From: Bacteroidota bacterium
Lineage (GTDB): Bacteria > Bacteroidota > Bacteroidia > UKL13-3
Length of the DNA stretch: 64,000 nt
Assembly (NCBI GenBank): GCA_947477885.1
Contig: CANJUD010000004.1
Span: 164,997-228,996 of the forward strand
Direction: 5' to 3'
The notes beneath the pieces were generated by a model. It was not told where the DNA came from, ran no database searches, and saw only the letters and a program-made list of their open reading frames with translations. Made by a program: the position numbers and the translations under genes. This document shows positions 1 through 64,000 of this stretch, one piece after another. The number at the start of each line of letters is the position of its first letter. Within the stretch, counting starts at the first letter, position 1.

Positions 1-1410
1 ACTGAACCATATCTGCGTAAATCTAAATACCACTCAAATGCATCCATTGGCAAGTCGTGTTCTTTTATTTTTTGAATGAGGGAATCTAAATCAGTTTCAC
101 GTTCGCCACCGCCTACTATTTCTCCGTAACCTTCGGGTGCTAATACATCTACGCCTCTAGCAAAACGATCATCTTCTGGATCACGTTTCAGATAAAAAGC
201 TTTAACAGCGTGTGGCCAGTTATATACCATAATGGGCACATCGAACAAACGTGTGATAACGGTTTCGTCGCTGCCGCCAAAGTCGTTGCCATATTCGAAG
301 TTCTTGGCACTGTGCAGCCATTGGGGAATGTTGCGGGCATCTTCTTCTAAGTCTTTTAATGTTTGTTTGAGTGTATCAACTTTGTTTTGATTGAAGTTGA
401 TTTCTCCTTTCTTCAAAGCACCACCTGCGATTTTTTCTTCACGTTCTTTTATTTCGTTTTGTATAATACCGATTTGTTCGTGGGTATATGCCAGGTCTTC
501 TTCTAAAGATTTGATTGCATTTTTTCCGTTAACATCTTGCTCGCCTTTGATGATGCGAACAGCCTCATCATACTTGAGACGCGGGAATGGTTTTATAATA
601 TTCTGCAATAAGGTTTTATCACGACCTATTACATCAAGTTCTTTATCACAATCACGCAGCACATCGGTAACAGTGCGTTTCAGCATGGCTTCAATCAAAT
701 CCATATTCATGAATATATCGTGGAATGCCATCTCGGGTTCTATCATCCAAAACTCGGCAAGGTGACGACGGGTTTTACTTTTCTCTGCTCTAAATGTAGG
801 ACCGAAAGTATATATTTTGTTCATGGCAAAAGCCATTGCCTCGCCGTACAATTGTCCGCTCTGGCTCAGGTAGGCAGTCTCGCCAAAGAAATCAGTTTCG
901 AATAAATTGCTCGTTCCTTCGCAAGCATTGCCGGTAAATATGGGAGCATCCATCTGCACAAAATCCTGCTCCTGAAAAAATTGATGTATGCTATAAATCA
1001 ATCGGTTTCTGATACGCATAATAGCCCACTGTCTTTGGCTACGCAACCATAGGTGACGTTGGTCCATCAAGAATTCTACACCATGTTCTTTTTTGGCAAT
1101 GGGATAATCAATAGAATATGATAATACTTCCAATGAAGTTACTTGAATCTCATAACCGCCCAGCTGCTTTTCGTCCTTTACCACAGTCCCATTTATCTTT
1201 ACAGAGCTCTCGAGACCTAGCTTGCCTGCACAATCAAATTCATCGGTGGTTACCTTATTGGCATCCACCACACACTGACACATTCCATAACCATCGCGAA
1301 GGTTGATAAACACCAATCCCTTACTATCGCGGCGGTTGGCCACCCAGCCCTCAAGTGTTACAATCTGGTTTTCGTGTTTCTGTAAATCTTTTATATAAAC
1401 GGTTTGCATG
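1..1410 (-). CDS. asnS: asparaginyl-tRNA synthetase (class II aaRS), partial; C-terminus runs off the window start
   Basis: The reverse-strand translation from the ATG at 1408-1410 reads MQTVYIKDLQKHENQIVTLEGWVANRRDSKGLVFINLRDGYG... and carries the class II signature FRAEKSKTRRHLAEFWMIEPEMAF. There is no stop codon before position 1. The plus-strand ORFs at 391-1306 are antisense artefacts. Confidence 0.88.
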
Positions 1411-1463
1411 ATTAAAAAATTGGGATGCAAAAATAGAGAAAAAAAAAGGATTTGGGATTCTAG

Positions 1464-1482
1464 TCCCGAATCTTATTCGGGA
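1464..1482. repeat. small hairpin TCCCGAA-tctta-TTCGGGA; member of the CCCGA...TCGGG palindrome family
   Basis: A 7-bp inverted repeat with a 5-nt loop is read directly in the asnS upstream region. The same core recurs at 7778-7807, 9696-9713 and 32826-32843. Confidence 0.6.
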
Positions 1483-1593
1483 GGGATTCCGGGAGATGAT
1501 GGTGGGTAATAGGTTATAGAAGTTTTGATTTATTGTTAATTTAAGAAGTACTTATTATCTTTGACAAGTTAAAGTACATATTAAAAATAAGCT

Positions 1594-1878
1594 TTACTTT
1601 AGTATAGTACCGTGAATAATTTTATGGACTACCATACTATTATTTTCTATTGCAAATGCAATAACCCATTTGTTGAAAATAATACAACTGTATTTTAACG
1701 ATGCTAAAATATGATGATGGCACAAAGCAAATTTCACTTTTGTAACAGCTGATTTCTCTATAAATTTAACAAACTTTACTATAAATCTTTTACCGCTACC
1801 TTCTGTATTTTCCGATTCAACAAAACTTGCTATAGCTGCCAATGCAATTTGGGGTTGCCGTTTTAAAACAACTTTCAT
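1594..1878 (-). CDS. putative type II toxin, RelE/ParE-like
   Basis: The protein is 94 aa with a C-terminal ...CIIFNKWVIAFAIENNSMVVHKIIHG motif resembling the YRIIYRI..VLRVLHGRR signature of ParE/RelE. It overlaps the upstream small ORF by 4 nt (ATGA), the usual TA arrangement. Confidence 0.35.
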   Translation of the reverse strand: MKVVLKRQPQIALAAIASFVESENTEGSGKRFIVKFVKFIEKSAVTKVKFALCHHHILASLKYSCIIFNKWVIAFAIENNSMVVHKIIHGTILK

Positions 1879-2132
1879 TTTTTCTTTTTATCAAGATAGG
1901 CAATCACCTCTTCACACACCTTGTTTAGTTCTTTCGTCTTTTCAGAATCTGAAGATGTTAGGTACTTTTTTAGTTGTGCATCTGTTGCAGGTTTGCCCAT
2001 TCCGAAGATAACATCTGCATCTGTGAGTGCTGCTTCCTTAGCCCTAGTATTGATTTTCACAAAATCAAGTTCCTTAAGAAAGGATATAAAACTCTTCGCT
2101 TTTTTGTCTTTGACGTTTAATTCGATAATCAT
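1875..2132 (-). CDS. putative antitoxin partner (85 aa, charged/K-rich)
   Basis: A small ORF sits immediately upstream of the ParE-like ORF and is translationally coupled to it. No family could be assigned from the sequence alone. Confidence 0.3.
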   Translation of the reverse strand: MIIELNVKDKKAKSFISFLKELDFVKINTRAKEAALTDADVIFGMGKPATDAQLKKYLTSSDSEKTKELNKVCEEVIAYLDKKKK

Positions 2133-2192
2133 TGTACAAATATATTAATATTTCATTAAATAATAAAAGTTATTTAGATTCAAACCGTAAAT

Positions 2193-2666
2193 TCAACTGA
2201 CCGTACTTATGATTCGTTTTACTTTTATCCATCTTCCCAATATTTTTCTATAATAATAATCTGCAGAAAAGCCGCCCCATTCACTTTGGTGTGTGTATAT
2301 ACTAATCCTGCATCTAGTTTTCTTTCTATTGAATACTGGCATATCTATAGAACAATAATATGACATAAATTTAAGGCTGTCCATCATAACTACCGATGCC
2401 TTTTTTGAATGTATTTCCGTTTTGTCCCAATTCACAATGCTATTGCAAATACTTGAAATTGTATCATCTGTTTGCATATAATGAAAACCAGTCCTTTCAT
2501 CAATGAAATATTTGTTAATAAATATTCTATTTATTATTTTAACTTGACAATTGACCAATCTATATATTAATTCTTTGTCGCAATTATTTGTAGAACCATT
2601 AGATTGACCATTACAAATATTTGAAACAATTATTAATATTGATAAAAAGAACAATTTAGTATTCAT
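2193..2666 (-). CDS. hypothetical secreted Cys-rich protein
   Basis: It starts at an ATG and has an N-terminal signal peptide, MNTKLFFLSILIIVSNICNGQ, followed by many cysteines. Confidence 0.5.
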   Translation of the reverse strand: MNTKLFFLSILIIVSNICNGQSNGSTNNCDKELIYRLVNCQVKIINRIFINKYFIDERTGFHYMQTDDTISSICNSIVNWDKTEIHSKKASVVMMDSLKFMSYYCSIDMPVFNRKKTRCRISIYTHQSEWGGFSADYYYRKILGRWIKVKRIISTVS

Positions 2667-2813
2667 ATGTCTTCAGGATTATAAAACAAAGGTACATGAA
2701 ATTTATACGATTCTTAAATCATATGCATACAGGCTGTGGCTGGTTATGGTTCAACTTCGCTCACCACAACCACAGGCAGTGTGTAAATTAGCGTCAGCAC
2801 ATTCATCATTAAT

Positions 2814-5800
2814 TTAAAATATATACCTCGCCTCTACCCTAGCGATATGCACAGCCTTGCTTTGCTCGCTTTTGCGGCCATCATATACAATACTTAATTG
2901 GGTGTTTTTAGCAAGGCGGTGTTCCCAGGCTAGTCCCCAGATGATATTGTTGCCATTGAGCAATCCATTGAGCATTTCGAAACCGATGGGGGAATTTGCA
3001 TCTCCGTTGAATTTGATATGGTTGTAGCTGAACTTTACTTGCAAGCTGCCGTTGTTTTTATATAAGTATTTAAACTCTGTAGTAATTTCGTTTGTTAGCG
3101 TTTTAGTGGTATCACTATTATACTTATTCTTGGCATTGAAGTTATGATAATACATCTTTAAACGCATATCCTGCGAGGGTTGCCATTGCAGTGTGGGTTG
3201 CAAATCGGTATAATAGAAATGGTAGTTACGGCCTTCAAACAATTCGGTATTGAGTGCTTTATCGCCCAATAATATATTGATATTTGTTTGCCAATTTTTG
3301 CCGATACTTTTACGCAGGTTTATATATTGTTCTTTTTTCTGTTTGGCTTCAACTCCTGTGGTGAGTAATTGTTTTTGTCCGTTTTTTATATAACCAAACT
3401 CAGCTCCCCAATCATTATTATACTTATTGATAAACCATACGTGACGCAGGATTCCGCTGAGGGTGATTAAACCAGTATCGGATAAAATACTGTTGAATGG
3501 ATTCTTTAATGCAAACTGACTCGATTGATTTTTTTGCTCTACACGCACATTGGTGGTATTGCTAAAGTATGATAGAAATTTGAGGATGCCCTTCTTCTTT
3601 TCCCAAAGTTTATAGGGCTCCCAAGTAATAGTTTGATTGATGCGGGTGATATTGGTTTTTACATAATCATTGGTTGGCAAAAATATTTTAATGAATCGTG
3701 CCTTGTCTTTATATACTGCTACTTCAAATTCGTTGAGCTGCTGTATGCTGTCGCCATTGTAGTCGTTCCATTGGTATATACCATTTCCAGGTTGTACTTC
3801 TTGGTAGGTGAATTGTTTCTTCAACTCACGCCCATTACCCGTTTGAAAAAATGAGTTTATATATAAAGTGCGTTTAAATAATGCAACTTGATATTCACCA
3901 CGAAACAAGGTATTGTCTTCTACTTTATTGCTTGCCGCTGTATCATTTATAAATCGACGGTAGTTTAAACTTAGGTCTAATCTTCCTGCTTTGCCATTGG
4001 CTTTAAAGGTTCCATCAATATTGTGCGAGGCATTGAGGTCAATGAATTTGCCCCCGGATGGGGTTTTATCTTTACGCAAAAAGTAGTTTAATCCGAACTG
4101 AGATTTAAGTGTGTCATTGGTGTTTAAACCAGCTCCATATTGATCGTAATTAAAAGAGTTATACAATAAAGAATCGGGAGCTGTATTATATTTAAATGTG
4201 CTGCGTTCGCTATTGGTATATACTTTATATTTTATATAATTTCCCGAACGAGAAAGCTCTGCACGATAGGTTTTATAGTTGTTTGCAGCAATATCATTTT
4301 GCGTAACCAAACTTCCAGTAGTATTATAATTGCCTGATGCTGTCCACCTTTTTATATTAATATCTGTTGAGATTGCATGGGCCATTCCTTTCAAAAAATT
4401 ATCTTTTTGATATGATGAAAACTGATACGATGTTCTCAGATATTCTTTAAAAAACATATTAAACTTCGACATCACAATATGCTCTCTAAACCCAGTGTCT
4501 GCAAATATTTTATTGCTTAAAGTACGTTCCCAACTTCTATCAAATTCTACATTACGATAACGTTCTATATAACGAAAATTCTTGTTCACAAATTCCCATG
4601 AAGTGGTATTATCAAATTTTAAATTCTTACTTATTTGCAAATTTTTATATAGTTTTAGTCTATAACCTAAACCTTTGTTATTTTGATCATCTTTGCGTGA
4701 AAAAGTATTTCTATCTTTATTACTAATTGCTATTTCCTGTTCTATTTTAGTTTTCGCATTGAGATTATATATATGTGTGAGTGTAGTCATCTGCATCTGT
4801 TTAGGTGTGATAAGTGTTTGAATAGGTTCGTAACTTCCTTGCAATTGCCCCACCCACTTAAACACACGACCATTTGCACCGCTGCTTGCTATATTATAAC
4901 TGCCCCTGCCCTGCCCCATATAGCTAAAAGCCAATTGATAGAAAGGTGTATCATTCCCTCCTGATGAAGCATATCTATAATACTTTATTGTATCTCCATT
5001 TATTACGGTATCATATTTATTATATAATAGTTTTGTTTTATCATAATAGTCGTTTGCGATGGCATTTTCAAATTTGGTTTGCGTTGGATCATTGCCAGCA
5101 TTTGCAAGTGCAAGTATTTGTGCATCAGTTAAGGTTTGCTGGTATGGTTGATTTTTTAAATCTTTCTCCGTATAATGATTGAATACAAATTCATGTTTTT
5201 TAATTTGAACAGTGGCTCTTGCAGTATATACTACACGTCCGTAATTTCTATCACTATATTGAAACTCCACCACTATCCTACTATAGCTATTGATAAGCCT
5301 TCGCGGCATAAAGGTCACTTCACCTGTATTATAATCAATGATATAATCATCTTGTTCACCACGGGTCATAGGCAGTCCGTCCAGGTAAACTTTTTCGGTA
5401 CCCGAAAGTATAATAATATATAATTCTCCATTTGCCCCCGATAATCTATATGGACCTTGATTTCCTTCTTGTCCATTAAATGTATTCCTACTGAAACGCC
5501 CGCGACTTATGGCACCTTCGCCACCAATTGTATATTTTATTCCTAGTTTCTTATCTTCCCATCCATGGTCGAATTGCACGCCACGAGATTTTTTATCATA
5601 CGCAGTAAAATACGATTTAGCCGGTCGTTTCATTTGAAAATCGCCGAGTACTACACGTGTCTTATTTTTAAAAAGTTCTATATATACTTTGTCGAAGTCT
5701 TGCACCTGTCGGCTGCTTCCATCAGCTTGTATGGGATTATTATCATCACTAATTGCAGCTTTTACTTCTACATCATTATTTATTTTGCCACTGATTTGCA

Positions 5801-6275
5801 AATTCAAATTTGAGTTCACTACCAAACTTTGTGTATTACCCACTCCTATTCCGCGACTTAATAATCCACGCATTTCTAGGCCCGATGCATCAATATTGTA
5901 TGGGTCGTCAGTGCTGGGAGTGTAGGTGAAAGGATTGATTAGCGGTTGAAAATCTTTATATATCAACTTAGGGTCTTTTCTGCGAATTGTATAATCAAGT
6001 TTTCTTGAAAAAGTGCGATAAGTAATTCTCAAATTTATAATTGGAGATTTGAAGATAATAGTAGAATTTATATAATCAATACCATATAATGTTTCTGCTA
6101 CTAATATATTATTTTGAAGTACTATTATACTTCCAGGGATAATGGTAAGTGTATCTAGTTTGACTGTATCAGTGATTTGTGCGAACTCTTTTGAGCGTTC
6201 GCTAACGGCTATTTGGCCCAAAGCAATATCAGCTATGAGTAGAAAAAAAGTTATATATATAATTCTACTTAACAA
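2814..6275 (-). CDS. large outer-membrane beta-barrel protein (1153 aa) of unknown family
   Basis: It has a signal peptide (LSRIIYITFFLLIADIALGQ) and is rich in Y/N/G/T with alternating beta-strand character. Its C-terminus ends ...VEARYIF, an aromatic terminal residue as expected for an outer-membrane beta-barrel. No TonB box or plug was recognised. The start is TTG, and no in-frame ATG is available. Confidence 0.65.
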   Translation of the reverse strand: MLSRIIYITFFLLIADIALGQIAVSERSKEFAQITDTVKLDTLTIIPGSIIVLQNNILVAETLYGIDYINSTIIFKSPIINLRITYRTFSRKLDYTIRRKDPKLIYKDFQPLINPFTYTPSTDDPYNIDASGLEMRGLLSRGIGVGNTQSLVVNSNLNLQISGKINNDVEVKAAISDDNNPIQADGSSRQVQDFDKVYIELFKNKTRVVLGDFQMKRPAKSYFTAYDKKSRGVQFDHGWEDKKLGIKYTIGGEGAISRGRFSRNTFNGQEGNQGPYRLSGANGELYIIILSGTEKVYLDGLPMTRGEQDDYIIDYNTGEVTFMPRRLINSYSRIVVEFQYSDRNYGRVVYTARATVQIKKHEFVFNHYTEKDLKNQPYQQTLTDAQILALANAGNDPTQTKFENAIANDYYDKTKLLYNKYDTVINGDTIKYYRYASSGGNDTPFYQLAFSYMGQGRGSYNIASSGANGRVFKWVGQLQGSYEPIQTLITPKQMQMTTLTHIYNLNAKTKIEQEIAISNKDRNTFSRKDDQNNKGLGYRLKLYKNLQISKNLKFDNTTSWEFVNKNFRYIERYRNVEFDRSWERTLSNKIFADTGFREHIVMSKFNMFFKEYLRTSYQFSSYQKDNFLKGMAHAISTDINIKRWTASGNYNTTGSLVTQNDIAANNYKTYRAELSRSGNYIKYKVYTNSERSTFKYNTAPDSLLYNSFNYDQYGAGLNTNDTLKSQFGLNYFLRKDKTPSGGKFIDLNASHNIDGTFKANGKAGRLDLSLNYRRFINDTAASNKVEDNTLFRGEYQVALFKRTLYINSFFQTGNGRELKKQFTYQEVQPGNGIYQWNDYNGDSIQQLNEFEVAVYKDKARFIKIFLPTNDYVKTNITRINQTITWEPYKLWEKKKGILKFLSYFSNTTNVRVEQKNQSSQFALKNPFNSILSDTGLITLSGILRHVWFINKYNNDWGAEFGYIKNGQKQLLTTGVEAKQKKEQYINLRKSIGKNWQTNINILLGDKALNTELFEGRNYHFYYTDLQPTLQWQPSQDMRLKMYYHNFNAKNKYNSDTTKTLTNEITTEFKYLYKNNGSLQVKFSYNHIKFNGDANSPIGFEMLNGLLNGNNIIWGLAWEHRLAKNTQLSIVYDGRKSEQSKAVHIARVEARYIF

Positions 6276-7013
6276 CTATGCTTCCTTCAACTTTATTCTC
6301 CATTGTTTGTTAAAGTAAGTTATAGTTAAAACACCTACCACTGTGGGGCTCAAACACAAAACCCAAGGCGGATCGAATTTAACTACATTCACCAAGAAAG
6401 CTGTGGTAGCAGCTATGTAAGTGCCTAGCATCATAACAATATGTTTAAAAATCCATTTTTTGTGATAGGGAAGAAATACCGAATTTTTATATAATATTTT
6501 CAAATCACTATATACCATCATCGATAAAATAGAACCGAAAATTATCAATATAAATATGCCTTCTGAATGATAAAACACTATCATATAACCGGGATATACA
6601 ATCATAAATATTGCTGTGAGTAATCCTAGATAAACTGGTAGTTTGTCGATCATAGTTGAATTATAGCTTTCTATCAATCTATAATAAAACAATGCCCTAC
6701 GTCCTCTGATTACCATATATAATGAGAAAATTCCAATAGAAAGTAAGAAGGGGTTAAATTTGATCGAAGCCAAAATAAATGACAATATACCTACAGCAAA
6801 CATGGCCAAATAAAAACCTTTTCCTGAAGTTATGTGAAGCCGACTCCCTTTCATTGCAATAATTGCTATAAGCCCCGTTAACAGTGCAATGACTCCACAA
6901 AACACATGAAATATCAGGATAATCTTGTGGGTATCGTAATGATTTGTTTGTACTAAATCCATCTGATCTAATTGCTTTAAAATACTTTTTAACAACGGAA
7001 ACGCATTATGCAA
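6276..7013 (-). CDS. polytopic inner-membrane protein, unknown function
   Basis: The sequence has about 7 hydrophobic helices. The track start is TTG, and an in-frame ATG at 6962 (MDLVQTNHY...) is more likely the true start. Its stop codon abuts the start of the big OMP gene (TAGTTG). Confidence 0.6.
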   Translation of the reverse strand: MHNAFPLLKSILKQLDQMDLVQTNHYDTHKIILIFHVFCGVIALLTGLIAIIAMKGSRLHITSGKGFYLAMFAVGILSFILASIKFNPFLLSIGIFSLYMVIRGRRALFYYRLIESYNSTMIDKLPVYLGLLTAIFMIVYPGYMIVFYHSEGIFILIIFGSILSMMVYSDLKILYKNSVFLPYHKKWIFKHIVMMLGTYIAATTAFLVNVVKFDPPWVLCLSPTVVGVLTITYFNKQWRIKLKEA

Positions 7014-7069
7014 AGTTATGGGAATGGATTAATATTGTAAAGTTTTTCCCTCCACAAAAGTAAACAACT

Positions 7070-7756
7070 ATGCACCATCGTATTGCTTTCCCATTATTGT
7101 TTCAGATTGCATTTAACTTAATGCCTGTCTATGGCGTGATGATGAATGAATGGACGATATTTTCAGTAATTTACCTGTATTGGTTGGAAACACTGATTCT
7201 ATCAGCTTTCTCTTTTATTAAAATAGTTAGTTCGAAAGGCAGCACACCCAATGAAAAACTGAAAATGAAATTCCCTGCTAAAGACGAATCGAAATGGAAA
7301 ACAGGTATTCGGTTTTTGATTATACGCATAGGCTTGCTGTTATTTTATCTTTTGTTTATATTCCTATTTGTAGGCTTACTGATATCTGACAAAGCCGATA
7401 TGAGAACCAATATAGAAATGGCATTTTTTATGAATCCAATATTCAATTTAACCCTGATGCTTTATACCTTAAGTGTGGGTATGGACCTCATGTGGCATTT
7501 CTACGGAAATGGAGAGTATCTTCGTGTTCATCCATCAGACAATGCTTCGTTATTCGATGGTCGTACTATTGTGATACATGTGGCAATGGTACTTGGGGTA
7601 CTGGGTTTCATGTATGTGAAAGAACACTTCCCAAACCATCAACATTTGGCCAAATTGTATTTTATTAGCATATTTGTTTTGATCAAGACAATTACTGATG
7701 TTGTTGTGTATTATGTGGGGCGGAAGCCAACCGTGGTACCAAGTACAAATTCTTGA
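7070..7756 (+). CDS. membrane protein, unknown function
   Basis: It starts at an ATG, is 228 aa and has multiple TM helices. Confidence 0.55.
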   Translation: MHHRIAFPLLFQIAFNLMPVYGVMMNEWTIFSVIYLYWLETLILSAFSFIKIVSSKGSTPNEKLKMKFPAKDESKWKTGIRFLIIRIGLLLFYLLFIFLFVGLLISDKADMRTNIEMAFFMNPIFNLTLMLYTLSVGMDLMWHFYGNGEYLRVHPSDNASLFDGRTIVIHVAMVLGVLGFMYVKEHFPNHQHLAKLYFISIFVLIKTITDVVVYYVGRKPTVVPSTNS

Positions 7757-7819
7757 GTTTGTCGCCCTCTGACGATCCCGTCCCGAATTAGTCGGGATAG
7801 TCGGGACAGCGTGACAAAC
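7757..7819. repeat. nested palindromic element GTTTGTC...[GTCCCGA-atta-GTCGGGA-tag-TCGGGAC]...GACAAAC
   Basis: Outer 7-bp arms GTTTGTC/GACAAAC enclose CCCGA/TCGGG inner hairpins, as read directly from the sequence. It lies between the membrane protein gene and the ABC-2 permease gene. Confidence 0.6.
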
Positions 7820-7881
7820 ATAATATATTTTGTCTTCAAAATTAAATCACATAAATTCGCCTTGTTTTTCTAATAAATCCT

Positions 7882-9216
7882 ATGCACAAAATATTCCTGA
7901 TTATTAGACGTGAGTACCTTACCAGGGTAAAAAAACGTTCGTTCATTATTATGACCATTTTAGGCCCTGTGCTTATTGGAGCTTTATATGGCGTGATGAT
8001 TTATTTGGCGGTAAACTCAGGCATTGGCGAGAAAAGTAAAGTAATTGCCGTGCATGATGAGCAAGGTTTTTTTAAAGACAAACTGCTGAACGACGACAAA
8101 ATTTTTTTTGTATTTACCAATGAAAATATTGATACGTTAAAAAGCCAAGTATTATATAAAAAATACGATGCACTTATCATCATACCAAAAACAGATTCTA
8201 TTACTTATATAAAAGATATTGACTTTGTAGCCGAGCAACAACCTGGTGTTGCTATAATAAACAAGCTGGAGGAAAAATTCGAGGAAATCATCACCAATAT
8301 TAAGATGAAGAATATGAACCTCACACAAGCACAGATTAAGGCAACCCGCACCAGCATTGCTGTGTACCCAAAATTGGTGAGCGAAAAAGGAACCGAAGAT
8401 GCAAGTACTGGAAGTTCGTTTATCGGGGCCATGGTGCTCACTTATATTATATTCTTGTTCATTATGCTTTATGGTATACAAGTGATGCGTGGTGTGATTG
8501 AAGAAAAGACAAACCGCATTGTAGAGATTGTAATAAGCAGTGTAAAACCTTTCCAATTAATGATGGGGAAAATTATCGGTATTGCTTGTGTGGCCCTTAC
8601 CCAGTTTGCCATTTGGATTATATTGACTATAACTGTTACCGGTGTAATGAAAAGCTATCTTACGAGTAATGTAGATATGGACCAAGTAGAACAGGTGATA
8701 AAAAAGAATTCTCATATACCTGCTGACGACTATGAAAAAGCAGAACAAATGCAAAGCTTTATGAAATTTGAGAAAGCACTTAATACACTAAACTTTCCGT
8801 TGATATTATTCTGTTTTGTATTTTACTTTATTACCGGCTATTTATTATATGCTTCATTATATGCCGCCATCGGCTCAGCCGTCGATTCGGAAACCGATAC
8901 CCAGCAATTTATGCTGCCGGTTAACCTACCGCTAATCTTCTCCTTCTTCATCGCCTTTAGCACGGTAATGAACGACCCCAATGGCGATATGGCTTTTTGG
9001 GCATCTATGATACCATTCTCCTCTCCTATTGTAATGATGGCCCGTGTATCGTTTATGCAATCCTTCAACTGGGAGATCGCATTGAGCATGGGTATTATGC
9101 TTGTTTCATTTATATGTATTGTATGGTTTGCTGCCCGAATATACAGAGTTGGAATTTTGATGTATGGTAAAAAACCTACGTTTAGAGAATTGGGCAAATG
9201 GGTTTTTTATAGGTAG
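7882..9216 (+). CDS. ABC-2 family transporter permease
   Basis: The 444-aa protein has an N-terminal TM helix, a roughly 150-aa extracytoplasmic loop, then 5 TM helices. This is the ABC-2/NatB-like topology. No ATPase partner lies adjacent to it in this window. Confidence 0.7.
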   Translation: MHKIFLIIRREYLTRVKKRSFIIMTILGPVLIGALYGVMIYLAVNSGIGEKSKVIAVHDEQGFFKDKLLNDDKIFFVFTNENIDTLKSQVLYKKYDALIIIPKTDSITYIKDIDFVAEQQPGVAIINKLEEKFEEIITNIKMKNMNLTQAQIKATRTSIAVYPKLVSEKGTEDASTGSSFIGAMVLTYIIFLFIMLYGIQVMRGVIEEKTNRIVEIVISSVKPFQLMMGKIIGIACVALTQFAIWIILTITVTGVMKSYLTSNVDMDQVEQVIKKNSHIPADDYEKAEQMQSFMKFEKALNTLNFPLILFCFVFYFITGYLLYASLYAAIGSAVDSETDTQQFMLPVNLPLIFSFFIAFSTVMNDPNGDMAFWASMIPFSSPIVMMARVSFMQSFNWEIALSMGIMLVSFICIVWFAARIYRVGILMYGKKPTFRELGKWVFYR

Positions 9217-9695
9217 CAGTATATATACAATCTGTCTTTTTGACCAAAGATGATTGGAATCATAATTTTATCATAAATTCTGCAATTACCTTTGTACCAT
9301 TATAAAAAAGTTGAAACCATTTATTCCCATTTTCCTAGCATTAACAAAATGACATTAAAGTATTATATCATTATAATGCTATGGTAATTGCTCAAGTGTG
9401 ATATCGCATGGGGGCAATGTGATAAAACCTGCCATTCAGCTGTGAATCCTAAAGGAAAGCTAAATCTAGAAGCGGCAAATACTTATACTTCTTTACATAA
9501 ATCTGGTTCGGGATATATAGATACTTTGAATGCCACAAATAGTATTATATATATTCAAATGACTTCTGCGTCGCAGCCAATGCCACCATGTGGTCAGTTA
9601 GATATTTGTAAAAAAGATTTGATTTTAAATTGAATTAAACAGGGAGCAAAGAATAATTAAACCTCTTTCATAATCCTTTAAATCATTCAATCATA

Positions 9696-9713
9696 TCCCG
9701 ATAGCTATCGGGA
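9696..9713. repeat. perfect 18-bp palindrome TCCCGATAGCTATCGGGA
   Basis: It is read directly from the sequence. A near-identical TCCCGATAGTTATCGGGA is at 32826-32843. Confidence 0.7.
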
Positions 9714-9730
9714 CAACAAATCAATATATA

Positions 9731-9766
9731 AAAAAAGCCTGATGTCATTACAACACCAGGCTTTTA
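9731..9766. terminator. bidirectional rho-independent terminator
   Basis: The stem AGCCTG...CAGGCT is flanked by an A-run on the 5' side and a T-run on the 3' side, in the sequence aaaaaaGCCTGatgtcattacaacacCAGGCtttt. It lies just downstream of the minus-strand lipoprotein gene. Confidence 0.7.
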
Positions 9767-9797
9767 TATATAAAATCCTGCTTTAGGTTCTAATTTT

Positions 9798-10625
9798 TTA
9801 GCGTTTCAAAACTATAGTTTTAGAATTTTTTCCAACAGTTACTACTGCTTCATCATCGCAAGTTCCGTTTCCAAAATCAATACTGCGATCTGCTTTACCT
9901 GAAACTGTAAAGGTAATAACACCTTTAGTAACACGAGATTTAAGGCAGCTAAAATCAACTGTAAGCGGTGTTGTGATATTCATAGTATAAGCTATTGCGC
10001 TGCGGTTTGTTCCGCTTGCACTTCCAGTAATTTCATACTTATCGTCGCTCAATATAAAAGGAGTGTTTGAACCTGCTGTCATTTTGCGAGTACGACTTGT
10101 GCTCCAAGTGATGGTACCGCCATTGTTTGCGATAGTAATTTTACCATTTTTAACCTCAATGGTCCATGTTAGTGGTGCTGAACAAGTAACAGTTTTAGTT
10201 ACTTCAATTTTGTTATCATTTACATAGAAATCTTGCGTGGTTATTGTCATTACAGAACCTACAGCATACCATTTACCAGTGTGGGTAATAATGATTTTAC
10301 CTCTGCGGTTTTTACCATCGTTTCCCATGCAATTTGCAGTACCAAAGTCAATAGTAGCCTTTTTAGGATTAGAACCTGAATCAATAGTAACAGTTGCACA
10401 GGATCCAGCTAAGGTTTCTACATCGCCGTTTTTTAATGTCACGTTGCCGTTTGAAACAGCATCATCTCCTAGTTTAAAAATGTCATTTTCGGTTGCATCA
10501 GCCAAAGATTGATCTTCGGTTGTAGTAGTGTCGTTCGCGTCCCAAGTGTCGCGTTTACATGATGTGAATGTGAGGGCAGTAAATGCGGCCACAATGAGGG
10601 TGGTTTTTAAAATGTAGTTTTTCAT
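9798..10625 (-). CDS. lipoprotein, unknown function
   Basis: It has a signal peptide plus lipobox (LTFTSC) and is Thr/Gly-rich. Confidence 0.65.
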   Translation of the reverse strand: MKNYILKTTLIVAAFTALTFTSCKRDTWDANDTTTTEDQSLADATENDIFKLGDDAVSNGNVTLKNGDVETLAGSCATVTIDSGSNPKKATIDFGTANCMGNDGKNRRGKIIITHTGKWYAVGSVMTITTQDFYVNDNKIEVTKTVTCSAPLTWTIEVKNGKITIANNGGTITWSTSRTRKMTAGSNTPFILSDDKYEITGSASGTNRSAIAYTMNITTPLTVDFSCLKSRVTKGVITFTVSGKADRSIDFGNGTCDDEAVVTVGKNSKTIVLKR

Positions 10626-10770
10626 TGGTTTTATCTTTTATGTATGTGTCGTTATGATGGTAATGACAATGATTGGTTTAATTTCGTTGCATTACATGTT
10701 TGCAAATTTAAACTAATCATTTGAAAAATAATATTTTATAATTGTTAAAAAAACTTATGTGACAATTTAT

Positions 10771-12006
10771 TTACAAAATATCCAAGGTATTTCTAATCGA
10801 TTGGGTCTTTAATATACACTCTTCATATTCACTCAACGCATTGGCTTCGTAGGTAATCGCACTACCTGCATGAAATGATAAGTATTTATTTTCACTATTA
10901 TATATGATACTTCGAATAACCACATTAAAATCAAAATCACCTTGGGGTAACACATATCCAAGTGCACCAGAAAAGAATCCTCTTTTGCTGTCTTCATATT
11001 CTTCTATCAATTCCATTGCTTTTATTTTGGGACACCCAGTCATACTTCCCATTGGGAAAGCATTTCTTATTATATCATATAAATTTAATTCTTGTTTTAC
11101 TTCTGCTGTAACAGTAGAAATCATTTGATGAAGTTTTTCAAATGAATATATACCGAAAAGCTCTTCCACTTGCACCGTGCCTGCCTTACTGCTGCGAGCC
11201 AAATCATTGCGCATCAAATCCACAATCATCACATTTTCGCTGCGTTCTTTTTCGTTATTATATAATTGTTTTTTGAATAGTTCATCCTCTTTTTCATCTT
11301 TGCCTCTTATAATAGTTCCTTTGATTGGTTGTGCTATTAGTTTAAAGTTTTCTTTTTTCAAAAATCTTTCTGGACTGGCACAAAGTAATTGAAAATTTTT
11401 GTGAGATAAATAACCAGCAAATGGCGTGGGACTATTAGAATTAAGCCTTTGCCAAGTTTCAAAAGGATTGATATTTATATTTTCTGCATAAAACTCCATA
11501 CAATAATTCAGCTCGTATACATCGCCATCTATTATATGTTGTTTTATCTTTTCGAAATTTTGTATATAGTTTTCTTTACTTGTTCTATCTTGCAAATGTA
11601 TATTTTTCGATTGAATATTAGTAGTATTTGGAGTATTATATAATTGCTTTAATTGAGCTTCATCACCTTTCACAAATTCAAGTATTCCATTGGTTTCAAC
11701 TATCACCACAATAGGTTTAAAGAATACGACATCGGGAAAATTTGTCCCATCATAGTTCTTAGATTCTAGTTTTTCAATTTCATTTTTCAAATCATAACCA
11801 AGGCAGCCCATCCACCAATCACTGTTATATCGTACTTTCAATTGCTCAAATACATCTCCTACTTTACCTATAATAATTTCTTCTGCACCAAATCCTCCTA
11901 ACCATTCATAGGTATGATATCCGCAAGCATTTTGTTTGTGGTTATTGTCGAATATACAAACCGTTTCAATGCCGGGTATGATATGATATAAATCTTCTTT
12001 GGTCAC
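10771..12006 (-). CDS. pabB: aminodeoxychorismate synthase component I (chorismate-binding enzyme)
   Basis: Conserved motifs are IAQPIKGT, VDLMRNDL, FPMGSMTGCPKIKAMELIEEYE and RGFFSGALGY. The start is GTG and overlaps the uvrC stop by 4 nt. Confidence 0.82.
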   Translation of the reverse strand: MTKEDLYHIIPGIETVCIFDNNHKQNACGYHTYEWLGGFGAEEIIIGKVGDVFEQLKVRYNSDWWMGCLGYDLKNEIEKLESKNYDGTNFPDVVFFKPIVVIVETNGILEFVKGDEAQLKQLYNTPNTTNIQSKNIHLQDRTSKENYIQNFEKIKQHIIDGDVYELNYCMEFYAENININPFETWQRLNSNSPTPFAGYLSHKNFQLLCASPERFLKKENFKLIAQPIKGTIIRGKDEKEDELFKKQLYNNEKERSENVMIVDLMRNDLARSSKAGTVQVEELFGIYSFEKLHQMISTVTAEVKQELNLYDIIRNAFPMGSMTGCPKIKAMELIEEYEDSKRGFFSGALGYVLPQGDFDFNVVIRSIIYNSENKYLSFHAGSAITYEANALSEYEECILKTQSIRNTLDIL

Positions 12007-13811
12007 GAGGTTTTTGGATTAAAATATTCATATACCAATTTCGATTTTGATTTCCCTACCAATTCATCTAGCTCATCAATGGCAGCTTCTTTTATTTTTT
12101 TTACGGAGCGAAAATGTTTTAATAATTTCTCCGCTGTGGCCTCTCCTATTCCCTCTATATCTTCTAACTCGGTAGCCAAAGTGCCTTGATTGCGTAGCTT
12201 TCGGTGGAATGTGATACCAAAACGGTGAGCCTCGTCGCGCAACTGTTGTATAGTTTTTAATGTCTCCGATTTTTTGTCAATATATAAAGGTAATTCATCA
12301 CCAGGATAATATAATTCTTCCAATCGTTTGGCAATACCTATGATAGGAATTTTACCATATAAACCTAATTTTTGTAACGCGTCCACTGCCGAGCTAAGCT
12401 GTCCTTTTCCGCCATCAACAATAATCAGTTCGGGTAACGGTAATTTCTCTTCCAACACCCTAGAATAGCGGCGTGTAATCACTTCGTGCATGGTGGCAAA
12501 ATCATCGGGACCGACCACTGTCTTCACTTTATAATGTCTGTATTCTTTTTTTGCGGGCTTGGCATCTATAAAACAAACCATTGCACTCACGGGATAAGCT
12601 CCTTGGAAATTGGAATTATCGAAACAATCGATACGCTTAGGTGGATGTGGCAAACGCAAATCTTTTTGCATTTGTGCCAATATCCTATCGGACCGAACAT
12701 CTGGATTCACTTTTTCGTATTGCGCTAATTTTTCGCGTTTAAAGTATAATACATTTTTCAGCGATAAATCCAATAGTTTTCTTTTATCACCAGCTTTGGG
12801 AACTGTGAATGTTATATTCTTATCTTCTAATTCAATTTCAAATGGCACCACAATTTCTTTTGCTTTATTTCCATAGCGACTGTGTATTTCGGCCATGCCC
12901 ATTTGTAATAGCTCATCTGTACTTTCTTCGATTTTCTTTTTTAGCTCAATAGTTTGTGTTTGCACAATCATACCATTTATCACTCGCAAAAAATTAACAA
13001 AGGCGAAATTTTGTTCTTCTGCAATCGAGAATACATCCAAGTCTGTAATACTTTGGCTTACAATGGTAGAACGACCATGAAAATCTAAGAGTTTATTATA
13101 CTTTAATTTGAGCTGGTGTGCTTCTTCAAATTTATATTCTTTAGAAGCTTCAGCCATTTGTTCTTTCAATATATTTAATACTTCGCTTGCATTTCCTTTC
13201 AGTATTTTACCTATCGACTTAATGGAAAGCATATAGTCATCCTCCGTCTGAAACCCTTCGCAAGGGCCTTTGCAATTACCTATCTGATACTCTAAGCAAA
13301 TTTTAAATTTCTTAGCTTTTATATTTTCTTCAGTCAAATTCAAATTGCAATTTCGCAAAGGATACATAGCTTTCACCAAATCTAAAAGTATATACATCAT
13401 GTCAACCGAGGCATAAGGTCCGAAATAATCAGCACCATCGTTTAACAAGCGGCGTGTTGCGAAAATCTTGGGGAAACGCTCTTTAGTGATCTTAATAAAC
13501 GGGTAGGTTTTGTCATCTTTCAAGCTCACATTGTACCGTGGCTGATGGTGCTTGATTAATATGTTTTCCAACAACAACGCATCATACTCGGTATCAACTA
13601 TCGTAAATTCTATCTTGTGAATTAGTGAAACGAGTCGCTTGGTTTTATTGCTTTCGTAATGCTGTTTGGTAAAATAACTGCTGACGCGTTTTTTTAAATC
13701 TTTGGCTTTACCAATATATAAGAGCTCGCCTTCGGTATCGAAATACTTATAAATCCCAGGCTTATTGGGCAGGGAACGAATGGCATCTTTTAGAAAATCT
13801 TGTGCTGGCAA
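12003..13811 (-). CDS. uvrC: excinuclease ABC subunit C
   Basis: The N-terminal GIY-YIG region (LPNKPGIYKYFDTEGELLYIGKAKDLKKRVSSYF) and the overall length of 602 aa fit UvrC. The start is TTG, and there is no in-frame ATG upstream. Confidence 0.93.
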   Translation of the reverse strand: MPAQDFLKDAIRSLPNKPGIYKYFDTEGELLYIGKAKDLKKRVSSYFTKQHYESNKTKRLVSLIHKIEFTIVDTEYDALLLENILIKHHQPRYNVSLKDDKTYPFIKITKERFPKIFATRRLLNDGADYFGPYASVDMMYILLDLVKAMYPLRNCNLNLTEENIKAKKFKICLEYQIGNCKGPCEGFQTEDDYMLSIKSIGKILKGNASEVLNILKEQMAEASKEYKFEEAHQLKLKYNKLLDFHGRSTIVSQSITDLDVFSIAEEQNFAFVNFLRVINGMIVQTQTIELKKKIEESTDELLQMGMAEIHSRYGNKAKEIVVPFEIELEDKNITFTVPKAGDKRKLLDLSLKNVLYFKREKLAQYEKVNPDVRSDRILAQMQKDLRLPHPPKRIDCFDNSNFQGAYPVSAMVCFIDAKPAKKEYRHYKVKTVVGPDDFATMHEVITRRYSRVLEEKLPLPELIIVDGGKGQLSSAVDALQKLGLYGKIPIIGIAKRLEELYYPGDELPLYIDKKSETLKTIQQLRDEAHRFGITFHRKLRNQGTLATELEDIEGIGEATAEKLLKHFRSVKKIKEAAIDELDELVGKSKSKLVYEYFNPKTS

Positions 13812-13820
13812 GGTGGCAAA

Positions 13821-13858
13821 GATAGTATAAAGTATATAGTATAAGGTATATAGTAAAG
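13821..13858. repeat. heptamer tandem array (TAGTATA/AAGTATA)x5
   Basis: The 7-bp periodicity is read directly from the sequence. It is the reverse complement of the TTATACT family. Confidence 0.65.
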
Positions 13859-13868
13859 GGTGAAATCT

Positions 13869-13950
13869 TTGTCAGTCTGAGTTCATCGAAGACGACACAG
13901 GAGAAGTTTGTCTACCCTTCGATAAACTCAGGATGACAAACTTTTTTTAT
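13869..13950. repeat. imperfect 13-bp inverted repeat plus GTTTGTC/GACAAAC hairpin followed by a T7 run
   Basis: The arms are gagttcatcgaag and cttcgataaactc. GTTTGTC is at 13896-13902 and GACAAAC at 13935-13941, followed by ttttttt. This looks like a plus-strand terminator, although both flanking genes are on the minus strand. Confidence 0.45.
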
Positions 13951-14642
13951 TTTGAATACATCCTATATTCTTTGAAATATTTAACAAGTATTTTCTCCAT
14001 AGATTTATCATGTAGTTGTGCAATTGCTAAACCCAATTCGAAAAATGAACCTTTATATGGAATTACTCTATAAACACGAGCATATTCCTTAAATGATTCA
14101 TACCCATAATGACTTTGTCTTTTTCCTTCAATAGTCCAAAATGCTCCGCGGCATGGTCCTGGTTCATAACTATCACGCATTTCTAAAGACCAAAAGTATG
14201 ATTCTAAAGATTTGATGCGTATTTTTTCCCAATCTGCCAATGTTAGAACTTTTACTATTTCTTTTGTAACGCTATCCTCACCTTCACCGGTCATCTCATC
14301 TTTTCTAACATAATATTTGGTAATAAATGTTACCTTATTATTTGAATCTTTTTCAATTCTAAATAGTACGTGTTCTGATTTGGGGTATTCATGCAAAATA
14401 AACCTAAATGTTTCTATTTTACTTGTTCTTAAATCTGGTTCGTTTAAATGTTTTAACAACCGATCAATTCTTAGGTTAAAAACAGAATCCTCTTTTAAAG
14501 CATTTCTTCTATATTTATCAATTCTTGACTCTTCAGTATTGCTGAATTTACGAATCTCTTGTTTTTCATCTGTATTATTAGTACATGAATTGATTATTAG
14601 AAGTATAACAATATATAAAGACAACAATTTAGCTAATCTCAT
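13947..14642 (-). CDS. lipoprotein, unknown function
   Basis: It has a signal peptide plus lipobox (LLIINSC) and starts at an ATG. Confidence 0.65.
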   Translation of the reverse strand: MRLAKLLSLYIVILLIINSCTNNTDEKQEIRKFSNTEESRIDKYRRNALKEDSVFNLRIDRLLKHLNEPDLRTSKIETFRFILHEYPKSEHVLFRIEKDSNNKVTFITKYYVRKDEMTGEGEDSVTKEIVKVLTLADWEKIRIKSLESYFWSLEMRDSYEPGPCRGAFWTIEGKRQSHYGYESFKEYARVYRVIPYKGSFFELGLAIAQLHDKSMEKILVKYFKEYRMYSK

Positions 14643-14705
14643 ACTTTATACCTTATACTATATACTTTCTACTTTTGTCCTTTGTCTTTCGTCTATTGTC
14701 TTTTA
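14643..14705. repeat. heptamer tandem array, 9 units (ACTTTAT x4 then TCTTTNG x4)
   Basis: It has a strict 7-bp period and fills the gap between the protease stop and the lipoprotein start. Confidence 0.65.
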
Positions 14706-17700
14706 ACCACCCTATTATACTCCACCACACCATCTGCCTCGGTCTTTATGATATAGATTCCGGTATTAAAATCTGCCAATGAAATCTGTGTGGTATTATT
14801 ATAATGTTTGATAAGTTTGCCTTGCAAATCGTATATATCAATTTGCAGCAATGAGATGTTTGTATTGTTTTTGTTGCTGATACGAATGAAGTCTATAGCC
14901 GGATTGGGATCGATGCTGATACGAGAATCGGGAATAGTTTTCCAGTTTACAGATTGTATAATACTATAATTATCTTTATTTAATTCAGATGCATTGATGC
15001 GATAAAAAACAGTATTCATTTCTGAAACATTTCTATCGGTATAATTACGTATTGTATTTTGCAAATTATTCGAATTATCGATTGTAGAAATCGTTTTCCA
15101 ATTTTGCATATCTATGGAACGCTCTATATTATATTCTTGTATCCCCTTGGCATTGGCCACTTGCCAAGTAAGCTGTGCATCACTATTTACTGCTTTTGCA
15201 GTGAAATTAATCCAATCCAAAGGTAAAGGAACACTACCTCCTTGTCCACCCGCATTAATCCAAAACTCAGAGAAACTGGTTACATCAAACTCCAAATAAT
15301 ATCCATTACTAAATGGAACTTTCTTTATATTTTTCGAGGGTATATAATTAAAATATCCAAGGTTATTGGTGATCAAACTATCTTCGTTTTGTCCGTCATA
15401 TTTGGTAACGCCCATATCCTGAATCGTATTGGTACTATCGTCTGCTGAATCCAAACTCATATACTCACTTTCTAATAAATACAAACGTACAGTAACTGCT
15501 GAAGTTGGCTGTGTGGTGGGTTTAATCCACCAATTACGGTTCATGGTTTTTTCGTTTTGATAAACTCGCATGGTGCCTGAGCGAACATATACCCCCACAG
15601 TTGTATTTCCTAAATTTTGACCATTGGGATTTATAGAAACTATTCTATTATTTCCATTTAATACATTCACAAATGAGCTTCCAGAAATACTTGCTGAAGT
15701 TACTTTTGTACTGGTTTGTATACTGGTATCATTACCTCCATATATATGTATATCATCTAACGCTACGCCTACGTAATTGGCACTTACATCGGAACTGAAT
15801 ACAAAGCGAAAACGCACTTGTGTTTTATTTGCCATAGAAGAAGTTGGAATTCTGTTTGATGATAATTTCCAATATAATCTATCTCCATCAAATACATTTG
15901 CTGCATTATTATACCAATTGGTTCCTGTATTTTTTGTTCCTAGTTTCACCCAAGTTGTTCCATTATTTTCACTGTACTCTATATACATATTATCAAAACC
16001 TGACTCGGTTTGAAATTTCTGAATGAAAGAGAAAAACGGGTTTGCTGAGAATCCACTTAAATCGAATGCTGGTGTATATAAATAGGATAATTGATTGTCA
16101 TCATAATTACCAGATAGTTTAGTAGCCCACACTTTACTGCCATTGGCAGCAGTATCTAATATAACTTTTGCCGGCACTCCATAAGCCCAATTACTAGTAT
16201 AACTGTTACCACTTTCTGTCCATAAATATCCATCATTACTTTCAAATCCTTCTGTGTAGGGGAAAGTGCTTACCTTTTTGATATTGCGAATTTGTGTACC
16301 CAATATTGAGTCGTTTGATGGCAATGAATCTCCACTATAATGCGAATACACATCCAAAGTATATAATCCCGGTGTGCTCAAATCTACTGTTTGGCTAAAT
16401 GTAAAAACTGTGCTTGCGGATATACCTAAAGTAGAAAATAAAGTATCTTTTACCCAACTGCCACCATTAATGCGATATGCCAAGGGAATATTAGAAACGG
16501 AGGTAGGCGAATTATTGACCACCGTAACTTTAACTTGCGATGTACTAGAAAGTCCGATACCATTTGTAGGACTTGTAACAGCGGTAATTGCCACATCGCC
16601 AGGTAATTCATATATTGTAATATTATCAATACTCAATCCATCACTATCGCTTGGTTTTACAAAAATCGAATTATCTTCTTGCCCAATTCTTATTTGTGCA
16701 GATGAAGTAATACTTTGTCCGGCACTAATAATTCTATTATATAGATTGATTGCTGAATGTAATTTCCAAACTCCCGCTGTTCCCTTATTTGCCCACCAAT
16801 CATACAATCCCAACCACGAAGAACTATCACTACCACGAACCCAAACACTATCTTTCGAATTTCTTTCCTCACCATGATGCATTAAATAAAACTTAAGTCC
16901 AAGTTTGTTATCGGTTGTAAAATTGCTTAGGTTTAAAGTATATATTAAATAGTTATAATTATTGGTGCCGTTATGTGTGGATTTATCTAATGTAATTGCA
17001 CGACTTCCACTCTGGAAAAGTTCTGGACGCACATTGGTACGCAACCTGCACAAGGGACTGTTATTATCATAATCAATTTGCGGTACTTCTGCTGCCCCAA
17101 AATATGTTCCACTCACAACAGTGTCTCTTGCAGTTTCAAATCCTTCTGTAGAGGGCAATGTGGTAATTGCAGGATTTAATAAATGCCTCACTGTAAAACT
17201 TAAAGTATCATTATATCGATTGTTATCACTGGTTTTTCCTGTCCATATTTTCAAGGTGTAATTCCCCGCTGCACTCAAGTTGGCAGTGGTAGTAAAAGTA
17301 TAATTTGCAGAACTATTTGCTGCAATACTTGGGCTATAAGTTTCGTTCACTGCGGTGCCTCCATTCAATTGATATGATACTGGAAAGCTACCAATTGAAC
17401 TACTACTATAATTGCGAATGGTAACAGTAATACTTTGCGTTGAGCTTAAAGTATTATAACTGCTTTTTCTACCATATGAAGGTGAAACCAAAGTATACAT
17501 ACCCACATCGCTCGTATTACTACAATTGCTCGTACTAACTGTTATTGAGCGGGCTGTAGCACGTTCACTCTTTGCTCCGCTATTGGTTAGTGCCCTCATG
17601 GTAAACCACGCGGTAGCACCACCAGTTTGACCTCCTATTGTAAAAAATGTATCTGTAATTGTTGCTATGGTTTGCCAATCGAAACCTCCCATTGTCATTA

Positions 17701-19942
17701 CCTCATACTTGTTTGCATTGCTAACTGAGGGCCATTTTATGGTAACGGTTTTATCGCAACTGGTAATTGTTCCGCTTGCAAAATTGGGTGTGCCCAATAT
17801 ATTAAATATTGATTTTGAAGTATCGCCCAGTGAGGTTAGCGTGCTATGTCTTACTCTTACCAAAGCTTTGTATGTAGCCACACTTGGCACAGTCCAATCA
17901 TAATAACGTGCTGAATAACTTATTGTGGATGATAAATTATTCCAAGTGGCACCGCTATCTGTCGAATATTCTAGTATAATATTTCCGCTACTAATTCCGT
18001 AGGCATCGAATCGGATTCTCTCACTGGTACTTGGCGAAAACGATTCTGCACCGATAGGATATGTGAGCTTGATAGATTGTGGAACTACCTCGTAAGTTAT
18101 ATAATATGTTTGTGGGCCATAAGGAACTGATGTACCGATTGCTTTTATTGTATAATTGCCACTTGTAGGATTTGAAATAGTGACTTGTTCCATCACATTC
18201 AATGTATCTTTTTTGCGAGTTGCAGTATTGTTCACATTGGCTGCTGCATAATCTAAAACCCAAGGCAAATAAGTAATACTACTTGGATCTATTACTTTCA
18301 AATCCAAATCATTCACCAATGTTTTGGCAGCAAAGGCATTGGCTTCTTTGTCTCTCCAGTGGAGCATTACTTTTAGTTCAGCGGTATTTGAGGGAACACT
18401 TATAATATATGAATCCGAATCGCTAGTATTTAGTGAATCTATACTATATAAATTATTAACCAAACAATCTAAAGCTCTGCGTGCATTAATGCGACCATAT
18501 CCATATTTATAATCAGGCCCTGCATTTCCTCCATCATCAGCGGTATTCATCAACAAAGCTTTTATTAAAGTGCCATCGGGGTTAACATTGCTATGCAAAC
18601 TTTTATATTTTTCATATAATAATGCCATAGTTCCTGTAATGCCCGGTGTAGCCATACTTGTGCCTGACATGGTAGAATATGTATTAGTTGCAACACTAGA
18701 ATTTACATTTACACCCACTGCACAAATCTCCGGTTTAATGCGCCCATCAGCTGCAGGCCCACGTGATGAAAAAGATGCAATCAAATCTGTATCATCAACT
18801 GCACCAACAGTAAAATTATTTTTGGCGGTATTGGGTCCGTAAAAAGAAGTATGAAAACCTAATGCATAACCACTGCATGTAGATGCACCATTATTACCTG
18901 CTGCAAATTGGTTACTCATCATGGGGTAAGCACGCATTTGCTGGTCGTCGCTATTGCTTTCATAATTATAATCCGTACCGCTACAAACATAGCTATAGCC
19001 CCACGAATTGCTGGTAAGCACCATACCATAAGTATTATAACTTGTTGCTGAATTATCGGTATATTCTGGATAATAACCATTAAGCAGTGTAGCTTTTGGA
19101 GCCATGCCTTTAAATAAAGGATTTATGATACCTGCCCCGCCTATGGTTCCTGTTACATGGTTTGAGTGTGCCGATGAACCAAACACACTGGTATTGTTCT
19201 GGCGGTTTTGAAAATCTAAATGCAGCACCCCCATTCCTCCGTCACCAATTCCTATCACAACACCGTTACCTGTTAGTGCACTCAGATTTGTATTTTGCAA
19301 ATAATTATCACGGTGATTATTCACCCCTGGTTTGTTCAAATCTACAGGATCAATACTACGTGCCTCTATATAATGTACAAAAGGCAAAGCTGCCAAAGCA
19401 TTTATTTTACTGGTATCTTGATTAACTATGAGATAACCAATTCCTTCTTTCTCAATAGTACAACCTTGTTTTATTAAATAGTCTTTTTCTAATAATGTGT
19501 TATCATACATCCACAATGCAACACTCACACGGCCACCCATACGTATAATATGCGGGAGGTATACGTGGTTTTGCAGATCGGGATGCAGTTTGATTGCATG
19601 AGCGGGGAAGGTGATAACTCTGGCTCCATTGGATTGTAAAATTTGCAAACCGCCAGCTGTTGGAATTGAAACACAATATGCAGAAGGAGACACAAATGAA
19701 TAAAATCTTACCTGCTGATTTTCCATTTCTTTTTTCAAATTGGTGGACGGCAGGTTCTCAAAAACTACCACAGCAAATATTCGGTCATTATAAGTATTGG
19801 CTTTTACCTCTTCACTTTCATTGGTGAGTTCAGCAATATTGGGATTATAATACGCAGTGCCCTGTTGCCAATAAATGGGCAATTGTTGTGCTTTTGCAAA
19901 CACGGATAGCAATATGGAGCAAGCTAGGTATATGCGTTTCAT
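14693..19942 (-). CDS. S8 subtilisin-family serine peptidase, 1749 aa, with T9SS type-A C-terminal sorting domain
   Basis: It has a signal peptide. The S8 catalytic motifs are present: Asp in VVIGIGDGG, His in HSNHVTGT and Ser in GTSMATPGITG. The C-terminal approximately 80 aa, ...IYDLQGKLIKHYNNTTQISLADFNTGIYIIKTEADGVVEYNRVVKRQ, matches Por_Secre_tail. Confidence 0.88.
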   Translation of the reverse strand: MKRIYLACSILLSVFAKAQQLPIYWQQGTAYYNPNIAELTNESEEVKANTYNDRIFAVVVFENLPSTNLKKEMENQQVRFYSFVSPSAYCVSIPTAGGLQILQSNGARVITFPAHAIKLHPDLQNHVYLPHIIRMGGRVSVALWMYDNTLLEKDYLIKQGCTIEKEGIGYLIVNQDTSKINALAALPFVHYIEARSIDPVDLNKPGVNNHRDNYLQNTNLSALTGNGVVIGIGDGGMGVLHLDFQNRQNNTSVFGSSAHSNHVTGTIGGAGIINPLFKGMAPKATLLNGYYPEYTDNSATSYNTYGMVLTSNSWGYSYVCSGTDYNYESNSDDQQMRAYPMMSNQFAAGNNGASTCSGYALGFHTSFYGPNTAKNNFTVGAVDDTDLIASFSSRGPAADGRIKPEICAVGVNVNSSVATNTYSTMSGTSMATPGITGTMALLYEKYKSLHSNVNPDGTLIKALLMNTADDGGNAGPDYKYGYGRINARRALDCLVNNLYSIDSLNTSDSDSYIISVPSNTAELKVMLHWRDKEANAFAAKTLVNDLDLKVIDPSSITYLPWVLDYAAANVNNTATRKKDTLNVMEQVTISNPTSGNYTIKAIGTSVPYGPQTYYITYEVVPQSIKLTYPIGAESFSPSTSERIRFDAYGISSGNIILEYSTDSGATWNNLSSTISYSARYYDWTVPSVATYKALVRVRHSTLTSLGDTSKSIFNILGTPNFASGTITSCDKTVTIKWPSVSNANKYEVMTMGGFDWQTIATITDTFFTIGGQTGGATAWFTMRALTNSGAKSERATARSITVSTSNCSNTSDVGMYTLVSPSYGRKSSYNTLSSTQSITVTIRNYSSSSIGSFPVSYQLNGGTAVNETYSPSIAANSSANYTFTTTANLSAAGNYTLKIWTGKTSDNNRYNDTLSFTVRHLLNPAITTLPSTEGFETARDTVVSGTYFGAAEVPQIDYDNNSPLCRLRTNVRPELFQSGSRAITLDKSTHNGTNNYNYLIYTLNLSNFTTDNKLGLKFYLMHHGEERNSKDSVWVRGSDSSSWLGLYDWWANKGTAGVWKLHSAINLYNRIISAGQSITSSAQIRIGQEDNSIFVKPSDSDGLSIDNITIYELPGDVAITAVTSPTNGIGLSSTSQVKVTVVNNSPTSVSNIPLAYRINGGSWVKDTLFSTLGISASTVFTFSQTVDLSTPGLYTLDVYSHYSGDSLPSNDSILGTQIRNIKKVSTFPYTEGFESNDGYLWTESGNSYTSNWAYGVPAKVILDTAANGSKVWATKLSGNYDDNQLSYLYTPAFDLSGFSANPFFSFIQKFQTESGFDNMYIEYSENNGTTWVKLGTKNTGTNWYNNAANVFDGDRLYWKLSSNRIPTSSMANKTQVRFRFVFSSDVSANYVGVALDDIHIYGGNDTSIQTSTKVTSASISGSSFVNVLNGNNRIVSINPNGQNLGNTTVGVYVRSGTMRVYQNEKTMNRNWWIKPTTQPTSAVTVRLYLLESEYMSLDSADDSTNTIQDMGVTKYDGQNEDSLITNNLGYFNYIPSKNIKKVPFSNGYYLEFDVTSFSEFWINAGGQGGSVPLPLDWINFTAKAVNSDAQLTWQVANAKGIQEYNIERSIDMQNWKTISTIDNSNNLQNTIRNYTDRNVSEMNTVFYRINASELNKDNYSIIQSVNWKTIPDSRISIDPNPAIDFIRISNKNNTNISLLQIDIYDLQGKLIKHYNNTTQISLADFNTGIYIIKTEADGVVEYNRVVKRQ

Positions 19943-20158
19943 CGGAGTTTACGATAATACAACTCAAAGGTATCATTTCTTTTTTGTAGAAACAAATTTG
20001 GATTGCAGAAATACCTTACATATTTATCCAAGCTTGTGGATTAAGTGATGGCATATGAACACTTTAGCTTAAAGCCTTTGCAGGACGGGATTTTTTTGCA
20101 TCAAAAACTTCAGGGATAACAGGCAACTATTTGCCATTAACTTTGTCATCTAACTAAA

Positions 20159-22450
20159 ATGCGGAAACTACTTTCTATTGCCCTAGTATTGTTATGTTGC
20201 AAAAACATGTATTCACAGAGTGCGGGGTGGCAGTGGGTGGATAATAAGGAGGCCAAAAATTGGGGAGCAGCCAACACTTCAATTGTGAATGATAACAATT
20301 GCAATCTGTATTCACTATCGTTATATCAGCAAACAAATGGGGACACCCTTATTTCAAAATTTTCTAAAGATGGGAAATGTATCGGTGCAGCTGTAGTTCC
20401 GCAGAAGAAAGTCACAGTAATAAGTGGAGAAATAAAAATTCAAGATAGTCTAATAAAATGTGTGGTGGTATTTGCATTTAATGATACTTTAATCTTTGGG
20501 AAAGATACCATACTACCAGATTACCCATCAGTTAATAGAATTATTTTATATATTGAACTTGCTGCAACAGACTTAAGTTATATAAAAGCAAAAAAAATAG
20601 TACGAGTAAATAATAGCTTCAATTCAATAACCACTTATGATTTTGAAATTATAAATAATTCCATAATTATTGAGGCTTCATTCAATTATGATTCGTTGAT
20701 TTTTTGTGATAATAGTTCCTATGTACATACACTAGGAAGTAGCTTTTATTGGGGCGTATTAATTAGTTATGATACAAAAAATGAAAAAATTGAATGGAAA
20801 AAAATATACCATAATGATTCTAGTAGTTATATAAAAAATATAAGTAAGAAGGCTGATAATGCTATAATTCTTGGCTTCAGCAAAAACGATGTATTTAGTC
20901 CCTATTATAATAATTTTGCTGAAATAATTGACCCAAAAGGAAAAGTACTTATTCATCATGATTTTAACAACCAAAATGCTCAAATCAATAAAATAATAAG
21001 TAATAACTCTCATATCTATTTATCTGGCCAAGCAAATGATGATACTGTAATAATTAATAATAAAATATACTCCATAACATACGGTAGTTTTTTTATAGCT
21101 GAATTAGACAATAAATTAAACACCATTTGGATAAAATTCGGGACGGGGAAGATTGTCGATATGATAGTCGATAAAAAAAATATAGTTACGGTACTTGGCG
21201 AATTCGGCAATACGCTACAATATCAAAACTATCGTTTTCAAAATCCGTTTATCAAGCAATATCATGATGCTGATTTTGAAATGTTTTTTATGCGGCTCGA
21301 TTCCGTAGGAAATTTGAAATACATTGAACATCATGAAGTTCCTTTTCACCACCATGCTATCAAGATATCAGCAAATGAGAATGATATTTTCTTTTCGGGA
21401 ACATTTCACTATGAGACTAAACCCTATACAACATACTTTGGGAATATCCCAATATTCATTGATACTGGTGAATATAATTATGTCGCTAGATACACCGTTT
21501 CAAAACTATTCTTCAATATATACTTAGGCACTTGCAAAGATTCAATTATTGTAGAGCATGACCCAGAATACACCACCTTCAACTGGTTCCTCAATGATAC
21601 CATCTATATAGGCAGTGGCGAAAAAATAAAATGGAATACCAACTATCCTCCTGGTAAATACAACATAAAAGTTGTAGCATCGGGGGCGATTGTATGCGAT
21701 GCAGAATATAAGGACACACTTACTTATGTAAACCCGCTGCCACCTGTAGATATAGGCAGCGACACTAGCATGTGTATACATGATAGTTTGGTTTTAAAAG
21801 CAAATATTATAGGGAATTATACTTGGAATACGCATGATACTACAGCAAATATCACGATAAAAAAAGCAGGAAAATATTTTGTAACCGTATACGATTCTGC
21901 CAAATGTTTTGTGAGTGATTCTATTATAGTAAATTATTTCCCCCAACAAAAACTAAACCTTGGCCGTGATTTCTCTTACTGTATTGACAGCGGTTTGCCG
22001 CAATTGGATGTTGCAGGTTATAAATACTATTTGTGGAGCACAGGCGAAACATCATCATCTATTCAAATAAAAGATCCTGCTCAATATAGTTTGCTCGTTA
22101 CTGATAGTTTTAATTGCAAACAATATGATACTATAGAAATAGCAGAAGTCTGTCCACCAAAAGTATACGTACCCAACAGCTTTACCCCCAATGGCGACGG
22201 CCTTAATGATATATTCAAACCCAGTGCATCATTTGTAGAAAAATATACCCTCACCATCTATAATAAATGGGGCGAACTCATCTATACCGGCACCGAAAAA
22301 GATGAAGGCTGGAATGGAAAATACAGAAACACAGAAGCCAAAGAAGATATATATATTTGGCTTCTAACCTGGACAGGAAAACGAGACGTTAATTATGATA
22401 TTAACGGCACGCAACAAGGAACAGTAACCTTAATTAGAAAAGCAAAATAA
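20159..22450 (+). CDS. T9SS type-B (gliding-motility-associated) C-terminal-domain protein
   Basis: It has a signal peptide. The C-terminus VPNSFTPNGDGLNDIFKP...YNKWGELIY...GWNGK matches the SprB-type CTD (TIGR04131). Confidence 0.85.
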   Translation: MRKLLSIALVLLCCKNMYSQSAGWQWVDNKEAKNWGAANTSIVNDNNCNLYSLSLYQQTNGDTLISKFSKDGKCIGAAVVPQKKVTVISGEIKIQDSLIKCVVVFAFNDTLIFGKDTILPDYPSVNRIILYIELAATDLSYIKAKKIVRVNNSFNSITTYDFEIINNSIIIEASFNYDSLIFCDNSSYVHTLGSSFYWGVLISYDTKNEKIEWKKIYHNDSSSYIKNISKKADNAIILGFSKNDVFSPYYNNFAEIIDPKGKVLIHHDFNNQNAQINKIISNNSHIYLSGQANDDTVIINNKIYSITYGSFFIAELDNKLNTIWIKFGTGKIVDMIVDKKNIVTVLGEFGNTLQYQNYRFQNPFIKQYHDADFEMFFMRLDSVGNLKYIEHHEVPFHHHAIKISANENDIFFSGTFHYETKPYTTYFGNIPIFIDTGEYNYVARYTVSKLFFNIYLGTCKDSIIVEHDPEYTTFNWFLNDTIYIGSGEKIKWNTNYPPGKYNIKVVASGAIVCDAEYKDTLTYVNPLPPVDIGSDTSMCIHDSLVLKANIIGNYTWNTHDTTANITIKKAGKYFVTVYDSAKCFVSDSIIVNYFPQQKLNLGRDFSYCIDSGLPQLDVAGYKYYLWSTGETSSSIQIKDPAQYSLLVTDSFNCKQYDTIEIAEVCPPKVYVPNSFTPNGDGLNDIFKPSASFVEKYTLTIYNKWGELIYTGTEKDEGWNGKYRNTEAKEDIYIWLLTWTGKRDVNYDINGTQQGTVTLIRKAK

Positions 22451-22451
22451 A

Positions 22452-23810
22452 CTACCTTTCTATTACAATTCTCTTCGCACTAACCCCAATACCATCAATC
22501 ACCTTCAGCATATACACACCACGCGATAAATCGGAAATATCTATGATATTATTTGCAGCATTATTATAACTATTTTGTTTCAACAATTTACCATCAACTG
22601 AATAAATTTCAGTTTTAAACTTTGAAAGAGAAGTATTTGAAATGGCAATATAATCATTTGCAGGGTTTGGGTAAATCTGAACATCGTTTGAGTTATTCAC
22701 CTCAGATATCGCATTAATAAAAGTAAACTTAGCTACGTAGTTACTTCCGCTTAAATTTTTAAAATTACCTCCAGCATATACACTCCCTTTGCTATCAGCA
22801 CTTATTGCATTGATAAAATCTCCCGCATTAAGTGGAGAAGCACCGGCACCCAATTCACTCCATTTGGTACCATTCCATTTAGCTACATATTGTTTGCCAC
22901 CTGCATTGGTAAATTTACCTGCTGCATATATATAACCTTTGTTTCCAATGCATATAGAATTTATATCATCATTGGCAGCTATTGAATTGCTTCCACCTCC
23001 AACTTCATTCCAGTCAGTTCCATTATACATGGCTATTGAATAGTCGCCATTGGTATTGGTAAAACCTCCGCCAGCGTAGACGTTGCCAGCAATATCAGTA
23101 CATACTGAATTAATATAATCATTGGCATCTAATGGCGTAGCACTTGCACCACCCAGTTCGCTCCATTTGTCGCCATCCCATTTGGCCACATATTTCATCC
23201 CGCCTATGTTTGTAATCCTTCCAGCAGCATATACATTGCCAGCCGTATCTACCGCAATGGAGTATATCAAACTATCACTGTTCAAGCCTTTGGCACCACC
23301 GCCCATTTCTGCCCATTGGGTACCGTCCCATTTAGAAACATAATATTTGCCGTTGCTATTTTTAAAAGCACCTGCTGCATATACATTGCCTTTGTTATCA
23401 ACACAAATTGAATTTATGTCGCCTACCACGCCTAGTGCGCTGCCACCGCCAATTTCGACCCATTTGGCTCCATTCCATTTTGCTACGTAGTTTTTAAATG
23501 TAGTATTTGTAAATTTTCCGGCTGCATATACATTTCCTGCAGCATCAGAGCATATTGATTGAATATAATTATTTGCATAAAGTGAAGTAGCTCCAGTTCC
23601 CATTTCGGCCCAAGCAGTGCCATCCCATTTTACTACAATAAAATCGCCGTTGGTGTTTTTAAACTTGCCTCCTGCATAGGCATTGCCATTGGCATCGCAA
23701 TGTACTGCCAATATTAAATTGTTTGCTTTTAATGAACCTGGCTCTCCCCAGTTTTGGGCAAAAGAGATTGAACTTATTGAAAGAAGTGCGATGAGTAAAA
23801 TATTTTTCAT
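22452..23810 (-). CDS. SBBP beta-propeller-repeat protein with T9SS type-A CTD
   Basis: There are about 9 repeats of GNVYAAGxFTN..G..YVAKWDGTxWxELGGG. The C-terminus reads IYPNPANDYIAISNT...GVYMLKVIDGIGVSAKRIVIER. Confidence 0.82.
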   Translation of the reverse strand: MKNILLIALLSISSISFAQNWGEPGSLKANNLILAVHCDANGNAYAGGKFKNTNGDFIVVKWDGTAWAEMGTGATSLYANNYIQSICSDAAGNVYAAGKFTNTTFKNYVAKWNGAKWVEIGGGSALGVVGDINSICVDNKGNVYAAGAFKNSNGKYYVSKWDGTQWAEMGGGAKGLNSDSLIYSIAVDTAGNVYAAGRITNIGGMKYVAKWDGDKWSELGGASATPLDANDYINSVCTDIAGNVYAGGGFTNTNGDYSIAMYNGTDWNEVGGGSNSIAANDDINSICIGNKGYIYAAGKFTNAGGKQYVAKWNGTKWSELGAGASPLNAGDFINAISADSKGSVYAGGNFKNLSGSNYVAKFTFINAISEVNNSNDVQIYPNPANDYIAISNTSLSKFKTEIYSVDGKLLKQNSYNNAANNIIDISDLSRGVYMLKVIDGIGVSAKRIVIER

Positions 23811-23903
23811 TATAGTATTTGGTTATTTTGCTTACTCTAAAAGGTTTTCAGCTCTCCCCTGTTTTTAATTATGCGGGCAAATATAGGGTTTGATAGAGAA
23901 ATA

Positions 23904-25355
23904 TTACTTCCTCTTCGACCTATCTTTAATCTCTTCCAACAATAAATCAATAGATGTAGCATCCTCATTTGTTTTTATGAGAGAGCCTTTTCCAAGATCA
24001 ACTATTTCTTGTAATTTTTTAGCAGCAGTTTCAGATATGCCCAGCATGAGCACCGATAATATAATAGGATCAGCTTCGCGGCCACTAAATGTTTGCATCA
24101 GTATTCTATCTTCAGGCGAAAGGCGGAAAACACCATCGGTAGCTAGAATTATTTGATTATTACCGCCAACTATCAGCGACTTGTTTGCAAGTTCGTAGGC
24201 CAGCTCAATGCCTTTATTTGCATTGGTCATTCCATTTGCTTTTAAGCTATCAAGGGTTTTATAGAATAATTTTTTTTCGATGGCTGGTGTTGGGGGAACC
24301 ATCATACGGGCCGTTTGACTGAACACAATAATACTCACCCGATCTACTGGCCTCAGTTTTTCTATAAGTTCGTGCGACTGTTTTATAAATAAATCCAATC
24401 TATCTGGCTTGGCCATGGAGCCTGAAATATCTATTAGTAATACAATATTGTTTGGGGTAAAAAACAAAGGATTCAATTTACCATCAATAATCTCAGTTTG
24501 CAGAACAGGAATAACATTGGGTTCTACTTTTTTAAATGGGATTGAATCTACCGTAGGTTCAACTTTAGTTACTTTTATAGGTTCTGTTTTTTCAACTTTT
24601 ACAGCAATAGTTTCAATACGCTCAGTCTCAATTTTTTTAGCAATGGTTTCAGGTATAATCATTTTGCCTGTATCATAACTAATTTGGTCAAGCTCTATAA
24701 TAAATTTGGTTGATTCCCGATTCAAATACTTCTCTACTACTTTGCCCTTATGCCCATCGGCCGAGGTTCTTACCTCATATAAACCTGGCGATACATTATA
24801 TTGTATCGCACCATCAATTTTGGTATAACCAAAAAACGAACGAAAACTCCCATCGAATACTTGGAAAAAAGCTCCATCAATAGGTAATTTGGTTTTGGCA
24901 TCAATAACCAAAGCATCTAATTTGGGGATGACTCCCAACTTAAACAAATCGGGATGAGCATCGCGGAATGAATAGCAAGGCATTGGGTCATCTTTGACCA
25001 CTTCTTTTATCACACCCTTCATTTCAAGCACCGTTGGTTTTGAATCGGTACTAAGGTAAACAGTTATTTTCTCATTGAAAGGGCCAGCTTTATCAGGGGT
25101 ATAATAAATGCGGATGGTGTCGCTCTGCCCTGGCTTAATAGGTGCTCGGGCAAATGACCATGTGAAATTATTGGCCCCATCTAACCGCAATATAAAAGCT
25201 TCTTCGGTACCTGTATTGGTTACAACAAATTCTGAGAAAAGTATTTTAGCCTTGGAGACTGTTCCATAATCGTTGCTCTTGTTTTGGAATGCGAGTTGTG
25301 CATTTGCATTAGCCACGTAAGCCAAACAAAAAAACATGAAATATTTTTTTATCAT
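23904..25355 (-). CDS. secreted DUF1573 + von Willebrand factor A domain protein
   Basis: After the signal peptide there is an N-terminal DUF1573-like motif, NDYGTVSKAKILFSEFVVTNTGTEEAFI. A MIDAS motif, LLIDISGSM, is followed downstream by ...ILATDG. Confidence 0.75.
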   Translation of the reverse strand: MIKKYFMFFCLAYVANANAQLAFQNKSNDYGTVSKAKILFSEFVVTNTGTEEAFILRLDGANNFTWSFARAPIKPGQSDTIRIYYTPDKAGPFNEKITVYLSTDSKPTVLEMKGVIKEVVKDDPMPCYSFRDAHPDLFKLGVIPKLDALVIDAKTKLPIDGAFFQVFDGSFRSFFGYTKIDGAIQYNVSPGLYEVRTSADGHKGKVVEKYLNRESTKFIIELDQISYDTGKMIIPETIAKKIETERIETIAVKVEKTEPIKVTKVEPTVDSIPFKKVEPNVIPVLQTEIIDGKLNPLFFTPNNIVLLIDISGSMAKPDRLDLFIKQSHELIEKLRPVDRVSIIVFSQTARMMVPPTPAIEKKLFYKTLDSLKANGMTNANKGIELAYELANKSLIVGGNNQIILATDGVFRLSPEDRILMQTFSGREADPIILSVLMLGISETAAKKLQEIVDLGKGSLIKTNEDATSIDLLLEEIKDRSKRK

Positions 25356-25405
25356 TCAGAATGGATTGAACAAAAACCTTGCCTGCTATATTTATTATGC
25401 GGCGA

Positions 25406-25990
25406 TTAATGATAATGAGCGGTAAAACTCGCACTATCTCTTAAATGTCCTTGCATTGCGCTCCACACTTTTGCCCTGGTGGTACCATCAGTTAAAGTAA
25501 GTCTGCAATCTATTGCATACAACCTGAATGAGTATGTGTGTACCTCTACTCCCGGAGGGCTTGGAGGGCCATATTGTGGCTGCCCTAATTCATTATTGGC
25601 AATATTTGCACCAGTTGGCAATTTGTAAAATAAGTTTATGCCTTCGCTTATCGAGCGGCAGGTATCAGGAATATTGAAAACGCACCAGTTGGTAGTAGCA
25701 TGTTTCCAAGTAGCTACATTGCTAGGGGTTGGGTCGTCCATTATAAGAACATAAGATACAGTAGTTGAAGGCGGATTAACCCAGGCAAGAGGCGGGAAAA
25801 CTGATTTGGCAACATCAGTAGTGTATTTAACAGGTAGCAAGCCACCGTCATTAAATGAGGAACTGCTAAGGGCAAACTTGTTTGCGTTATTGTTGATATT
25901 TGTGTTATTAGTGCTTGAAGTATCTTTCTTCTTGCAGCTAAAAGCAATAGCCACACAAATGCAAGTGGCAATGAGCAATGATTTTTTCAT
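25406..25990 (-). CDS. YbhB/YbcL (PEBP) family lipoprotein
   Basis: It has a lipobox (IAFSC). The PEBP core reads SYVLIMDDPTP ... PPSPPGVEVHTYSFRLYAID. Confidence 0.75.
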   Translation of the reverse strand: MKKSLLIATCICVAIAFSCKKKDTSSTNNTNINNNANKFALSSSSFNDGGLLPVKYTTDVAKSVFPPLAWVNPPSTTVSYVLIMDDPTPSNVATWKHATTNWCVFNIPDTCRSISEGINLFYKLPTGANIANNELGQPQYGPPSPPGVEVHTYSFRLYAIDCRLTLTDGTTRAKVWSAMQGHLRDSASFTAHYH

Positions 25991-26074
25991 ATTAAAATTT
26001 GGTTATTGGGTTATAAGGATTAGTACTATATTTTTGCACCCGCAATTTTAACTCATAAATTTATTAATCTAAGA

Positions 26075-28024
26075 ATGTTCAGTAAAATTTTTTCTACAAT
26101 CGTGTTCACGGTGTTTGTAATTTCTGCAAATGCCCAATCTCCTAACATTTTCACGTACGGCAACGATGCTGTAAGCCGCTCAGAGTTCGAAAGAGTGTAC
26201 ATGAAAAACAATCCCAAAGGCCAGATGCCTGACAATAAAAGTATTGATGAGTATTTAGATTTGTACATCAATTTTAAATTAAAAGTAAAAGAAGCGACCA
26301 TTCTGGGTATGGACACCGCTGAGGCTTACAGAAAAGAGCTTGCTGGCTATCGCAAACAATTGGCTCAACCTTATCTTAGTGATAAAAATGTAACCGAAAA
26401 ACTTATCAAAGAAGCTTATGATCGTTCACAGATTGAAGTGAAGGCGTCGCATATTTTGGTTTTTCTGGATGAGTATGCGCTACCAAAAGATACGCTTGCT
26501 GCTTATGGAAAGATCATGAAAATCCGCAACGAAATTATTATTGGTGGCGAAAGTTTTGATAGTGTTGCTACCCGCAGCAGTGAAGACCCATCCGCCAAAT
26601 TCAATAATGGAGACCTAGGATATTTTACTGCTTTCAATTTGATTTATTCATTTGAGAGCATGGCTTACAATTCTACAATTGGTGATGTTAGTTTGCCATT
26701 CCGCACCCGTTTCGGTTATCATATTCTTAAGGTAACTGATAAGCGTGCTGCCCGCCCCGATTTGAAAATCGCACACATCATGCTCAAAACTTCAACTGAT
26801 GCAGTTGCTAACCAACAGGTAAAAAGTAAAATAGATAGTTTATATAACAGAATAAACATGGGCAGTGCATTTGAAGAATTATGTAAAAAGTTTTCGCAAG
26901 ATGAAGGAACAGCTACTAAAGGCGGTGTACTAAACATTATTCAAAGTCTTGATACCCGTTGGCCTCCCGATTTTAAAGAAGCTGCTTATTCTTTGAAAAA
27001 AGAAGGCGATGCGAGCACCCCTATTAAAACAAATTATGGCTGGCATATACTCAAACTTATTGAAATTAAACCAATTCAAGATTACGAAAACAAAAAAGAA
27101 GAGCTAAGGATGCGTGTGAACAAAGACATGCGTTCAGAAATGAACAAAGAAAGCGTGATTGAGCGTATCAAAAAAGAAAATGGCTTTAAAGAGAAGCCTG
27201 CTAATTTGAAAAAGTATTATAATGTGGTGGACTCAAGTATACTTGCTGGCAAATGGAAAGGTAATGCCAAAAACAAGATGATGAAGAAGCCTTTATTCAA
27301 GCTGGGAGATAAAAACTTCACTGGATTAGATTTCGCAAATTATATATCCGATTACCAAACTCCTCGCACCAATGCGGGTATTATACCTGTGGTGAATAGT
27401 TATTATGCTGAGTTTGTAAAACAAAGTGTATTAGGTTTTGAGGAAGAACATTTGGAAGGCAAGAATGACACCTTTAAAAATCTATTTAAAGAGTATCATG
27501 ATGGCATTTTACTTTTTGAATTGAATGATAAAAAAGTGTGGAGCAAAGCCACTACCGATACTCTTGGATTAAAGAATTTCTACGAGCAAAACAACGCCAA
27601 CTACCTATGGAAAGACCGTGCAGACGCAGCTTTGATAGATTGCGACAATAATGCAACTGCGACGGCTGTTGCCAAAATGATAACTAGCGGCAAGGCGGCA
27701 GATGAGATTCAGAAAGAATTGAATGAGAAAAATGCACTTGCCATTGGCTTAAAAGAAAGTAAATTTGAAAAAGGGGAAAACTCATTATTGGATTCGCTGG
27801 GCTGGAAAAAAGGTGTGAACTCTTATAATTTCCCTGATGGCCATATAACCATTGTTTGGATAAAAGATATAATACCTGCTGGGCCAAAAAAAATGCAAGA
27901 AGCCAAAGGAATTATCACAGCTGATTATCAAACTTACTTGGATAAGGAATGGATAAAAGAACTGCGTGAAAAATATCCTGTAAAAGTTGACCAAGCTATT
28001 AAGACGGCCTTGTTTTCTAAATAA
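26075..28024 (+). CDS. peptidyl-prolyl cis-trans isomerase, SurA/parvulin family (649 aa)
   Basis: It has a signal peptide and a PpiC rotamase region, GDLGYFTAFNLIYSFESMAYNSTIGDVSLPFRTRFGYHILKV. Confidence 0.82.
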   Translation: MFSKIFSTIVFTVFVISANAQSPNIFTYGNDAVSRSEFERVYMKNNPKGQMPDNKSIDEYLDLYINFKLKVKEATILGMDTAEAYRKELAGYRKQLAQPYLSDKNVTEKLIKEAYDRSQIEVKASHILVFLDEYALPKDTLAAYGKIMKIRNEIIIGGESFDSVATRSSEDPSAKFNNGDLGYFTAFNLIYSFESMAYNSTIGDVSLPFRTRFGYHILKVTDKRAARPDLKIAHIMLKTSTDAVANQQVKSKIDSLYNRINMGSAFEELCKKFSQDEGTATKGGVLNIIQSLDTRWPPDFKEAAYSLKKEGDASTPIKTNYGWHILKLIEIKPIQDYENKKEELRMRVNKDMRSEMNKESVIERIKKENGFKEKPANLKKYYNVVDSSILAGKWKGNAKNKMMKKPLFKLGDKNFTGLDFANYISDYQTPRTNAGIIPVVNSYYAEFVKQSVLGFEEEHLEGKNDTFKNLFKEYHDGILLFELNDKKVWSKATTDTLGLKNFYEQNNANYLWKDRADAALIDCDNNATATAVAKMITSGKAADEIQKELNEKNALAIGLKESKFEKGENSLLDSLGWKKGVNSYNFPDGHITIVWIKDIIPAGPKKMQEAKGIITADYQTYLDKEWIKELREKYPVKVDQAIKTALFSK

Positions 28025-28890
28025 TGTACAACTCAGCAAAGTTTGGCTTTTTAATATATTGCTTGCTTTGTATGGCACTCATGCTAAGCTCCAGTTGCAA
28101 AAACGACAAAGGGAGAAAACTAGCTAGGGTTGGCGACAACTACCTATACAGTTCCGATTTAAATGGATTGATCACACCCAATACCAATGCGGCCGATAGC
28201 GAACGATTTGCAAAAAACTACGTTCGCAATTGGGTGGAACAGCAGGTATTGATGATGGAGGCGGACAAAATACTTACTGATGAAGAAAAGAACAAAGACA
28301 TTCAAATAGCCGATTATAAGAACTCTTTAATGATTGAATCATTGCGGCAAAATATTGTGAACCAAAATGCAGATACCACCGTTACCACTGCCGAAATAAA
28401 GGAGTATTACATGAAAAACCGCAAAGAGTTTGAACTTAAAACTAATTTGCTGCGACTTAATTACTTCAAATTTAAAAAAGGGATAACCGGCATTGAGAAA
28501 GCCCGCCAATGGTTTTTAGCTGATGATGTGAACCAAACAGCTAAATTGATGGATTATAGCAGAGTATTTGCGGAATTCACTTTTGTAAATGATACAGTTT
28601 GGCTCAAGTTTGATGATATTGCCAAGGAGATTCCGCTGAAAGCATATAATGAAGAACAGTTTCTTACTAATAACCGAAAAACGATTTTGGAAGATGCCCT
28701 GTTTCTTTATTTTGTAGATATAAAAGATAGCCGTATTAGAAGCGGAGTATCACCACTGGAACTTGAACTGGATAATATCCGAAACATTATCAGTAACAAA
28801 AAGAAGATTGACGCCGTTAAGAAAAAAGAAATTGAATTGCTGCGCAACGCCGAAAAAGAAGGCATAACCGAAATATACAAAACTCAATGA
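28024..28890 (+). CDS. SurA-N-domain-like chaperone lipoprotein (no rotamase domain)
   Basis: It has a lipobox (LSSSC). It overlaps the upstream PPIase by 1 nt and the downstream one by 4 nt. This is a conserved three-gene arrangement. Confidence 0.55.
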   Translation: MYNSAKFGFLIYCLLCMALMLSSSCKNDKGRKLARVGDNYLYSSDLNGLITPNTNAADSERFAKNYVRNWVEQQVLMMEADKILTDEEKNKDIQIADYKNSLMIESLRQNIVNQNADTTVTTAEIKEYYMKNRKEFELKTNLLRLNYFKFKKGITGIEKARQWFLADDVNQTAKLMDYSRVFAEFTFVNDTVWLKFDDIAKEIPLKAYNEEQFLTNNRKTILEDALFLYFVDIKDSRIRSGVSPLELELDNIRNIISNKKKIDAVKKKEIELLRNAEKEGITEIYKTQ

Positions 28891-30266
28891 GAATTATATT
28901 CATACTATATATACTAACTATTTTGGGAGGCCATAGGGCTCTTGCACAACCTATTCTACCTGCCACCACAGTGGTTAATAAGCCCATTTTGGTTGATGAG
29001 GTAGTAGCAGTTGTAGGAAATAATTATATACTTCGCTCAGATATTGAAATATCCTATTTGCAGCTTAAACGCAACTTTGAAGGCATCAGTCCTGATTCAG
29101 CAAAATGTATTATACTCGATCAGTTATTGGTAGATAAACTGATGTTATATAAAGCTGAAATAGACAGTGTGGTGGTATCGGACGATCGAGTAGAGAGTGA
29201 GATAGAACGAAAGCTTAGAATGCTGTCGCAAGAATATGGTGGCATGGATAAAATGGAGAGCTTTTTGGGTAAAAGTGTGGGAGAACTTAAAAGTGAAAAC
29301 CGTGAAAAAATACGTGTACAGCTCAGAGTACAAGAGATTAGGCAAGGAATTTTAAGAGATGTGAAAGTGGGCCCAAGTGATGTACAAAGTTTCTTTAAAC
29401 AAATACCCAAAGATAGTTTGCCCTATAATAGTGCTGAAGTGGAGGTATCCATTTTTGTAAGAAAACCCCATGTTACCCCCGATGAAAAAGCGTTTGCCTA
29501 TCAAACATTGGTCGAGATTAGAGAACAAGTAATGAATGGGAAAGACTTTGCTAGCATGGCTTTATTATACTCGCAAGATCCTGGTTCAGCTCGCAATGGA
29601 GGTGATTTAAATTATTTTGGCCGCGGTGAAATGATGCCTGAATTTGAAGCCACTGCATTTAAACTAAAACCTGATGAAGTATCGCGTATTATAGAAACAC
29701 CTTTTGGTTATCATATTATAAAATTGATTGATAGAAAAGGTGAAAGAGTGCGAGCAAGACATATATTAATTAAACCCCAAACAATAAACGAAGATGTGAG
29801 AACAGCAAGGCGTTTTTGCGATTCAGTAAGGCTAATGGTGCTAGATAAAAAAGTTACTTTTGAAGACCTTGTGAAAAAATATTCTGATGATGAAGAAAAT
29901 CGTGCCAATGGTGGTTTTATTATCGACCCTTCAACAGGGCAAGCCAGAATAAGTGTAGAAGAACTTGATAAGGAGCTCAACTTTATTATTGAAAAAATGA
30001 TGCCTGGTCAAATATCAGAAGTAATGGATTATGTGATGCCCGATAATACAAAAGCTTATCGTTTATTATATTTGAAAAGCTATGTACCACCGCATGTTAC
30101 CAACCCTGTAACGGATTATCAAAAGATACAAGCATCGACCATGGAACGCAAACGCCAAACTGCACTTGATACTTGGGTTAAACATTACCGCAAAAAAGCG
30201 TATGTTCGCGTAAATACAGATTATTCCAATAGCCCGCTGCTGAAGCGTTGGATTGCTGCTAAATAA
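28887..30266 (+). CDS. peptidyl-prolyl cis-trans isomerase SurA-like
   Basis: It has a signal peptide and a parvulin motif, GGDLNYFGRGEMMPEFEATAFKL...ETPFGYHIIKL. Confidence 0.82.
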   Translation: MRIIFILYILTILGGHRALAQPILPATTVVNKPILVDEVVAVVGNNYILRSDIEISYLQLKRNFEGISPDSAKCIILDQLLVDKLMLYKAEIDSVVVSDDRVESEIERKLRMLSQEYGGMDKMESFLGKSVGELKSENREKIRVQLRVQEIRQGILRDVKVGPSDVQSFFKQIPKDSLPYNSAEVEVSIFVRKPHVTPDEKAFAYQTLVEIREQVMNGKDFASMALLYSQDPGSARNGGDLNYFGRGEMMPEFEATAFKLKPDEVSRIIETPFGYHIIKLIDRKGERVRARHILIKPQTINEDVRTARRFCDSVRLMVLDKKVTFEDLVKKYSDDEENRANGGFIIDPSTGQARISVEELDKELNFIIEKMMPGQISEVMDYVMPDNTKAYRLLYLKSYVPPHVTNPVTDYQKIQASTMERKRQTALDTWVKHYRKKAYVRVNTDYSNSPLLKRWIAAK

Positions 30267-30275
30267 TTTACAATC

Positions 30276-31670
30276 TTAGTATCCCAATATCTTTAACATA
30301 CTTTCAGGGGTTTGTTCTTTATTGAACAATTTAAATGTATGTTCACCTTTTTCGTTTTTGTCTATAATAATATGTTTGGGGGCTGGTATTAAACAATGTT
30401 GAATGCCTCCATATCCTCCCAGTGATTCTTGATAAGCTCCTGTATGAAAAAATCCCATATATAATTCTTCATCATGGTGAAGTTTGGGCATGAACACTTG
30501 GTTGGTATGGCTATCACTATTATAAAAATCCTGTCCATCGCAAGTAAGTCCGCCTAGGTTGATGCGTTGAAACTCACGCTGCCAATGGTTTAAGGCAAGT
30601 AATATAAATTTCTGCCCGATGCCCCAAGTGTCAGGCAATGTAGTGATAAAACTACTGTCAATCATATACCAAAGTTCTTTATCGTTTTGCTGCTTTTGGC
30701 CAACTATTTTATATAATGTTGCACCACTCTCCCCTACTGTAAACGAACCAAACTCAGTAAATATATCTGGCTCGGGTACATCTTTTTCATCGCATATATA
30801 TTGTATAATCATTACAATCTGCTCTATCATATATTCATAATTGTGCTCAACGCCCAAACTATTATATATGGGCATACCGCCGCCAATATCAAACCAATCC
30901 AATGTATTGCACTCTTGGCGAAGGTCGCAGTATACATTTACCAAACGGGTAAGTTCACTCCAATAAAAAGTGGTATCTTTTATACCTGAGTTCACAAAAA
31001 AATGCATCATCTTTAAAGTGAATTTTGGATTATCTTTTATCTTTTGATTATATAAACGCAAAATCTTTTTGCTACTCATTCCCAATCGAGAAGTATATAC
31101 AGAGAAGTTAGGCTCTTCTTCTGTAGCTACTCTAATTCCAATCTTAATTGGAACAGGGCACATACTATCCAACAGGTCAATTTCATCGGTATTATCGAGC
31201 ACACAAACCAAATTTTCAAATCCCATTTGCACTAACTCTACCATCCCTTTTATATAGCTATCGGTTTTGTAACCATTGCATATAATCTTTTTATGGATAG
31301 GGAACCTACCATCTTTGTGCAATGACTTTATAATATCCAAATCGAATGCAGATGAAGTTTCTAAATCTACATCACTTTTAAGACATTCCTCAATAATGAA
31401 TTTGAAATGCGAACTTTTTGTACAATAACAATAATGATATTTACCTTTATATTTATGTTTCTCAATTGCCTTTGCAAACAAGTCTTTGGCAACCTGAATC
31501 TGAGAACCAATTTTTGGCAAATAAGTTAACTTCAATGGCGTACCATATTCTTTCACAATTTCCATCAAATTGAGGTCGTGAAAAAACAAGTTACCGTTTC
31601 GCACATCGTAACCGTGGCGTGGGAAGTAGAAGGTTTGCTCTACTAGATCTATATATTTGTTTTTAATCAT
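30276..31670 (-). CDS. speA: fold-type III PLP-dependent decarboxylase, likely arginine decarboxylase
   Basis: YGTPLKL sits near the N-terminus. The glycine-rich motif FDIGGGMP and the GAYQESLGG motif are typical of the Orn/DAP/Arg decarboxylase family. Substrate assignment is by family resemblance only. Confidence 0.6.
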   Translation of the reverse strand: MIKNKYIDLVEQTFYFPRHGYDVRNGNLFFHDLNLMEIVKEYGTPLKLTYLPKIGSQIQVAKDLFAKAIEKHKYKGKYHYCYCTKSSHFKFIIEECLKSDVDLETSSAFDLDIIKSLHKDGRFPIHKKIICNGYKTDSYIKGMVELVQMGFENLVCVLDNTDEIDLLDSMCPVPIKIGIRVATEEEPNFSVYTSRLGMSSKKILRLYNQKIKDNPKFTLKMMHFFVNSGIKDTTFYWSELTRLVNVYCDLRQECNTLDWFDIGGGMPIYNSLGVEHNYEYMIEQIVMIIQYICDEKDVPEPDIFTEFGSFTVGESGATLYKIVGQKQQNDKELWYMIDSSFITTLPDTWGIGQKFILLALNHWQREFQRINLGGLTCDGQDFYNSDSHTNQVFMPKLHHDEELYMGFFHTGAYQESLGGYGGIQHCLIPAPKHIIIDKNEKGEHTFKLFNKEQTPESMLKILGY

Positions 31671-31677
31671 TTTATTT

Positions 31678-31786
31678 AGTAATCAGTGGTTAGTAAACAG
31701 TAGTCAGCGTTATCCTGTTTTGCAATCAAAACAGGAAGTAAAGTAGCCGTATGGTACTGACTACTGTTAACTAACCACTGATTACT
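31678..31786. repeat. long palindromic element: 30-bp arms (AGTAATCAGTGGTTAGTAAACAGTAGTCAG) with 1 mismatch, and an inner hairpin CCTGTTTTG-caatc-AAAACAGG
   Basis: It is read directly from the sequence. It fills the 117-bp gap between the speA-like start and the nucleotidyltransferase stop. The arm sequence matches the CAGTAGT heptamer family at 59.8-62.6 kb. Confidence 0.8.
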
Positions 31787-31787
31787 A

Positions 31788-32783
31788 TTATTCATTTCCA
31801 AAATTTATTTCTGTGCTATCACCAATATTGAGACTTTGCTGTGCACCTTGGAAGGAAGCATCGTTCCCAATTAATGAATGATGAAGTATTGCATTTTCTA
31901 GATGAGAATGTGGGCCTATTATACTATCTTTTAATATCGAATATTTGATAACTGCACTATCGCCAATTGACACATAGGGACCTATAATACTATTGCTGAT
32001 TTGTGCAGTGGGGTCAATATATACAGGATGTATTATAATAGTATTTTCATAAGTTTTTGTTTCAATATTTTTTTGTCTTTTAAGTAAAGTAGAATTGGTT
32101 TCAAGCAGCATGTCTTTTTTGCCGCAATCGAACCAGTTATCAATTTCTTGTGTACGGAACTTCACGCCTGCATCTGCCATACGCATAAGTGCATCAGTGA
32201 GGTGATACTCGTTTTGTGTTTTTATTTTATTGTCGATATTATATTCTAGTGCTTCAATCAATTGGTCTGTTTCGATTATTTTATATAAACCTACCAATGC
32301 CAAATTTGATTTGGGTATATTGGGTTTCTCCACCAATTTAGAAATGAATCCTTGCCCGTCCAACTCAGCCACACCAAATGAGCGTGGGTCACTCACTTTT
32401 TTTACACCCAATAATGAGAATGGACTTTTTATAAAGGTATTTAAGTTAGTATCAAAAATAGTATCGCCTAATACAATCATCAATTCTTTGTCATTATTTA
32501 TATAATCTTTAGCCAACCAAATGGCGTAACCTATTCCTTTACCTGTAGTTTGTATAACAAATTGTGTGTTAATTTTCGGAAAGTTGTGTGTTATATATTC
32601 TTCAATTTTATCTCCCAAATATCCGATAATAAATATAAAATCATCAAAGCCCGCATCGATAAGCGGTTGTATAATATGGGCCAAAATAGGCTTGCCCGCC
32701 ACTGGTATCAGCGACTTGGGTTGTGTGTGCGTATGTGGCCTAAGCCTGCTGCCTATGCCTGCAACTGGGATTATTACCTGCAT
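31788..32783 (-). CDS. sugar-phosphate nucleotidyltransferase with C-terminal left-handed beta-helix
   Basis: The N-terminus, MQVIIPVAGIGSRLRP...PKSLIPVAGKPIL, is an NTP_transferase G-x-G-x-R motif. C-terminal hexapeptide repeats are present. Confidence 0.78.
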   Translation of the reverse strand: MQVIIPVAGIGSRLRPHTHTQPKSLIPVAGKPILAHIIQPLIDAGFDDFIFIIGYLGDKIEEYITHNFPKINTQFVIQTTGKGIGYAIWLAKDYINNDKELMIVLGDTIFDTNLNTFIKSPFSLLGVKKVSDPRSFGVAELDGQGFISKLVEKPNIPKSNLALVGLYKIIETDQLIEALEYNIDNKIKTQNEYHLTDALMRMADAGVKFRTQEIDNWFDCGKKDMLLETNSTLLKRQKNIETKTYENTIIIHPVYIDPTAQISNSIIGPYVSIGDSAVIKYSILKDSIIGPHSHLENAILHHSLIGNDASFQGAQQSLNIGDSTEINFGNE

Positions 32784-32825
32784 TTTTTTTAGTCGTTAGT
32801 CATTTAGTTATTAGGCGCTAGTGCC

Positions 32826-32843
32826 TCCCGATAGTTATCGGGA
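32826..32843. repeat. palindrome TCCCGATAGTTATCGGGA
   Basis: It is a near-perfect copy of the 9696-9713 palindrome. Confidence 0.7.
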
Positions 32844-32856
32844 CGGCGGCGGCTCA

Positions 32857-32940
32857 TTCATCTTTCATCTTTATACTTTATACTTTATACTATATACTTT
32901 ATACTTGCTCTCTCTCTTTTCCCTTCTCCACTCTCCTACT
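32857..32940. repeat. heptamer tandem array, 12 units (TTCATCT x2, TTATACT x5, TCTCTTT-like x5)
   Basis: The strict 7-bp period is read directly from the sequence. The array overlaps the last approximately 13 codons of tatC. Confidence 0.75.
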
Positions 32941-33771
32941 TACATATATACTAAACTCGAACAACAAATATAATGGTGTTGCCATTAATAATTGACTGGA
33001 CATATCGGGACTCGGGGTTAGAATTGCGGATATAATGAGTATTATAACGACTGCATAGCGTCTGTTTTTTTGCATAAACTTGGAGCCCAGCAAACCTATT
33101 TTGGTGAGAAAATATATTACAATGGGCAATTCGAATATCAACCCACAAGCAAGTACCATCATGGTTACGAAGGAGAGGTATTCATCCAAAGTCCAGTTGT
33201 TTTCTATTTTGCTACTAAGTTCATAATTGGCCAGAAAAGATAAGGACATCGGTGTGAGAATAAAAAAACCAAACACAATACCCATTAGAAATAATAAAGA
33301 TATGAAGAATGTAAAACTACGGGCATTTTTTTGCTCTTTCTCTTTAAGAGCAGGTTTAATAAACAACCAAACCTGACGAACAATATAAGGGAACGCGATA
33401 ATAAGACCACCTATTAAAGCTATGTAAAGACTGTTGCTAAACTGCCCCCCCGGTGAAAGGTTTTGCATATTGAGTTTGAATTCTTTAATGCACAATGAAT
33501 CGTTATTGTATAACATATAGGAAAGACTACAAATTTGCCGATAGGTCCAAAATCCTACATTGATGGGAGCTAAAATAATTTCATCCATTATAATATCGAG
33601 CTCCATAAAACAGAAGATTGCACCAATGATCACAGCTATCACTGCCCGAACAATGTGCTTACGCAGATCGTCGATATGGTCCAGAAAACCCATCTCGTGA
33701 CCTTCTTGATCTGTAGGTCCTTTGTTTACCCTTCTGGTAACACCGCTAACTATGTTTGAAATTATTCCCAT
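32899..33771 (-). CDS. tatC: twin-arginine translocase subunit TatC
   Basis: MGFLDHIDDLRKHIVRAVIAVIIG at residues 27-50 is the TatC N-terminal motif, and about 6 TM helices follow. The true start may be the internal Met at residue 27. The C-terminal tail RRVEKGKEREQV is encoded by the heptamer array. Confidence 0.8.
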   Translation of the reverse strand: MGIISNIVSGVTRRVNKGPTDQEGHEMGFLDHIDDLRKHIVRAVIAVIIGAIFCFMELDIIMDEIILAPINVGFWTYRQICSLSYMLYNNDSLCIKEFKLNMQNLSPGGQFSNSLYIALIGGLIIAFPYIVRQVWLFIKPALKEKEQKNARSFTFFISLLFLMGIVFGFFILTPMSLSFLANYELSSKIENNWTLDEYLSFVTMMVLACGLIFELPIVIYFLTKIGLLGSKFMQKNRRYAVVIILIISAILTPSPDMSSQLLMATPLYLLFEFSIYVSRRVEKGKEREQV

Positions 33772-33893
33772 TAATTGGCCGCAAAATTAACCAATTAACA
33801 CTTGTGATGGGTTTATAATTTATGAAGTAGTTAAAAAATTGCTAACCTTTATGGTGTGCATACCTTAAATAGTCATAACATTTAGGAATACAC

Positions 33894-34178
33894 TTATTTT
33901 GAGTTAGCTAGTATTTTACTTGAGCCTGATTTAATAGTATTATAAGCTACCTTAGAAATTTCTTTAATTACCTCGGGCAGTTGTTTGATGTCTTTATCAT
34001 CAGTCATCACAGTTAGCACATATCCGGTATTATTTACATATATGATACATGATTCATGCAACTGATGCTGATTTCCCATCACACTTTCGCCAAACTTGTG
34101 GGATATAAAACCCAAGCTATCGACTGCTGCAGCCAATCCTTCTTTAAAGAAGCATTCACTCATCATTTGCAAAATCAT
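33894..34178 (-). CDS. hypothetical small protein (94 aa)
   Basis: It is an ORF starting at an ATG. No family was recognised. Confidence 0.35.
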   Translation of the reverse strand: MILQMMSECFFKEGLAAAVDSLGFISHKFGESVMGNQHQLHESCIIYVNNTGYVLTVMTDDKDIKQLPEVIKEISKVAYNTIKSGSSKILANSK

Positions 34179-34410
34179 ATCTGAATGTGTCCTACCTATA
34201 AAAGCACCATTGTATTATACCCGCATAAAATTAGAAAACTCTTTAGTACTTATCAAATAAACATTCTACTTTTGAACCGCACTAAAAATGTGATGGCTAC
34301 AACACTTCAACAAAAAAGTACCCTACTAAACAACCTATTAGAAGTCTGCCAACACTGAATGCTGCCTGTTTAGATATAATAAACAATAAACCGGAAAAAT
34401 AAATTATATA

Positions 34411-37400
34411 TTAATACAGTGTATAAACTACACCTTGCTGGTTATGCTCTCGCACATCCCAACCGCGATATGAAACATACCATATATACATATCATTGCT
34501 ACTCCTTTTGCCTTTAAAAGTGCCATCCCATTGGGTGTGCCGGTCAGTGGTTTCGAAAACCAATTCGCCCCAGCGGTTATATACACGCATATGAAAATCT
34601 TTTACAAATATTGGGAGAAATCCCCACATATCATTTAAGCCATCATCATTGGGGCTAAAGCCATTAGGCACCCACAGAAGGGGCAATTGTTGCAAGCAAA
34701 CTATATTAGATTGGCTTATGGCATCAAACCCGCCACTAGCTTCATGTGCATCAACACGATAGCAGTATTTTCCCCAATCGTAGTGCATGGTGCTATCTGA
34801 ATGTGTAAATTTTGTTTTATTGAAGTATTCTATCTGCTCAAATGTTGGGTTACTATCATTTCTATATAATTCAAAATGATCATTACCTGTTTTTGGCCAA
34901 TCTGAATAATCAGTCCACTGGAGATTGTGCAAATATGGTTTGCTTTGACCTGATAAAACTATATTACAACCTTTATTACTGTAGTTACTTATATGCCCGC
35001 ATTTATCAGTCACCCTTATATTATAGCAATAACTGCTATCTCCTACCAGCACAGCAGAATCTTCGAACCAAGTTTGGTCAGCATTTTTGATTGCTTTAAA
35101 TATCTGCAATGTTGGAGCTTTTGATGGGCTCTGTTTAAATATTAAATAATTATCAAAATCAGGTTTTGTATATTTGGTCCATTCTATTCTCACTTTTGAA
35201 TTATTTACTACAGTAGCTCTAATAAGATAAGGAGCCTGAATAGGGTCTTTAAAAGCTTCGGCCGAACATGCTTTGTAGCTGGTATCGCCATGCTTATCGC
35301 ATATATTCACCCCTTGCATATAATAACAATAATTCACTACTTGGTGGTTCGGACTACTACCATCTATATATTCATTTTTATCGCCCGGATATATTTTAGC
35401 TAATATAGTTTCAACACCAGCGGGGTCGCGTCGGTATAATATATAATATTGCAAATAACGGCTAGTATCTAATCCGTCCCAAGTTACTTTTGAAGTATTG
35501 GCATCAATATTCGACACACAAACTACATTGGGTGGCATTACATCAGGCGGTGGTTTTACAAAAACTTTAAAGATCGCAATCCCCGAATCGGGTTGGGGAC
35601 ATAGATTATTGTCGTGGGCAATTACCGTTATTATAATAGTATCTGTCGTTATATTTTGGCAACCTGTGTACCACTTAAAATGACTCGATGCTTTGTTCAC
35701 ACCGCTATCTGCAGGCATTGTGGCGCTACTTCCGGGAAATAATATGGTGCTATATGGAGTTACAAATACAGAATCGTATTTGTCCTTATCTACAGAAGTA
35801 AAAGTAAAATCTAAAGTATCGGAAGCATATATAGCATAGGTATTGCTATCGGCAGAAGGTCTATAATTTAAGTTTTCGAAATCAATTTTGAATAATGCAT
35901 TATTACAATTCGAACTATTATTGGTTCGAGAAAATGCACCTGGCGTAGTGGGGAAGCCACTAGAGCCACCGCAGCCTGCACATACTGATTGATATACTCT
36001 TCCTTCAAAATCAAATCTACTTGTTCCTCCATCTACATGCTCGGCCAAAGGACTGCCATTTGAATTTTGTACATGCCCGCCAAAAAAAGTTCCATATAAT
36101 ATATCATCTAAATTGCGATTAAAAACTGCCAAATAAAAATCGGAACCGTCTGTTTTTTTATCGTACGCATTGGCAGTGACGGGCATTTTTAAAGTAGAAC
36201 CACCATGGGCCCCCTCATCAGTGCTATTGGTATTTCCACCCCATCCTGATACAAATACACGCTCGCATTTATCAACTAAGAAAGCTGATGGTGAAATATC
36301 TGGTGGTACACGGCCCGAACCAAAAACTGTTGAACGTAAAATCTTAGTTAAATCGGGCGACATTTTGGTAATGAACATCCCACTTCCTGGATTGGTATAT
36401 ATCGGAGGAGTAACTGGATATTGTCCATTCGTTTGTCCATATATATAAGGATTACCGTCCCTATCGGTTTGCACTAAGAACACTTGGTCATATCCTGAAG
36501 TGCCCACAAATGAAGCATTGAGCAATTTCCCATCATTACTTAAATGTATTAAAAAACCATCCTCTACCCCACCAAAATATTTTGATCCTATACCACTGAA
36601 TGCATGCTTCCAATTTTGACTTGTAGTACCCCCACCAACATATATACTTTGATCGGGAGCTATATGTAATCCGTTACATACATCCCAATCATCCCCACCC
36701 ACATAGGTGCCCCATATAATATGTTTCAAGTCGGGTGCAAGCTTAAAAACACATCCGTCTTGTTTGCCGCCTCCATTATTCATTTGATAAGATTTTGTTA
36801 CTGGAAAACCATCGAACTCGCTACTTTGCGTACTGCCTGTTATATATAAAAAATCATTATCATCATTTACTATTTCACCTCTATATATGTCACCGTAATT
36901 CCAAGCAACTTTACTGTCGTTATTTAATATACTTGTTTGTGTAAGTGTTCCGTTCTGTCCATCGCGTTTATTGCCTCCTAAATAAGTACTACTTATCATT
37001 GTTTTACCATCAGCACTTAATCGAAATACTATAATATCACTTTCGCCTGACAGGTTTCTTTGCACAACGGTATCACCAAAAATAGGGAAATTATTACTCC
37101 AAGTTGATGCTAATACACACAGTTCGCCTGCATGATTTACCACCATACTATGCGGTTGCTCGTTATGAGCACCTCCTATATAAGTTGCATAAACAATTCC
37201 TGTTCCATCGGGTTTATATTTAAGGATGCCCATATCTCTTGAATACTCTGCTCCTGCTGTTGAACCTCCTTGAAAACTTGTTTGAAATGCCCCGCTTGTT
37301 GCAGGAAATACACCTGGCAAATAATCATATATTGTAGTACCAGCATAGCCATGACCCAAAGTATCATATGTGCCTGTAAGTCCCCAATTATCAGCCGATG

Positions 37401-38169
37401 AGCCTGAGTAGGTAGAAAAAATAAGTTTGGGATCGATTAATAAAGGACGCTTATTATTGTAGTTTGTATTAAATGTTACTTGATTGTTTTTTAATATATA
37501 TTTCACCCCAACAGTTTCCATTTGTCCATCGTGATACCAGGCTATTGGCTTATCATCGATGTTAGTTGATACAGATGTTTTTAAAATTAATTGGCCTTGG
37601 TTTAGGGATAGTTTATCCAATCCTTCATACAGCATTTTAATATTGGACATATCTGCTCCAACTTTAACAATGAAATTATATTTTAGATATTTCCCTTCTT
37701 GCGATAAAATTTCCAAATCAATATTATTATAAATATTAACAATAGTGATTTTTTTATATACTTTTACACCGCTGGCCCATTTGCTTGGGTCATTACCCTG
37801 TATATAGTTTTCGTAATAATTTTCTGGCTCAGAAGGTATAATATTTGCTGCTGAGTTTGACCCATCAAATTTGAGAATATAATGGTGCCCTTTTAAACTA
37901 TATAAATAAGAAGGATCTTCCGGACTAATAGTTGGTATATTGCTTCTCTTATTGGCTAGTTTATGATTGCCCGCATGTTGCAATACCGATAAATCGAACT
38001 GAATAAAATCGAGTTGAGTTGCTCGTACATATAAATATCCATTGGGTAAACGGCAACGATAAGAGAATTCGCCAGCCCATTGCCCTTTGTTTTCGCTAAA
38101 CAGAGCTTGTCCAAAGCTAATATGTGCTATCAACAGAAAGGTAGTGAGACTGATAAAGTATTTGCGCAT
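34411..38169 (-). CDS. large secreted beta-propeller protein with T9SS type-B (gliding-motility) CTD
   Basis: The track start at 38241 is TTG. The ATG at 38169 gives a signal peptide, MRKYFISLTTFLLIAHISFGQ. SBBP-like repeats are present. The C-terminus VPNGFSPNDDGLNDMWG...YNRWGELVF...QWDGTFKGK matches TIGR04131. Confidence 0.82.
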   Translation of the reverse strand: MRKYFISLTTFLLIAHISFGQALFSENKGQWAGEFSYRCRLPNGYLYVRATQLDFIQFDLSVLQHAGNHKLANKRSNIPTISPEDPSYLYSLKGHHYILKFDGSNSAANIIPSEPENYYENYIQGNDPSKWASGVKVYKKITIVNIYNNIDLEILSQEGKYLKYNFIVKVGADMSNIKMLYEGLDKLSLNQGQLILKTSVSTNIDDKPIAWYHDGQMETVGVKYILKNNQVTFNTNYNNKRPLLIDPKLIFSTYSGSSADNWGLTGTYDTLGHGYAGTTIYDYLPGVFPATSGAFQTSFQGGSTAGAEYSRDMGILKYKPDGTGIVYATYIGGAHNEQPHSMVVNHAGELCVLASTWSNNFPIFGDTVVQRNLSGESDIIVFRLSADGKTMISSTYLGGNKRDGQNGTLTQTSILNNDSKVAWNYGDIYRGEIVNDDNDFLYITGSTQSSEFDGFPVTKSYQMNNGGGKQDGCVFKLAPDLKHIIWGTYVGGDDWDVCNGLHIAPDQSIYVGGGTTSQNWKHAFSGIGSKYFGGVEDGFLIHLSNDGKLLNASFVGTSGYDQVFLVQTDRDGNPYIYGQTNGQYPVTPPIYTNPGSGMFITKMSPDLTKILRSTVFGSGRVPPDISPSAFLVDKCERVFVSGWGGNTNSTDEGAHGGSTLKMPVTANAYDKKTDGSDFYLAVFNRNLDDILYGTFFGGHVQNSNGSPLAEHVDGGTSRFDFEGRVYQSVCAGCGGSSGFPTTPGAFSRTNNSSNCNNALFKIDFENLNYRPSADSNTYAIYASDTLDFTFTSVDKDKYDSVFVTPYSTILFPGSSATMPADSGVNKASSHFKWYTGCQNITTDTIIITVIAHDNNLCPQPDSGIAIFKVFVKPPPDVMPPNVVCVSNIDANTSKVTWDGLDTSRYLQYYILYRRDPAGVETILAKIYPGDKNEYIDGSSPNHQVVNYCYYMQGVNICDKHGDTSYKACSAEAFKDPIQAPYLIRATVVNNSKVRIEWTKYTKPDFDNYLIFKQSPSKAPTLQIFKAIKNADQTWFEDSAVLVGDSSYCYNIRVTDKCGHISNYSNKGCNIVLSGQSKPYLHNLQWTDYSDWPKTGNDHFELYRNDSNPTFEQIEYFNKTKFTHSDSTMHYDWGKYCYRVDAHEASGGFDAISQSNIVCLQQLPLLWVPNGFSPNDDGLNDMWGFLPIFVKDFHMRVYNRWGELVFETTDRHTQWDGTFKGKRSSNDMYIWYVSYRGWDVREHNQQGVVYTLY

Positions 38170-38242
38170 CAACTTTATATAAGACGAATAAAAGGTAGAA
38201 TTGGTTGCTTCAAATATGCGTAAAAAAAAACTATTGTCCAAA

Positions 38243-38767
38243 TTATTTGCTTTGTCTGAATGTTTCCCATAGTATCATCCCCACTGTCACGGCAACATTG
38301 AAAGAATGTTTGGTTCCAAATTGCGGAATTTCGATACAGCCTTCTGCCATTTGTATAATATCATCGCTAACCCCTGCTACCTCATTGCCAAATACAAAAG
38401 CCAATTTCCCATTTAAGTTAGTTTGATGCAGCATTGTTGATTGTTGCGTTTGTTCGATGCAATATATATGATATCCATTACTCTTTAATTCATTAATAGC
38501 ATCAATGGTTGCATCATAATATTTCCAATTTACGGTATCAGTTGCACCCAATGCAGTTTTGTGTAACTCTTTGTGAGGAGGTGTTCCCGTTATTCCACAT
38601 AAATACAATGCTTCAATTCTAAAGGCATCAGCCGTGCGAAATACGGAGCCCACATTGTGCAGACTGCGAACATTATCTAATATAATAACAATGGGGATTT
38701 TATCCGATTGCTTGAAGTCGCTGGTATCCATGCGTCCTAGGTCGGACATGCTTAGTTTTTGGTTCAT
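38243..38767 (-). CDS. SpoU/TrmH family RNA 2'-O-methyltransferase
   Basis: SPOUT motifs are present in LDNVRSLHNVGSVFRTADAF ... FVFGNEVAGVSDD ... IPQFGTKHSFNVAVTVGMILWE. Confidence 0.78.
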   Translation of the reverse strand: MNQKLSMSDLGRMDTSDFKQSDKIPIVIILDNVRSLHNVGSVFRTADAFRIEALYLCGITGTPPHKELHKTALGATDTVNWKYYDATIDAINELKSNGYHIYCIEQTQQSTMLHQTNLNGKLAFVFGNEVAGVSDDIIQMAEGCIEIPQFGTKHSFNVAVTVGMILWETFRQSK

Positions 38768-38980
38768 GAGAATAAGGAAAATATATTTCTGAAGGTTTAA
38801 ATTTTAAGGGCGAAATTTATAATAAAAACACCAATAAAATTATCGAGAGTTTTACCATAAATTTTGTTGAAAACTTCACTCAAAAATATCTTGCATTTCT
38901 AGCTAATTTGCGACAAAATTTGAAACTATTCATAGCTAAAATAAAACATTAACTAACAAACATTTAAAAAATAAAAAAAC

Positions 38981-41614
38981 ATGGCAGACGAAAGGATTGT
39001 GCCCATCAACATTGAGGACGAAATGAAGACCGCCTATATCGATTATTCGATGTCGGTTATTGTATCACGAGCTTTACCTGATGTACGCGACGGCTTGAAA
39101 CCCGTGCATCGCAGGGTTCTGTATGGTATGACCGAATTGGGATTGGCCAGTAACCGCCCACATAAAAAATCGGCAAGAATTGTGGGTGAAGTATTGGGTA
39201 AATACCATCCGCATGGCGACCAAAGTGTGTATGATGCGATGGTGCGTATGGCACAAGCTTGGAACCTTCGATACATGTTAGTTGATGGACAAGGAAACTA
39301 TGGTAGTATAGATGGAGATCCACCGGCAGCTATGCGTTATACGGAGGCACGCCTTCGTAAAATGGCTGAAGATATGATGGTGGATATAGATAAAAACACT
39401 GTTGATTTTCGCCCCAACTTTGATGATTCATTAACTGAGCCGACTGTTTTACCAGCTAAAATTCCAAATCTACTTATCAATGGCTCTTCTGGAATTGCTG
39501 TGGGAATGGCTACCAATATGGCTCCGCATAATTTAAGCGAGGTGATTGATGGTATCGTGGCTTATATAGATAATAATGATATTACTATTGATGAACTCAT
39601 GCAATTTGTAAAAGCTCCTGATTTTCCAACGGGTGGTTCTATATATGGATATGAAGGAGTTAAAGAAGCTTTCCATACAGGCCGTGGACGTGTAATGATG
39701 CGTGCAAAATCTTCATTTGAAGTGACCGCAACAGGCAAAAACCAAATTATAGTTACAGAGATTCCTTATCAAGTAAATAAAGCTGAACTAATTAAGAAAA
39801 CGGTACATTTAATAGAAGAAAAAGTAATTGATGGGATTTCCGATATTCGTGACGAAAGTGACCGCGATGGTTACCGTGTTGTATTCGATTTGAAACGCGA
39901 TGCAGTCCCCAATATTGTTTTAAACAAATTATATAAATATACCCAATTACAAACTTCTTTTTCGGTTAACAATATTGCATTGGTAAAAGGCCGCCCAGTT
40001 GCTTTGAACCTAAAAGACCAGATGGTACATTTTGTATCACACCGTCATGAAATTATTGTTCGCCGCACCCAGTACGAATTGGAAGAAGCTCGCAAACGTG
40101 CACATATTTTAGAAGGTTTATTAATTGCAATTGATCACTTAGATGATGTAATTAAAATCATTCGTGCTTCGCAAACTCCCGATTTGGCGAGGGTTGAACT
40201 GATGAGCAATTTCGGCTTGAGTGAAATACAAAGTAAAGCAATTCTCGAAATGCGTTTACGCACTCTTACCGGACTTGAGCGTGATAAAATTAAAGAAGAA
40301 TATGCACAGATTATGGAACTTATCAGTCGCTTAGAAGCAATTCTTGCTGATGAAGGTGCCCGTATGCAAATAATAAAAGATGAGCTAGCAGATATGAAAC
40401 AAAAGTATGGTGATGAACGCCGTACCGAAATTATTTATGCTGCTGGCGAGTTCCGCATGGAAGATATGATTGCCGATGATGAAATGGTTATCACTATTAG
40501 TCGTATGGGTTATATCAAACGTACACCAACTGCCGACTACCGCGCACAGAATCGTGGCGGTCGCGGGCAGCGAGGTGTATCGCATAGAGATGAAGATTTT
40601 GTAGAACATTTGTTTATTGCCACTAATCACAACTATCTATTATTCTTTACCGATCATGGTCGCTGTTATTGGTTGAAAGTATATGAAATTCCTGAAGGTG
40701 CAAAAACCACCAAAGGGCGTGCAATACAAAATATGGTGAATATGCCAGCCGACGATAAAATTCGGACGGTAATAAATGTAATGAATTTGCAAGACAAAGA
40801 ATATTTAGAGAATAATAATATTGTATTGTGTACCAAAAAAGGAATCATCAAAAAAACCAATTTAGAATTATATTCTCGTCCTCGTACCAATGGTATCAAT
40901 GCCATTAATATACGCGAAGATGATGAATTATTAGATGCACGTTTAACTGATGGCACCAGCGAAATTATATTGGCAAGTAATAATGGTAAAGCCATTCGTT
41001 TCAACGAAAGTTTGGTAAGACCAATGGGCAGAAATGCTACCGGTGTTAAAGGTATGCGTCTTGCTGAAGGTGATGAAGTGATTGGCATGATAGCTATGAA
41101 ACTTGATACCGGTAAAAACGTGATGGTAGTAACTGAAAAAGGTTATGGCAAACGTTCAGAGATTGATGAATACCGCGTTACAGGCCGCGGTGGAAAAGGT
41201 GTGAAAGCCATGAACGTTACTGAAAAAACCGGAAAACTTGTTGCAATACTCGATGTAGATGATACGCAAGATTTGATGATTATCAATCGTGGAGGACTAA
41301 CTATACGCTTATCTGTTGATACATTAAGAGTTGTTGGTCGTGTTACACAAGGTGTGAAACTTGTTAAAATAAATGATAAAGATTCTATCGCCAGTGTTGC
41401 TTTGGTTAATAAAGAAGAAGAAGAAGAATTGTTGGAAGGAGTAGAAGGAGAAGAAATTGATGGCACAGAAATTGGCATTGCCGACCCAACAGCATTGGTT
41501 GAACTAGATGGTGAGGAGTTGGATTTAACCGAAGAAGAGGGCGAAGATGAAGCAGAAGATGAATCGGACGACACGCCAGAAACTGAAGACCCAAGCAACC
41601 AAATTGATGAATAG
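38981..41614 (+). CDS. gyrA: DNA gyrase subunit A
   Basis: The N-terminus reads [31 protein letters not shown], with the active-site Tyr region. The 877-aa protein has C-terminal beta-pinwheel repeats and an acidic tail of about 70 aa. Confidence 0.96.
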
Positions 41615-41644
41615 GCGTTATTAAATAAAAACCATCATATACAA

Positions 41645-42925
41645 ATGAAACGTATTATTTTTACATTGGCCCTTGCCGCCACGTTTGTTACCGCTGCATA
41701 CTCGCAAAAGGTAAACCTAGAATCAGCTATTACTTACTTCCGCAATGGAGATGACTTAAGCTTAAAAGATGCTAAAAGATTTATTGACCTTGCAGCTACC
41801 AATGAAGAAACAAGTATGAAAGCCAAAACTTGGTATTATCGTGGATGGATATATAATAAAATTGCTGGCGATGATAAGTTGACGAAAAGCATGGATACCA
41901 ATGCGGCAGAAAAAGCGTTGGAATCGCTATTGAAATCCCTGGAATTAGACAAAAAATTGGAATATAACAATGATGAATTGGGCGATGCGGAGGGTAACTC
42001 TACCAGCTCTCTTAACTTTTTATATGTTGCTGCTTTCAAAGCCTATAATGTTGCTTTTGTAAAACTAGATAAAGGTGATTATGCCAATACCCTAAAAATA
42101 TATGAGAATTTATTACAGGTATATAAATATGATAACAAAGGTGTAATGATGACCAATAATCTGAGTCGCAAGCAACTTTGGGAACTTACCGCGTATGCAA
42201 ATACAAAAGCTGGCAACACCACACGCAGCAAGGAACTCTACAATATATTAATTGATAGTAATTACACAAAAAAATCAGTATATACTTCATTGTATAATTT
42301 ATATATAAATGATAAGGATACCACAAAAGCAATAGGCGTTCTCGAAAAAGCTGAACGTGTATTTACCGAAGATCCTATATTTAGTGAGATTGAGATTCAG
42401 TTATATTTGGCTAGTGGAAACAGTAATATATTTATTGAAAAAGTATCACAGAAAATTGAAAAGAATCCTGATGTGGGCAAATACTATTATTATAGAGGTC
42501 TAACTTATGAGGATCTTAGGAATGAAGTGTCCAGTAAAAAAAGCACCCCTGCCAGCACTATTGACAGCTTAAACAAACTGATAGAACCCGACTATAAAAA
42601 GGCTGTTGAATTAAACGATAATGATACTTTCTCTCACTATAATTTAGGTGCTTTTTATTATAACCTTTGTGTTCCTATTATCAATAAAATGGGCAAACCC
42701 GATGATAAAAAACCAGACTATAAAATAAGACTTGCAAAACTAGAAGCTGAGAAAAAAGAATTATTAGATAAAGCCCGTCCGCATTTAGAAAAAGCTTACG
42801 AACTTAAAGATGATGACCGCCCAATAGTGCTAGCTTTACAACATTTATACGAACAATTAAAAATGACTGACAAATCCAAAGAGTTTGAAGCTAAAGCAAA
42901 AGCTTTGGAACCCAAAAAACAATAA
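41645..42925 (+). CDS. secreted TPR-like repeat protein
   Basis: It has a signal peptide and a helical-repeat composition. Confidence 0.55.
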   Translation: MKRIIFTLALAATFVTAAYSQKVNLESAITYFRNGDDLSLKDAKRFIDLAATNEETSMKAKTWYYRGWIYNKIAGDDKLTKSMDTNAAEKALESLLKSLELDKKLEYNNDELGDAEGNSTSSLNFLYVAAFKAYNVAFVKLDKGDYANTLKIYENLLQVYKYDNKGVMMTNNLSRKQLWELTAYANTKAGNTTRSKELYNILIDSNYTKKSVYTSLYNLYINDKDTTKAIGVLEKAERVFTEDPIFSEIEIQLYLASGNSNIFIEKVSQKIEKNPDVGKYYYYRGLTYEDLRNEVSSKKSTPASTIDSLNKLIEPDYKKAVELNDNDTFSHYNLGAFYYNLCVPIINKMGKPDDKKPDYKIRLAKLEAEKKELLDKARPHLEKAYELKDDDRPIVLALQHLYEQLKMTDKSKEFEAKAKALEPKKQ

Positions 42926-42938
42926 AACAACTCCCTAA

Positions 42939-42975
42939 TTTATTATATTTAAGAGCACTCCAATTGGGGTGCTTT
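42939..42975 (+). terminator. rho-independent terminator
   Basis: The stem AGCACTCC-aatt-GGGGTGCT includes one G·U pair and is followed by tttttt. Confidence 0.65.
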
Positions 42976-43033
42976 TTTAATATTTATTTTTTGCTTGCTG
43001 TTCCATTATTAGTTAACTTTGTGCCTTACAAGA

Positions 43034-43383
43034 ATGGAACAGGTAAGACAAATCATTTATTATAAAGGATATTTTTAGACTTTTTTGATTTACAAACTGA
43101 AAAAGTAAAAGAAAAAATAGATTATATATTATTTGCAATAACTGTAGCTGACAGAATTCCACAGAAATTTTTCAAACATATGGAGGTTACTGATGGCTTA
43201 TATGAAATACGAATAGAATATCAAGGAAATATTTTCAGGATTTTTAGTTGTTTTGATGAAGGGAAATTAGTAGTCTTATTTAATGGTTTTCAAAAGAAAA
43301 GTCAAAAAACTCCACAAGGAGAAATAGAAAAGGCGATAAAAATTAAAACTGAATATTTTGCAGAAAAATTAAAACACAAATAA
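43034..43383 (+). pseudogene. higB: HigB / Gp49-type RelE-family toxin gene, frameshifted in a T5 run near 43071-43078
   Basis: From the ATG at 43034, MEQVRQIIYYKGYF* is read. A frame one nucleotide later continues ...LDFFDLQTEKVKEKIDYILFAITVADRIPQKFFKHMEVTDGLYEIRIEYQGNIFRIFSCFDEGKLVVLFNGFQKKSQKTPQGEIEKA, a full-length Gp49/HigB signature. The track ORF 43180-43383 is only the C-terminal two-thirds. Confidence 0.7.
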
Positions 43384-43392
43384 AACAATATT

Positions 43393-43707
43393 ATGAGTAA
43401 AACATATAAAACAAAAAAGAAAAGTGTAACTACTTTTGATGAGCATCTAGACCAGCGTTATGGGAAAATCGGAGCCGTGGAAAGAACTGAATTTGAAATA
43501 AAAGCCAAGTCATTTGCTATTGGAGAAATTATTAAGGAAGAAAGAAAGCTTGCCTCTATGACTCAAGAGCAGTTGGCAGAGAAGACCGGAACGAAAAAAA
43601 GTTTTATTTCACGAATAGAAAATGGTCATAGTGATATACAACTCTCTACCTTATATAAATTGATAGAACTTGGACTTGGACGAAAAATTTCTTTTATTAT
43701 ACAATAA
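43393..43707 (+). CDS. higA: HTH XRE-family antitoxin (HigA-like)
   Basis: The helix-turn-helix reads QEQLAEKTGTKKSFISRIENGHSDIQLSTLYKLIELGL. It lies 9 nt downstream of the toxin. Confidence 0.78.
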   Translation: MSKTYKTKKKSVTTFDEHLDQRYGKIGAVERTEFEIKAKSFAIGEIIKEERKLASMTQEQLAEKTGTKKSFISRIENGHSDIQLSTLYKLIELGLGRKISFIIQ

Positions 43708-43738
43708 ATATATCATTTGATATTTATCCTGATAATAA

Positions 43739-45310
43739 ATGAAAAACATATATTCTTTTCTCCTCCTATTAATTACACTTGCCACAAACGCCCAAGTCTT
43801 CAAACGTTCTGAACTACCCACAACCCTAACAACCCCATGGGAAATTACCTACGGACCCGATGGATTTCTGTGGATTTCGGAAGATGGTGGTACTGTATCA
43901 AGAGTAGATCCATCCAATGGGAACAAAACAAAAGTATATACTGCTCCTGATTATTTTGCAGGTTCCGTTTTAGAGCAATCTCCATTATGTTTTAAACCAG
44001 TAATTGGTGCAGGAACACTGGGCTTAGCTTTACATCCAGATTTTATGGACACTGCTTCATCTTATATATATTATGTATATTCCTATAATAGTGGATCCAC
44101 ACAAGCACCTGCTACCAAATTTAAACTTAAGCGGTTAAAATGGGATGCAGCTGCTAAAAGTGTAGTTGCAGACAGTGATTTAGTAACTATGATTTCCTCG
44201 GGCTACGACCATTTGGGCGGGCGACTGATGGCAATCAAACAAAATAATATATCTCATATATTTTTATCCATTGGTGACCACGGTGCATCAGAAACAAATA
44301 GTCCGGATTGTTATTCACCACAATCGGCCAACCCTAATAATTTTGCACAGGACCCAAATACACAGAACGGGAAGATACATCGATTTAATATGGATGGAAG
44401 TATTCCAAGTGATAATCCGATTTCTGGAAATTCCTTTTACACCCGTGGGCATAGGAATCCTCAAGGATTGATGTACAATCCCAATTTAGATATTATATAT
44501 GATATAGAACATGGCGACAGGACCGATGATGAAATTAATATATTACATAAAGGGATGAATTATGGCTGGAAATATGTGAGAGGTTATCATGCAGATAATA
44601 ACTATCCAGGCGAAGCAAATTATATCAAGAATTATGTTCCAGATAAAAATATAGCAAACGACTCATTGGTTGAAGCTTTTTATTCGTTCTGTGCAACCCC
44701 GCAAGATACCGCAGCAAACTACCTGGATTGGTGCACTGTGGCTCCTTCCGATGGCTTGTATTATGGAAGCGCAGGTATTCCTGCATGGACTAATAGTTTG
44801 TTATTGGTTACACTTAAAGATGGGGCAAGTACAGATATGCAAGTATATCAATTTAAGTTGCGAAGTGATGGCAAATTAGATTCATCAACAGCGAGCAATC
44901 CAAACCCGAAAAAATATTTTGCTGCCGACCAAAAACAGAACGGAAGACTAAGAGATATTGCAGTTTCGCCAGATGGAAAAAAGATATATTTAATTAATAA
45001 TTTCGGTGCAAATAAAGATAAAATTACTGTATATGCTTATGATTCTCTTGCTAGCGGACTAGCTGATATAGTAATAGCTGACGACATTAACATATATCCC
45101 AATCCCGCAAATGACGTTTTGAAGATAAATGTTTCTGACAACGATATTCGCATACAAAAAATTGTTATATATAATATGTTGGGGCAAGTTATAAATATAG
45201 AGAATAAAAATAATTTATCGATTAATATTTCTAATTTTTTTAAAGGGTTTTATACTATTGAAATAATTACGAATAATGGGAGTTGTGCGAAGAAATTTTT
45301 AAAGGAATAA
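43739..45310 (+). CDS. PQQ-dependent sugar dehydrogenase-like (GSDH family) with T9SS type-A CTD
   Basis: It has a signal peptide. The GSDH motif is HGDRTDDEINILHKGMNYGWKYVRG. The C-terminus INIYPNPANDVLKIN...FYTIEIITNNG is a Por_Secre_tail. Confidence 0.8.
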   Translation: MKNIYSFLLLLITLATNAQVFKRSELPTTLTTPWEITYGPDGFLWISEDGGTVSRVDPSNGNKTKVYTAPDYFAGSVLEQSPLCFKPVIGAGTLGLALHPDFMDTASSYIYYVYSYNSGSTQAPATKFKLKRLKWDAAAKSVVADSDLVTMISSGYDHLGGRLMAIKQNNISHIFLSIGDHGASETNSPDCYSPQSANPNNFAQDPNTQNGKIHRFNMDGSIPSDNPISGNSFYTRGHRNPQGLMYNPNLDIIYDIEHGDRTDDEINILHKGMNYGWKYVRGYHADNNYPGEANYIKNYVPDKNIANDSLVEAFYSFCATPQDTAANYLDWCTVAPSDGLYYGSAGIPAWTNSLLLVTLKDGASTDMQVYQFKLRSDGKLDSSTASNPNPKKYFAADQKQNGRLRDIAVSPDGKKIYLINNFGANKDKITVYAYDSLASGLADIVIADDINIYPNPANDVLKINVSDNDIRIQKIVIYNMLGQVINIENKNNLSINISNFFKGFYTIEIITNNGSCAKKFLKE

Positions 45311-45314
45311 TATT

Positions 45315-45767
45315 ATGACTATAATAAACCTTGCCACCATTATTTATGCAAATATCGAAATCTGTTTCGATACCGCAAGAGATATTGATATACATAAACT
45401 CTCTACTAAAAAAACAAACGAAAGAGCCATTGCAGGCAGAACCAGCGGGCTTTGTGAACTGGGAGACACAATTACTTGGGAAGCGAAACATTTTGGAATT
45501 AAACAACATTTAACCGTTGAAATAACAGCTATGAATAAGCCAAATTACTTTGAAGATAAAATGCTTAAAGGAGCTTTCAAAAGTATGAAACATGAACACC
45601 GATTTGAAAGCAAAGATGGAAAAACAATTATGGTAGATAAATTCCAATATGAAGTTCCTTTTGGAATCTTTGGAAAGCTATTCGATTTTTTAATATTAAA
45701 AAGATATATGACTCGATTTCTTAAAACAAGAAATGAAGTATTGAAAGAAATTGCTGAGAGAAGATAA
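45315..45767 (+). CDS. SRPBCC-fold protein (polyketide cyclase/START-like)
   Basis: The 150-aa protein has a composition and size fitting SRPBCC. The family call is weak. Confidence 0.45.
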   Translation: MTIINLATIIYANIEICFDTARDIDIHKLSTKKTNERAIAGRTSGLCELGDTITWEAKHFGIKQHLTVEITAMNKPNYFEDKMLKGAFKSMKHEHRFESKDGKTIMVDKFQYEVPFGIFGKLFDFLILKRYMTRFLKTRNEVLKEIAERR

Positions 45768-45877
45768 ATTAAATGACTGTGCTCCGAAGAGATTGACTGC
45801 GTCCAATTAAAATTTGCCACGTCGCCCTTCCCACAAGGAATGCACACTGCTCCTCGCAATGACGTAGTGGAAATTAT

Positions 45878-45921
45878 GCGTCAGCCCATTCACCATTCAT
45901 CATTTATAATTCATCATTATA
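45878..45921. repeat. GCGTCAGCCC anchor + heptamer array (CATTCAC CATTCAT CATTTAT AATTCAT CATTATA)
   Basis: It is read directly from the sequence. The array ends exactly at the TonB-receptor stop codon. Confidence 0.7.
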
Positions 45922-48393
45922 TTAAAACTCCATACTATTATTACCTCCCTGGGTTGGTGGTTTACGTTTAAATATTGAGGCATCCATCTTCCCAAATCTT
46001 ACCATAATACTGATCTTAATAAATCTTGTCTCACGACGGCGTGACATGGTTTGATAGCATTCTCCGGGAATATCGAGCAATGAACCGAAGCGTTTTGTAT
46101 TGAACATATCGCTTAGAGTTAGATTGATATTAATGAACTTTTTTACTTCTTTCACTAAGGATGCATCTACAAAATATACTGCATTTGCTTTTCCCTGAGG
46201 AATAGTTTTGGGCGACTCATAATTTCCCGCGACTTGCAATGATAAATCTTTGGGGAATTTATATACTAAATTGGCTTTGCCTGTCCAGTTGAAACCTTTA
46301 TTGCTCATTGGTGTGTTACCAAAATCTGCAGAAATTACGGTATAAAATAAATTTACATTGGTAGTAAATTCTAATTTCTTAAAGAACGTATATTTAAAAG
46401 TATTATCCATTCCATATACTTGTTGACTTTTACCATTGATGGTGGTGCTTACTAATTTTGTGCTGTCATCAGTGGCTCTATAGCTATATTTGGTAAGTGG
46501 TTGCTCGATTCCTTTGAAATATAATGAGCTCAATAAATTTCCCTTCTTCCATAGTTTTTGATAATTCAATTCAGCCAAATTAATAAACTCGGGAGCCAAA
46601 CGCGGATTGCCAATAGTATAGTTTTTGTTATCTGCAAACATAATAAAAGGCATCATTTGCATAAAGCCAGGGCGGTTAACTTTGCGTGAATAATTCAATT
46701 GCAATTCTTGGTCCTTGGCATATTTGCGACTAAAATATACTGCGGGAAATAGTGATTTCCATAAGTCCTTTCCTGTGCCTGGATAGTTATAAGAAAACTT
46801 AGTTAAACTATCTATATGCGGATCGCCCACAAATGATGATTGCTCAAAACGCAAACCTGTTTGATAACCTATTTTACGCCATTTGCTTTGGTAATTTAAG
46901 TAAGCAGCATTAATTATTTCAGTAAAAGAATAGTTACTGCTCATATAAGGATTGCTTTTATCTGAATTTGATGCGTAATCAAAATAAGTTGAGGTTAAAT
47001 TTGTGGAGGTATATTTATAATATGAACGCACCCCTGTTTCTATTTTGGTGTTTTCTTTTTTCAAAGGTTTTATATAATCTATTTGTGCTACAAATTGGTC
47101 AGCTTTATTTTTACCTATATTATGTTGCAGAAGTGGGTTTCCTATAGCTGTACCATTCGCTAGAAAATTATTTGTTGTAAAAGCTACGTTTGTACCTGAA
47201 CGCAACCAGTTATAACTTATATCAGCCACTAATTCCTTACCCGGTTTGGGATAAGTCCGTTTCCAAGTAATTTGTTCTGTATTATTTTGAAATTGATTAT
47301 GGGTTTCGTTGGTACGATTTCCAATACTATTTATAATATCATTTCTATCTAGATTTTTAAATTCCTGCAAATCTATTATATCAAATTTGCCTGCCACCGC
47401 TGTATGGGCCAAGGTAATCGTATTGCGATTATTTATATAATAGTCAAACCCCAAACGCCACATCTGGAAACGGTTTTCAAAAGTTGTATTGTTATCCTGT
47501 TTATAATAATCAATAATAGAATCGGCATTCATATCCTTGCGATAGGTATTCCCTTTTGCATAAAAATTTTTTGAATGATTTAAACTATAAGTAAAACCAA
47601 TATTAAACTTTTTCTCTTTTAAATTTAATGCGGTCAATACATTATAGCGATCGCCTGTTCCACCACCTACTGTCATTATTCCATTATATCCTGGCTTGGT
47701 ATTCTTTTTCATCACCAAATTTAAAATTCCTCCCGAAGTGCTTGCATCGAATTTGGCAGATGGGTTTGTGATAATTTCCACACGTTCTATTTGGTCGGCT
47801 GGTATTTGGTCGATGGTGAGGGAAGTTGGTCTACCATCGATATATATTTGTGTGGCTGCATTACGCAACTTAGCATTTCCATCGGCATCAATGGTTACGC
47901 TTGGCACGTTTTTAAGTACATCGGCAGCAGTGCCACCCTGACTGATTTGGTTTTTATCGACATTAAATATTTTACGGTCGATGCCCATTTGTATATTCGA
48001 TTTTTTGCCTTGTATAGTTACCTCTTGCATTTGGGTAATATCTGCAGCTATATAAATGTTTCCCAAGTCCTGCTCCACATTTTGCATGCTTAAGGCTACC
48101 TCCTGCTGCGATTTGGTAAATCCAATCATGGTCACCTTTAAAGTAAATTTCCCAAAGGGCAGATTGTCCAAACTATAATCGCCTTTGTTATTAGTAAGCA
48201 CTCCGGCTATAGCTGAATCTTTACCCACATAGTACAATGCTACTGAAGCAAATTCCAAAGGTTTCTTGGTTTCAGTATTGATTACTGTGCCATACAAACG
48301 TGCTATATCAGGCATCTTGAACTTGGCGTTGGGTTGCTGTGCTAGGCTGATAACAGGGAGCAGCAGTAAGGCCGCTAATAATCTCTTGGTCAT
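45922..48393 (-). CDS. TonB-dependent receptor with N-terminal carboxypeptidase-regulatory-like domain
   Basis: It has a signal peptide and a CarbopepD_reg-like region (YGTVINTETKKPLEFASVALYY). Plug and barrel follow. The C-terminus ends in F. Confidence 0.88.
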   Translation of the reverse strand: MTKRLLAALLLLPVISLAQQPNAKFKMPDIARLYGTVINTETKKPLEFASVALYYVGKDSAIAGVLTNNKGDYSLDNLPFGKFTLKVTMIGFTKSQQEVALSMQNVEQDLGNIYIAADITQMQEVTIQGKKSNIQMGIDRKIFNVDKNQISQGGTAADVLKNVPSVTIDADGNAKLRNAATQIYIDGRPTSLTIDQIPADQIERVEIITNPSAKFDASTSGGILNLVMKKNTKPGYNGIMTVGGGTGDRYNVLTALNLKEKKFNIGFTYSLNHSKNFYAKGNTYRKDMNADSIIDYYKQDNNTTFENRFQMWRLGFDYYINNRNTITLAHTAVAGKFDIIDLQEFKNLDRNDIINSIGNRTNETHNQFQNNTEQITWKRTYPKPGKELVADISYNWLRSGTNVAFTTNNFLANGTAIGNPLLQHNIGKNKADQFVAQIDYIKPLKKENTKIETGVRSYYKYTSTNLTSTYFDYASNSDKSNPYMSSNYSFTEIINAAYLNYQSKWRKIGYQTGLRFEQSSFVGDPHIDSLTKFSYNYPGTGKDLWKSLFPAVYFSRKYAKDQELQLNYSRKVNRPGFMQMMPFIMFADNKNYTIGNPRLAPEFINLAELNYQKLWKKGNLLSSLYFKGIEQPLTKYSYRATDDSTKLVSTTINGKSQQVYGMDNTFKYTFFKKLEFTTNVNLFYTVISADFGNTPMSNKGFNWTGKANLVYKFPKDLSLQVAGNYESPKTIPQGKANAVYFVDASLVKEVKKFININLTLSDMFNTKRFGSLLDIPGECYQTMSRRRETRFIKISIMVRFGKMDASIFKRKPPTQGGNNSMEF

Positions 48394-49075
48394 AGTCTCT
48401 TTAAAATTCTGTATTAGAAAAACATCACAAATTTAGAGAAGTTATAGTAAACAATTTAATAAAAAGTATATGTAACAGTAAAAGGTGTTTGCATCCGACT
48501 ACACTTTAACATATAATTACGCAAAATGCATTACACATTTTGGGTAATTATATCATGAGGGTTTATAATATGTGAATAAAAAAAACTCTTACGAATTGAT
48601 ACACCAACGAGTCTTAAAGTAAAGATAATATTCCAATAAAATTACAAGAACATAGATGCTAGTTATTTGCATCAAATTTTCAATTTATATTATTATTATT
48701 ATGAAAAATATCAAATTACTACCTGTGTTAACTCTTATCAAAATCTTAACCACGATAACTATTATTATATTTTTTGCTGCTTGACGAAAGGAAATCCTAA
48801 AAAAAAATATGATTTAACTTTACATTTTTAAAAAAAAATGATTTGAGTATGAGTCTATCGTAAAAGGCAGACTTTTTTTATGATATATATTCTTTATTTA
48901 ATAAATTAATAAATTCGGTATAAAGAACTGGTTAAATATAAGCAAGTAATTTGTAGGTATATGAACGATGATAAAATACTATTGGCAGTATCTGCCGCCA
49001 CTATGCTAATGATGATAATTGTAATATTATATAAAGTACAAAAAAGCAAAAACAAAAATAAATACCGCTAAATAT

Positions 49076-49348
49076 ATGACTACAAAAAATATATCTGCTG
49101 AAAACTTGGTAAATGAATTTCTATCAGTGCTAAAAGGTATGGAACGAATTAAAACCTTAACGCAACGTCAGTTTGCAATCTATCAAGATTTAAAAGCTAA
49201 ATATATTAATGCGAAGATTATGTTGGATGGAATGGAAACGAATTTTCTTTATAATACAATTGAAAATGCAATCTATTTTAAAATCGGTAAAGAACTTAGT
49301 ATTAAAGTGCTTGAGCATATCAATAGGATTGGCTTGAGGCTGAATTAG
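49076..49348 (+). CDS. hypothetical small protein (90 aa)
   Basis: It is an ORF only, in an AT-rich region. Confidence 0.25.
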   Translation: MTTKNISAENLVNEFLSVLKGMERIKTLTQRQFAIYQDLKAKYINAKIMLDGMETNFLYNTIENAIYFKIGKELSIKVLEHINRIGLRLN

Positions 49349-49349
49349 T

Positions 49350-49476
49350 AGCTAGTATCAAGTATAAAGTTGTATTCTCTCGAATAAGATTCAGAAGCAA
49401 ACAAATTGGGAGCATGAATCGGCGAAAGCGGTTAGCATCCGCCGCGGCGGAATTAATACTAGCTACTTGATACCTT
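49350..49476. other. structured element: 12-bp arms AGTAGCTAGTAT/ATACTAGCTACT, about 100 nt apart, enclosing a GC-rich core with the palindrome CCGCCGCGGCGG
   Basis: It is read directly from the sequence, between the small ORF and the porin stop. Confidence 0.4.
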
Positions 49477-49477
49477 T

Positions 49478-50644
49478 TTAAAACGCAAACTGAAATCCAG
49501 CCCTCAACTGGTCTTCACGAAATTTGTTATCAATCATTGTATTGTCCTTATATAAACGATACCAATATTGAATTCTGAATGCGGTGTTTTCATTATTGAA
49601 ATAATAATTATAGGCAAAAGAAATATTGGCCATGCGATAATTATTGGCACGTAAATCATTAGGCATAAATTCATCATAACGAACCAAGAAAGCTGATTTC
49701 AATTTTTTAGAATAATAACATGCTTGAGCTATTATACCACCGGCCCTAAAAAACGTGGTATTACGACCATACAACAATAGCGTATCTACCGGAGTAATAT
49801 GCATTTGGTGCATTTCAAATAAAATTGAAAAACCATTATACTGTGCTGCAACATCAAATCCATAAAGTTTTCGAGTTCCAGCTAAATTTTTCATCCCATA
49901 GTCACCACCGTCAATAATTGTTTCCGTTCTTTTAATATAGCGGCCATTGATACCTATTGCTCCCATTATTTTTTTTACATGTTTAAAATCTACTACATCT
50001 CGATAATGATATTTACCAGGGAAACTATACTCAACCCTTGCCACATATTCAGGCTTACCTCCTCTATCAGCATCGCCGCCAGTTAAAGCGGTAAGTATAT
50101 ATTCTCCTTGCCCACTGTATACACCAGCCATTATATTAATTCGGTCATTCATTATTTTCTTTTTCAAGGTGATGCCAATATCACGTCTGCTAAATAAATA
50201 ACCTCTTGCCATCTCGGGTCTTTGCCAAAAAGGAAGAGACTTGATAGGCATGAGCGAACTGCGAGAATATGGCATTTTTGTGTAACCTGCTGTAATATCA
50301 ACTGGCCATTTTTTATAGGTAAAATACGCATCCATTAAAGGTGCAGCCTCACCTGCGATATCTTGGGTTCCCAATCGACTTAAATCCATTTGCAATTTAT
50401 ATTCATAATCGCTTCCCTTTTGCCCAGCTAACGAAAAACGTGCATTGCCAAGTGCAAATTTATTTTTACTAAAATTGGTACTTGCAGGATCTAATTTCCA
50501 ACGATAATTATAGGTGGTGGAAATAAGTCCACTAATTTCAAGATTTTGGTCATCGAGTTTAATTGGTACTTGGGCATAAGAACTTTGGCAAGTTGCTATA
50601 ACTAGCAAGGCAAGTACAATTAGTTTTATTTTTTTTGTGTACAT
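49478..50644 (-). CDS. outer-membrane porin (beta-barrel)
   Basis: It has a signal peptide and an alternating beta-strand pattern, and it ends ...GFQFAF. It resembles phosphate-selective porins in size and composition, but the family is not confirmed. Confidence 0.65.
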   Translation of the reverse strand: MYTKKIKLIVLALLVIATCQSSYAQVPIKLDDQNLEISGLISTTYNYRWKLDPASTNFSKNKFALGNARFSLAGQKGSDYEYKLQMDLSRLGTQDIAGEAAPLMDAYFTYKKWPVDITAGYTKMPYSRSSLMPIKSLPFWQRPEMARGYLFSRRDIGITLKKKIMNDRINIMAGVYSGQGEYILTALTGGDADRGGKPEYVARVEYSFPGKYHYRDVVDFKHVKKIMGAIGINGRYIKRTETIIDGGDYGMKNLAGTRKLYGFDVAAQYNGFSILFEMHQMHITPVDTLLLYGRNTTFFRAGGIIAQACYYSKKLKSAFLVRYDEFMPNDLRANNYRMANISFAYNYYFNNENTAFRIQYWYRLYKDNTMIDNKFREDQLRAGFQFAF

Positions 50645-50646
50645 AT

Positions 50647-51360
50647 TTATGGAGTATATTGGTATTTGTATATTGTATTTATATCATCACTCACTATATA
50701 TATAATACCTTTAGCATCGCATGCAATTCCTTCTGCGTTGAGTATATTAAGTGGCAGTGTTTTTTCTAATTTATAGGTATCTTTATTCAGTATATATATA
50801 CAACTGCTTTCATCACTTAACAACCATACTTGGTTATTATAATACATCCCACTTGATATATCACCTTCCAATGGTAATTCAAAGCTATTGGTTGTGTTCA
50901 TTGCGGAATCGAGCTCACGCAAGATTGGTTTTTTCTCGGTGATACATACAAAAAATTTTTTTGTGGGATGGTAAAATAAAGCTTCCACTCCCCTATTCAA
51001 AGCGGTGTTGATAGATAGTTGGAAATGATTTTTCTCAATAAAATTGGTGTCAAACAAGTGCATTATATTTCCTCTTTCATCTACGGTGTATATCATATCA
51101 TTATGATAGGATATTGTTTCTAAATCGTAGGGAAATTTGGCTGACCTTTTTAATATATTACCCAAAGCATCAATCTTTACCATAAAGCCATCATCACTTG
51201 CCACCCATATATTTCCTTGTGGGTCGAAACTTAGGTCAGAAGGTTCACGAAATTTTAGTTTTTGTTTGCCTATATATTTAAGCCCATGAGCAGTATTATA
51301 AAACTTAAAACAAAATGAACTACTTAGTATGAATAAAAATAGAATGGGGAGTATCTTCAT
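50647..51360 (-). CDS. SdiA-regulated / phytase-like beta-propeller protein
   Basis: FREPSDLSFDPQGNIWVASDDGFMVKIDALGNI...NAEGIACDAKGIIYIVSDD resembles the YjiK/SdiA-regulated family. The track start is TTG at 51366, and the ATG at 51360 gives the signal peptide MKILPILFLFILSSS. Confidence 0.5.
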   Translation of the reverse strand: MKILPILFLFILSSSFCFKFYNTAHGLKYIGKQKLKFREPSDLSFDPQGNIWVASDDGFMVKIDALGNILKRSAKFPYDLETISYHNDMIYTVDERGNIMHLFDTNFIEKNHFQLSINTALNRGVEALFYHPTKKFFVCITEKKPILRELDSAMNTTNSFELPLEGDISSGMYYNNQVWLLSDESSCIYILNKDTYKLEKTLPLNILNAEGIACDAKGIIYIVSDDINTIYKYQYTP

Positions 51361-51375
51361 CTGCAAAAAACTTGC

Positions 51376-51966
51376 TTAGTACTCATTAGGTTTATCAGGA
51401 GTACGCATAAGCAATTGCTTGAAACCATTGGTACCATCAGGAAAACGGCCAATCGAAATGCCTTTTACTGCTAAGCTATAGTCACTATATTTTGTGCTGT
51501 CAACAAAAAATAAATGTCCACCACTATTACGGTAGCTAAGTCCTATATCTCCACCTGCACTGCTTAAACTGAAACTTGTATGTATATGCTTATTATTGGG
51601 AATTGTATCATTGTTGTCACACCACACCACCAAAAAACCACGAGCTGGAATGATGGGTTGCTGTCCCATTAATTTTACCTGAAATTTATCAGGCCAACCT
51701 AATGAATCTGTAATAAAAAAATTGGTGTCTATAACTCTGTCCTTATCGCTCAAATTATATATTTCGAACCATTTACCCAAGTTGTTAAATTCATTGGTGT
51801 CAACTTTGCCTTTTGGTGTAAACTCATTAATAACGAGTATACCCGGTTTAATAGTGTCAGCATTTAAATGGGCTGCTTGGTCATTATATTTATAGGGTAT
51901 ATCACGGTGCTTTACGCAAGAAAATAATACAGAGAAACAAGCTATTATTACAATTATGTATTTCAT
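51376..51966 (-). CDS. lamin-tail-domain (LTD) lipoprotein
   Basis: It has a lipobox (FSC). The LTD signature reads ILVINEFTPKG...WFEIYNLSDKDRVIDTNFFITD...ARGFLVVWCDNN. Confidence 0.65.
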   Translation of the reverse strand: MKYIIVIIACFSVLFSCVKHRDIPYKYNDQAAHLNADTIKPGILVINEFTPKGKVDTNEFNNLGKWFEIYNLSDKDRVIDTNFFITDSLGWPDKFQVKLMGQQPIIPARGFLVVWCDNNDTIPNNKHIHTSFSLSSAGGDIGLSYRNSGGHLFFVDSTKYSDYSLAVKGISIGRFPDGTNGFKQLLMRTPDKPNEY

Positions 51967-52216
51967 CTTATATGATAGATTTTTTTATGTAACAAGATTC
52001 AATATCAAAGATTAAACAAAAGCTAATTCGATGTTAAGCTATTATAAATTTTAGATGGCCGAAATTGTTGTGATATTTTAATAAAATAGCATAAGACACA
52101 ATGCCACACAATAGAAATTATACATAATATCCATTTAGTTAAAAGGTAGCAAAACCTTAACTTAGTCTTAATAAAGTATCGGGTATTTCGTGGGCAGAAA
52201 CTAAACAAAATAAAAA

Positions 52217-55200
52217 ATGATTAACTATCTAAAAATCAATTTAAAAAGTATTGGGCTTGCTATTGCAGCTTTAATGCTCGTAAACTTTGGAGCGTCCGCG
52301 CAGGGCTTTCTCCGAAACTCAACCTCATCTTCCCAAACCTCGGGTATTACAATTACAGAGGTAGCTGGATTTGGAAATCCAACCTTCGACTGGGACTGCA
52401 ATGGTTCCGTAAACTCAACCAACGATGAGTTTGTTGAAATTACCAATACCAGCCCCGACTCCATCGATATTAGTGGTTGGAAAATGGGTGACAATACCAA
52501 CATCTATATTTTTCCCAATGGCACTATATTAGGCCCAGGAAAAAGGGCAGTGATATTCCAAAATGGCTCTGGTACCACTGGAAGCAATTTCACAGCCGGT
52601 CCATCAACTTTTAATCCTGGCGATAGCAATTATTGCTTCCAATGGAATACCGGTATATCAAACACATCGGATGCAGTGGGTATTCGTAACAAAAATAATT
52701 TATATGTGAGTGTTCGATTTGCAAGTGCAACGCTTAGTAGTACCTTTACAAGCGGCGGAACTTTAGTAGGAAACTCGACCAACAACTCTAGTACCTCTGG
52801 GGCATCATGGCATAGGGTTAATTATACCAGCGATTTATGGGTAACAAGTACTGTAATTAGTAAAACTTTTAACTGGAGTACTGGTAGTGTAGTTTTTAAC
52901 AGTCCGAATGGAACACCTGGCAGAGATACCACAGGCAAACAAATGACACCCCCTACTCGCACTGGCACACAATCCATTACTTTTGGCTCGCCTACTTCTA
53001 CTGGCATACCCATCACTACCTTAAATGATACTTGCTGGAACTGTCGCCGTATTATAGTTATTAATGCTGGGACAAGTGTTACTTTTACGCCAACTGACAC
53101 AGTAAGTTATACCGGTGTAAATGCAAATTTCGGCTCAGCATCCGACCAAGGCAGTGGCAATAAAATTGTATATGACGGCTTTGCAACAAGCAATCCTGTT
53201 ACAGTTACTGGACTTTCATCAAGCACCAAATATGCATTTAAAGTATATGCATACAACGGCAAATCTCCAGCATCGGATATATCATATAGAACTTCAGGTG
53301 CAGCAACTGATACACTTTCAACTATCGCCTCTACAAACCCAGCAGTTAATGTATCTGTAAGCAGCAGCACAGGGTCAGAAGCTGCAGGATCTGTTATTAC
53401 TGTTACTGCTACCGCTTCATTTGCAGTAACTGGAAACCAAACAGTAAGTATTGGTGTGAGTGGAACTGGAATTACTGCAAGCGATTATTCTTTGAGTAAT
53501 TCAACTATTACAATCTTAAATGGCAATACAACTGGCACAGTAAATTTTACTGTAGCTAACGATACGTTGGGAGAAGGAAATGAAGTAGCTAAACTTACCA
53601 TTAGCGGCCCTTCATCAGGAATTGACTTGGGAGCCACTGCTTTTCAAAATGTAACTATCAGTGATGATGAGCCTACTGTGTCTGTTAGTGCATCTTCAAG
53701 CTCAGCAACCGAAGGCGACAGTATCACTTTAACTGCTACGCTAAGCAGCAGCGTTTCAACTCCACAAACGTTAAATGTAGCCATAACGGGTACAAATGTT
53801 TCTGTTAGTGATTATAGTTTGGGTGCAACTACTATTATAATACCTGCAAATACTACAAGTGGAACCACTAAATTATATATTACAGATGACAACATTCGTG
53901 AAGCTACTGAAACTTTTACTGCTACCATAAGCAGTCCCAGTGTTCGCACTTCAATAGGCAGCCCTAGCACTTCGAATATTTCTGTAACTGATAATGATGA
54001 CCAGTTATCATTAAATGGTATCAATAACTATTCATCTGTTGAAGACTTCAATACCTTATTAACCAACTCAGGAAATCAATGTCCGCGTGGATGGTATTTT
54101 GCTGAAGCTGGAGCCAATGGAAATACTTTGTACGATACCACTTCAGGTGCTACTTCAACAGGAAATACCTATTCCTGCGGTGCATTCAATAGCAGCGACC
54201 GTTCTCTTGGAAGCCTAACTACTGGTCCACTTACACCTGTATATATTGGTGTAAATATCAAAAACAATACAGGTGGACTTATCACACATTTAAATGTTTC
54301 TTATGTAGGTGAGCAATGGCGTTCAGGTAGCAATGGTACTGATAAATTTATTTGCCAGTATAGTTTAAATGCAAGCAGTGTGAGCGATTCTAGTGGTACT
54401 TGGAACGCAGCGAATACACTTGACTTTACTGCTCCTGTAGTTTCAGGTAGTGGCCTATTAAACGGCAATGCTTTTGGCAACCGCACTACATTTTCCGATA
54501 TATCATTTCAGCTAGGAACGGGGCTAAGCAGTGGCTCATCTGTTTGGCTCAGGTTTGTGGATGTGGATATTGCAGGCAGCGACCATACAATTGCAATTGA
54601 TAGCTTTAGTGTGAAAGCATTAAACCTAACTCCTGTAAAATATTATTTAGGCTCGAGCGGAAATTGTGACAATACAAGTTCTTGGTGGAGTAATAATAAT
54701 AGTACTGGAACTCACCCAAATAATTTCACTGATTCATTACAACACTTTATTATAATGAACCAGAGTAATGCAACCATATCAAGTGCATGGACAGTAAGTG
54801 GTTTCCAAGCTAAAGTAATATTGGGTGACAGTAGTAATAATATAGCTTTTACCATTCCATCATCAAATGCTTTTACTGGAAACATTGACGTTAAATATAA
54901 AGGCAACCTTATTATGCAGAATAATACAGTACCAACTATTGGAACTATTGAAACAGGTTCAACAATAGAATATGGACAAAGTTCAGGTATTACTATTCCA
55001 AATTCATCTAACTATTATAATCTTACTTTCTCTGGTTCAGGTGTAAAAACTATTAGCAGTGGTACTACTACTGTAAACGGAAACTTCTTAGCCAACAATA
55101 CTGCTTTGGCTTTTCCAGCATCAGCAACTACCTTAAATTTAGGTGGGAATTATACATTATCTGGTAATGTTTCGCAAGCTGATACTACTCGTGCTTGGGG

Positions 55201-58200
55201 GATTTTTACAACAACCAATACAAATCAAACTATTAGCGGAAACGGGAATAGTGCTTATATATTTAGAGTTACATCTACCAAAACAAATAGCAACCTAACT
55301 TTAAGTAATGTGAGATTGGTTGTATTGGAAGATACGAGACTTTTATTCAGTGGAACTGCTAAATTTATTGATGGCGGAAATACTATCGTAGTTGGCGACG
55401 ATGCTGTGATGGGCGGAGTAGATAGTGCGTATGTATTAACCGGAACTATTGAGGTTAAAAACACTTCTGCAAGTTCATCTAACTTTCAGGCTGATGCTAC
55501 TTTTGGTGGTGTAATAGTAGCACGATTAAATAATTTGATTTTGAACACAGGCAATACCAATAACCCATCGGTATTGTTTGACGGTTCAAGTAACGATGTT
55601 TATATTAATGGTGACCTTACTATATTATCTACCAATTCTGGCAACATAAGCTTAAGCAGCAATACCTACCATATTAAAGGAAATTACAACAACTATCGTA
55701 ATTCTAATATTATATCATCAGCTACAAGTACTATTATATTTGATGGAACCTCATCGCAAAGTATGGGCACCGCATATACCAATGGCGAAACCTTGAATAT
55801 TGTTACACTTAGTAACTCAAATGGATTAAGTTTAACAGGCAAAATATCCGTAAAAGGTGTACTGAGTTTGAGTAATAATATATTAACCGCAAGTGGAAGT
55901 TCGAGTAGAGTAATATTAACTTCTACTGGTTCATTAACAAGAGGTACCGGGTATATTAATGGTATCTTGCAAAAGAATGTGGCTACTGGTAGTAATGTAA
56001 CCAGCACTTTTGAAATTGGAAATGCTTCACAATATCTTCCCGTATCAATCACCTTTGCAAGTGTTACAACATCGGGCAATTTAGCTTTAAGTTCAATTGC
56101 AGCAAATCAAGCAAATATAGCCAGTGTATGCATTGATGCTGCCAAAACAATCAAACGCAATTGGACTTTTGAAAACAATGGTATTATATATACAAACTAT
56201 AATACGACGGTTACTTTTGCTGGTGCTGATACTACTGCAGGTGGTGCACATACAAACGCACTTGCAGCTGCGGTTTATAAGACATCTTGGTTTGCTGCCA
56301 ATATTGCTAGTCATACCGATTCTACAGTTACTTTAAGCAATATAGATAGTTTGGGCGATTTGCAATTGGGCGAACAGCGTGTGCTTACTTCTAATTTTGT
56401 TACTTCGGCAAGTAGTGCTTGTCAGAATTTAAATATAACAGTTACTTATACGGGTAATGGTTCCAATACTGCTAATTATACGTGGGATTTTAATGGAGCA
56501 ACCATTGTTAGCGGTTCAGGCAAAGGTCCTTATACAATTAAATGGTCAACTACTGGAACTAAAAATTTAAGTTTATCAGTAAGTGAAAATGGATGTACAA
56601 GCAATACCACCAATTTAAATATTTCAGTTTCTCAAAATGGCTGGACAGGTAGTATTGACAATGATTGGAATAAACCTGGAAACTGGTGTACCAATATTGT
56701 TCCTAACATTGGAACCAATGTATTAATACCATCAGGAGTTACAAATATGCCTATAGTAAGCAGTGCTGCAAATTGTAAAACCTTAACTATTGCAAACAAT
56801 GCAACTCTGATAATTATTACTGGTGGCAAACTTACCATTGATAGTATATATACCCGCAACGGACAGCTTGAACACATTGGAGGTTATCTAGTTTTAAATT
56901 TCCCTCAATTACTTGCTGCTGACACACACCATGTTCTTACTTTAAATGGTATAGGTGCATATACACTTAGTGGTAATATACAAATCAATAATTTAATTAC
57001 TATTGGAACAGGGACAACTTTGAACGATGGCGGTAACATTATTAAAATCACCAAAGATATTATAAATAACGGAACACATACAGGTACCGGTAAAATGGTA
57101 TTTAGCAGTGCAGCATCACAAACTATTAGTGGAACTGGAAATACCTACAAAAATATTGAACTAATATCGTCAAGTACTTTGCGTACAGCAAATAATATGA
57201 CAGTATTGGGCAGTATTGGTCTCAATCCTGGGTCATTATCTTATCAAGGTTTTAATTTTACAATTGGCAGTACTAGTAGCTCAGATAGTAATAAAGTGTA
57301 TGGCAATGGTTTGTTAGTAAATACCAGCAATACAGGCACTTTGACTATTTTAGGAGATACTGGTGCGGCTAGATTAATTGGTTTAAGAGTTCATTCAAAA
57401 GCAACAGTTATAGTTAACCGCTCAAAAGGTGTAAAATTAGGTGGCGACATGGTATTGGGCGGACTACTAAACTTAACTTTAGGCACATTAGATATGAATG
57501 GCAATAGTTTATCTATTGGAACTGTAAGTACCTCGACCGGCGGTGTAACTACAAGTGCGGGTTCTATTACGAATTCAGGATCAACAGGTTCATTTACTAT
57601 ATGTGGAAACTTTGCAGCAAGTGCAGTCACCAATTTAAAATTGGGTAGTCAGTACAAAGCTACTGTTTCATTGCCAAGTGGTGTTACCTTAGGACAAGGC
57701 TGCAATGTTTCAAGTTTGTTTGCTATATCAAATGGCTTTGTAAACTTAAATGGATACACTGTTGCGCTCGGTGGCAATGCAACCATAAGTGAAGGTGCAG
57801 GACAAACATTTAGAGGTAATAGTGGTTCAGTGCAAATTTCTAAAACTTATTCAGCCCCACTATCTAATACCAACCCTGGTGGATTAGGTTTAACCTTGTC
57901 GACTAATAACAATCCCGGCACAGTTACTATAATTCGTTCACATGAAGTATTCACAAATGGTTCGGGCAATAGTATAAAACGCAATTTCCAAGTAACAGCT
58001 AGTAATACTAGTGGTCTTAGAGCTACTAATCTATTAGTTAATTATGATAGTACGGAGTTAAATGGATCTAACAGAAATTTCTTACGTTTAAATAGCTCTA
58101 CCAATAGTGGAAGCACTTGGACAACCATCGCTCCAGTAATACGCACTTATGCAAACACTGCATCTGGGTACGCTGGAAGCAATAGTTCTACCATGAGTTT

Positions 58201-58510
58201 GTCATCTGCTATCATATATACTTTAAGCGATTCGCTTAATTCACCTTTACGTGTTCTTCAAAATATTGACCCTGTAAACCAATCGGTTAGCAACAATAAA
58301 GTATGGCCAGTTCCATTTAACGACAATTTGAATATACAAGTTGATGAATTGTCTAATATTTCTATATATGATATGGAAGGAAAACTAGTTGCGAATGCAA
58401 AAGCCAATGGCCTTACAACTATCAATACTAACATGTTACCTTTTGGAGTATACACATTAAGAATCGACTCGAATGGAGGAAGCTCGGTTCACAAAATTGT
58501 AAAACAATAA
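52217..58510 (+). CDS. giant (2097 aa) T9SS type-A cargo: N-terminal LTD, Calx-beta/Ig-like repeats, C-terminal Por_Secre_tail
   Basis: It has a signal peptide. The LTD reads ITITEVAGFGNPTFDWDCNGS...EFVEITNTSPDSIDISGWKMGD. Calx-beta-like blocks carry SDYSLS...VANDTLGEGNE. The C-terminus reads ISIYDMEGKLVANAKANGLTTINTNMLPFGVYTLRID. Confidence 0.88.
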   Translation: MINYLKINLKSIGLAIAALMLVNFGASAQGFLRNSTSSSQTSGITITEVAGFGNPTFDWDCNGSVNSTNDEFVEITNTSPDSIDISGWKMGDNTNIYIFPNGTILGPGKRAVIFQNGSGTTGSNFTAGPSTFNPGDSNYCFQWNTGISNTSDAVGIRNKNNLYVSVRFASATLSSTFTSGGTLVGNSTNNSSTSGASWHRVNYTSDLWVTSTVISKTFNWSTGSVVFNSPNGTPGRDTTGKQMTPPTRTGTQSITFGSPTSTGIPITTLNDTCWNCRRIIVINAGTSVTFTPTDTVSYTGVNANFGSASDQGSGNKIVYDGFATSNPVTVTGLSSSTKYAFKVYAYNGKSPASDISYRTSGAATDTLSTIASTNPAVNVSVSSSTGSEAAGSVITVTATASFAVTGNQTVSIGVSGTGITASDYSLSNSTITILNGNTTGTVNFTVANDTLGEGNEVAKLTISGPSSGIDLGATAFQNVTISDDEPTVSVSASSSSATEGDSITLTATLSSSVSTPQTLNVAITGTNVSVSDYSLGATTIIIPANTTSGTTKLYITDDNIREATETFTATISSPSVRTSIGSPSTSNISVTDNDDQLSLNGINNYSSVEDFNTLLTNSGNQCPRGWYFAEAGANGNTLYDTTSGATSTGNTYSCGAFNSSDRSLGSLTTGPLTPVYIGVNIKNNTGGLITHLNVSYVGEQWRSGSNGTDKFICQYSLNASSVSDSSGTWNAANTLDFTAPVVSGSGLLNGNAFGNRTTFSDISFQLGTGLSSGSSVWLRFVDVDIAGSDHTIAIDSFSVKALNLTPVKYYLGSSGNCDNTSSWWSNNNSTGTHPNNFTDSLQHFIIMNQSNATISSAWTVSGFQAKVILGDSSNNIAFTIPSSNAFTGNIDVKYKGNLIMQNNTVPTIGTIETGSTIEYGQSSGITIPNSSNYYNLTFSGSGVKTISSGTTTVNGNFLANNTALAFPASATTLNLGGNYTLSGNVSQADTTRAWGIFTTTNTNQTISGNGNSAYIFRVTSTKTNSNLTLSNVRLVVLEDTRLLFSGTAKFIDGGNTIVVGDDAVMGGVDSAYVLTGTIEVKNTSASSSNFQADATFGGVIVARLNNLILNTGNTNNPSVLFDGSSNDVYINGDLTILSTNSGNISLSSNTYHIKGNYNNYRNSNIISSATSTIIFDGTSSQSMGTAYTNGETLNIVTLSNSNGLSLTGKISVKGVLSLSNNILTASGSSSRVILTSTGSLTRGTGYINGILQKNVATGSNVTSTFEIGNASQYLPVSITFASVTTSGNLALSSIAANQANIASVCIDAAKTIKRNWTFENNGIIYTNYNTTVTFAGADTTAGGAHTNALAAAVYKTSWFAANIASHTDSTVTLSNIDSLGDLQLGEQRVLTSNFVTSASSACQNLNITVTYTGNGSNTANYTWDFNGATIVSGSGKGPYTIKWSTTGTKNLSLSVSENGCTSNTTNLNISVSQNGWTGSIDNDWNKPGNWCTNIVPNIGTNVLIPSGVTNMPIVSSAANCKTLTIANNATLIIITGGKLTIDSIYTRNGQLEHIGGYLVLNFPQLLAADTHHVLTLNGIGAYTLSGNIQINNLITIGTGTTLNDGGNIIKITKDIINNGTHTGTGKMVFSSAASQTISGTGNTYKNIELISSSTLRTANNMTVLGSIGLNPGSLSYQGFNFTIGSTSSSDSNKVYGNGLLVNTSNTGTLTILGDTGAARLIGLRVHSKATVIVNRSKGVKLGGDMVLGGLLNLTLGTLDMNGNSLSIGTVSTSTGGVTTSAGSITNSGSTGSFTICGNFAASAVTNLKLGSQYKATVSLPSGVTLGQGCNVSSLFAISNGFVNLNGYTVALGGNATISEGAGQTFRGNSGSVQISKTYSAPLSNTNPGGLGLTLSTNNNPGTVTIIRSHEVFTNGSGNSIKRNFQVTASNTSGLRATNLLVNYDSTELNGSNRNFLRLNSSTNSGSTWTTIAPVIRTYANTASGYAGSNSSTMSLSSAIIYTLSDSLNSPLRVLQNIDPVNQSVSNNKVWPVPFNDNLNIQVDELSNISIYDMEGKLVANAKANGLTTINTNMLPFGVYTLRIDSNGGSSVHKIVKQ

Positions 58511-58512
58511 CA

Positions 58513-58554
58513 ATAATTAGTATAAAGACAAAAGTATAAAGTATATAGTACAAA
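58513..58554. repeat. heptamer array (TAGTATA AAGACAA AAGTATA AAGTATA TAGTACA)
   Basis: It has 7-bp periodicity and follows directly after the giant gene stop. Confidence 0.6.
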
Positions 58555-58592
58555 AAGCCTCTTTGCCATTTTGGTGAAGGGGCTTTTTTGTT
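58555..58592 (+). terminator. rho-independent terminator
   Basis: The sequence is aaaaAGCCTCTTtgccattttggtgAAGGGGCTtttttg. Confidence 0.7.
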
Positions 58593-58637
58593 TTAGATAT
58601 ATAGAACAAAGATGAAAGACTAGAAGAAGTAAATATG

Positions 58638-58680
58638 GCGTCAGCCCATTAACAATTAACAATTAACAATTCAGCATGAA
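58638..58680. repeat. GCGTCAGCCC anchor + (ATTAACA)x3 heptamers
   Basis: The sequence is ggcgtcagcccattaacaattaacaattaacaattcag. Confidence 0.7.
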
Positions 58681-58777
58681 GCCCCCCGTTTCACCACCGA
58701 ATTTCACCTCTTGAACTAATTCACTTTGAGGCAATGTACATTTAACTGTAAGTTCGCAGTCGTAAATTAACAGTACA

Positions 58778-59836
58778 TTGCCCTACAAACGCACCAAGAG
58801 CAAGTTACACCAATGGGTGTTCAATCGACGCAATAAGATATCATTGCTACTAGCAGCTATTAGTGCTATTTTCAGGTATTATGTTTTCCCTAACCTCGAT
58901 TGGTCTTGGCATTGCGAAACCTTCATCATCATTTTCTTTGTATGGGCTATCTTATTGAATAGTGCTGCATGGGTCGAACGTTTTTTGAACTGCCATTATC
59001 CACACCAACGCAATGTGGCCAAGCGTATCGCCTTGCAGATACTGATGGGTATGTCGATTATGACTATTATACAGCTCATTTTTAATGCATTCTTTTTAAA
59101 TCACATTTTCGATTATGCCATGCAAAATCGCATGTATCCAGAATTGTTAAATCACCTTGAATATATATTTGTAACTGGAAACTTATTCTTATCGTTTGTT
59201 GTAAATTTATTATATGTAAGCGACCATTTTATCAAAGAATGGAAAACTACATTGATACATAATGAACGAATCAAAAAAGAATCGGCGATGTTGCAGTTTG
59301 AGAATCTGAAAAACCAACTAAATCCGCATTTTCTTTTTAATAGTCTTACTTCATTAAATAGTTTGATCTATGAAAACCAACAACTGGCTTCTGAGTTTTT
59401 GCAACAACTTTCGAAAGTATATAGATATTTATTGTTGCACAAAGATGATAACTTGGTAAAACTTGGAGAAGAATTACAATTTATCAATAGCTTTGTGATG
59501 CTACTCCACACCCGTTTCGACGGACAATTGCAGATAGAAATAAATGTGCCCGAAGAAGATAAACTTCTTACCATCGTACCAGTTACAACTCAAATTTTAA
59601 TTGAGAATGCTATTAAACATAATATAATATCCGCATCGAAACCATTACACATAAAAATATATACAAAAAACAAATACCTAGTAGTAGAAAATAATCTGCA
59701 ACGTAAATCCATCGTAGAAACATCTAACAAGCTCGGACTAGAAAACATGAAAAAGCTCTACCAAATTATTGCAAACAGAGACGTTGAAATTGTAGAAAAT
59801 GAGCATACTTTTGTCGTAATAGTTCCATTACAGTAA
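58778..59836 (+). CDS. LytS/YehU-family sensor histidine kinase
   Basis: The His_kinase (PF06580) motif is LKNQLNPHFLFNSLTSL, and about 4 N-terminal TM helices are present. The track start is TTG; GTG at 58817 is an alternative. Confidence 0.82.
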   Translation: MPYKRTKSKLHQWVFNRRNKISLLLAAISAIFRYYVFPNLDWSWHCETFIIIFFVWAILLNSAAWVERFLNCHYPHQRNVAKRIALQILMGMSIMTIIQLIFNAFFLNHIFDYAMQNRMYPELLNHLEYIFVTGNLFLSFVVNLLYVSDHFIKEWKTTLIHNERIKKESAMLQFENLKNQLNPHFLFNSLTSLNSLIYENQQLASEFLQQLSKVYRYLLLHKDDNLVKLGEELQFINSFVMLLHTRFDGQLQIEINVPEEDKLLTIVPVTTQILIENAIKHNIISASKPLHIKIYTKNKYLVVENNLQRKSIVETSNKLGLENMKKLYQIIANRDVEIVENEHTFVVIVPLQ

Positions 59837-60135
59837 ACAGTAGTCAGTAGTCAGTAGTCAGTAGTCAGTAGTCAGTAGTCAGTAGTCAGTAGTCAGTAGT
59901 CAGTAGTCAGTAGTCAGTAGTCAGTAGTCAGTAGTCAGTAATCAGTAGTCAGTAGTCAGTAGTCAGTAATCAGTAGTCAGTAGTCAGTAGTCAGTAGTCA
60001 GTAGTCAGTAGTCAGTAATCAGTAGTCAGTAGTCAGTAATCAGTGCCATACGGCAGATACTTCGCTACTACCAATTACTGCTCACTAAAAAATGTGCGTT
60101 AGCTACTGACAACTGTTTACTGACTACTGCTCACT
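59837..60135. repeat. (CAGTAGT)n array of about 30 units (59837-60044) followed by inverted-orientation ACTGAC-type units (60076-60135), forming a long imperfect palindrome
   Basis: It is read directly from the sequence. It begins at the first base after the HK stop codon. Confidence 0.9.
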
Positions 60136-60139
60136 AAAT

Positions 60140-60178
60140 ATGAAAATAATAAATGGCTTCATCAAATCACTAAAATAA
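60140..60178 (+). pseudogene. 13-codon relic (MKIINGFIKSLK*) of a four-helix-bundle gene
   Basis: It joins the start and end of gene 62082-62429 across an AAAATWATAAA direct repeat. It is followed by ctaacccctaaaaaatcaGGCGTCAGCCactgactactg. Confidence 0.7.
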
Positions 60179-60241
60179 CTAACCCCTAAAAAATCAGGCG
60201 TCAGCCACTGACTACTGATTACTGACCACTGTTTACTAAAT

Positions 60242-60280
60242 ATGAAAATAATAAATGGCTTCATCAAATCAATAAAATAA
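60242..60280 (+). pseudogene. second relic (MKIINGFIKSIK*)
   Basis: It has the same architecture as 60140-60178 and is followed by the same 60-bp tail. Confidence 0.7.
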
Positions 60281-60342
60281 CTAACCCCTAAAAAATCAGG
60301 CGTCAGCCACTGACTACTGACCACTGACCACTGTTTACTACC

Positions 60343-61107
60343 ATGATTAAAACCCTAATAATAGAAGACGAACCCTTAGTAGCTAAGGACTTAATGCATC
60401 AGTTAAAAAAACTGAACGAGGAAATTGAAATTATCACAACGCTGAGCAGCACTGCTGAGGCAATAGAATGGTTTCAAAATAACCCACAGCCCGATTTGAT
60501 ATTTATGGATATACAATTGAGCGACGGTGTAAGCTTCGACATTTTGAAAGCTGTGAAAGTAACCGCTCCTATCATTTTCACTACGGCTTACGACCAATAT
60601 GCAATCCAAGCGTTTAAACATAATAGTATTGATTATTTGTTAAAACCTATTGATGCGGAAGAACTTCAACATGCCTTCGATCAGTATAATATATATATAT
60701 CTGAGAGCGGTGATTTTACTGTAAAAATAAAAGGTTTATTGGCTAAGCTGAGTGAGGCTGCAGGCAAATATAAAGAACGTTTTATGGTGCAAACCCGAAA
60801 TACGCTCATGCCAGTCCCGGCTAGTGATATCGCTTATTTTTCAAAAGAAGAATTAATATATATATATACCAAAGAAAACCAACGCTATCTCTCGGAGAAT
60901 AATAGCATGGAAGAACTTGAGGAGTTTTGCGATCCTAAATTATTTTACCGGGCTAACAGGCAAGTAATTATTAATGTGGATATGATAGAACGTGTAAAAA
61001 GTAGCTATAACGGAAAACTATTGGCAGTGCTCAAACCGCCCTTTGCTATGGAGATAGACATAAGCCGCGAGAAAGCATCTGATTTTAAAGAATGGCTCGA
61101 TTCGTAG
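60343..61107 (+). CDS. LytR/AlgR-family response regulator (receiver + LytTR DNA-binding domain)
   Basis: The receiver domain has the phospho-acceptor Asp in LIFMDIQLSDG and the conserved Lys in YLLKP. The C-terminal LytTR domain reads FFRANRQVIINVDMI. The ATG follows the repeat immediately. Confidence 0.88.
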   Translation: MIKTLIIEDEPLVAKDLMHQLKKLNEEIEIITTLSSTAEAIEWFQNNPQPDLIFMDIQLSDGVSFDILKAVKVTAPIIFTTAYDQYAIQAFKHNSIDYLLKPIDAEELQHAFDQYNIYISESGDFTVKIKGLLAKLSEAAGKYKERFMVQTRNTLMPVPASDIAYFSKEELIYIYTKENQRYLSENNSMEELEEFCDPKLFYRANRQVIINVDMIERVKSSYNGKLLAVLKPPFAMEIDISREKASDFKEWLDS

Positions 61108-61229
61108 AATTACGAATTGCGAATTGCGAACTGGCTAACGCCTGATTCATATACTGCCTGTGGTTGTGTCTTTTGACCAACCACACTTTTAGCCACTATT
61201 CGTAATTTTTAATTCGTAATTCGTAATTA
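61101..61229. repeat. palindromic heptamer element: (ATTACGA/ATTGCGA)x3 ... inner hairpin TGTGGTTG-n11-CAACCACA ... (ATTCGTA)x4
   Basis: It is read directly from the sequence. It overlaps the RR stop codon. Confidence 0.75.
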
Positions 61230-61255
61230 TCTGAATTCCTATTTACCTTTGCTAC

Positions 61256-61825
61256 ATGGCAACTAAAATATATACAAAGACCGGAGACAAAGGCAGCACA
61301 GGACTTATAGGCGGCAAGCGTGTTTCCAAATCGCATGAGCGGATTGAGGCTTATGGCACTGTAGATGAACTTAATTCATACTTAGGATTGGTAAGTGATG
61401 CCATTACTATTGATAGCAAAAAAGAAGAACTAAAATATATCCAAGACCGCTTGTTTACGGTTGGTTCTAACTTGGCTTGCGACGATGAAAATGCCAAAAT
61501 GATTCTCCCCGACCTCACTGAAAATGATATAACACTTCTCGAAAAATACATCGACCAAATGGATACAGAATTGGAACCTCTCAAAAACTTTATTATACCC
61601 GGCGGACATATACATATATCATACTGCCACATTGCACGCTGCGTGTGCCGCAGGGCCGAGCGACTCTGTGTGCAACTAATGGAGCATAGTTTTGTGCCAC
61701 CGCTTATTATACAATATTTAAATAGATTGAGCGATTATCTATTTGCTTTATCACGTTATATAGGGAAGCATTTGGGAGTAGCAGAGATTGTATGGGAACC
61801 GAGAAAAGTAAACAGTAGTCAGTAG
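61256..61825 (+). CDS. PduO-type ATP:cob(I)alamin adenosyltransferase
   Basis: MATKIYTKTGDKGSTGL...ERIEAYGTVDELNS is the MMAB/PduO N-terminal signature. The last 6 codons (KVNSSQ) are encoded by the following heptamer array. Confidence 0.82.
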   Translation: MATKIYTKTGDKGSTGLIGGKRVSKSHERIEAYGTVDELNSYLGLVSDAITIDSKKEELKYIQDRLFTVGSNLACDDENAKMILPDLTENDITLLEKYIDQMDTELEPLKNFIIPGGHIHISYCHIARCVCRRAERLCVQLMEHSFVPPLIIQYLNRLSDYLFALSRYIGKHLGVAEIVWEPRKVNSSQ

Positions 61826-62081
61826 TCAGTAAACAGTAGTCAGTAAACAGTAGTCAGTAAACAGTAGTCAGTAAACAGTAGTCAGTAAACAGTAGTCAGT
61901 AAGCAGTAGTCAGTAAACAGTAGTCAGTAAGCAGTAGTCAGTAAGCAGTAGTCAGTAAGCAGTAGTCAGTAAGCAGTAGTCAGTAAGCATTAGTCAGTAA
62001 ACAGTAGTCAGTAATCAGTAATCAGTTTGCTGACGCCGAATGGCACTGACTACTGTTTACTGACTACTGACCACTAAAATT
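61808..62081. repeat. (AAACAGTAGTCAGT)n 14-bp (2x7) tandem array of about 16 units, then GCTGACGCC anchor in inverted orientation and ACTGAC-type units up to the next ATG
   Basis: It is read directly from the sequence. Confidence 0.9.
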
Positions 62082-62429
62082 ATGAAAATTATAAAATTTG
62101 AAGATATTATAGCTTGGCAAAAATCACAAGATTTTGCTGTAGAAATATATAGTTCATTTAAAGAATCAAAAGATTGGGATTTTAGAAATCAAATTTGCAG
62201 AGCGACGGTTTCTATTTCAAACAATATTGCCGAAGGTTTTGACAGAAGCTCTAATGCTGACTTTAAAAGGTTTCTTTATATGTCGTTAGCCTCATGCAGT
62301 GAAGTGAAATCCATGCTAATTTTAGCAAAACGCCTTGAATATTTAAATGAGAAAACAAGTAAAACCTTAATATTGCAATCGGAAGAAATTTCTAAAATAA
62401 TAAATGGCTTCATCAAATCACTAAAATAA
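62082..62429 (+). CDS. four-helix-bundle protein (TIGR02436 / PF05635, 23S-rRNA-intervening-sequence protein family; Avd-like)
   Basis: MKIIKFEDIIAWQKSQDFAVEIYSSF...NNIAEGFDRSS..DFKRFLYMSLASCSEVKSMLILAKRLEYL...KIINGFIKSLK matches the family consensus (EDLxVWQKA...NIAEGFGR...FL.IA.GSL.E......LA..L.YI). Confidence 0.85.
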   Translation: MKIIKFEDIIAWQKSQDFAVEIYSSFKESKDWDFRNQICRATVSISNNIAEGFDRSSNADFKRFLYMSLASCSEVKSMLILAKRLEYLNEKTSKTLILQSEEISKIINGFIKSLK

Positions 62430-62642
62430 CTAACCACTAAAAAGCACGCGTAAGCCACTGACTACTGTTTACTGACCACTGTTTACTAAATATGAAAATA
62501 ATAAATGGCTTCATCAAATCACTAAAATAACTAACCCCTAAAAAATCAGGCGTCAGCCACTGACTACTGACTACTGTTTACTGACCAATGACCACTAAAA
62601 AGCACGCGTAAGCCACTGACTACTGTTTACTGTCTACTAATT
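62430..62642. repeat. repeat tail units (CTAACCNCTAAAAAgcaCGCGTaAGCCACTGACTACTGTTTACTGACCACTG) x3 with an embedded relic mini-ORF
   Basis: It is read directly from the sequence. The last unit ends 2 nt before the ispG ATG. Confidence 0.8.
62492..62530 (+). pseudogene. third relic mini-ORF (MKIINGFIKSLK*)
   Basis: It is identical to the relic at 60140-60178. Confidence 0.7.
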
Positions 62643-64000
62643 ATGAGAAGAAAAACCACCACCGTCACAATAGGAAACACGCCCATGGGCAGTGATTTCC
62701 CCATCCGTATACAATCCATGACTACCACGGATACAATGGACACAGAGAAAACTGTGGAGCAAAGTATTCGTATGATAGAGAGTGGTTGCGAGTATGTTCG
62801 TATTACTGCACCAAGTATTAACGAAGCACAGAATTTACAGAATATTATAGACGAATTACGCAAAAGTGGATATCATACTCCCCTAGTTGCTGATATACAT
62901 TTTACGCCTAATGCAGCGGAAGTTGCAGCGAGAATTGTAGAAAAAGTTCGCATCAATCCTGGGAATTTTGCAGATAAGAAAAAGTTTGAAACGATTGAAT
63001 ATAATGATGCAGAATATGAAGAAGAACTAGAACGCATCAAACAAAAATTCACGCCGCTTATACATATATGCAAAGAGCACGGCACTGCTATGCGTATTGG
63101 CACAAACCACGGCTCCCTGAGCGACCGAATCATGAGCAGATATGGAGACACGCCGCTAGGGATGGTAGAATCAGCTTTGGAATTTTTGAGAATTTGCAGG
63201 GCAGGAGACTATCATAATATTGTGCTCAGTATGAAAAGCAGCAACCCGCAAGTGATGGTGCAAGCGTATAGATTATTGGTGCAACGCATGGATATGGAAA
63301 ACATGCACTACCCTTTGCATATAGGTGTTACCGAAGCAGGCGATGGTGACGATGGCAGAATTAAATCTGCTATAGGAATTGGAACTTTATTGGAAGAAGG
63401 ATTGGGTGATACCGTCCGTGTTTCGCTTACCGAAGATCCAGAATTTGAAGCACCGGTTGCAAAAGCTTTGGTAGAAAGATATAATATCCCCGCTCCCGCC
63501 GAATTGATTACAGAAGATTATTCTGACTCCCTAAAAGTGAAAGAACATTATAGTCCTTTCAGTTATCAAAAACGCAAGACTATAGAAGTAGCAAACATCG
63601 GTGGACACCAATTGCCAAGGGTTATAGCTGATTTTTCCAACTTAGATACTATAACAGAATTCGACCTGCAGCAAGTGGGACATATATATGATGCTGCACT
63701 GGATAAATGGCATATGACCGAACAAGGTTGCGATTATATATATGCGAAAAATAGTATTATAAATTTCATGTTGCCCAATGGCTTGAAAGCAATATATGAT
63801 TATCATACTTGGGAGAAATTAGCTGATAGAGAAAATGCTTTTCCACTAATTGAAATTGGAAATACAAAAGACAATATTACCTGGCATTCCAAATTGAATT
63901 TTGTATATATCAATGATATTTCTCAAATATCTAAACTCCTGCATATCCCTGAAAACGCAGTGCTGGTGCTAGAGTGCAAACACGCCAGACCACTTACTAT
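62643..64000 (+). CDS. ispG: 4-hydroxy-3-methylbut-2-enyl diphosphate synthase (long form with inserted domain), partial at the window end
   Basis: VTIGNTPMGSDFPIRIQSMTTTDT...RITAPSINEAQNL...VRINPGNFADKK...IGTNHGSL...LHIGVTEAGDG. There is no stop codon before the window end. Confidence 0.9.
   Translation, partial: MRRKTTTVTIGNTPMGSDFPIRIQSMTTTDTMDTEKTVEQSIRMIESGCEYVRITAPSINEAQNLQNIIDELRKSGYHTPLVADIHFTPNAAEVAARIVEKVRINPGNFADKKKFETIEYNDAEYEEELERIKQKFTPLIHICKEHGTAMRIGTNHGSLSDRIMSRYGDTPLGMVESALEFLRICRAGDYHNIVLSMKSSNPQVMVQAYRLLVQRMDMENMHYPLHIGVTEAGDGDDGRIKSAIGIGTLLEEGLGDTVRVSLTEDPEFEAPVAKALVERYNIPAPAELITEDYSDSLKVKEHYSPFSYQKRKTIEVANIGGHQLPRVIADFSNLDTITEFDLQQVGHIYDAALDKWHMTEQGCDYIYAKNSIINFMLPNGLKAIYDYHTWEKLADRENAFPLIEIGNTKDNITWHSKLNFVYINDISQISKLLHIPENAVLVLECKHARPLT

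Follow-up and report, generated by a model that had tools for sequence, protein, structure and literature searches.

Whether a near-perfect palindrome that fills the gap between two genes works for its host, spreads as an element in its own right, or arises as a by-product of repeat growth is the question raised by positions 31677-31787 of the 64,000-nucleotide stretch of Bacteroidota DNA analyzed here (the window). The palindrome belongs, as a copy without a gene, to a family of elements with CAGTNNN arms that fill stop-to-start gaps, and it represents a class of heptamer repeats already known but lacking an explanation. The best explanation, held at a probability of about one half and drawn by analogy with the intervening sequences (IVS) of rRNA, is that of a gene-less, IVS-like selfish or neutral palindrome with tandem CAGTNNN arms that is co-transcribed with its neighbors and probably tolerated or processed.

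Anatomy of the palindrome and its place in the transcript

The inverted repeat at 31677-31787 measured 111 bp overall and had 31-nt arms that were 97% complementary, each arm being composed of four YAGTNNN units. The left arm (31677-31707) reads as the units TAGTAAT, CAGTGGT, TAGTAAA, and CAGTAGT followed by CAG and forms the 3' arm of the minus-strand transcript, and the right arm (31757-31787), the 5' arm of that transcript, mirrors it at 30 of 31 positions. Between them, a spacer at 31708-31756 forms the loop of the large hairpin and contains an inner hairpin, TCCTGTTTTG-CAAT-CAAAACAGGA (31713-31736; perfect 10-bp stem of 31713-31722 paired with 31727-31736 around a 4-nt loop), as well as the apex motif GCCGTATGGT on the plus strand (31746-31755), which adjoins the ACTG-type arm. 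The inner-hairpin part of the loop occurred once in the 64-kb window and was weakly conserved in the syntenic relative described below. The sequence-only reading of this locus had reported near-perfect 30-bp arms around a 49-nt loop in a very stable structure, and these features were borne out: the 30-mer at 31678-31707 (plus strand, 0 mismatches) returned at 31757-31786 on the minus strand with one mismatch, the spacer measured 49 nt, and RNA folding of the minus (coding) strand gave -61.5 kcal/mol versus -21.8 +/- 3.4 kcal/mol for shuffled sequences (z = -11.7). Its perfect inner hairpin was also present, with a stem of 10 bp instead of the 8 bp given. Folded as DNA, the two strands reached -39.6 and -38.6 kcal/mol (z about -12). 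The palindrome is not an assembly artefact, since 260 nt around it were identical across four independent assemblies and a diverged ortholog was present in a relative.

Both flanking genes lie on the minus strand. The upstream gene (31788-32783) codes for a sugar-1-phosphate nucleotidyltransferase with a hexapeptide C-terminus (NTP_transferase and hexapeptide domains) and the downstream gene (30276-31670) for an Orn/Arg decarboxylase-fold protein (Orn_Arg_deC_N domain), homologs of which are named arginine decarboxylase in the sources. The gap between the nucleotidyltransferase stop and the decarboxylase start comprises 117 nt (31671-31787), and the open reading frame coordinates agreed with the earlier description of a palindrome filling the whole distance between the nucleotidyltransferase stop and the speA-like start. 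At its 5' base the stem lies 1 nt from the TAA stop codon of the nucleotidyltransferase gene (31788-31790), and at its 3' base, formed by the ACTG-type arm, 7 nt from the ATG of the decarboxylase gene (31668-31670).

A stem of this kind had been thought likely to terminate or pause transcription, and this expectation found no backing at the locus. On the transcribed strand no U-tract followed the stem, which continued as AAAUAAAAUG, a consensus terminator scan returned no terminator-like site at the palindrome, and, of the 109 Bacteroidota-type TAnnTTTG boxes in the window, none lay in the 330 nt before the decarboxylase ATG. With neither a terminator at the palindrome nor a promoter box for the decarboxylase gene, that gene appears to depend on read-through, and we infer that the palindrome is co-transcribed within the nucleotidyltransferase-decarboxylase mRNA. 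An intrinsic terminator or strong pause site separating the two genes is therefore the least credible of the explanations considered and highly improbable, for although a very stable hairpin does stand directly after a stop codon, the G+C-rich stem with an immediate U-tract of an intrinsic (Rho-independent) terminator was lacking, and members of the family often lie directly upstream of start codons within operons.

A family of heptamer arrays anchored to gene ends

Searches with the arm sequence placed the palindrome among further loci in the window. The arm 30-mer at up to 3 mismatches had 10 matches versus 0 expected and the arm 17-mer had 58 versus 0.15 expected, and all arm matches outside the palindrome fell in two regions, 59831-60340 and 61806-62640. 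The 30-mer matches included 60208-60237 and 62458-62487, in keeping with the earlier observation that the arm units are common to the tails at 60.2-62.6 kb. The longest local inverted repeats in the window were all members of the CAGT-heptamer family, and many other period-7 arrays were found at its gene boundaries. The first sibling locus (59831-60340, plus strand) lies between genes for a histidine kinase and a LytTR response regulator, where (CAGTAGT)x30 begins on the kinase stop codon and is followed by an apex hairpin GCCATACGGC, ACTG-type inverted arms, and 102-bp modules, ending 2 nt before the regulator ATG. The second (61806-62640, plus strand) lies between a cobalamin adenosyltransferase gene and ispG; a CAGT array of 14-15 units provides the stop codon of the former. 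Next come the apex GCTGACGCCGAATGGC, an ACTG arm, a gene for a 115-aa four-helix-bundle protein (62082-62429; TIGR02436 / PF05635, the "23S rRNA intervening-sequence protein" family), and more ACTG-arm modules that reach the ispG ATG (62643). Each 102-bp module at the sibling loci holds a 12-codon open reading frame, MKIINGFIKSLK plus a stop codon, which is a deletion derivative of the four-helix-bundle gene, as its first codons are fused to its last codons, and the copy number of the modules varied between samples. The apex motif GCCGTATGGT was common to 60045-60054, 62035-62044, the ortholog in the relative (L122), a Chitinophagaceae locus (L017), and lake-metagenome loci (L129-L135).

The family extended far beyond the window. 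A scan of one genome per GTDB species with a 24-nt arm pattern returned at least 116 matching stretches, which puts the motif in 116 or more species genomes belonging to about a dozen phyla. By record title, the matches listed included about 32 loci in Chloroflexota, about 28 in Bacteroidota, about 23 in Acidobacteriota, 8 in Planctomycetota, and 6 in Cyanobacteria, in addition to Poribacteria, Desulfobacterota, Zixibacteria, the PVC group, Chlorobiota/Ignavibacteria, Patescibacteria, Bacillota, and Binatia. Locus GC content among them ranged from 36 to 69%, so that base composition does not explain the motif, and the context of the arrays in these listed matches was nearly always intergenic. 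Two matches came from viral contigs with the layout stop, CAGT arm, loop, ACTG arm, and start; carriage of the arrays by phages was rejected, as the viral contigs gave only these two near-identical entries.

Array polarity was strict. Of the 93 loci with sufficient flank on either side among the matches listed, 39 had, upstream of the ACTG-type array, a CAGT-type array complementary to it at 18 of 24 positions or better, and 0 had the reverse order. The arrays were also anchored to codons, as 26 of the 33 listed arrays nearest a start codon ended within 20 nt of it and 36 of the 48 nearest the stop codon of a reverse-strand gene lay within 20 nt, 13 of those stops being inside the repeat. About half of the listed array loci were single-armed, the array abutting one gene and typically lying about 100 nt from the other. 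Viewed as mRNA, CAGU-type units come after stops and ACUG-type units before starts; viewed as DNA, the motif is always directed away from the adjacent coding sequence. Gene orientation in 50 hairpins included 20 that bridge co-directional genes from stop to start, 7 between convergent genes, and 3 between divergent genes, and the palindrome at 31677-31787 is a typical stop-to-start bridge.

Heptamer repeats of this type have been described as TAACTGA direct repeats in Beggiatoaceae, 15 Cyanobacteria, and 5 Bacteroidetes (MacGregor, 2015; PMC4679880), where they occur mostly just upstream of start codons and their function is unexplained, a role in translation having been proposed for the ACTG-type repeats directly before start codons in Beggiatoaceae (PMC4679880). 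The BOGUAY genome contains 169 direct TAACTGA sets and one indirect set (PMC4679880), and in a Nostoc preprint the deletion of heptamer repeats is reported to have changed reporter output (bioRxiv 10.1101/2022.06.06.494920). The present arrays share with the TAACTGA repeats (PMC4679880) a 7-nt unit with an ACTG/CAGT core (TAACTGA being ACTGATA in another phase), an intergenic position with "forward" copies a few nucleotides before starts, length steps of 7 nt, and a patchy cross-phylum distribution, whereas the two arrays studied here differ in forming a near-perfect palindrome with an apex motif. The palindrome itself consists of tandem 7-nt units with the CAGT/ACTG core and has intergenic ACTG copies before a start, as expected of the TAACTGA/STRR-like class, and the presence of its motif in Bacteroidota and Cyanobacteria genomes agrees with that class as well. 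The cyanobacterial STRR sequences are taken here to be comparable CAGT-core heptamer repeats. The literature searched contained nothing relevant on the exact repeat strings, nor the polarity rule, the anchoring to stop codons, the arrays in Chloroflexota, Acidobacteriota, and Planctomycetota, or the link to a four-helix-bundle gene.

Four-helix-bundle genes and rRNA intervening sequences

The gene found within the second sibling locus was followed through four homologs of its product (71-75% identity, on long contigs from other Bacteroidota) together with locus L031. All four homologs sat between co-directional operon genes, in the contexts DUF6428, four-helix-bundle gene, and Metallophos; Ada-like, four-helix-bundle gene, and 2OG-Fe(II) oxygenase (AlkB-like); and, twice, MoaE, four-helix-bundle gene, and MoaC. 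At L144, L147, and L149 the upstream stop was followed by a CAGT-type array, the four-helix-bundle gene, an ACTG-type array, and the next start. L146 carried the ACTG-type array downstream of the gene and had no CAGT arm, L031 held the gene inside a 359-nt loop with the same arm polarity, and L100 showed CAGT arrays on both sides of the gene. The L144 cassette belongs to Parasediminibacterium sp. JCM 36343, and Daejeonella lutea DSM 22385 (L071) is a further cultured carrier among the Bacteroidota. In the predicted folds a terminal stem of the two arrays closed the whole cassette (z = -2.4 for L031 and -5.7 for L144). Many contigs with the gene were shorter than 2 kb, which would follow from flanking repeats. 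An obligatory association of the arrays with the gene was rejected, since the gene was present at 2 of the 116 array loci among the matches listed, both from Bacteroidota, by a local HMM and the NIAEG motif, a count that could miss distant members because the HMM was built from close sequences. A search for a remnant of the gene in the 49-nt loop of the palindrome gave no similarity above shuffled controls. The link to this cargo may be confined to one lineage, or it may be secondary, the gene having entered hairpins that were already there.

The architecture of these loci recalls the IVS of 23S rRNA. In Coxiella, this IVS comprises a stem of 28 bp interrupted by one mismatch and a bulge, an S23p open reading frame in the loop, and strain-variable tandem GACAGAT heptamers just upstream of the start of that frame; RNase III cuts inside the stem, the 5' cut falling at the first heptamer (PMC4990558). 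The palindrome resembles the 23S rRNA IVS of Coxiella and Leptospira (PMC4990558) in its terminal inverted repeats and in a stem of ~28-31 bp with a single mismatch (IVS stems of about 20-30 bp compared with 31 bp and one mismatch here). Sibling loci carry the same protein family in the loop, and tandem heptamers, strain-variable, likewise stand just upstream of the start of the open reading frame. An rRNA IVS is regarded as selfish and as tolerated thanks to the processing of its RNA, and by analogy the family could be seen in the same way. In contrast to the rRNA elements, the palindrome lies between protein-coding genes and not in helix 25 or 45 of 23S rRNA, its unit is CAGTNNN and not GACAGAT, and it contains no open reading frame, the loop frame of an IVS being found instead at L031, L144, L147, and L149.

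Carried over to the present locus, the likeness suggests how the palindrome might persist. The 31-bp stem would form in the polycistronic nucleotidyltransferase-decarboxylase mRNA and would behave like the stem of an rRNA intervening sequence, as long double-stranded RNA and a predicted substrate of RNase III. Even if left uncut, the stem would still bring the upstream stop and the downstream start together, and the insertion would therefore cost the host little. As candidate routes, copies may arise through inverted duplication accompanied by 7-nt slippage, through recombination of one array with another, or through the action of some enzyme. If the stems are RNase III substrates, they would act as natural cistron separators, which would explain insertions that are tolerated in tight operons. 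A broader form of this idea is tentative and, on balance, doubtful: the CAGT palindromes would be the gene-less form of a pan-bacterial IVS-like cassette, an RNase III-neutralised "operon intervening sequence", with arms recognised by the four-helix-bundle protein or another enzyme. Recognition of the arms by a protein would explain the fixed polarity and the occurrence of the same 7-mer at 36-69% GC, and an RNase III-neutralised cassette between stop and start codons would, if this were true, be phenotypically silent. Both the heptamer repeats (STRR, TAACTGA) and the four-helix-bundle "IVS protein" have been known for decades without a function, and the loci described here connect the two while adding testable rules, namely a fixed arm polarity, anchoring to stops and starts, and a cassette architecture matching that of rRNA intervening sequences.

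Conservation, copying, and competing explanations

A relative with a 93% identical decarboxylase (L121, L122) retained the gene order around the palindrome and had an element in the corresponding gap, so that the element is older than the divergence of the two lineages. In L122 the gap was 125 nt with the apex GCCATTCGGC, and each arm was about 78% identical to the corresponding window arm by hand count from the alignment. The two arms of the relative pair at 72% and the RNA fold reached -26.5 kcal/mol (z = -1.8), so the structure is not maintained there. In the window lineage the palindrome has remained, or has once more become, near-perfect, and in the relative it has decayed. From a hand-read alignment of the window and the relative, two paired positions had changed compensatorily and about ten of the ~14 arm differences were uncompensated. 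Decarboxylase homologs at 73-75% identity (P0002, P0003, P0005, P0006) had other neighbors, namely MaoC, thrS, and an arginase-family gene. An orthologous junction without the element was not obtained, because synteny was already lost at 75% decarboxylase identity and the sole syntenic relative, at 93%, carries it. The palindrome coincides with this synteny break.

Whether the inverted arms were copied together or grew separately was approached through their variable positions. In 50 hairpins, complementarity at variable positions was 67% versus 53% +/- 1% with arms shuffled between loci, an excess that could come partly from genome-specific unit preferences and from the choice of the best pairing register, and many of the "hairpins" could therefore be two independent arrays. 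In the window palindrome, 11 of 12 variable-triplet positions and 19 of 19 core positions pair and the rare TAGT variants are mirrored, and in arm complementarity it shares first place among 51 hairpins. A metagenome scan for the apex plus an arm gave 10 matches, all with different arms and loops; about 8 share the apex and two look like chance matches. At the lake-metagenome locus L129 a 150-nt insert lay between two inverted apex motifs. Mirrored arms and a recurring apex together indicate that arm, apex, and arm were copied as a unit, at least in the freshwater Bacteroidota group, and some form of propagation of this unit is likely.

Comparison with named classes of mobile and repeated elements gave partial matches. 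The suggestion of a miniature inverted-repeat mobile element (MITE) agreed with the terminal inverted repeats and with a size of 111 bp within the range of ~100-400 bp, and it lost ground at the level of the family, in which a target-site duplication of fixed length was absent, ends were ragged, and no near-identical second copy of the palindrome occurred in the window, the best other arm matches having 2-3 mismatches and a different order of units. A 5-bp TTATT direct repeat does flank the palindrome, as the sole such case among 49 family hairpins, and 41 of the 49 had no flanking direct repeat of at least 3 nt versus 93 of 98 in the null set. An integron attC site was rejected because the outer ends TAGTAAT ... 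ATTACTA do not match the RYYYAAC ... GTTRRRY core-site boxes, and no integrase was present among the flanking genes scanned for domains. Rfam 15 returned no window hit at gathering thresholds, rRNA included, and a permissive search of 31400-32000 gave generic sub-threshold hairpins only (miRNA precursors, about 21-23 bits). REP elements, which RAYT transposases mobilise, each consist of one imperfect palindrome of 20-40 nt, are confined to a single genome, and are associated with a RAYT gene. The palindrome is like REP, BIME, and REPIN sequences in being extragenic, in forming a hairpin as inverted doublets do, and in its place after a stop and between operon genes, and unlike REP in its cross-phylum motif, its tandem heptamer arms, and the lack of a RAYT gene among the nine flanking genes scanned. 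Two further families, the Correia (NEMIS) elements of Neisseria and the enterobacterial ERIC elements, consist of intergenic palindromes of ~100-150 bp that are transcribed together with their neighbors, and their inverted ends form long RNA hairpins that are cut by RNases and alter mRNA stability; both families have a conserved full-length consensus and many near-identical copies, and Correia elements duplicate a TA target. By analogy they would be the nearest functional counterparts, although the present family differs from them in its variable heptamer-array arms, ragged ends, and absence of a family-wide target duplication.

Against this background, the selfish or neutral IVS-like palindrome was ranked ahead of four competing explanations. 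The closest competitor, possible but on the whole unlikely, is a simple-sequence-repeat by-product in which 7-nt slippage at each gene boundary grows arrays pointing away from coding sequence; arrays at both boundaries of one gap would then yield an inverted repeat, and the hairpin would have no role and would not be a propagated unit. This would suit the single-armed half of the loci, which abut one gene only, the modest arm complementarity and ragged array ends of the family, the many other period-7 arrays at gene boundaries in the window, the copy number of the 102-bp module differing between samples, and the standing of heptamers as the commonest long bacterial simple-sequence repeats (Mrazek 2007, as summarised in PMC4679880). 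It is set against the unit-by-unit mirroring of the window arms, rare TAGT variants included, and the recurrence at other loci and genomes of an apex attached to the ACTG arm, and slippage alone leaves unexplained both a single CAGT core across phyla of 36-69% GC and the seeding of arrays in an ancestral gap that was maybe about 1 nt long. Movement at the DNA level as a MITE or REPIN-like hairpin, in trans by a transposase encoded elsewhere, is improbable. It could account for an intergenic element of about 110 bp with terminal inverted repeats, for a motif spread over many phyla and two near-identical entries from viral contigs, for the strict arm polarity if this reflects a structure-specific enzyme, and for the TTATT flanks, as removal of the element and one TTATT copy would, on our reading, leave TAA-A-ATG. 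The balance is against it because the family lacks a target-site duplication, termini are undefined, the loop or whole element occurs once in the window and the 10 metagenome matches all differ in arms and loops, no transposase was found among the nine flanking genes scanned for domains, and no empty site was found where synteny is lost at 75% identity.

A role for the host deserves slightly more weight than transposition and is nonetheless a rather unlikely explanation. A host-selected intercistronic RNA element would set the ratio of the two gene products through mRNA processing or stability or by coupling termination to initiation, and the very stable stem with the stop codon at 1 nt and the start codon at 7 nt, the translation role proposed in Beggiatoaceae, the reporter effect in Nostoc, and the two compensatory paired changes between the window and the relative are all consistent with it. 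However, the relative shows a decayed structure, with ten of about 14 arm differences uncompensated on our reading of the alignment, and the family occurs between unrelated gene pairs in all gene orientations. On the sense strand, G·U was not in excess among the mismatches of the 20 co-directional hairpins (28 versus 36, in a test of low power), and selection on RNA pairing was thus not apparent. Structural decay in the relative, together with the missing G·U excess, speaks against dependence of the host on the palindrome, and the selfish or neutral IVS-like palindrome is therefore ranked first, followed by slippage arrays, a host regulator, a MITE or REPIN-like element, and a terminator.

The arrays also affect how genomes are read, as they break short-read assemblies and supply stop codons that shift annotated gene ends.

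Heptamer arrays across phyla and within the window

The 24-nt heptamer motif of the arms was found in about a dozen phyla at loci of 36-69% GC (among the matches listed for L005-L120, at least 116 stretches from GTDB species genomes), where the arrays abutted coding sequences. Arm order was strict among the matches listed from these genomes, with the CAGT arm upstream in 39 loci and downstream in 0. Arrays of unrelated heptamers were also observed directly beside ACTG arrays in several phyla (L008, L018, L020, L021, L034, and L088), with units GGCTTGG, TCCATCG, GGTAGCA, CACCTGA, GGTGAGA, and CAACCCA, and this adjacency suggests a general process favoring 7-nt repeats at ACTG-array sites.

Approximately half of the window's tandem-repeat rows had a period of 7 or 14. 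Non-CAGT period-7 arrays occurred at 32869-32906, 13822-13855, 14641-14704, 58519-58554, 61107-61130, and 61198-61228, built from the units CTTTATA, AGTATAA, ATACTTT, CTTTTGT, GAATTGC, and ATTCGTA, and were placed at or adjoining stop and start codons; one of them overlaps the stop codon of TatC, immediately before the nucleotidyltransferase gene.

Genomic context of the hairpins

Comparison of the decarboxylase gene (window 30276-31670) with L124, L126, L150, and one further locus revealed different neighboring genes beside the decarboxylase gene in relatives at 73-75% identity, including two cases where it was divergent from an arginase-family gene; the window palindrome therefore lies at a synteny break. 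A hairpin of the same subfamily was identified in a lake metagenome (L129, about 2450-2700, reverse strand), in which two inverted apex motifs (GCCATTCGGC ... GCCGTATGGT) bracket a 150-nt insert with a perfect inner hairpin of its own, AACTTTTGGAAAGTTTAAAACTTTCCAAAAGTT, similar to the one inside the window element. Two near-identical, GC-rich IMG/VR viral contig entries (L142 and L143) carried a hairpin of the same layout between two genes around 620-1000: the stop codon is followed by the CAGT arm, the loop, and then the ACTG arm, after which come a Shine-Dalgarno sequence and the ATG.

Four-helix-bundle genes and their remnants

In other Bacteroidota, four-helix-bundle (PF05635) genes flanked by heptamer arrays were located within operons (L031 2215-2670, L144 1094-1665, L146 1546-1620, L147 1097-1585, and L149 1115-1596), inserted between MoaE and MoaC (two cases), between an Ada-like gene and AlkB, and between DUF6428 and Metallophos. 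The flanking arrays are predicted to form a paired stem enclosing the four-helix-bundle gene.

Tandem 102-bp modules (window 60085-60340 and 62400-62640; loci L138-L141) consisted of an ACTG arm, a 12-amino-acid ORF (MKIINGFIKSLK*), and the sequence GGCGTCAGCC. This ORF is a remnant of the four-helix-bundle gene generated by internal deletion. Assemblies of separate samples differed in the number of modules upstream of the LytTR regulator gene, with counts of 3, at least 4, and 5.

Follow-up and report, generated by a model that had tools for sequence, protein, structure and literature searches.

The intervening sequences (IVSs) in the 23S rRNA of Leptospira, Coxiella burnetii and Brucella carry an ORF of the S23p (PF05635) family (Ralph & McClelland 1993; PMC4990558). 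In the Coxiella IVS, 2 to 3 tandem GACAGAT heptamers, depending on the strain, precede the ATG of S23p, and the 5' cut by RNase III falls at the start of the first heptamer repeat (Warrier et al. 2016, PMC4990558). In Xanthomonas, S23p forms a homopentameric toroid (Lin 2006, cited in PMC4990558). Arrays of TAACTGA and other heptamers, with up to 43 copies, have been described in five Bacteroidetes, and heptamer direct repeats also in Beggiatoaceae and Cyanobacteria (MacGregor 2015, PMC4679880, available text). A general link between genes for this four-helix-bundle (4HB) protein and heptamer arrays was not found stated in the literature searched. For the STRRs of cyanobacteria, several units of which contain CAGT/ACTG, a place as cassette arms has to our knowledge not been reported. 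These heptanucleotide repeats of heterocystous species are said to have been reported by Mazel et al. in 1990.

The window analyzed here is a stretch of 64,000 nucleotides from a Bacteroidota bacterium. It belongs to a short-read (k141) metagenome contig, and array lengths rest on short-read assemblies, so the exact length of the 207-bp array is insecure; this length agrees in 2 independent assemblies (L001 and L002). When exact arrays were counted from 2.5 copies upwards, the window had 12 with a period of 7 (0.1 in shuffles) and 2 with a period of 14 (0 expected), and the counts for periods 4–6, 8–13 and 15 were those of chance. Using TRF, period-7/14 arrays were found to start at 13822, 14641, 31755, 32857, 45886, 58519, 58648, 59838, 61107, 61198 and 61820, all with 0% indels. 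Every locus named in a preliminary description of this DNA was thus recovered, and its view of a dispersed family with an exact and conserved 7-bp period holds, as does its estimate of about 30 units for (CAGTAGT)n (59838–60044; 29.6 copies, 96% matches); (CAGTAGTCAGTAAA)n at 61820–62026 has 14.8 copies. Its claim that only the period is conserved does not hold, because the heptamer units follow a common core, R-T-H-A-G-K-N (6.54 bits versus 3.39±0.12 in letter-shuffled units), and such arrays were not new to Bacteroidota, as it had supposed, since they appear in the available text of MacGregor 2015 (PMC4679880). Among adjacent array pairs, a G-rich arm was followed by a C-rich arm in 51 and the opposite order was seen in 2. 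The heptamer arrays are paired with a fixed polarity: G-rich arm, anchor-bearing centre, C-rich arm. The hairpins formed by inverted units were confirmed by folding in 3 elements (z = −7.5 to −13).

The anchor that the preliminary description had placed at several arrays does recur there: if 1 mismatch is allowed, GGCGTCAGCC is present at 8 places in the window (0.70 expected), 7 of them at array centres, and GCGTCAGCC occurs 5 times (0.17 expected), the exact anchors at 60198, 60300 and 62550 being non-independent because they lie within copies of one 102-bp unit. The anchor coordinate previously given as 60188 is corrected to 60198, and the inverted copy lies at 62028–62037, not 62031. A CAGT-GCCATACGGCAG motif is present at array centres also in L006, L092 and L095. 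The ORF-less copies retain only a short GC-rich centre, which in this lineage reads GCCATACGGCAG... / ...GGCGTCAGCC, the latter being the anchor noted earlier.

The interval from 59.8 to 62.6 kb contains one intact cassette, one decayed cassette and one ORF-less hairpin. The intact cassette occupies the cobA|ispG junction (61808–62642). According to TRF and the sequence, it opens with a G-rich arm, (CAGTAGT CAGTAAA/G)x15 (61808–62026, + strand), which overlaps the end of the cobalamin adenosyltransferase gene (61256–61825), namely its final codons and stop. A motif search identified the centre in inverted orientation (62027–62044, − strand), its reverse complement being GCCATTCGGCGTCAGC, in which both centre motifs are fused. 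The C-rich arm follows (ACTGACT ACTGTTT ACTGACT ACTGACC ACT; 62045–62075, +), with the start codon of the 4HB gene 6 nt on. This gene (62082–62429, +) encodes a 115-aa protein of the S23p/23S rRNA-intervening-sequence family (PF05635, E = 1.5e-32; TIGR02436, E = 1.8e-32), whose PDB relatives 2GSC and 2RLD were each deposited with 5 chains. That the arrays bracket a four-helix-bundle/23S_rRNA_IVP gene (62082–62429) had been overlooked previously. The protein also gave a weak match to PHROG 3206 ('Avd protein of DGR', E = 2.9e-4). Avd is a pentameric four-helix bundle that binds nucleic acid in diversity-generating retroelements and partners a reverse transcriptase. PF05635 is reportedly treated in a review on these retroelements (PMC10053308). 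The dN/dS of the 4HB gene was 0.06–0.13 (0.09–0.11 versus L006 and L095), indicating a functional protein on which strong purifying selection acts.

The 3' side of the cassette (62430–62642, +), resolved by sequence, repeat families and HMM, holds further anchors and C-arms and a copy of a mini-ORF, all on the + strand: the degenerate anchor GCACGCGTAAGCC (62444–62456), a first C-arm (62457–62487), the mini-ORF copy (62482–62520), an anchor (62549–62558) with the C-arm that follows it (62559–62596), and a last degenerate anchor (62602–62614) with the last C-arm (62615–62638) before the ispG ATG at 62643. In sample L002, 158 bp are missing from this side. The region 61800–62660 folds with −254 kcal/mol (z = −13), and in the predicted RNA fold the long G-arm pairs with all 4 C-arms, leaving the 4HB ORF in the loop.

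The decayed cassette lies between the histidine kinase and response regulator genes (HK|RR; 59838–60340) and was delimited on the + strand by TRF and sequence. Its G-rich arm, (CAGTAGT)x29.6 with interspersed CAGTAAT (59838–60044), begins 2 nt past the histidine-kinase stop codon. A centre with GCCATACGGCAGAT... and then the degenerate anchor GTGCGTTAGCT (60045–60104) separates it from a C-rich arm (ACTGACA ACTGTTT ACTGACT ACTGCTC; 60105–60129). A 102-bp unit, detected as TRF period 102 and as repeat families D2–D5, is present in 2.5 tandem copies (60085–60340), each running from mini-ORF to anchor GGCGTCAGCC to C-arm: mini-ORFs MKIINGFIKSLK (60140–60178) and MKIINGFIKSIK (60242–60280), anchors at 60197–60206 and 60299–60308, and C-arms at 60207–60237 and 60307–60340. 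An HMM built from the 4HB alignment matches here with its C-terminal 12–13 residues (60110–60175 and 60212–60277), and an intact 4HB gene occupies the same site in L006 and L095. These units are what is left of a 4HB gene after a deletion between 2 AAAATWATAAA repeats; that the units at 60085–60340 derive from a decayed 4HB gene had also escaped the preliminary description. The length variation found fits slippage, which it had considered: the orthologous HK-proximal arm has only 4.5 units in L006 versus 30 in the window, and the 102-bp unit is present in about 2.5 copies in the window, about 5.5 in L004 and at least 3.5 in L003.

An ORF-less hairpin (61107–61228, +; TRF, motif search and fold) lies between the response regulator and cobalamin adenosyltransferase genes. 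It consists of a G-arm of GAATTAC/GAATTGC (61107–61130, +), a centre with the inverted anchor GGCTAACGCC (61133–61142) and a nested small hairpin, and a C-arm of ATTCGTA (61198–61228, +); the region 61095–61260 folds with −50.5 kcal/mol (z = −7.5), and the hairpin was not present in the relatives L092, L095 and L098. A second one (31678–31787, +) has a G-arm and a C-arm of 30 nt each around a centre that contains inverted GCCGTATGGT and a nested hairpin (fold of 31660–31800: −60.7 kcal/mol, z = −12). The locus 58519–58671 (+) combines a degenerate G-arm (AGTATAA...; 58519–58554, TRF and sequence), a hairpin resembling an intrinsic terminator, the anchor GGCGTCAGCC (58637–58646) and a C-arm, (ATTAACA)x3.4 (58648–58671, TRF); its arms are non-complementary. 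The remaining loci, all located with TRF, are the anchor variant TGCGTCAGCC followed by a C-arm (CCATTCA x2.7; 45877–45904, +, with motif search), G-type heptamers (TTAGTCG...) with the centre palindrome CCCGATAGTTATCGGG and C-arms (TTCATCT, CTTTATA x5.4) at 32789–32906 (+), and an element at 13822–14704 with a G-arm of AGTATAA/AGTATAT (13822–13855) and a complementary C-arm (TTATACT...; 14641–14704). This last pair brackets not a 4HB gene but a 231-aa lipoprotein-like ORF (13947–14642, minus strand), for which no family was found in Pfam or NCBIfam.

Comparison with close relatives indicates that the cassette has been gained and lost among them, the site being empty, hairpin-only or filled. 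The HK and RR genes overlap in L099 and L100; L098 has a 34-nt spacer without array at this junction; L092 carries ORF-less hairpins at both HK|RR and cobA|ispG; and L095, L096, L097 and L006 have a 4HB gene at HK|RR, where the window has the remnant, its intact 4HB gene being at cobA|ispG. No mobilising enzyme or target-site duplication was seen for the cassette in the window organism. Arms of the same build flank 4HB genes on cyanobacterial plasmids, including at cas-operon sites (in the Pseudanabaena locus the arrays are direct, not inverted), and in Xanthomonadales between accB and accC, a site conserved through the whole order, which suggests vertical inheritance and not frequent movement. 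In an Azospirillum locus whose flanks read as 23S rRNA, the stem around the 4HB gene is heptamer-periodic.

To analyze this association more broadly, we scanned with the 4HB alignment and obtained 80 loci from many Bacteroidota families. In the TRF output for these loci, period 7 accounts for 218 arrays, period 14 for 84 and period 21 for 55, compared with 20 for period 6 and 68 for period 8. Arrays of 7n period covered 29–40% of the sequence at 0–100 nt from the 4HB gene, compared with 0.17% of the gene itself and 0.5% at distances above 2 kb, and an array was found within 200 nt of the gene on at least one side in 71 of 77 loci and on both sides in 48. As the fairer control we used the other intergenic regions of the same loci: arrays were present in 113 of 143 regions touching a 4HB gene (79%) versus 50 of 374 others (13%). 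This last proportion is 29% in the window; arrays often lie away from any 4HB gene. The GC skew was +0.35 upstream and −0.29 downstream of the gene. Local alignment of the upstream arm with the reverse-complemented downstream arm scored a median of 38 within and 22 between loci; variable unit positions common to both arms were 2.80 of 4 versus 1.82 for permuted loci (0 of 2,000 permutations reached 2.80); and arm lengths, with a median of about 5 units, were correlated (rho = 0.46, p = 0.001). However, G·U-tolerable mismatches between Bacteroidota arms were fewer than A·C-type mismatches (83 versus 128, p = 0.002), A·A being the commonest. This wobble test does not favour pairing of the arms in the sense RNA, and the match of the arms could reflect common origin and concerted evolution instead of selection for pairing. 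In 57 of 74 loci both neighbours run in the same direction as the 4HB gene; the gaps to them have medians of 83 and 73 nt, and recurrent sites, judged from flanking sequence and not annotation, appear to be ogt|alkB, pdh E1|E2 and moaE|moaC.

Altogether, the reading that we favor, and hold to be moderately probable, is that the arrays are the two arms of an IVS-type S23p cassette lodged between protein-coding genes of one transcription unit. The element has a G-rich arm (R-T-H-A-G-K-N), a cargo or centre, and a C-rich arm of complementary units, the cargo being the 115-aa 4HB gene; the gene and the arrays are tightly associated in several phyla, both arms co-vary within a locus, and one copy of the cassette has decayed into 102-bp units whose number varies between samples. 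The cassette would be carried by read-through transcription of the host operon, and both arms would pair in the transcript to form a long stem. Since every 7-nt register would serve, this pairing would tolerate slippage. By analogy with the 23S IVSs, RNase III may cut the stem, which would free the 4HB message and leave the flanking cistrons usable; such a release would explain why insertion is tolerated in operons and even in rRNA. Arrays may grow and shrink through slipped-strand mispairing, and the larger units may change in number via unequal recombination between C-arms. The arrangement in several phyla gives a handle on the frequency of 7-bp repeats between bacterial genes.

The arrays could instead be putative binding sites (RNA, single- or double-stranded DNA) for a pentameric 4HB protein that would maintain, spread or regulate through them, much like RAYT transposases, whose genes have on their flanks the REP sequences that these enzymes act on; arm pairing would then be secondary. 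We consider this unlikely, even though the core R-T-H-A-G-K-N recurs across phyla and, together with the G-then-C polarity, persists where the arms are non-complementary (58519/58648, Pseudanabaena and the cobA|ispG arms of L092, GTAAGGA versus CGACTAA), which points to motif recognition. The strong purifying selection on the protein, its distant relation to Avd, a median arm of about 5 units beside the 5 chains of 2GSC and 2RLD and the homopentameric Xanthomonas S23p, and the absence of any sign of RNA-level pairing in the wobble test also speak for it. However, no nuclease or recombinase domain is recognisable in the protein, the window has 1 intact 4HB gene for about 9 array loci, and a pure binding-site model needs neither covariation nor matched lengths of the arms. 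Less probable again are arrays acting alone in the mRNA as regulatory or insulating spacers, which would simply be favoured lodging places for the 4HB gene. With a stop codon in each 7-nt unit, all 3 frames are shut within 21 nt, and TAA, TAG or TGA is present in most core variants; the G-poor C-arm would serve as an unstructured translation leader, and C-arms indeed stop 2–7 nt short of the ATG of the response regulator, 4HB and ispG genes; the hairpin would modulate termination or stability. In the available text of MacGregor 2015 (PMC4679880), the ACTG-type TAACTGA repeats lie mostly a few nt 5' of start codons and translational control is proposed. Spacers leave unexplained the 79% versus 13% of regions with arrays, the arm covariation and the same arms inside untranslated 23S rRNA (Azospirillum, read from flanks), and at the HK|RR junction relatives make do with overlapping genes or a spacer of 34 nt.

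Neutral simple-sequence repeats, in which replication slippage favours 7-nt units without specific gene link, were proposed by Mrazek 2007 (as cited in the available text of PMC4679880). Heptamers are the commonest intergenic tandem repeat in prokaryotes (Mrazek 2007, same source; Mori 2019, PMC6344855), and array length differs freely among relatives. This explanation is very improbable here: the fixed polarity (51 pairs versus 2), the conserved core motif, the dyad layout with matched arms, and an array coverage about 60- to 80-fold higher beside 4HB genes than more than 2 kb away all speak against it, and coverage, polarity, core motif and intergenic-region counts strongly disfavour it. Most doubtful of all is the healing of a break at the centre motif, with a telomerase-like activity adding G-rich heptamers to both 3' ends before they are rejoined. 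On either strand the G-arm would then lie on the 5' side of the centre, and among these models break healing alone directly predicts the strict polarity together with a conserved small palindromic centre; the kinship of the 4HB family with Avd, the partner of a reverse transcriptase, also fits. However, it is purely speculative, a template RNA is not evident, the 14-nt and 102-nt periodicities resemble slippage and unequal crossing-over, and among the 27 window ORFs scanned against Pfam, a subset of all ORFs, a reverse transcriptase was not found.

Among described systems, the repeats in the available text of MacGregor 2015 (PMC4679880) resemble those of the window in being intergenic, in their strict 7-nt period, in arrays mixed with other heptamers, in their ACTG-containing unit (TAACTGA is a rotation of ACTGATA), in the forward copy just 5' of start codons, and in forming long arrays in Bacteroidetes with between-strain indels in 7-nt steps. 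The exact TAACTGA unit was not found in the window (best match TTACTGA), and the dyad arrangement, fixed polarity, centre motif and 4HB link were not found reported in that text. STRRs are likewise said to be tandem heptamers, intergenic and at many loci per genome; their host phylum differs and the window units are not canonical STRR units, but the heptamer arrays that flank 4HB genes in cyanobacteria are built in the same way. With REP/REPIN and RAYT (Bertels & Rainey 2011, PMC3116915) the elements share short intergenic palindromes dispersed in the genome and a protein gene flanked by inverted repeats and outnumbered by ORF-less copies; here, however, a four-helix bundle takes the place of the Y1 transposase and tandem heptamer arrays that of single palindromes, and mobility is putative. 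The likeness to Avd is that of a distant sequence relative; neither a template/variable repeat pair nor, among the 27 ORFs scanned, a reverse transcriptase was found here. The 23S IVSs differ from the window element in lying in helix 9, 25 or 45 and not between protein-coding genes (HK|RR, cobA|ispG); the window arms are long arrays of up to 30 units, ORF-less derivatives are scattered through the genome, purifying selection acts on the 4HB protein, in contrast to the decaying S23p of Coxiella, and RNase III cleavage is proposed here by analogy. As in the 23S IVSs, the ORF belongs to PF05635, complementary termini enclose it and are predicted to form a long stem, and the element would ride inside a host transcript; and as in Coxiella, tandem heptamers of variable number stand just 5' of the ORF.

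The heptamer arrays of the window are the arms of cassettes in which a gene for a four-helix-bundle (4HB) protein of the S23p family lies between two arrays of 7-bp units, and of derivatives of such cassettes that have no open reading frame (ORF). In the region at 59.8-62.6 kb, read along the plus strand, the LytS-type histidine kinase gene (HK, 58778-59836) is followed on its 3' side by (CAGTAGT)30 (59838-60044, 29.6 copies), a centre beginning GCCATACGGCAG, a short ACTGNNN arm and 2.5 copies of a 102-bp unit, which lead up to the LytTR response regulator gene (RR, 60343-61107). An AATTCGT hairpin lies between RR and the cobalamin adenosyltransferase gene (cobA, 61256-61825), whose last codons are the only coding sequence overlapped by an array. 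3' of cobA we found (CAGTAGT CAGTAAA)15 (the (CAGTAGTCAGTAAA)n array, 61820-62026, 14.8 copies), an inverted centre and an ACTGNNN arm, then the intact 4HB gene (62082-62429, 115 amino acids; PF05635, 1.5e-32; TIGR02436, 1.8e-32), three further modules of anchor plus ACTGNNN arm, and ispG (from 62643). Neighbouring genes were assigned by Pfam (histidine kinase, LytTR response regulator, cobalamin adenosyltransferase, GcpE/IspG), and the family name of PF05635 is '23S rRNA-intervening sequence protein'. Three start codons (60343, 62082 and 62643) each have a C-arm (the C-rich downstream array) ending 2-7 nt upstream. Each copy of the 102-bp unit contains one mini-ORF (MKIINGFIKSLK followed by a stop), which is 4HB codons 1-3 joined to the last nine by a deletion between two AAAATWATAAA repeats. 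The family HMM matched C-terminal 4HB remnants at 60110-60175, 60212-60277 and 62462-62527 and detected no further 4HB traces in the window. The 61800-62660 segment has a predicted fold of -254 kcal/mol (z = -13.2), in which the long G-arm (the G-rich upstream array) pairs in turn with all four C-arms and the ORF forms the loop; ORF-less hairpins in the window fold at z = -7.5 and z = -12. The dN/dS of the 4HB protein is 0.06-0.13, indicating that it is conserved, and no PADLOC defence-system model matched it. The object is an IVS-type S23p cassette (IVS, intervening sequence of 23S rRNA) located outside rRNA, with heptamer-array arms.

The preliminary description had listed loci with an exact 7-bp period, and every one of them has a period-7 or period-14 TRF array with 0% indels. 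Exact arrays of at least 2.5 copies numbered 12 for period 7, where shuffles gave 0.1, and 2 for period 14, where 0 were expected; their counts were at chance level in the window for periods 4-6, 8-13 and 15. Arrays were also present in 8 of the 28 other intergenic regions of the window, those that do not touch the 4HB gene. An anchor motif had been said to recur at the arrays, and it does (GCGTCAGCC, 5 occurrences against 0.17 expected; one position given as 60188 is correctly 60198). With at most 1 mismatch, GGCGTCAGCC occurs 8 times (0.70 expected), 7 of them at array centres. Because these copies occur in either orientation and three of the five exact anchor copies are duplicates inside one 102-bp unit, we rejected the anchor as an independent signal and assign it to the element centre and the 3' flank of the 4HB gene. 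When metagenomes were searched for the centre motif GCCATACGGCAGAT, 120 matches came up, none with an adjoining heptamer array, so these are chance hits of a 14-mer. Against Rfam at gathering thresholds the window matched no rRNA or other RNA family. Altogether, these results confirm the observation originally made, and its interpretation is partly supported.

The arm pair AGTATAA/TTATACT (13822-14704) encloses a 231-amino-acid lipoprotein-like ORF (13947-14642, minus strand) that has no Pfam or NCBIfam family and lies between uvrC and an S8 peptidase gene; a GTCATCCTGAGTTTATCGAAGG-type hairpin is also inside this arm pair. The ORF may be a different cargo of such a cassette. Element centres or arms contain small, unrelated palindromes at 31713-31734, 61154-61181, 32828-32843 and 13865-13935 (for example CCTGTTTTG..CAAAACAGG, TGTGGTTG..CAACCACA and CCCGATAGTTATCGGG), as well as in a relative's contig, L095, at 1464-1604 and 3405-3538 (for example CCCGCCGCGGCGGG); these palindromes have the appearance of tiny elements that inserted into the arrays. 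The window also encodes two giant secreted proteins with a Por_Secre_tail (type IX secretion) domain (52217-58510, 2097 amino acids; 14693-19942, 1749 amino acids), which is consistent with a Bacteroidota chromosome, and no mobile-element genes were found among the window ORFs scanned.

We analyzed the association of arrays with 4HB genes by scanning one genome per species with an alignment of 4HB homologues, which gave 80 loci from many families, including Chitinophagaceae, Flavobacteriales, Saprospiraceae, Pedobacter, Cytophagales and Bacteroidales; many 4HB homologues sit on contigs of 1-2 kb. TRF array counts over the 710 kb of these loci were 218 for period 7, 84 for period 14 and 55 for period 21, compared with 20 for period 6 and 68 for period 8. 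Coverage by 7n-periodic arrays fell from 29-40% within 100 nt on either side of the 4HB gene to 10-14% at 100-200 nt and 0.5% at distances above 2 kb; within the gene itself it was 0.17%. An array was present within 200 nt upstream in 60 of 78 loci, downstream in 62 of 79, on either side in 71 of 77 and on both sides in 48 of 77. At the same loci, intergenic regions touching the 4HB gene contained an array in 113 of 143 cases, and the others in 50 of 374 (13%). The cassette is located inside operons. The upstream neighbour has the same direction as the 4HB gene in 68 of 77 loci, the downstream neighbour in 65 of 78, and both do in 57 of 74; the median gaps to these neighbours are 83 and 73 nt. 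The same 4HB-holding junctions recur across families; read from the flanking sequence, these are probably ogt|alkB, pyruvate dehydrogenase E1|E2 and moaE|moaC. In some genomes, two 4HB cassettes lie a few kb apart or in tandem (L029 and L032 on one Lunatimonas contig; L045, 5001-5810). Several metagenome-assembled genomes (MAGs) gave more than one locus, so that many Bacteroidota have several copies of the 4HB gene.

The arms have a conserved core and a fixed polarity, and within a locus they are matched in sequence and length. On the sense strand, 52 of the 56 informative upstream arrays were G-rich and 55 of the 62 downstream ones C-rich (GC skew +0.35 and -0.29, respectively), and adjacent array pairs less than 600 nt apart were ordered G-then-C in 51 cases and C-then-G in 2. 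Since the element is a dyad, this polarity is identical when read from either strand, and hence is a real property and not one of gene orientation. Among the 51 G-then-C pairs, 36 are spaced 150-600 nt apart, which suits a 4HB gene, and the only one of these not around the reference gene (L053) has a second, partial 4HB-like ORF next to it; in the remaining 15, all hairpins, the arms are less than 150 nt apart, too close for an ORF to fit. Other cargo genes were rejected as a general rule, because only 4 G-to-C pairs of at least 150 nt miss the reference 4HB gene, one of them beside that second partial 4HB-like ORF and three around unrelated ORFs. The preliminary description had taken the unit sequence to be free and only the period to be kept. 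This did not hold: when 133 units were rotated and aligned, they shared the core R-T-H-A-G-K-N (A 98%, G 91%, T 89%) with 6.54 bits of information, compared with 3.39±0.12 bits for letter-shuffled units given the same rotation freedom. The median arm comprises approximately 5 units and the longest one among the 80 loci 22, fewer than the 30 units in the window.

Arm matching was first apparent as RNA duplex energy (-45 kcal/mol within a locus, -34 between loci), where between-locus energies are also strong because CAGT-type units are common to many loci and where the upstream hairpin often imitates a direct repeat; this test was replaced by DNA alignment and by a test of the variable unit positions. 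When the upstream arm was aligned to the reverse complement of the downstream arm, the median score was 38 within a locus and 22 across loci, and scores of at least 40 were reached by 32 of 78 loci, compared with 9% of pairs taken from different loci. Of the four variable unit positions, the two arms of a locus have 2.80 in common, compared with 1.82 when loci are permuted (0 of 2000 permutations reach 2.80), and arm lengths correlate (rho = 0.46, p = 0.001; medians 44 and 42.5 nt). By analogy with 23S IVSs, the two arms would pair within the host transcript and RNase III would cut the arm stem; the Coxiella IVS, with its cut at the first heptamer, gives indirect support. A rival explanation is recognition of the repeated motif itself, for which the pentameric 4HB protein would be the most economical candidate. 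Mismatches between Bacteroidota arms speak against the pairing step and keep this rival alive, as they have no G·U bias (83 G·U against 128 A·C-type, p = 0.002), a result in the opposite direction to that of RNA-level selection on the stem; the commonest mismatch, A·A, reflects the A excess on the sense strand. So do some elements that keep core and polarity where their arms are non-complementary. Pairing alone does not account for the fixed polarity; a break-healing model for it is speculative.

The cassette comes and goes between close relatives. A metagenome contig from ENA (L001) has the same sequence as the window, and in other samples, chosen by the same RR protein, differences are confined to the larger repeats. 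Variation in copy number between samples, which had been raised as a possibility, was found for the 102-bp unit, with approximately 5.5 copies in L004, at least 3.5 in L003 and approximately 2.5 in the window, and 158 bp at 62475-62590 are missing in L002. The cassette decays by internal deletion and then unequal recombination. Phase variation of a coding frame was rejected, because the arrays are intergenic and the variable parts are the 102-bp and 158-bp units, not 7-bp steps. The contigs L004 and L005 start within the (CAGTAGT)n array, as expected of short-read assemblies, which such arrays break; the arrays are also open to confusion with phase-variation or CRISPR-like repeats.

Relatives differ at both junctions. 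In the window, the HK/RR junction holds a 4HB remnant and the cobA/ispG junction the intact gene. The closest 4HB locus, from a Chitinophagaceae MAG (L006, 92% protein identity), has an intact 4HB gene between HK and RR, and its contig stops short of cobA/ispG. Three relatives with 87% RR identity (L095, L096 and L097) have an intact 4HB gene at HK/RR and a 132-nt ORF-less hairpin at cobA/ispG. L092 (RR identity 90%) has a 71-nt ORF-less hairpin at HK/RR (AAGGAGT..GGCGTCAGCC..TCCTTAT) and a 117-nt element with non-complementary arms at cobA/ispG (GTAAGGA..GCCATACGGCAG..CGACTAA). L098 (84%) has array-free spacers of 34 and 300 nt, respectively, and in L099 and L100 (61%) HK and RR overlap and cobA/ispG have other neighbours and are not comparable. 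This comparison indicates that the anchor persists while the arm unit changes. The RR|cobA hairpin of the window is absent in all these relatives. Its arm unit, ATTCGTA (inverted TACGAAT), equals the last 7 nt of the RR gene (GATTCGTAG), and this 7-mer is already present in the hairpin-less L092 (window 61095-61130, L092 4808-4872), a single post-hoc case that hints at arm units copied from the local flank. This neighbourhood is rearranged between close relatives: in L092 the kinase is preceded by a DDE transposase and an ATPase (48-1361), and there is an extra 196-amino-acid ORF between RR and cobA (4872-5462). A miniature inverted-repeat transposable element (MITE) has terminal inverted repeats, a target-site duplication and empty sites in relatives; here the arms are inverted, relatives have both empty and filled sites, and the flanks are too diverged to call a target-site duplication.

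The association of arrays with 4HB genes spans phyla and seems not to have been formulated in general terms before; we found no paper that does so, in a literature coverage that was incomplete, so that this is absence of evidence only. A tblastn search of 72,556 plasmids with the 4HB protein gave only 27 matches, at least 21 of them in cyanobacteria (Nostoc 10, Calothrix 3, Trichormus 2, and others) and 4 in Riemerella. Heptamer arms on both sides, in G-then-C order, were present in 12 of 14 loci inspected, with units such as TCAGGAG (x7) and CTCCTGA (x3) around the gene in N. punctiforme, CAGGTGA/CTGTCAC in Anabaena sp. 90 and GGGAGTA/TCCCTAC in N. edaphicum; Nostoc PCC 7120 has a clear C-arm on the downstream side only. 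Cyanobacterial plasmid 4HB genes with heptamer arms occur inside CRISPR-cas operons (cas6|cas4, cas10|cmr3), the cases being Anabaena sp. 90 pANA02 (L086), Picosynechococcus (L223) and Pseudanabaena (L224); 23S_rRNA_IVP genes inside cas operons were noted earlier (PMC3936711). The Pseudanabaena arrays are direct and not inverted, (AAAGCTA)15 and (AAAGCCA)9. An unannotated Azospirillum match lies, as far as its flanks can be read, inside 23S rRNA and would hence be a genuine IVS, and its stem is heptamer-periodic (CAGAGGA CGGATGA CAGAGGA CGGAGGA against TCCGTCC TCTGTCT TCTGTCA TCCGTCT). In Xanthomonas, Stenotrophomonas, Dokdonella and Luteimonas (L230-L235), accB and accC are separated by an orthologue of XCC0516 (S23p, structure 2GSC), with GGGAATC-type arms upstream and CCCATTC-type arms downstream. 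This placement is conserved across Xanthomonadales, and the C-arm reaches the accC start codon, where there is no obvious Shine-Dalgarno sequence.

Three separately described things therefore seem to be one object: the orphan 4HB/S23p family, the 23S rRNA IVSs, and the heptanucleotide repeats of unknown function, namely STRR, TAACTGA and the general 7-nt intergenic excess (Mrazek 2007, Mori 2019). If the link holds genome-wide, it would give an experimentally tractable account of the origin of heptamer arrays and explain the harmless placement of 4HB genes in essential operons (accBC, pdh, moa, cas) and rRNA. A bolder proposal, which we regard as rather doubtful, is that S23p/4HB genes and arrays form one ancient cross-phylum system, in which the arrays are arms or footprints of IVS-type cassettes and the pentamer recognises, maintains or spreads R-T-H-A-G-K-N repeats. 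It would take in the STRRs of cyanobacteria, the TAACTGA repeats found in Beggiatoaceae and Bacteroidetes and the Xanthomonas heptamers and, if true, would tell where the 7-nt prime-number periodicity comes from and what a very large family of orphan proteins does.

Among known systems, REPIN-RAYT has a Y1 (IS200/IS605-like) transposase gene, whereas the gene flanked here is PF05635 only. A diversity-generating retroelement would have a reverse transcriptase together with template and variable repeats beside an Avd-like gene. The window ORFs scanned included no transposase, and Pfam annotation of neighbouring genes and large ORFs showed no reverse transcriptase; a diversity-generating retroelement or transposon context was therefore rejected. 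STRR elements share with the window heptanucleotide tandem arrays at many intergenic loci, but their host is a heterocystous cyanobacterium and here it is a Chitinophagaceae-like member of Bacteroidota, with the units CAGTAGT/CAGTAAA and others; canonical STRR unit sequences differ from those of the window. According to MacGregor 2015 (PMC4679880), heptamer arrays of unknown function are known in Bacteroidetes, cyanobacteria and Beggiatoaceae, and heptamers are the commonest long simple-sequence repeat in most genomes (Mrazek 2007, cited therein). The TAACTGA repeats described there are, like the arrays here, intergenic, and their forward copy precedes a start codon by a few nt. Membership in the exact TAACTGA family was rejected, as the window lacks its exact dimer and the closest matches have 2 mismatches per 14 nt (62008-62028). 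The S23p IVS shares with the cassette an S23p ORF between complementary borders, with a predicted stem in which the G-arm pairs with C-arms beyond the ORF. It differs in its site, helix 9, 25 or 45 of 23S rRNA, while the window cassette lies between protein genes. In Coxiella, the 23S IVS has a 28-bp terminal stem cleaved by RNase III, 2-3 tandem GACAGAT repeats, variable in number between strains, lie just upstream of the S23p ATG, and the 5' RNase III cut falls at the first of these repeats (Warrier 2016, PMC4990558).

Follow-up and report, generated by a model that had tools for sequence, protein, structure and literature searches.

A decayed four-helix-bundle cassette with heptamer-repeat arms probably accounts for the 506-nt spacer between a histidine kinase gene and its LytTR regulator gene in a Bacteroidota bacterium

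The 23S rRNA IVSs of Coxiella burnetii, Leptospira, Xanthomonas and Brucella have an ORF in the loop of a stem that is formed by flanking inverted repeats, and they are regarded as selfish, horizontally acquired elements (PMC4990558). The ORF belongs to the four-helix-bundle (4HB) family PF05635, of which PDB 2gsc is the Xanthomonas member. In the Coxiella 23S IVS, two to three tandem heptamers are found before the S23p ORF and their number varies between strains; the ORF of one strain is internally deleted, and the first repeat is the site of RNase III cleavage (PMC4990558). A homologous pentameric four-helix-bundle fold is present in Avd, the nucleic-acid-binding accessory protein of DGRs (PMC10053308). 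Heptamer repeats are also known from intergenic regions, i.e., TAACTGA of Beggiatoaceae, Cyanobacteria and Bacteroidetes (MacGregor 2015, PMC4679880), the cyanobacterial STRR sequences, and GGGAATC of Xanthomonas and Nostoc (PMC4692102). No link between PF05635 or S23p and heptamer repeats outside rRNA was found in the literature searched, and PMC4679880 and PMC4692102 are silent on the intervening-sequence (IVS)/S23 protein.

The sequence described here is a 506-nt spacer between the genes of a LytS-type histidine kinase (HK) and a LytTR response regulator (RR). It is part of a window of 64,000 nt, the whole stretch of DNA that was analysed. The spacer and a sister element between the PduO and ispG genes resemble the rRNA IVSs in three structural properties: an ORF of the PF05635 family (or its relic) in the loop of a stem of inverted repeats, tandem heptamers of variable number directly upstream of the ORF, and ORFs prone to internal deletion. 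The stem around the ORF is predicted by the centroid fold of a related locus (L005) and by the duplex energies of own-locus compared with cross-locus arms in a set of metagenome loci. There are also differences. The cassette is located between protein genes of operons (HK/RR, PduO/ispG) and not in rRNA, its arms are long tandem arrays of up to 30 heptamers where IVSs have short unique inverted repeats, the lineage has added the core motifs GCCATACGGC and GGCGTCAGCC, and excision by RNase III is only putative. No Rfam family, rRNA included, matches anywhere in the window at gathering thresholds.

With the TAACTGA and STRR type of repeats the arrays share tandem 7-nt intergenic units that often end at or a few nt before a start codon in "forward" orientation, copy numbers that reach the tens in some Bacteroidetes, and absence from the orthologous spacers of close relatives. 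They differ in the units, CAGTAGT/ACTGACT, and in that the window arrays are inverted pairs around a gene or a core motif. The published units TAACTGA, CCCCAGT, TTGGTCA, CAACAGT, GGGAATC and GACAGAT, STRR1-3 included, form no tandem pairs in the window.

Structure of the kinase–regulator spacer

The HK gene (PF06580) is followed on the same strand by a gene with Response_reg and LytTR domains, the arrangement of a LytS/LytTR pair (Table 1). The original prediction held that such genes are normally adjacent or overlapping. This is borne out by 13 distant Bacteroidota homologous loci, in which the two genes are -23 to +20 nt apart; with 35–45% identity these loci are not orthologs and therefore serve as a spacing baseline only. 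Against that baseline the 506-nt spacer is atypical. The HK orthologs in three related taxa (L005, L006 and L034) are identical in length to the window HK.

Table 1. Features of the kinase–regulator spacer, the sister element and the adjoining genes (window coordinates)
Feature	Positions	Strand	Remarks
HK, LytS-family histidine kinase, 352 aa	58778..59836	+	PF06580 His_kinase E 1.4e-21
Left arm, 30 heptamer units + trailing CAGT	59831..60044	+	TRF 29.6 copies, 96% matches, score 386
Core motif C1 GCCATACGGC	60045..60054	+	identical motif and position in L005, L006, L034
Inter-core stretch, ending in degenerate C2 GCGTTAGCT (60096–60104)	60055..60104	+	homologous to L005 4173–4226
Right-arm block R1 ACTGACAACTGTTTACTGACTACTGCTCACTAAAT	60105..60139	+	reverse complement of left-arm units
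Relic 1 of 4HB gene, mini-ORF MKIINGFIKSLK and stop (60140–60178)	60140..60178	+	309-nt in-frame deletion
Cassette 3' tail CTAACCCCTAAAAAATCA + C2 GGCGTCAGCC (60197–60206) + right-arm block R2 (60207–60241)	60179..60241	+	
Relic 2, mini-ORF MKIINGFIKSIK and stop	60242..60280	+	tandem duplicate of 102-bp unit; TRF period 102, 2.5 copies
Tail + C2 GGCGTCAGCC (60299–60308) + right-arm block R3 (60309–60342)	60281..60342	+	ends ...TTTACTACC
RR, LytTR response regulator, 254 aa	60343..61107	+	PF00072 (Response_reg) + PF04397 (LytTR); BtsR/LytR-like
Separate heptamer hairpin element	61108..61230		(GAATTGC)n, GGCTAACGCC (C2 on minus strand), inner hairpin, (ATTCGTA)n
PduO-type cob(I)alamin adenosyltransferase	61256..61825	+	TIGR00636 E 2e-55
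Sister-element left arm, (CAGTAGTCAGTAAA) x 14.8	61809..62028	+	TRF score 351
Fused core, inverted (GCTGACGCCGAATGGC = reverse complement of C1+C2), + right-arm block to 4HB ATG	62029..62081	+	
Intact 4HB / 23S rRNA-IVS protein gene, 115 aa	62082..62429	+	PF05635 E 1.5e-32; TIGR02436 E 1.8e-32
Sister-element tail: C2-like GCGTAAGCC + R, relic 3, C2 + R, C2-like + R	62430..62642	+	ends at ispG ATG
ispG (GcpE), runs off window	62643..64000	+	PF04551 E 1e-88

The spacer was predicted to start with (CAGTAGT)x30 at the base after the HK stop. The left arm does have 30 units, but only 25 of them are CAGTAGT (four are CAGTAAT), and the stop codon TAA (59834–59836) falls within unit 0, CAGTAAA (59831–59837). 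The arm carries TAG in all three frames. It is followed by C1, which is always found directly 3' of a left arm. The inverted units, the two mini-ORFs of 12 codons each and the two GGCGTCAGCC tails of the original prediction are all present; the inverted ACTG-heptamer units make up the three blocks R1, R2 and R3. The end of R3, ...TTTACTACC, abuts the RR ATG at 60343. Thus the claims that the RR start comes directly after the final repeat unit and that its 5' region is wholly repeat-derived are correct at this locus.

An assembly artefact, i.e., a chimeric or collapsed repeat in the metagenome contig, has a negligible probability. The window comes from a k141 short-read assembly and several other contigs begin or end inside arrays, but the same junctions and variant-unit pattern are present in contigs from other samples, and the architecture is homologous in sister species. 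The variant units at the 3' end of the left arm recur in the same pattern in L003 and L004, assemblies of other samples whose contigs begin within the array. Short reads cannot resolve the run of 14 perfect units at the 5' end, and the exact copy number is therefore uncertain.

Secondary structure modeling of the spacer predicts three nested stems of approximately 30–35 bp each, with an MFE of -173.5 kcal/mol (z = -12.5). The hairpin of 200 bp or more that had been proposed does not form: although the left arm measures 214 nt, each complementary block spans only 34–35 nt. In the outermost predicted stem, R3 pairs with the start of the left arm, and in the MFE structure the RR AUG pairs with the CAU of the HK codon CCA.

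A predicted stem that links the HK stop and the RR start and pairs the RR AUG, in a block that sits exactly between the two genes, is what would be expected of a dedicated cis-regulatory device of HK/RR. Such a device would be kept because the hairpin attenuates read-through, gives a promoter, or sets the HK:RR ratio. The persistence of long HK-RR spacers in three of four related taxa is consistent with it. However, a Bacteroidetes-type -7 motif (TAnnTTTG) is missing from the spacer, and no + strand intrinsic terminator (GC-rich stem plus U-run) is found within 59837–60342. A TAnnTTTG sequence at 59806, inside the HK 3' end, is without a -33 TTTG and is a weak lead only, the motif occurring 48 times per strand in the window. 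The only good + strand intrinsic terminator, at 58552–58588, is upstream of HK. A sigma-70 promoter scan gave 17 sites compared with 16.0 ± 3.8 in shuffled sequences and is therefore uninformative. For the RR start an accessibility of 0.42 is predicted, just below the interquartile range of 0.43–0.60 for gene starts in the window (median 0.48), and thus occlusion of the start is unsupported. Given the missing promoter motif and terminator and the near-median accessibility, the attenuator, promoter and stoichiometry ideas are neither favored nor contradicted by these signals. Further points against a dedicated device are that the same modules are present in unrelated spacers (PduO-ispG and 31671–31787), that the content of the orthologous junction ranges from 71 to 569 nt, and that the relic number varies within the population. 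A dedicated device is considered unlikely; any attenuation, promoter or stoichiometry effect would be a side effect of a selfish insertion.

The four-helix-bundle gene and its relics

An intact counterpart of the mini-ORFs is found 1.7 kb downstream of the HK-RR block, as the 4HB gene of the sister element between PduO and ispG. The encoded protein scores 112.4 bits with PF05635 (cut-off 33.8) and 111.8 bits with TIGR02436 (cut-off 24), which places it in the family, and matches PDB structures 2gsc (1.4e-9) and 2rld (1.8e-8). Relic 1 joins the intact gene's first 8 nt to its last 36 nt, the two parts sharing a 5-nt overlap (AAAAT). The match identifies the mini-ORFs as in-frame 309-nt deletion derivatives of the PF05635/TIGR02436 4HB gene, and in the HK-RR spacer only these 12-codon relics of the gene remain. 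The original prediction was right in calling them relics but had not recognized the 4HB gene.

The PduO-ispG spacer, 1.5 kb downstream, is built of the same modules as the HK-RR spacer. Its left arm is 88% identical to the HK-RR array, and relic 3 (62492–62530) is identical to relic 1. The last five codons and the stop codon TAG of the PduO gene come from the heptamer array that follows. The true start of ispG is at 62643, in frame with the gene-caller start at 62685; the N-terminus MRRKTTTVTIGNTPMG is near-identical to those of L006 and L034 (MRRKTNTVTIGNTPMG in each). Related heptamer modules occupy several further spacers, e.g., the gap 31671–31787 between two minus-strand genes, and period-7 arrays are present in 13 of 29 window spacers (45%). 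At 32784–32898 the arms are non-complementary or direct. The repeat block is not specific to the HK/RR two-component system.

The relic units are similar to MITEs and REPINs in that they are non-coding and derive by internal deletion from a gene-bearing element, retain its ends, and have been amplified and are present at two loci. They differ in that the relic amplification is tandem and spread would be via host recombination. A search of the window ORFs with 90 codons or more gave no gene for a transposase, an RT or a RAYT (IS200/IS605-like Y1). Classification as a MITE was rejected: the parent element bears a 4HB gene and not a transposase gene, and there is no recognizable target-site duplication. 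A DGR (Avd + RT + TR/VR) was also rejected, with no RVT domain and no template/variable repeat pair in the window.

Orthologous junctions in related genomes

Comparison of HK-RR spacing in relatives, as suggested with the original prediction, gave a mixed result: long 4HB-bearing spacers are present in two sister species, and the third relative has just 71 nt. In L005 the order is HK, about four heptamers, C1, C2+R, intact 4HB gene, C2+R, RR; in L034 it is HK, 4HB, RR. The spacers that hold the intact gene are 539 and 569 nt. The 71-nt junction of L006 is a heptamer hairpin without the 4HB gene, which fits gain or loss of the gene alike. The 4HB gene of the PduO-ispG spacer is present in the window genome and absent in L006 and L034. 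Presence or absence of the cassette thus differs at two junctions among close relatives.

The 102-bp relic unit has two copies in the window and five in L003, a range of two to five between samples, and at least three in L002, whose contig starts inside the repeat. All of the sequences, that of the window included, are from short-read metagenome assemblies, in which contigs end within arrays and the repeat counts may be incorrect. The 3' end of the cassette, from within the relic to ...GTTTACTA, matches L005 base for base over approximately 100 nt (sequences read by eye), and the RR gene that adjoins it is 81% identical to that of L005. The left arm has about 30 heptamers in the window compared with about four in L005.

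Between species, dS of the 4HB gene is about 0.33–0.56, compared with 1.4–2.1 for RR and 1.0–2.3 for HK. These values show the cassette to be far less diverged, at the sequence level, than the flanking host genes; gene conversion rather than transfer could be a partial cause. The 4HB dN/dS of 0.09–0.11 (window copy compared with L005 and L034) indicates that the gene is under purifying selection. In public assemblies the exact 4HB protein is found only in the PduO-ispG context, and a movement event is not seen directly.

The comparison shows that an ancestor of the lineage had an intact cassette between HK and RR, which the two sister species retain. Relative to L005, the 4HB ORF at the HK-RR junction of the window has an in-frame loss of 309 nt at a microhomology of 5 nt, and the 102-bp unit (relic + GGCGTCAGCC + right arm) has been tandemly duplicated.

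Heptamer arms beside 4HB genes and the origin of the cassette

A set of 63 non-redundant 4HB loci from metagenomes shows period-7 arrays within 100 nt of the 4HB gene upstream in 38 loci and downstream in 44, compared with 5 of 162 control windows. Such arrays are present in 68% of 4HB-adjacent spacers and in 23% of other spacers of the same loci (odds ratio 7.3, Fisher p = 1.5e-10). Most neighbours of the 4HB genes point in the same direction as these, and the gaps measure about 46 nt. Arm pairing was scored by duplex energy in place of an ungapped complementarity score, which was dropped because it is too strict for variable heptamers. The median duplex energy is -37.4 kcal/mol for own-locus arms and -26.1 kcal/mol for cross-locus arms (p = 5e-6). 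By inspection, 11 of 12 plasmid copies of the 4HB gene (cyanobacteria, Riemerella, Azospirillum) have arms of approximately 7-nt repeats; at the Pseudanabaena plasmid locus the arms are non-complementary or direct. Judged from these sequences, the same cassette design turns up between genes of many Bacteroidota, cyanobacteria and one alphaproteobacterium.

It is very unlikely that the arrays are slippage-made heptamer microsatellites (STRR-like) that lie near a small gene by chance, with no functional or historical link to the 4HB gene. An excess of heptamer SSRs that does not depend on any gene is known from some bacteria (PMC4692102, PMC4679880), and arrays also occur in the 23% of other spacers at 4HB loci and the 45% of window spacers mentioned above. 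The enrichment beside 4HB genes, the inverted and locus-matched arms, and the occurrence of the pattern across three phyla and in the Coxiella IVS argue against chance.

The arms have a consistent polarity, being G-rich upstream and C-rich downstream in 53–54 of 65 loci. This speaks against a purely DNA-level symmetric origin, which does not predict polarity. It would be compatible with a domesticated IVS-like RNA processing site, at which RNase III cuts the arm dsRNA. The 4HB or relic loop would be released, the genes on either side would no longer be tied to each other in mRNA stability and translation, and the host would have become dependent on the site. Also compatible with such a site are the predicted L005 fold, where the arms enclose the whole 4HB ORF as in RNase III-cut rRNA IVSs (PMC4990558), and an arm complementarity that is locus-specific although the heptamer sequences differ between loci. 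However, arm mismatches are 37 G:U and 39 A:C, and without a G:U excess nothing points to selection for the sense-RNA helix needed by RNase III. The non-complementary or direct arms of Pseudanabaena and of window positions 32784–32898 also argue against such a site, as do the pseudogenes among the 4HB copies (8 of 79). Domestication as a processing site is rather unlikely.

The best explanation is that the HK-RR spacer is probably a decayed, recombination-spread, IVS-like selfish cassette, i.e., a 4HB gene between inverted 7-nt repeat arms, and not a dedicated HK/RR regulator. Homologous recombination or gene conversion between dispersed heptamer and core modules, which fill many spacers of these genomes, may have spread the cassette, together with horizontal exchange among relatives. 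HK and RR would still be co-transcribed across the block, the spacer being without a terminator or Bacteroidetes promoter motif. The left arm would halt ribosomes in every frame. The right arm would supply the start context, ...ACTAxxATG, that the 4HB gene, the relics and ispG share, and the insertion may therefore be tolerated. By analogy with the rRNA IVSs, RNase III may cut the 30–35-bp arm duplexes in the transcript and separate the HK and RR messages.

On this reading, what seemed an exotic regulatory palindrome is accounted for as a selfish insertion that is decaying within an operon, and its history can still be read, from the intact gene through internal deletion and tandem amplification to the expansion of the arm. 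Metagenome assemblies break systematically at repeats of this class. PF05635 comprises 11,803 50%-identity clusters at E <= 1e-3; in three cyanobacterial plasmids its genes are wedged between cas genes, which suggests why the family scores as "CRISPR-associated".

A wider proposal, possible though doubtful, is that PF05635 4HB proteins and heptamer tandem repeats are halves of one system. The heptamers (STRR, TAACTGA, GGGAATC and the GACAGAT of the Coxiella IVS) would be footprints or landing pads of one class of 4HB selfish elements. The pentameric 4HB protein, an Avd homologue, would bind the heptamers and be the missing factor by which they are seeded, maintained or exploited, and the rRNA IVS would be a special case. 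This would link two orphan observations, the excess of 7-nt repeats in Bacteroidota, cyanobacteria and some proteobacteria, and the very large PF05635 family of unknown function. If the link holds true genome-wide, it would provide a concrete candidate protein for heptamer-repeat biology.

Structure of the repeat block between the kinase and regulator genes

The 506-nt spacer between the LytS-type histidine kinase (HK) and the LytTR response regulator (RR) consists of inverted heptamer arms around short core motifs (see table). The original prediction identified both genes correctly and placed the RR ATG immediately after the last repeat unit, as is seen at 60343, where it directly abuts the final heptamer. 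It also described 30 CAGTAGT units starting behind the kinase stop. The 30 units stand, but the stop codon lies within the first of them (CAGTAAA), and only 25 are CAGTAGT, the other four being CAGTAAT. The array has a TRF score of 386 with 96% matches, and TRF also reports a 102-bp unit in the spacer (2.5 copies). The window derives from a metagenome contig. Two assemblies from other samples show the array's 3' pattern of variant units as well, and both of their contigs start within the array; the array is therefore real, but its exact length is uncertain.

Features of the repeat block and of the sister element (positions in the window)
Feature	Position	Composition or match
HK, LytS-family histidine kinase	58778-59836	PF06580
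Left arm	59831-60044	30 heptamer units plus trailing CAGT
Core C1	60045-60054	GCCATACGGC
Inter-core stretch		41 nt; 3' end is a degenerate GCGTTAGCT
Right-hand ACTG-type heptamer blocks (n = 3)	60105-39, 60207-41, 60309-42	reverse complement of left units
Mini-ORFs (n = 2, 12 codons each)	between right-hand blocks	MKIINGFIKSLK and MKIINGFIKSIK, each ending in a stop
Tail 3' of each mini-ORF		CTAACCCCTAAAAAATCA then GGCGTCAGCC (core C2)
RR	60343-61107	Response_reg and LytTR domains
PduO-type adenosyltransferase	61256-61825	
Intact four-helix-bundle (4HB) ORF, 115 codons	62082-62429	PF05635 (23S rRNA intervening-sequence protein), E 1.5e-32; TIGR02436 (four helix bundle protein), E 1.8e-32
ispG	62643 (ATG)	

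Secondary structure modeling of positions 59825-60360 gives a minimum free energy of -173.5 kcal/mol (z = -12.5). In the predicted fold three stems, each of about 30-35 bp, are nested, and each right-hand block pairs with a separate stretch of the left arm; the outermost stem pairs the kinase stop region with the bases just before the RR AUG. The single hairpin of 200 bp or more that had been proposed is thus absent, while the observation is otherwise confirmed. The interpretation offered with it is supported in part. Two results argue against a role of the arms or the spacer at the RNA level. Arm mismatches show no G:U excess (37 G:U vs 39 A:C), and the RR start is predicted to be about as accessible as other starts in the window (0.42 vs a median of 0.48). 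A purely symmetric DNA origin does not account for the polarity of the arms.

Origin of the mini-ORFs and the orthologous junctions

A sister element is found 1.5 kb 3' of the HK-RR spacer, between the PduO-type gene and ispG. Its layout, (CAGTAGTCAGTAAA) x 14.8, a fused core in inverted form and right-arm heptamers, matches that of the HK-RR block, and it contains the intact 4HB gene. The closest solved structures to the encoded protein are 2gsc and 2rld. Each mini-ORF is composed of the first 8 nt and the last 36 nt of the intact gene with a 5-nt overlap (AAAAT), i.e., an in-frame deletion of 309 nt. The mini-ORFs are indeed relics, as had been suggested, and derive from a PF05635 gene. A third, identical relic is 3' of the intact gene in the sister element.

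The last five codons of the PduO-type gene (VNSSQ) and its stop are supplied by the heptamer array (61808-61825); the ortholog in the related species L034 is five residues shorter (..EPSKK, stop). The public gene call for ispG begins at 62685, and the in-frame ATG at 62643 directly abuts the right arm. The N-terminus read from 62643, MRRKTTTVTIGNTPMG, is near-identical in L034 and in a second related species, L006. Two direct arrays of ~210 nt (59831-60044 and 61809-62028, 88% identical) bracket RR and the PduO-type gene. Homologous recombination joining these arrays would remove the two genes.

Three related taxa, L005, L006 and L034, came from a scan of species-representative genomes and a scan of metagenomes; regulator protein identity to the window is 89-90% for the first two. 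LytS and LytTR genes are normally adjacent or overlapping, as had been assumed, with gaps of -23 to +20 nt in 13 distant pairs from other Bacteroidota. In the relatives the spacer is long in L005 (539 nt) and L034 (569 nt) but only 71 nt in L006, and the contents differ. The L005 junction has ~4 heptamers, C1, C2 and right arm, an intact 4HB gene, and again C2 and right arm; its PduO-ispG junction is off the contig. L034 has an intact 4HB gene between HK and RR. The L006 junction is a small hairpin with different heptamers (AAGGAGTAAGGA, GGCGTCAGCC, (TCCTTAT)n). At PduO-ispG, L034 and L006 both carry a simple heptamer-core-heptamer element without 4HB, and the window has 817 nt with array, intact 4HB and one relic. 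The 102-bp relic unit is present in 5 copies in L003 and at least 3 in L002, whose contig starts inside the repeat; both are contigs from other samples with an identical regulator protein. Comparison of the orthologous junctions and of this copy-number variation indicates that the window spacer differs from an L005-type state in three respects: the ORF carries the deletion, its remnant is tandemly amplified, and the left arm has expanded. The identity and the history of the HK-RR block are established at this level of sequence comparison. Three copies of a 14-nt palindrome, CCCGCCGCGGCGGG, are nested within heptamer arms of L034 (2616, 2709 and 4634); the palindrome resembles the very small nested mobile repeats that Elhai et al. 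reportedly described in cyanobacteria in 2008.

Divergence and distribution of the cassette

For the 4HB gene, comparison among the window, L005 and L034 gives dS values of 0.33-0.56 and dN/dS of 0.09-0.11, vs dS of 1.4-2.1 for RR and 1.0-2.3 for the kinase. The window copy lies at PduO-ispG and those of L005 and L034 lie at HK-RR, yet the copies are closer to one another than are the orthologous host genes. By reading, ~100 nt at the cassette 3' end are base-for-base equal in L005 and the window, where the adjoining RR genes are 81% identical. These values indicate purifying selection on the protein and a cassette that is much younger than its surroundings or has been homogenised independently of them. 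No transposase, reverse transcriptase or RAYT was found among window ORFs of at least 90 codons, and the surrounding genes are those of an ordinary chromosome (gyrA, uvrC, tatC, T9SS cargo). An exact look-up of the 4HB protein sequence gave one genomic context only. Period-7 arrays are present in 13 of 29 window spacers vs 25 of 203 (12%) in other Bacteroidota loci. Because many spacers of this genome are composed of the same modules, we infer that the cassette moves via recombination or gene conversion between dispersed heptamer and core modules.

Other repeats occur in the window. At 31671-31787, minus-strand genes for an Orn/Arg decarboxylase-like protein and for an NTP_transferase flank a simple CAGTAGT-family element that lacks 4HB. 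Besides its left arm and a right arm reaching the downstream ATG, this element has a core (CCATACGGC) and an inner hairpin (CCTGTTTTG..CAAAACAGG). Heptamer spacers of other sequence (AGTATAA, CTAACGA, CATTCAC, ATTAACA) are at 32784-32898, 14643-14692, 45878-45921, 58519-58671 and 2780-2813, several directly after GCGTCAGC(C). Two heptamer elements share a hairpin, CTGCCTGTGGTTGTG / CACAACCACAGGCAG (61154-61190 and 2730-2780). Intergenic TCCCGA..TCGGGA palindromes of 17-19 nt form a second family (1464, 7781, 9696, 32826), and a 37-nt unit (x 2.1, 43339-43417) lies just 5' of a small HTH_3 gene (43393-43707) and extends over its start.

A metagenome scan gave 80 loci with 4HB homologues at 59-90% identity. 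In the 63 non-redundant loci with intact ORFs used for arm statistics, a period-7/14/21 array is within 100 nt upstream of 4HB in 38 and downstream in 44, vs 5 of 162 random control windows. Arrays are found in 70 of 103 spacers adjacent to 4HB vs 21 of 93 others in the same loci (p = 1.5e-10). The heptamer varies by locus (AAGGAGT/ACTCCTT, AAGTCGT/ACGACTT, TTAGTAG/CTAACTA and others), and arms pair better with their own partners (median -37.4 kcal/mol) than with arms of other loci (median -26.1 kcal/mol; p = 5e-6). Flanks are G-rich upstream and C-rich downstream of 4HB in 53-54 of 65 loci; neighbouring genes are mostly co-directional, with median gaps of ~46 nt. Premature stops occur in 8 of 79 copies. 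Homologues occur in 27 plasmid records, at least 21 of them from cyanobacteria and 4 from Riemerella. By inspection, 11 of 12 plasmid copies, Azospirillum included, have ~7-nt repeat arms, inverted in 10 of the 11. The PF05635 family is large: at E <= 1e-3 it falls into 11,803 clusters of 50% identity.

The HK-RR block is probably a decayed copy of this widespread, selfish 4HB/heptamer cassette, as judged from the comparisons of sequence. It is very unlikely to have arisen as a regulatory device of the HK-RR pair.

Predicted expression of HK and RR and relation to known systems

Neither a promoter motif nor a terminator was found in the HK-RR spacer, and HK and RR would be co-transcribed through the block. 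C1 is always directly after the left arm and C2 always before the right arm. The insertion would be tolerated because the left arm has TAG in all three frames and the right arm provides the start context that is also found at 4HB, the relics and ispG. The arm duplexes may be cleaved by RNase III. In the final 30 nt of the HK gene, TACTTTTG (59806-59813) matches the Bacteroidetes -7 promoter motif; L005, L006 and L034 retain this match fully or almost fully. A transcript could be started from it just 5' of the array, but the window has 48 occurrences of the -7 motif on each strand, and the -33 TTTG is absent at this site.

In the rRNA intervening sequences (IVSs) of Coxiella, Leptospira, Xanthomonas and Brucella, RNase III cuts a stem that encloses an ORF of this family; in Coxiella 2-3 GACAGAT heptamers, variable in number between strains, precede the ORF, and one strain has a 176-bp deletion inside it (PMC4990558). 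Heptamer repeats abutting start codons are known from Beggiatoaceae, cyanobacteria and five Bacteroidetes; the long arrays are missing from close relatives, and the author speculated that the mobile element could be a repeat-binding protein (PMC4679880). Heptamer SSRs are over-represented in Xanthomonas and Nostoc (PMC4692102), and an unidentified heptamer-binding partner was invoked for Nostoc (bioRxiv 10.1101/2022.06.06.494920). In the literature searched, no link between PF05635 genes outside rRNA and heptamer arms was found. Whereas the known IVSs are in rRNA, the present element is within mRNA operons and is best called an IVS-like cassette.

Contigs of other assemblies begin or end within heptamer arrays (L002-L004, L116-L118 and the end of L005). 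Such arrays break up genomes assembled from metagenomes, and copy numbers read from them are unreliable. On three cyanobacterial plasmids, Anabaena sp. 90 pANA02, Pseudanabaena pPg_01 and that of Picosynechococcus PCC 7003 (L120, L126 and L123), 4HB with heptamer arms is wedged between cas6 and cas4 or cmr2 and cmr3. A large clustering survey lists PF05635 as one of the CRISPR-associated domains (PMC10910872), and wedging between cas genes may be behind that listing.
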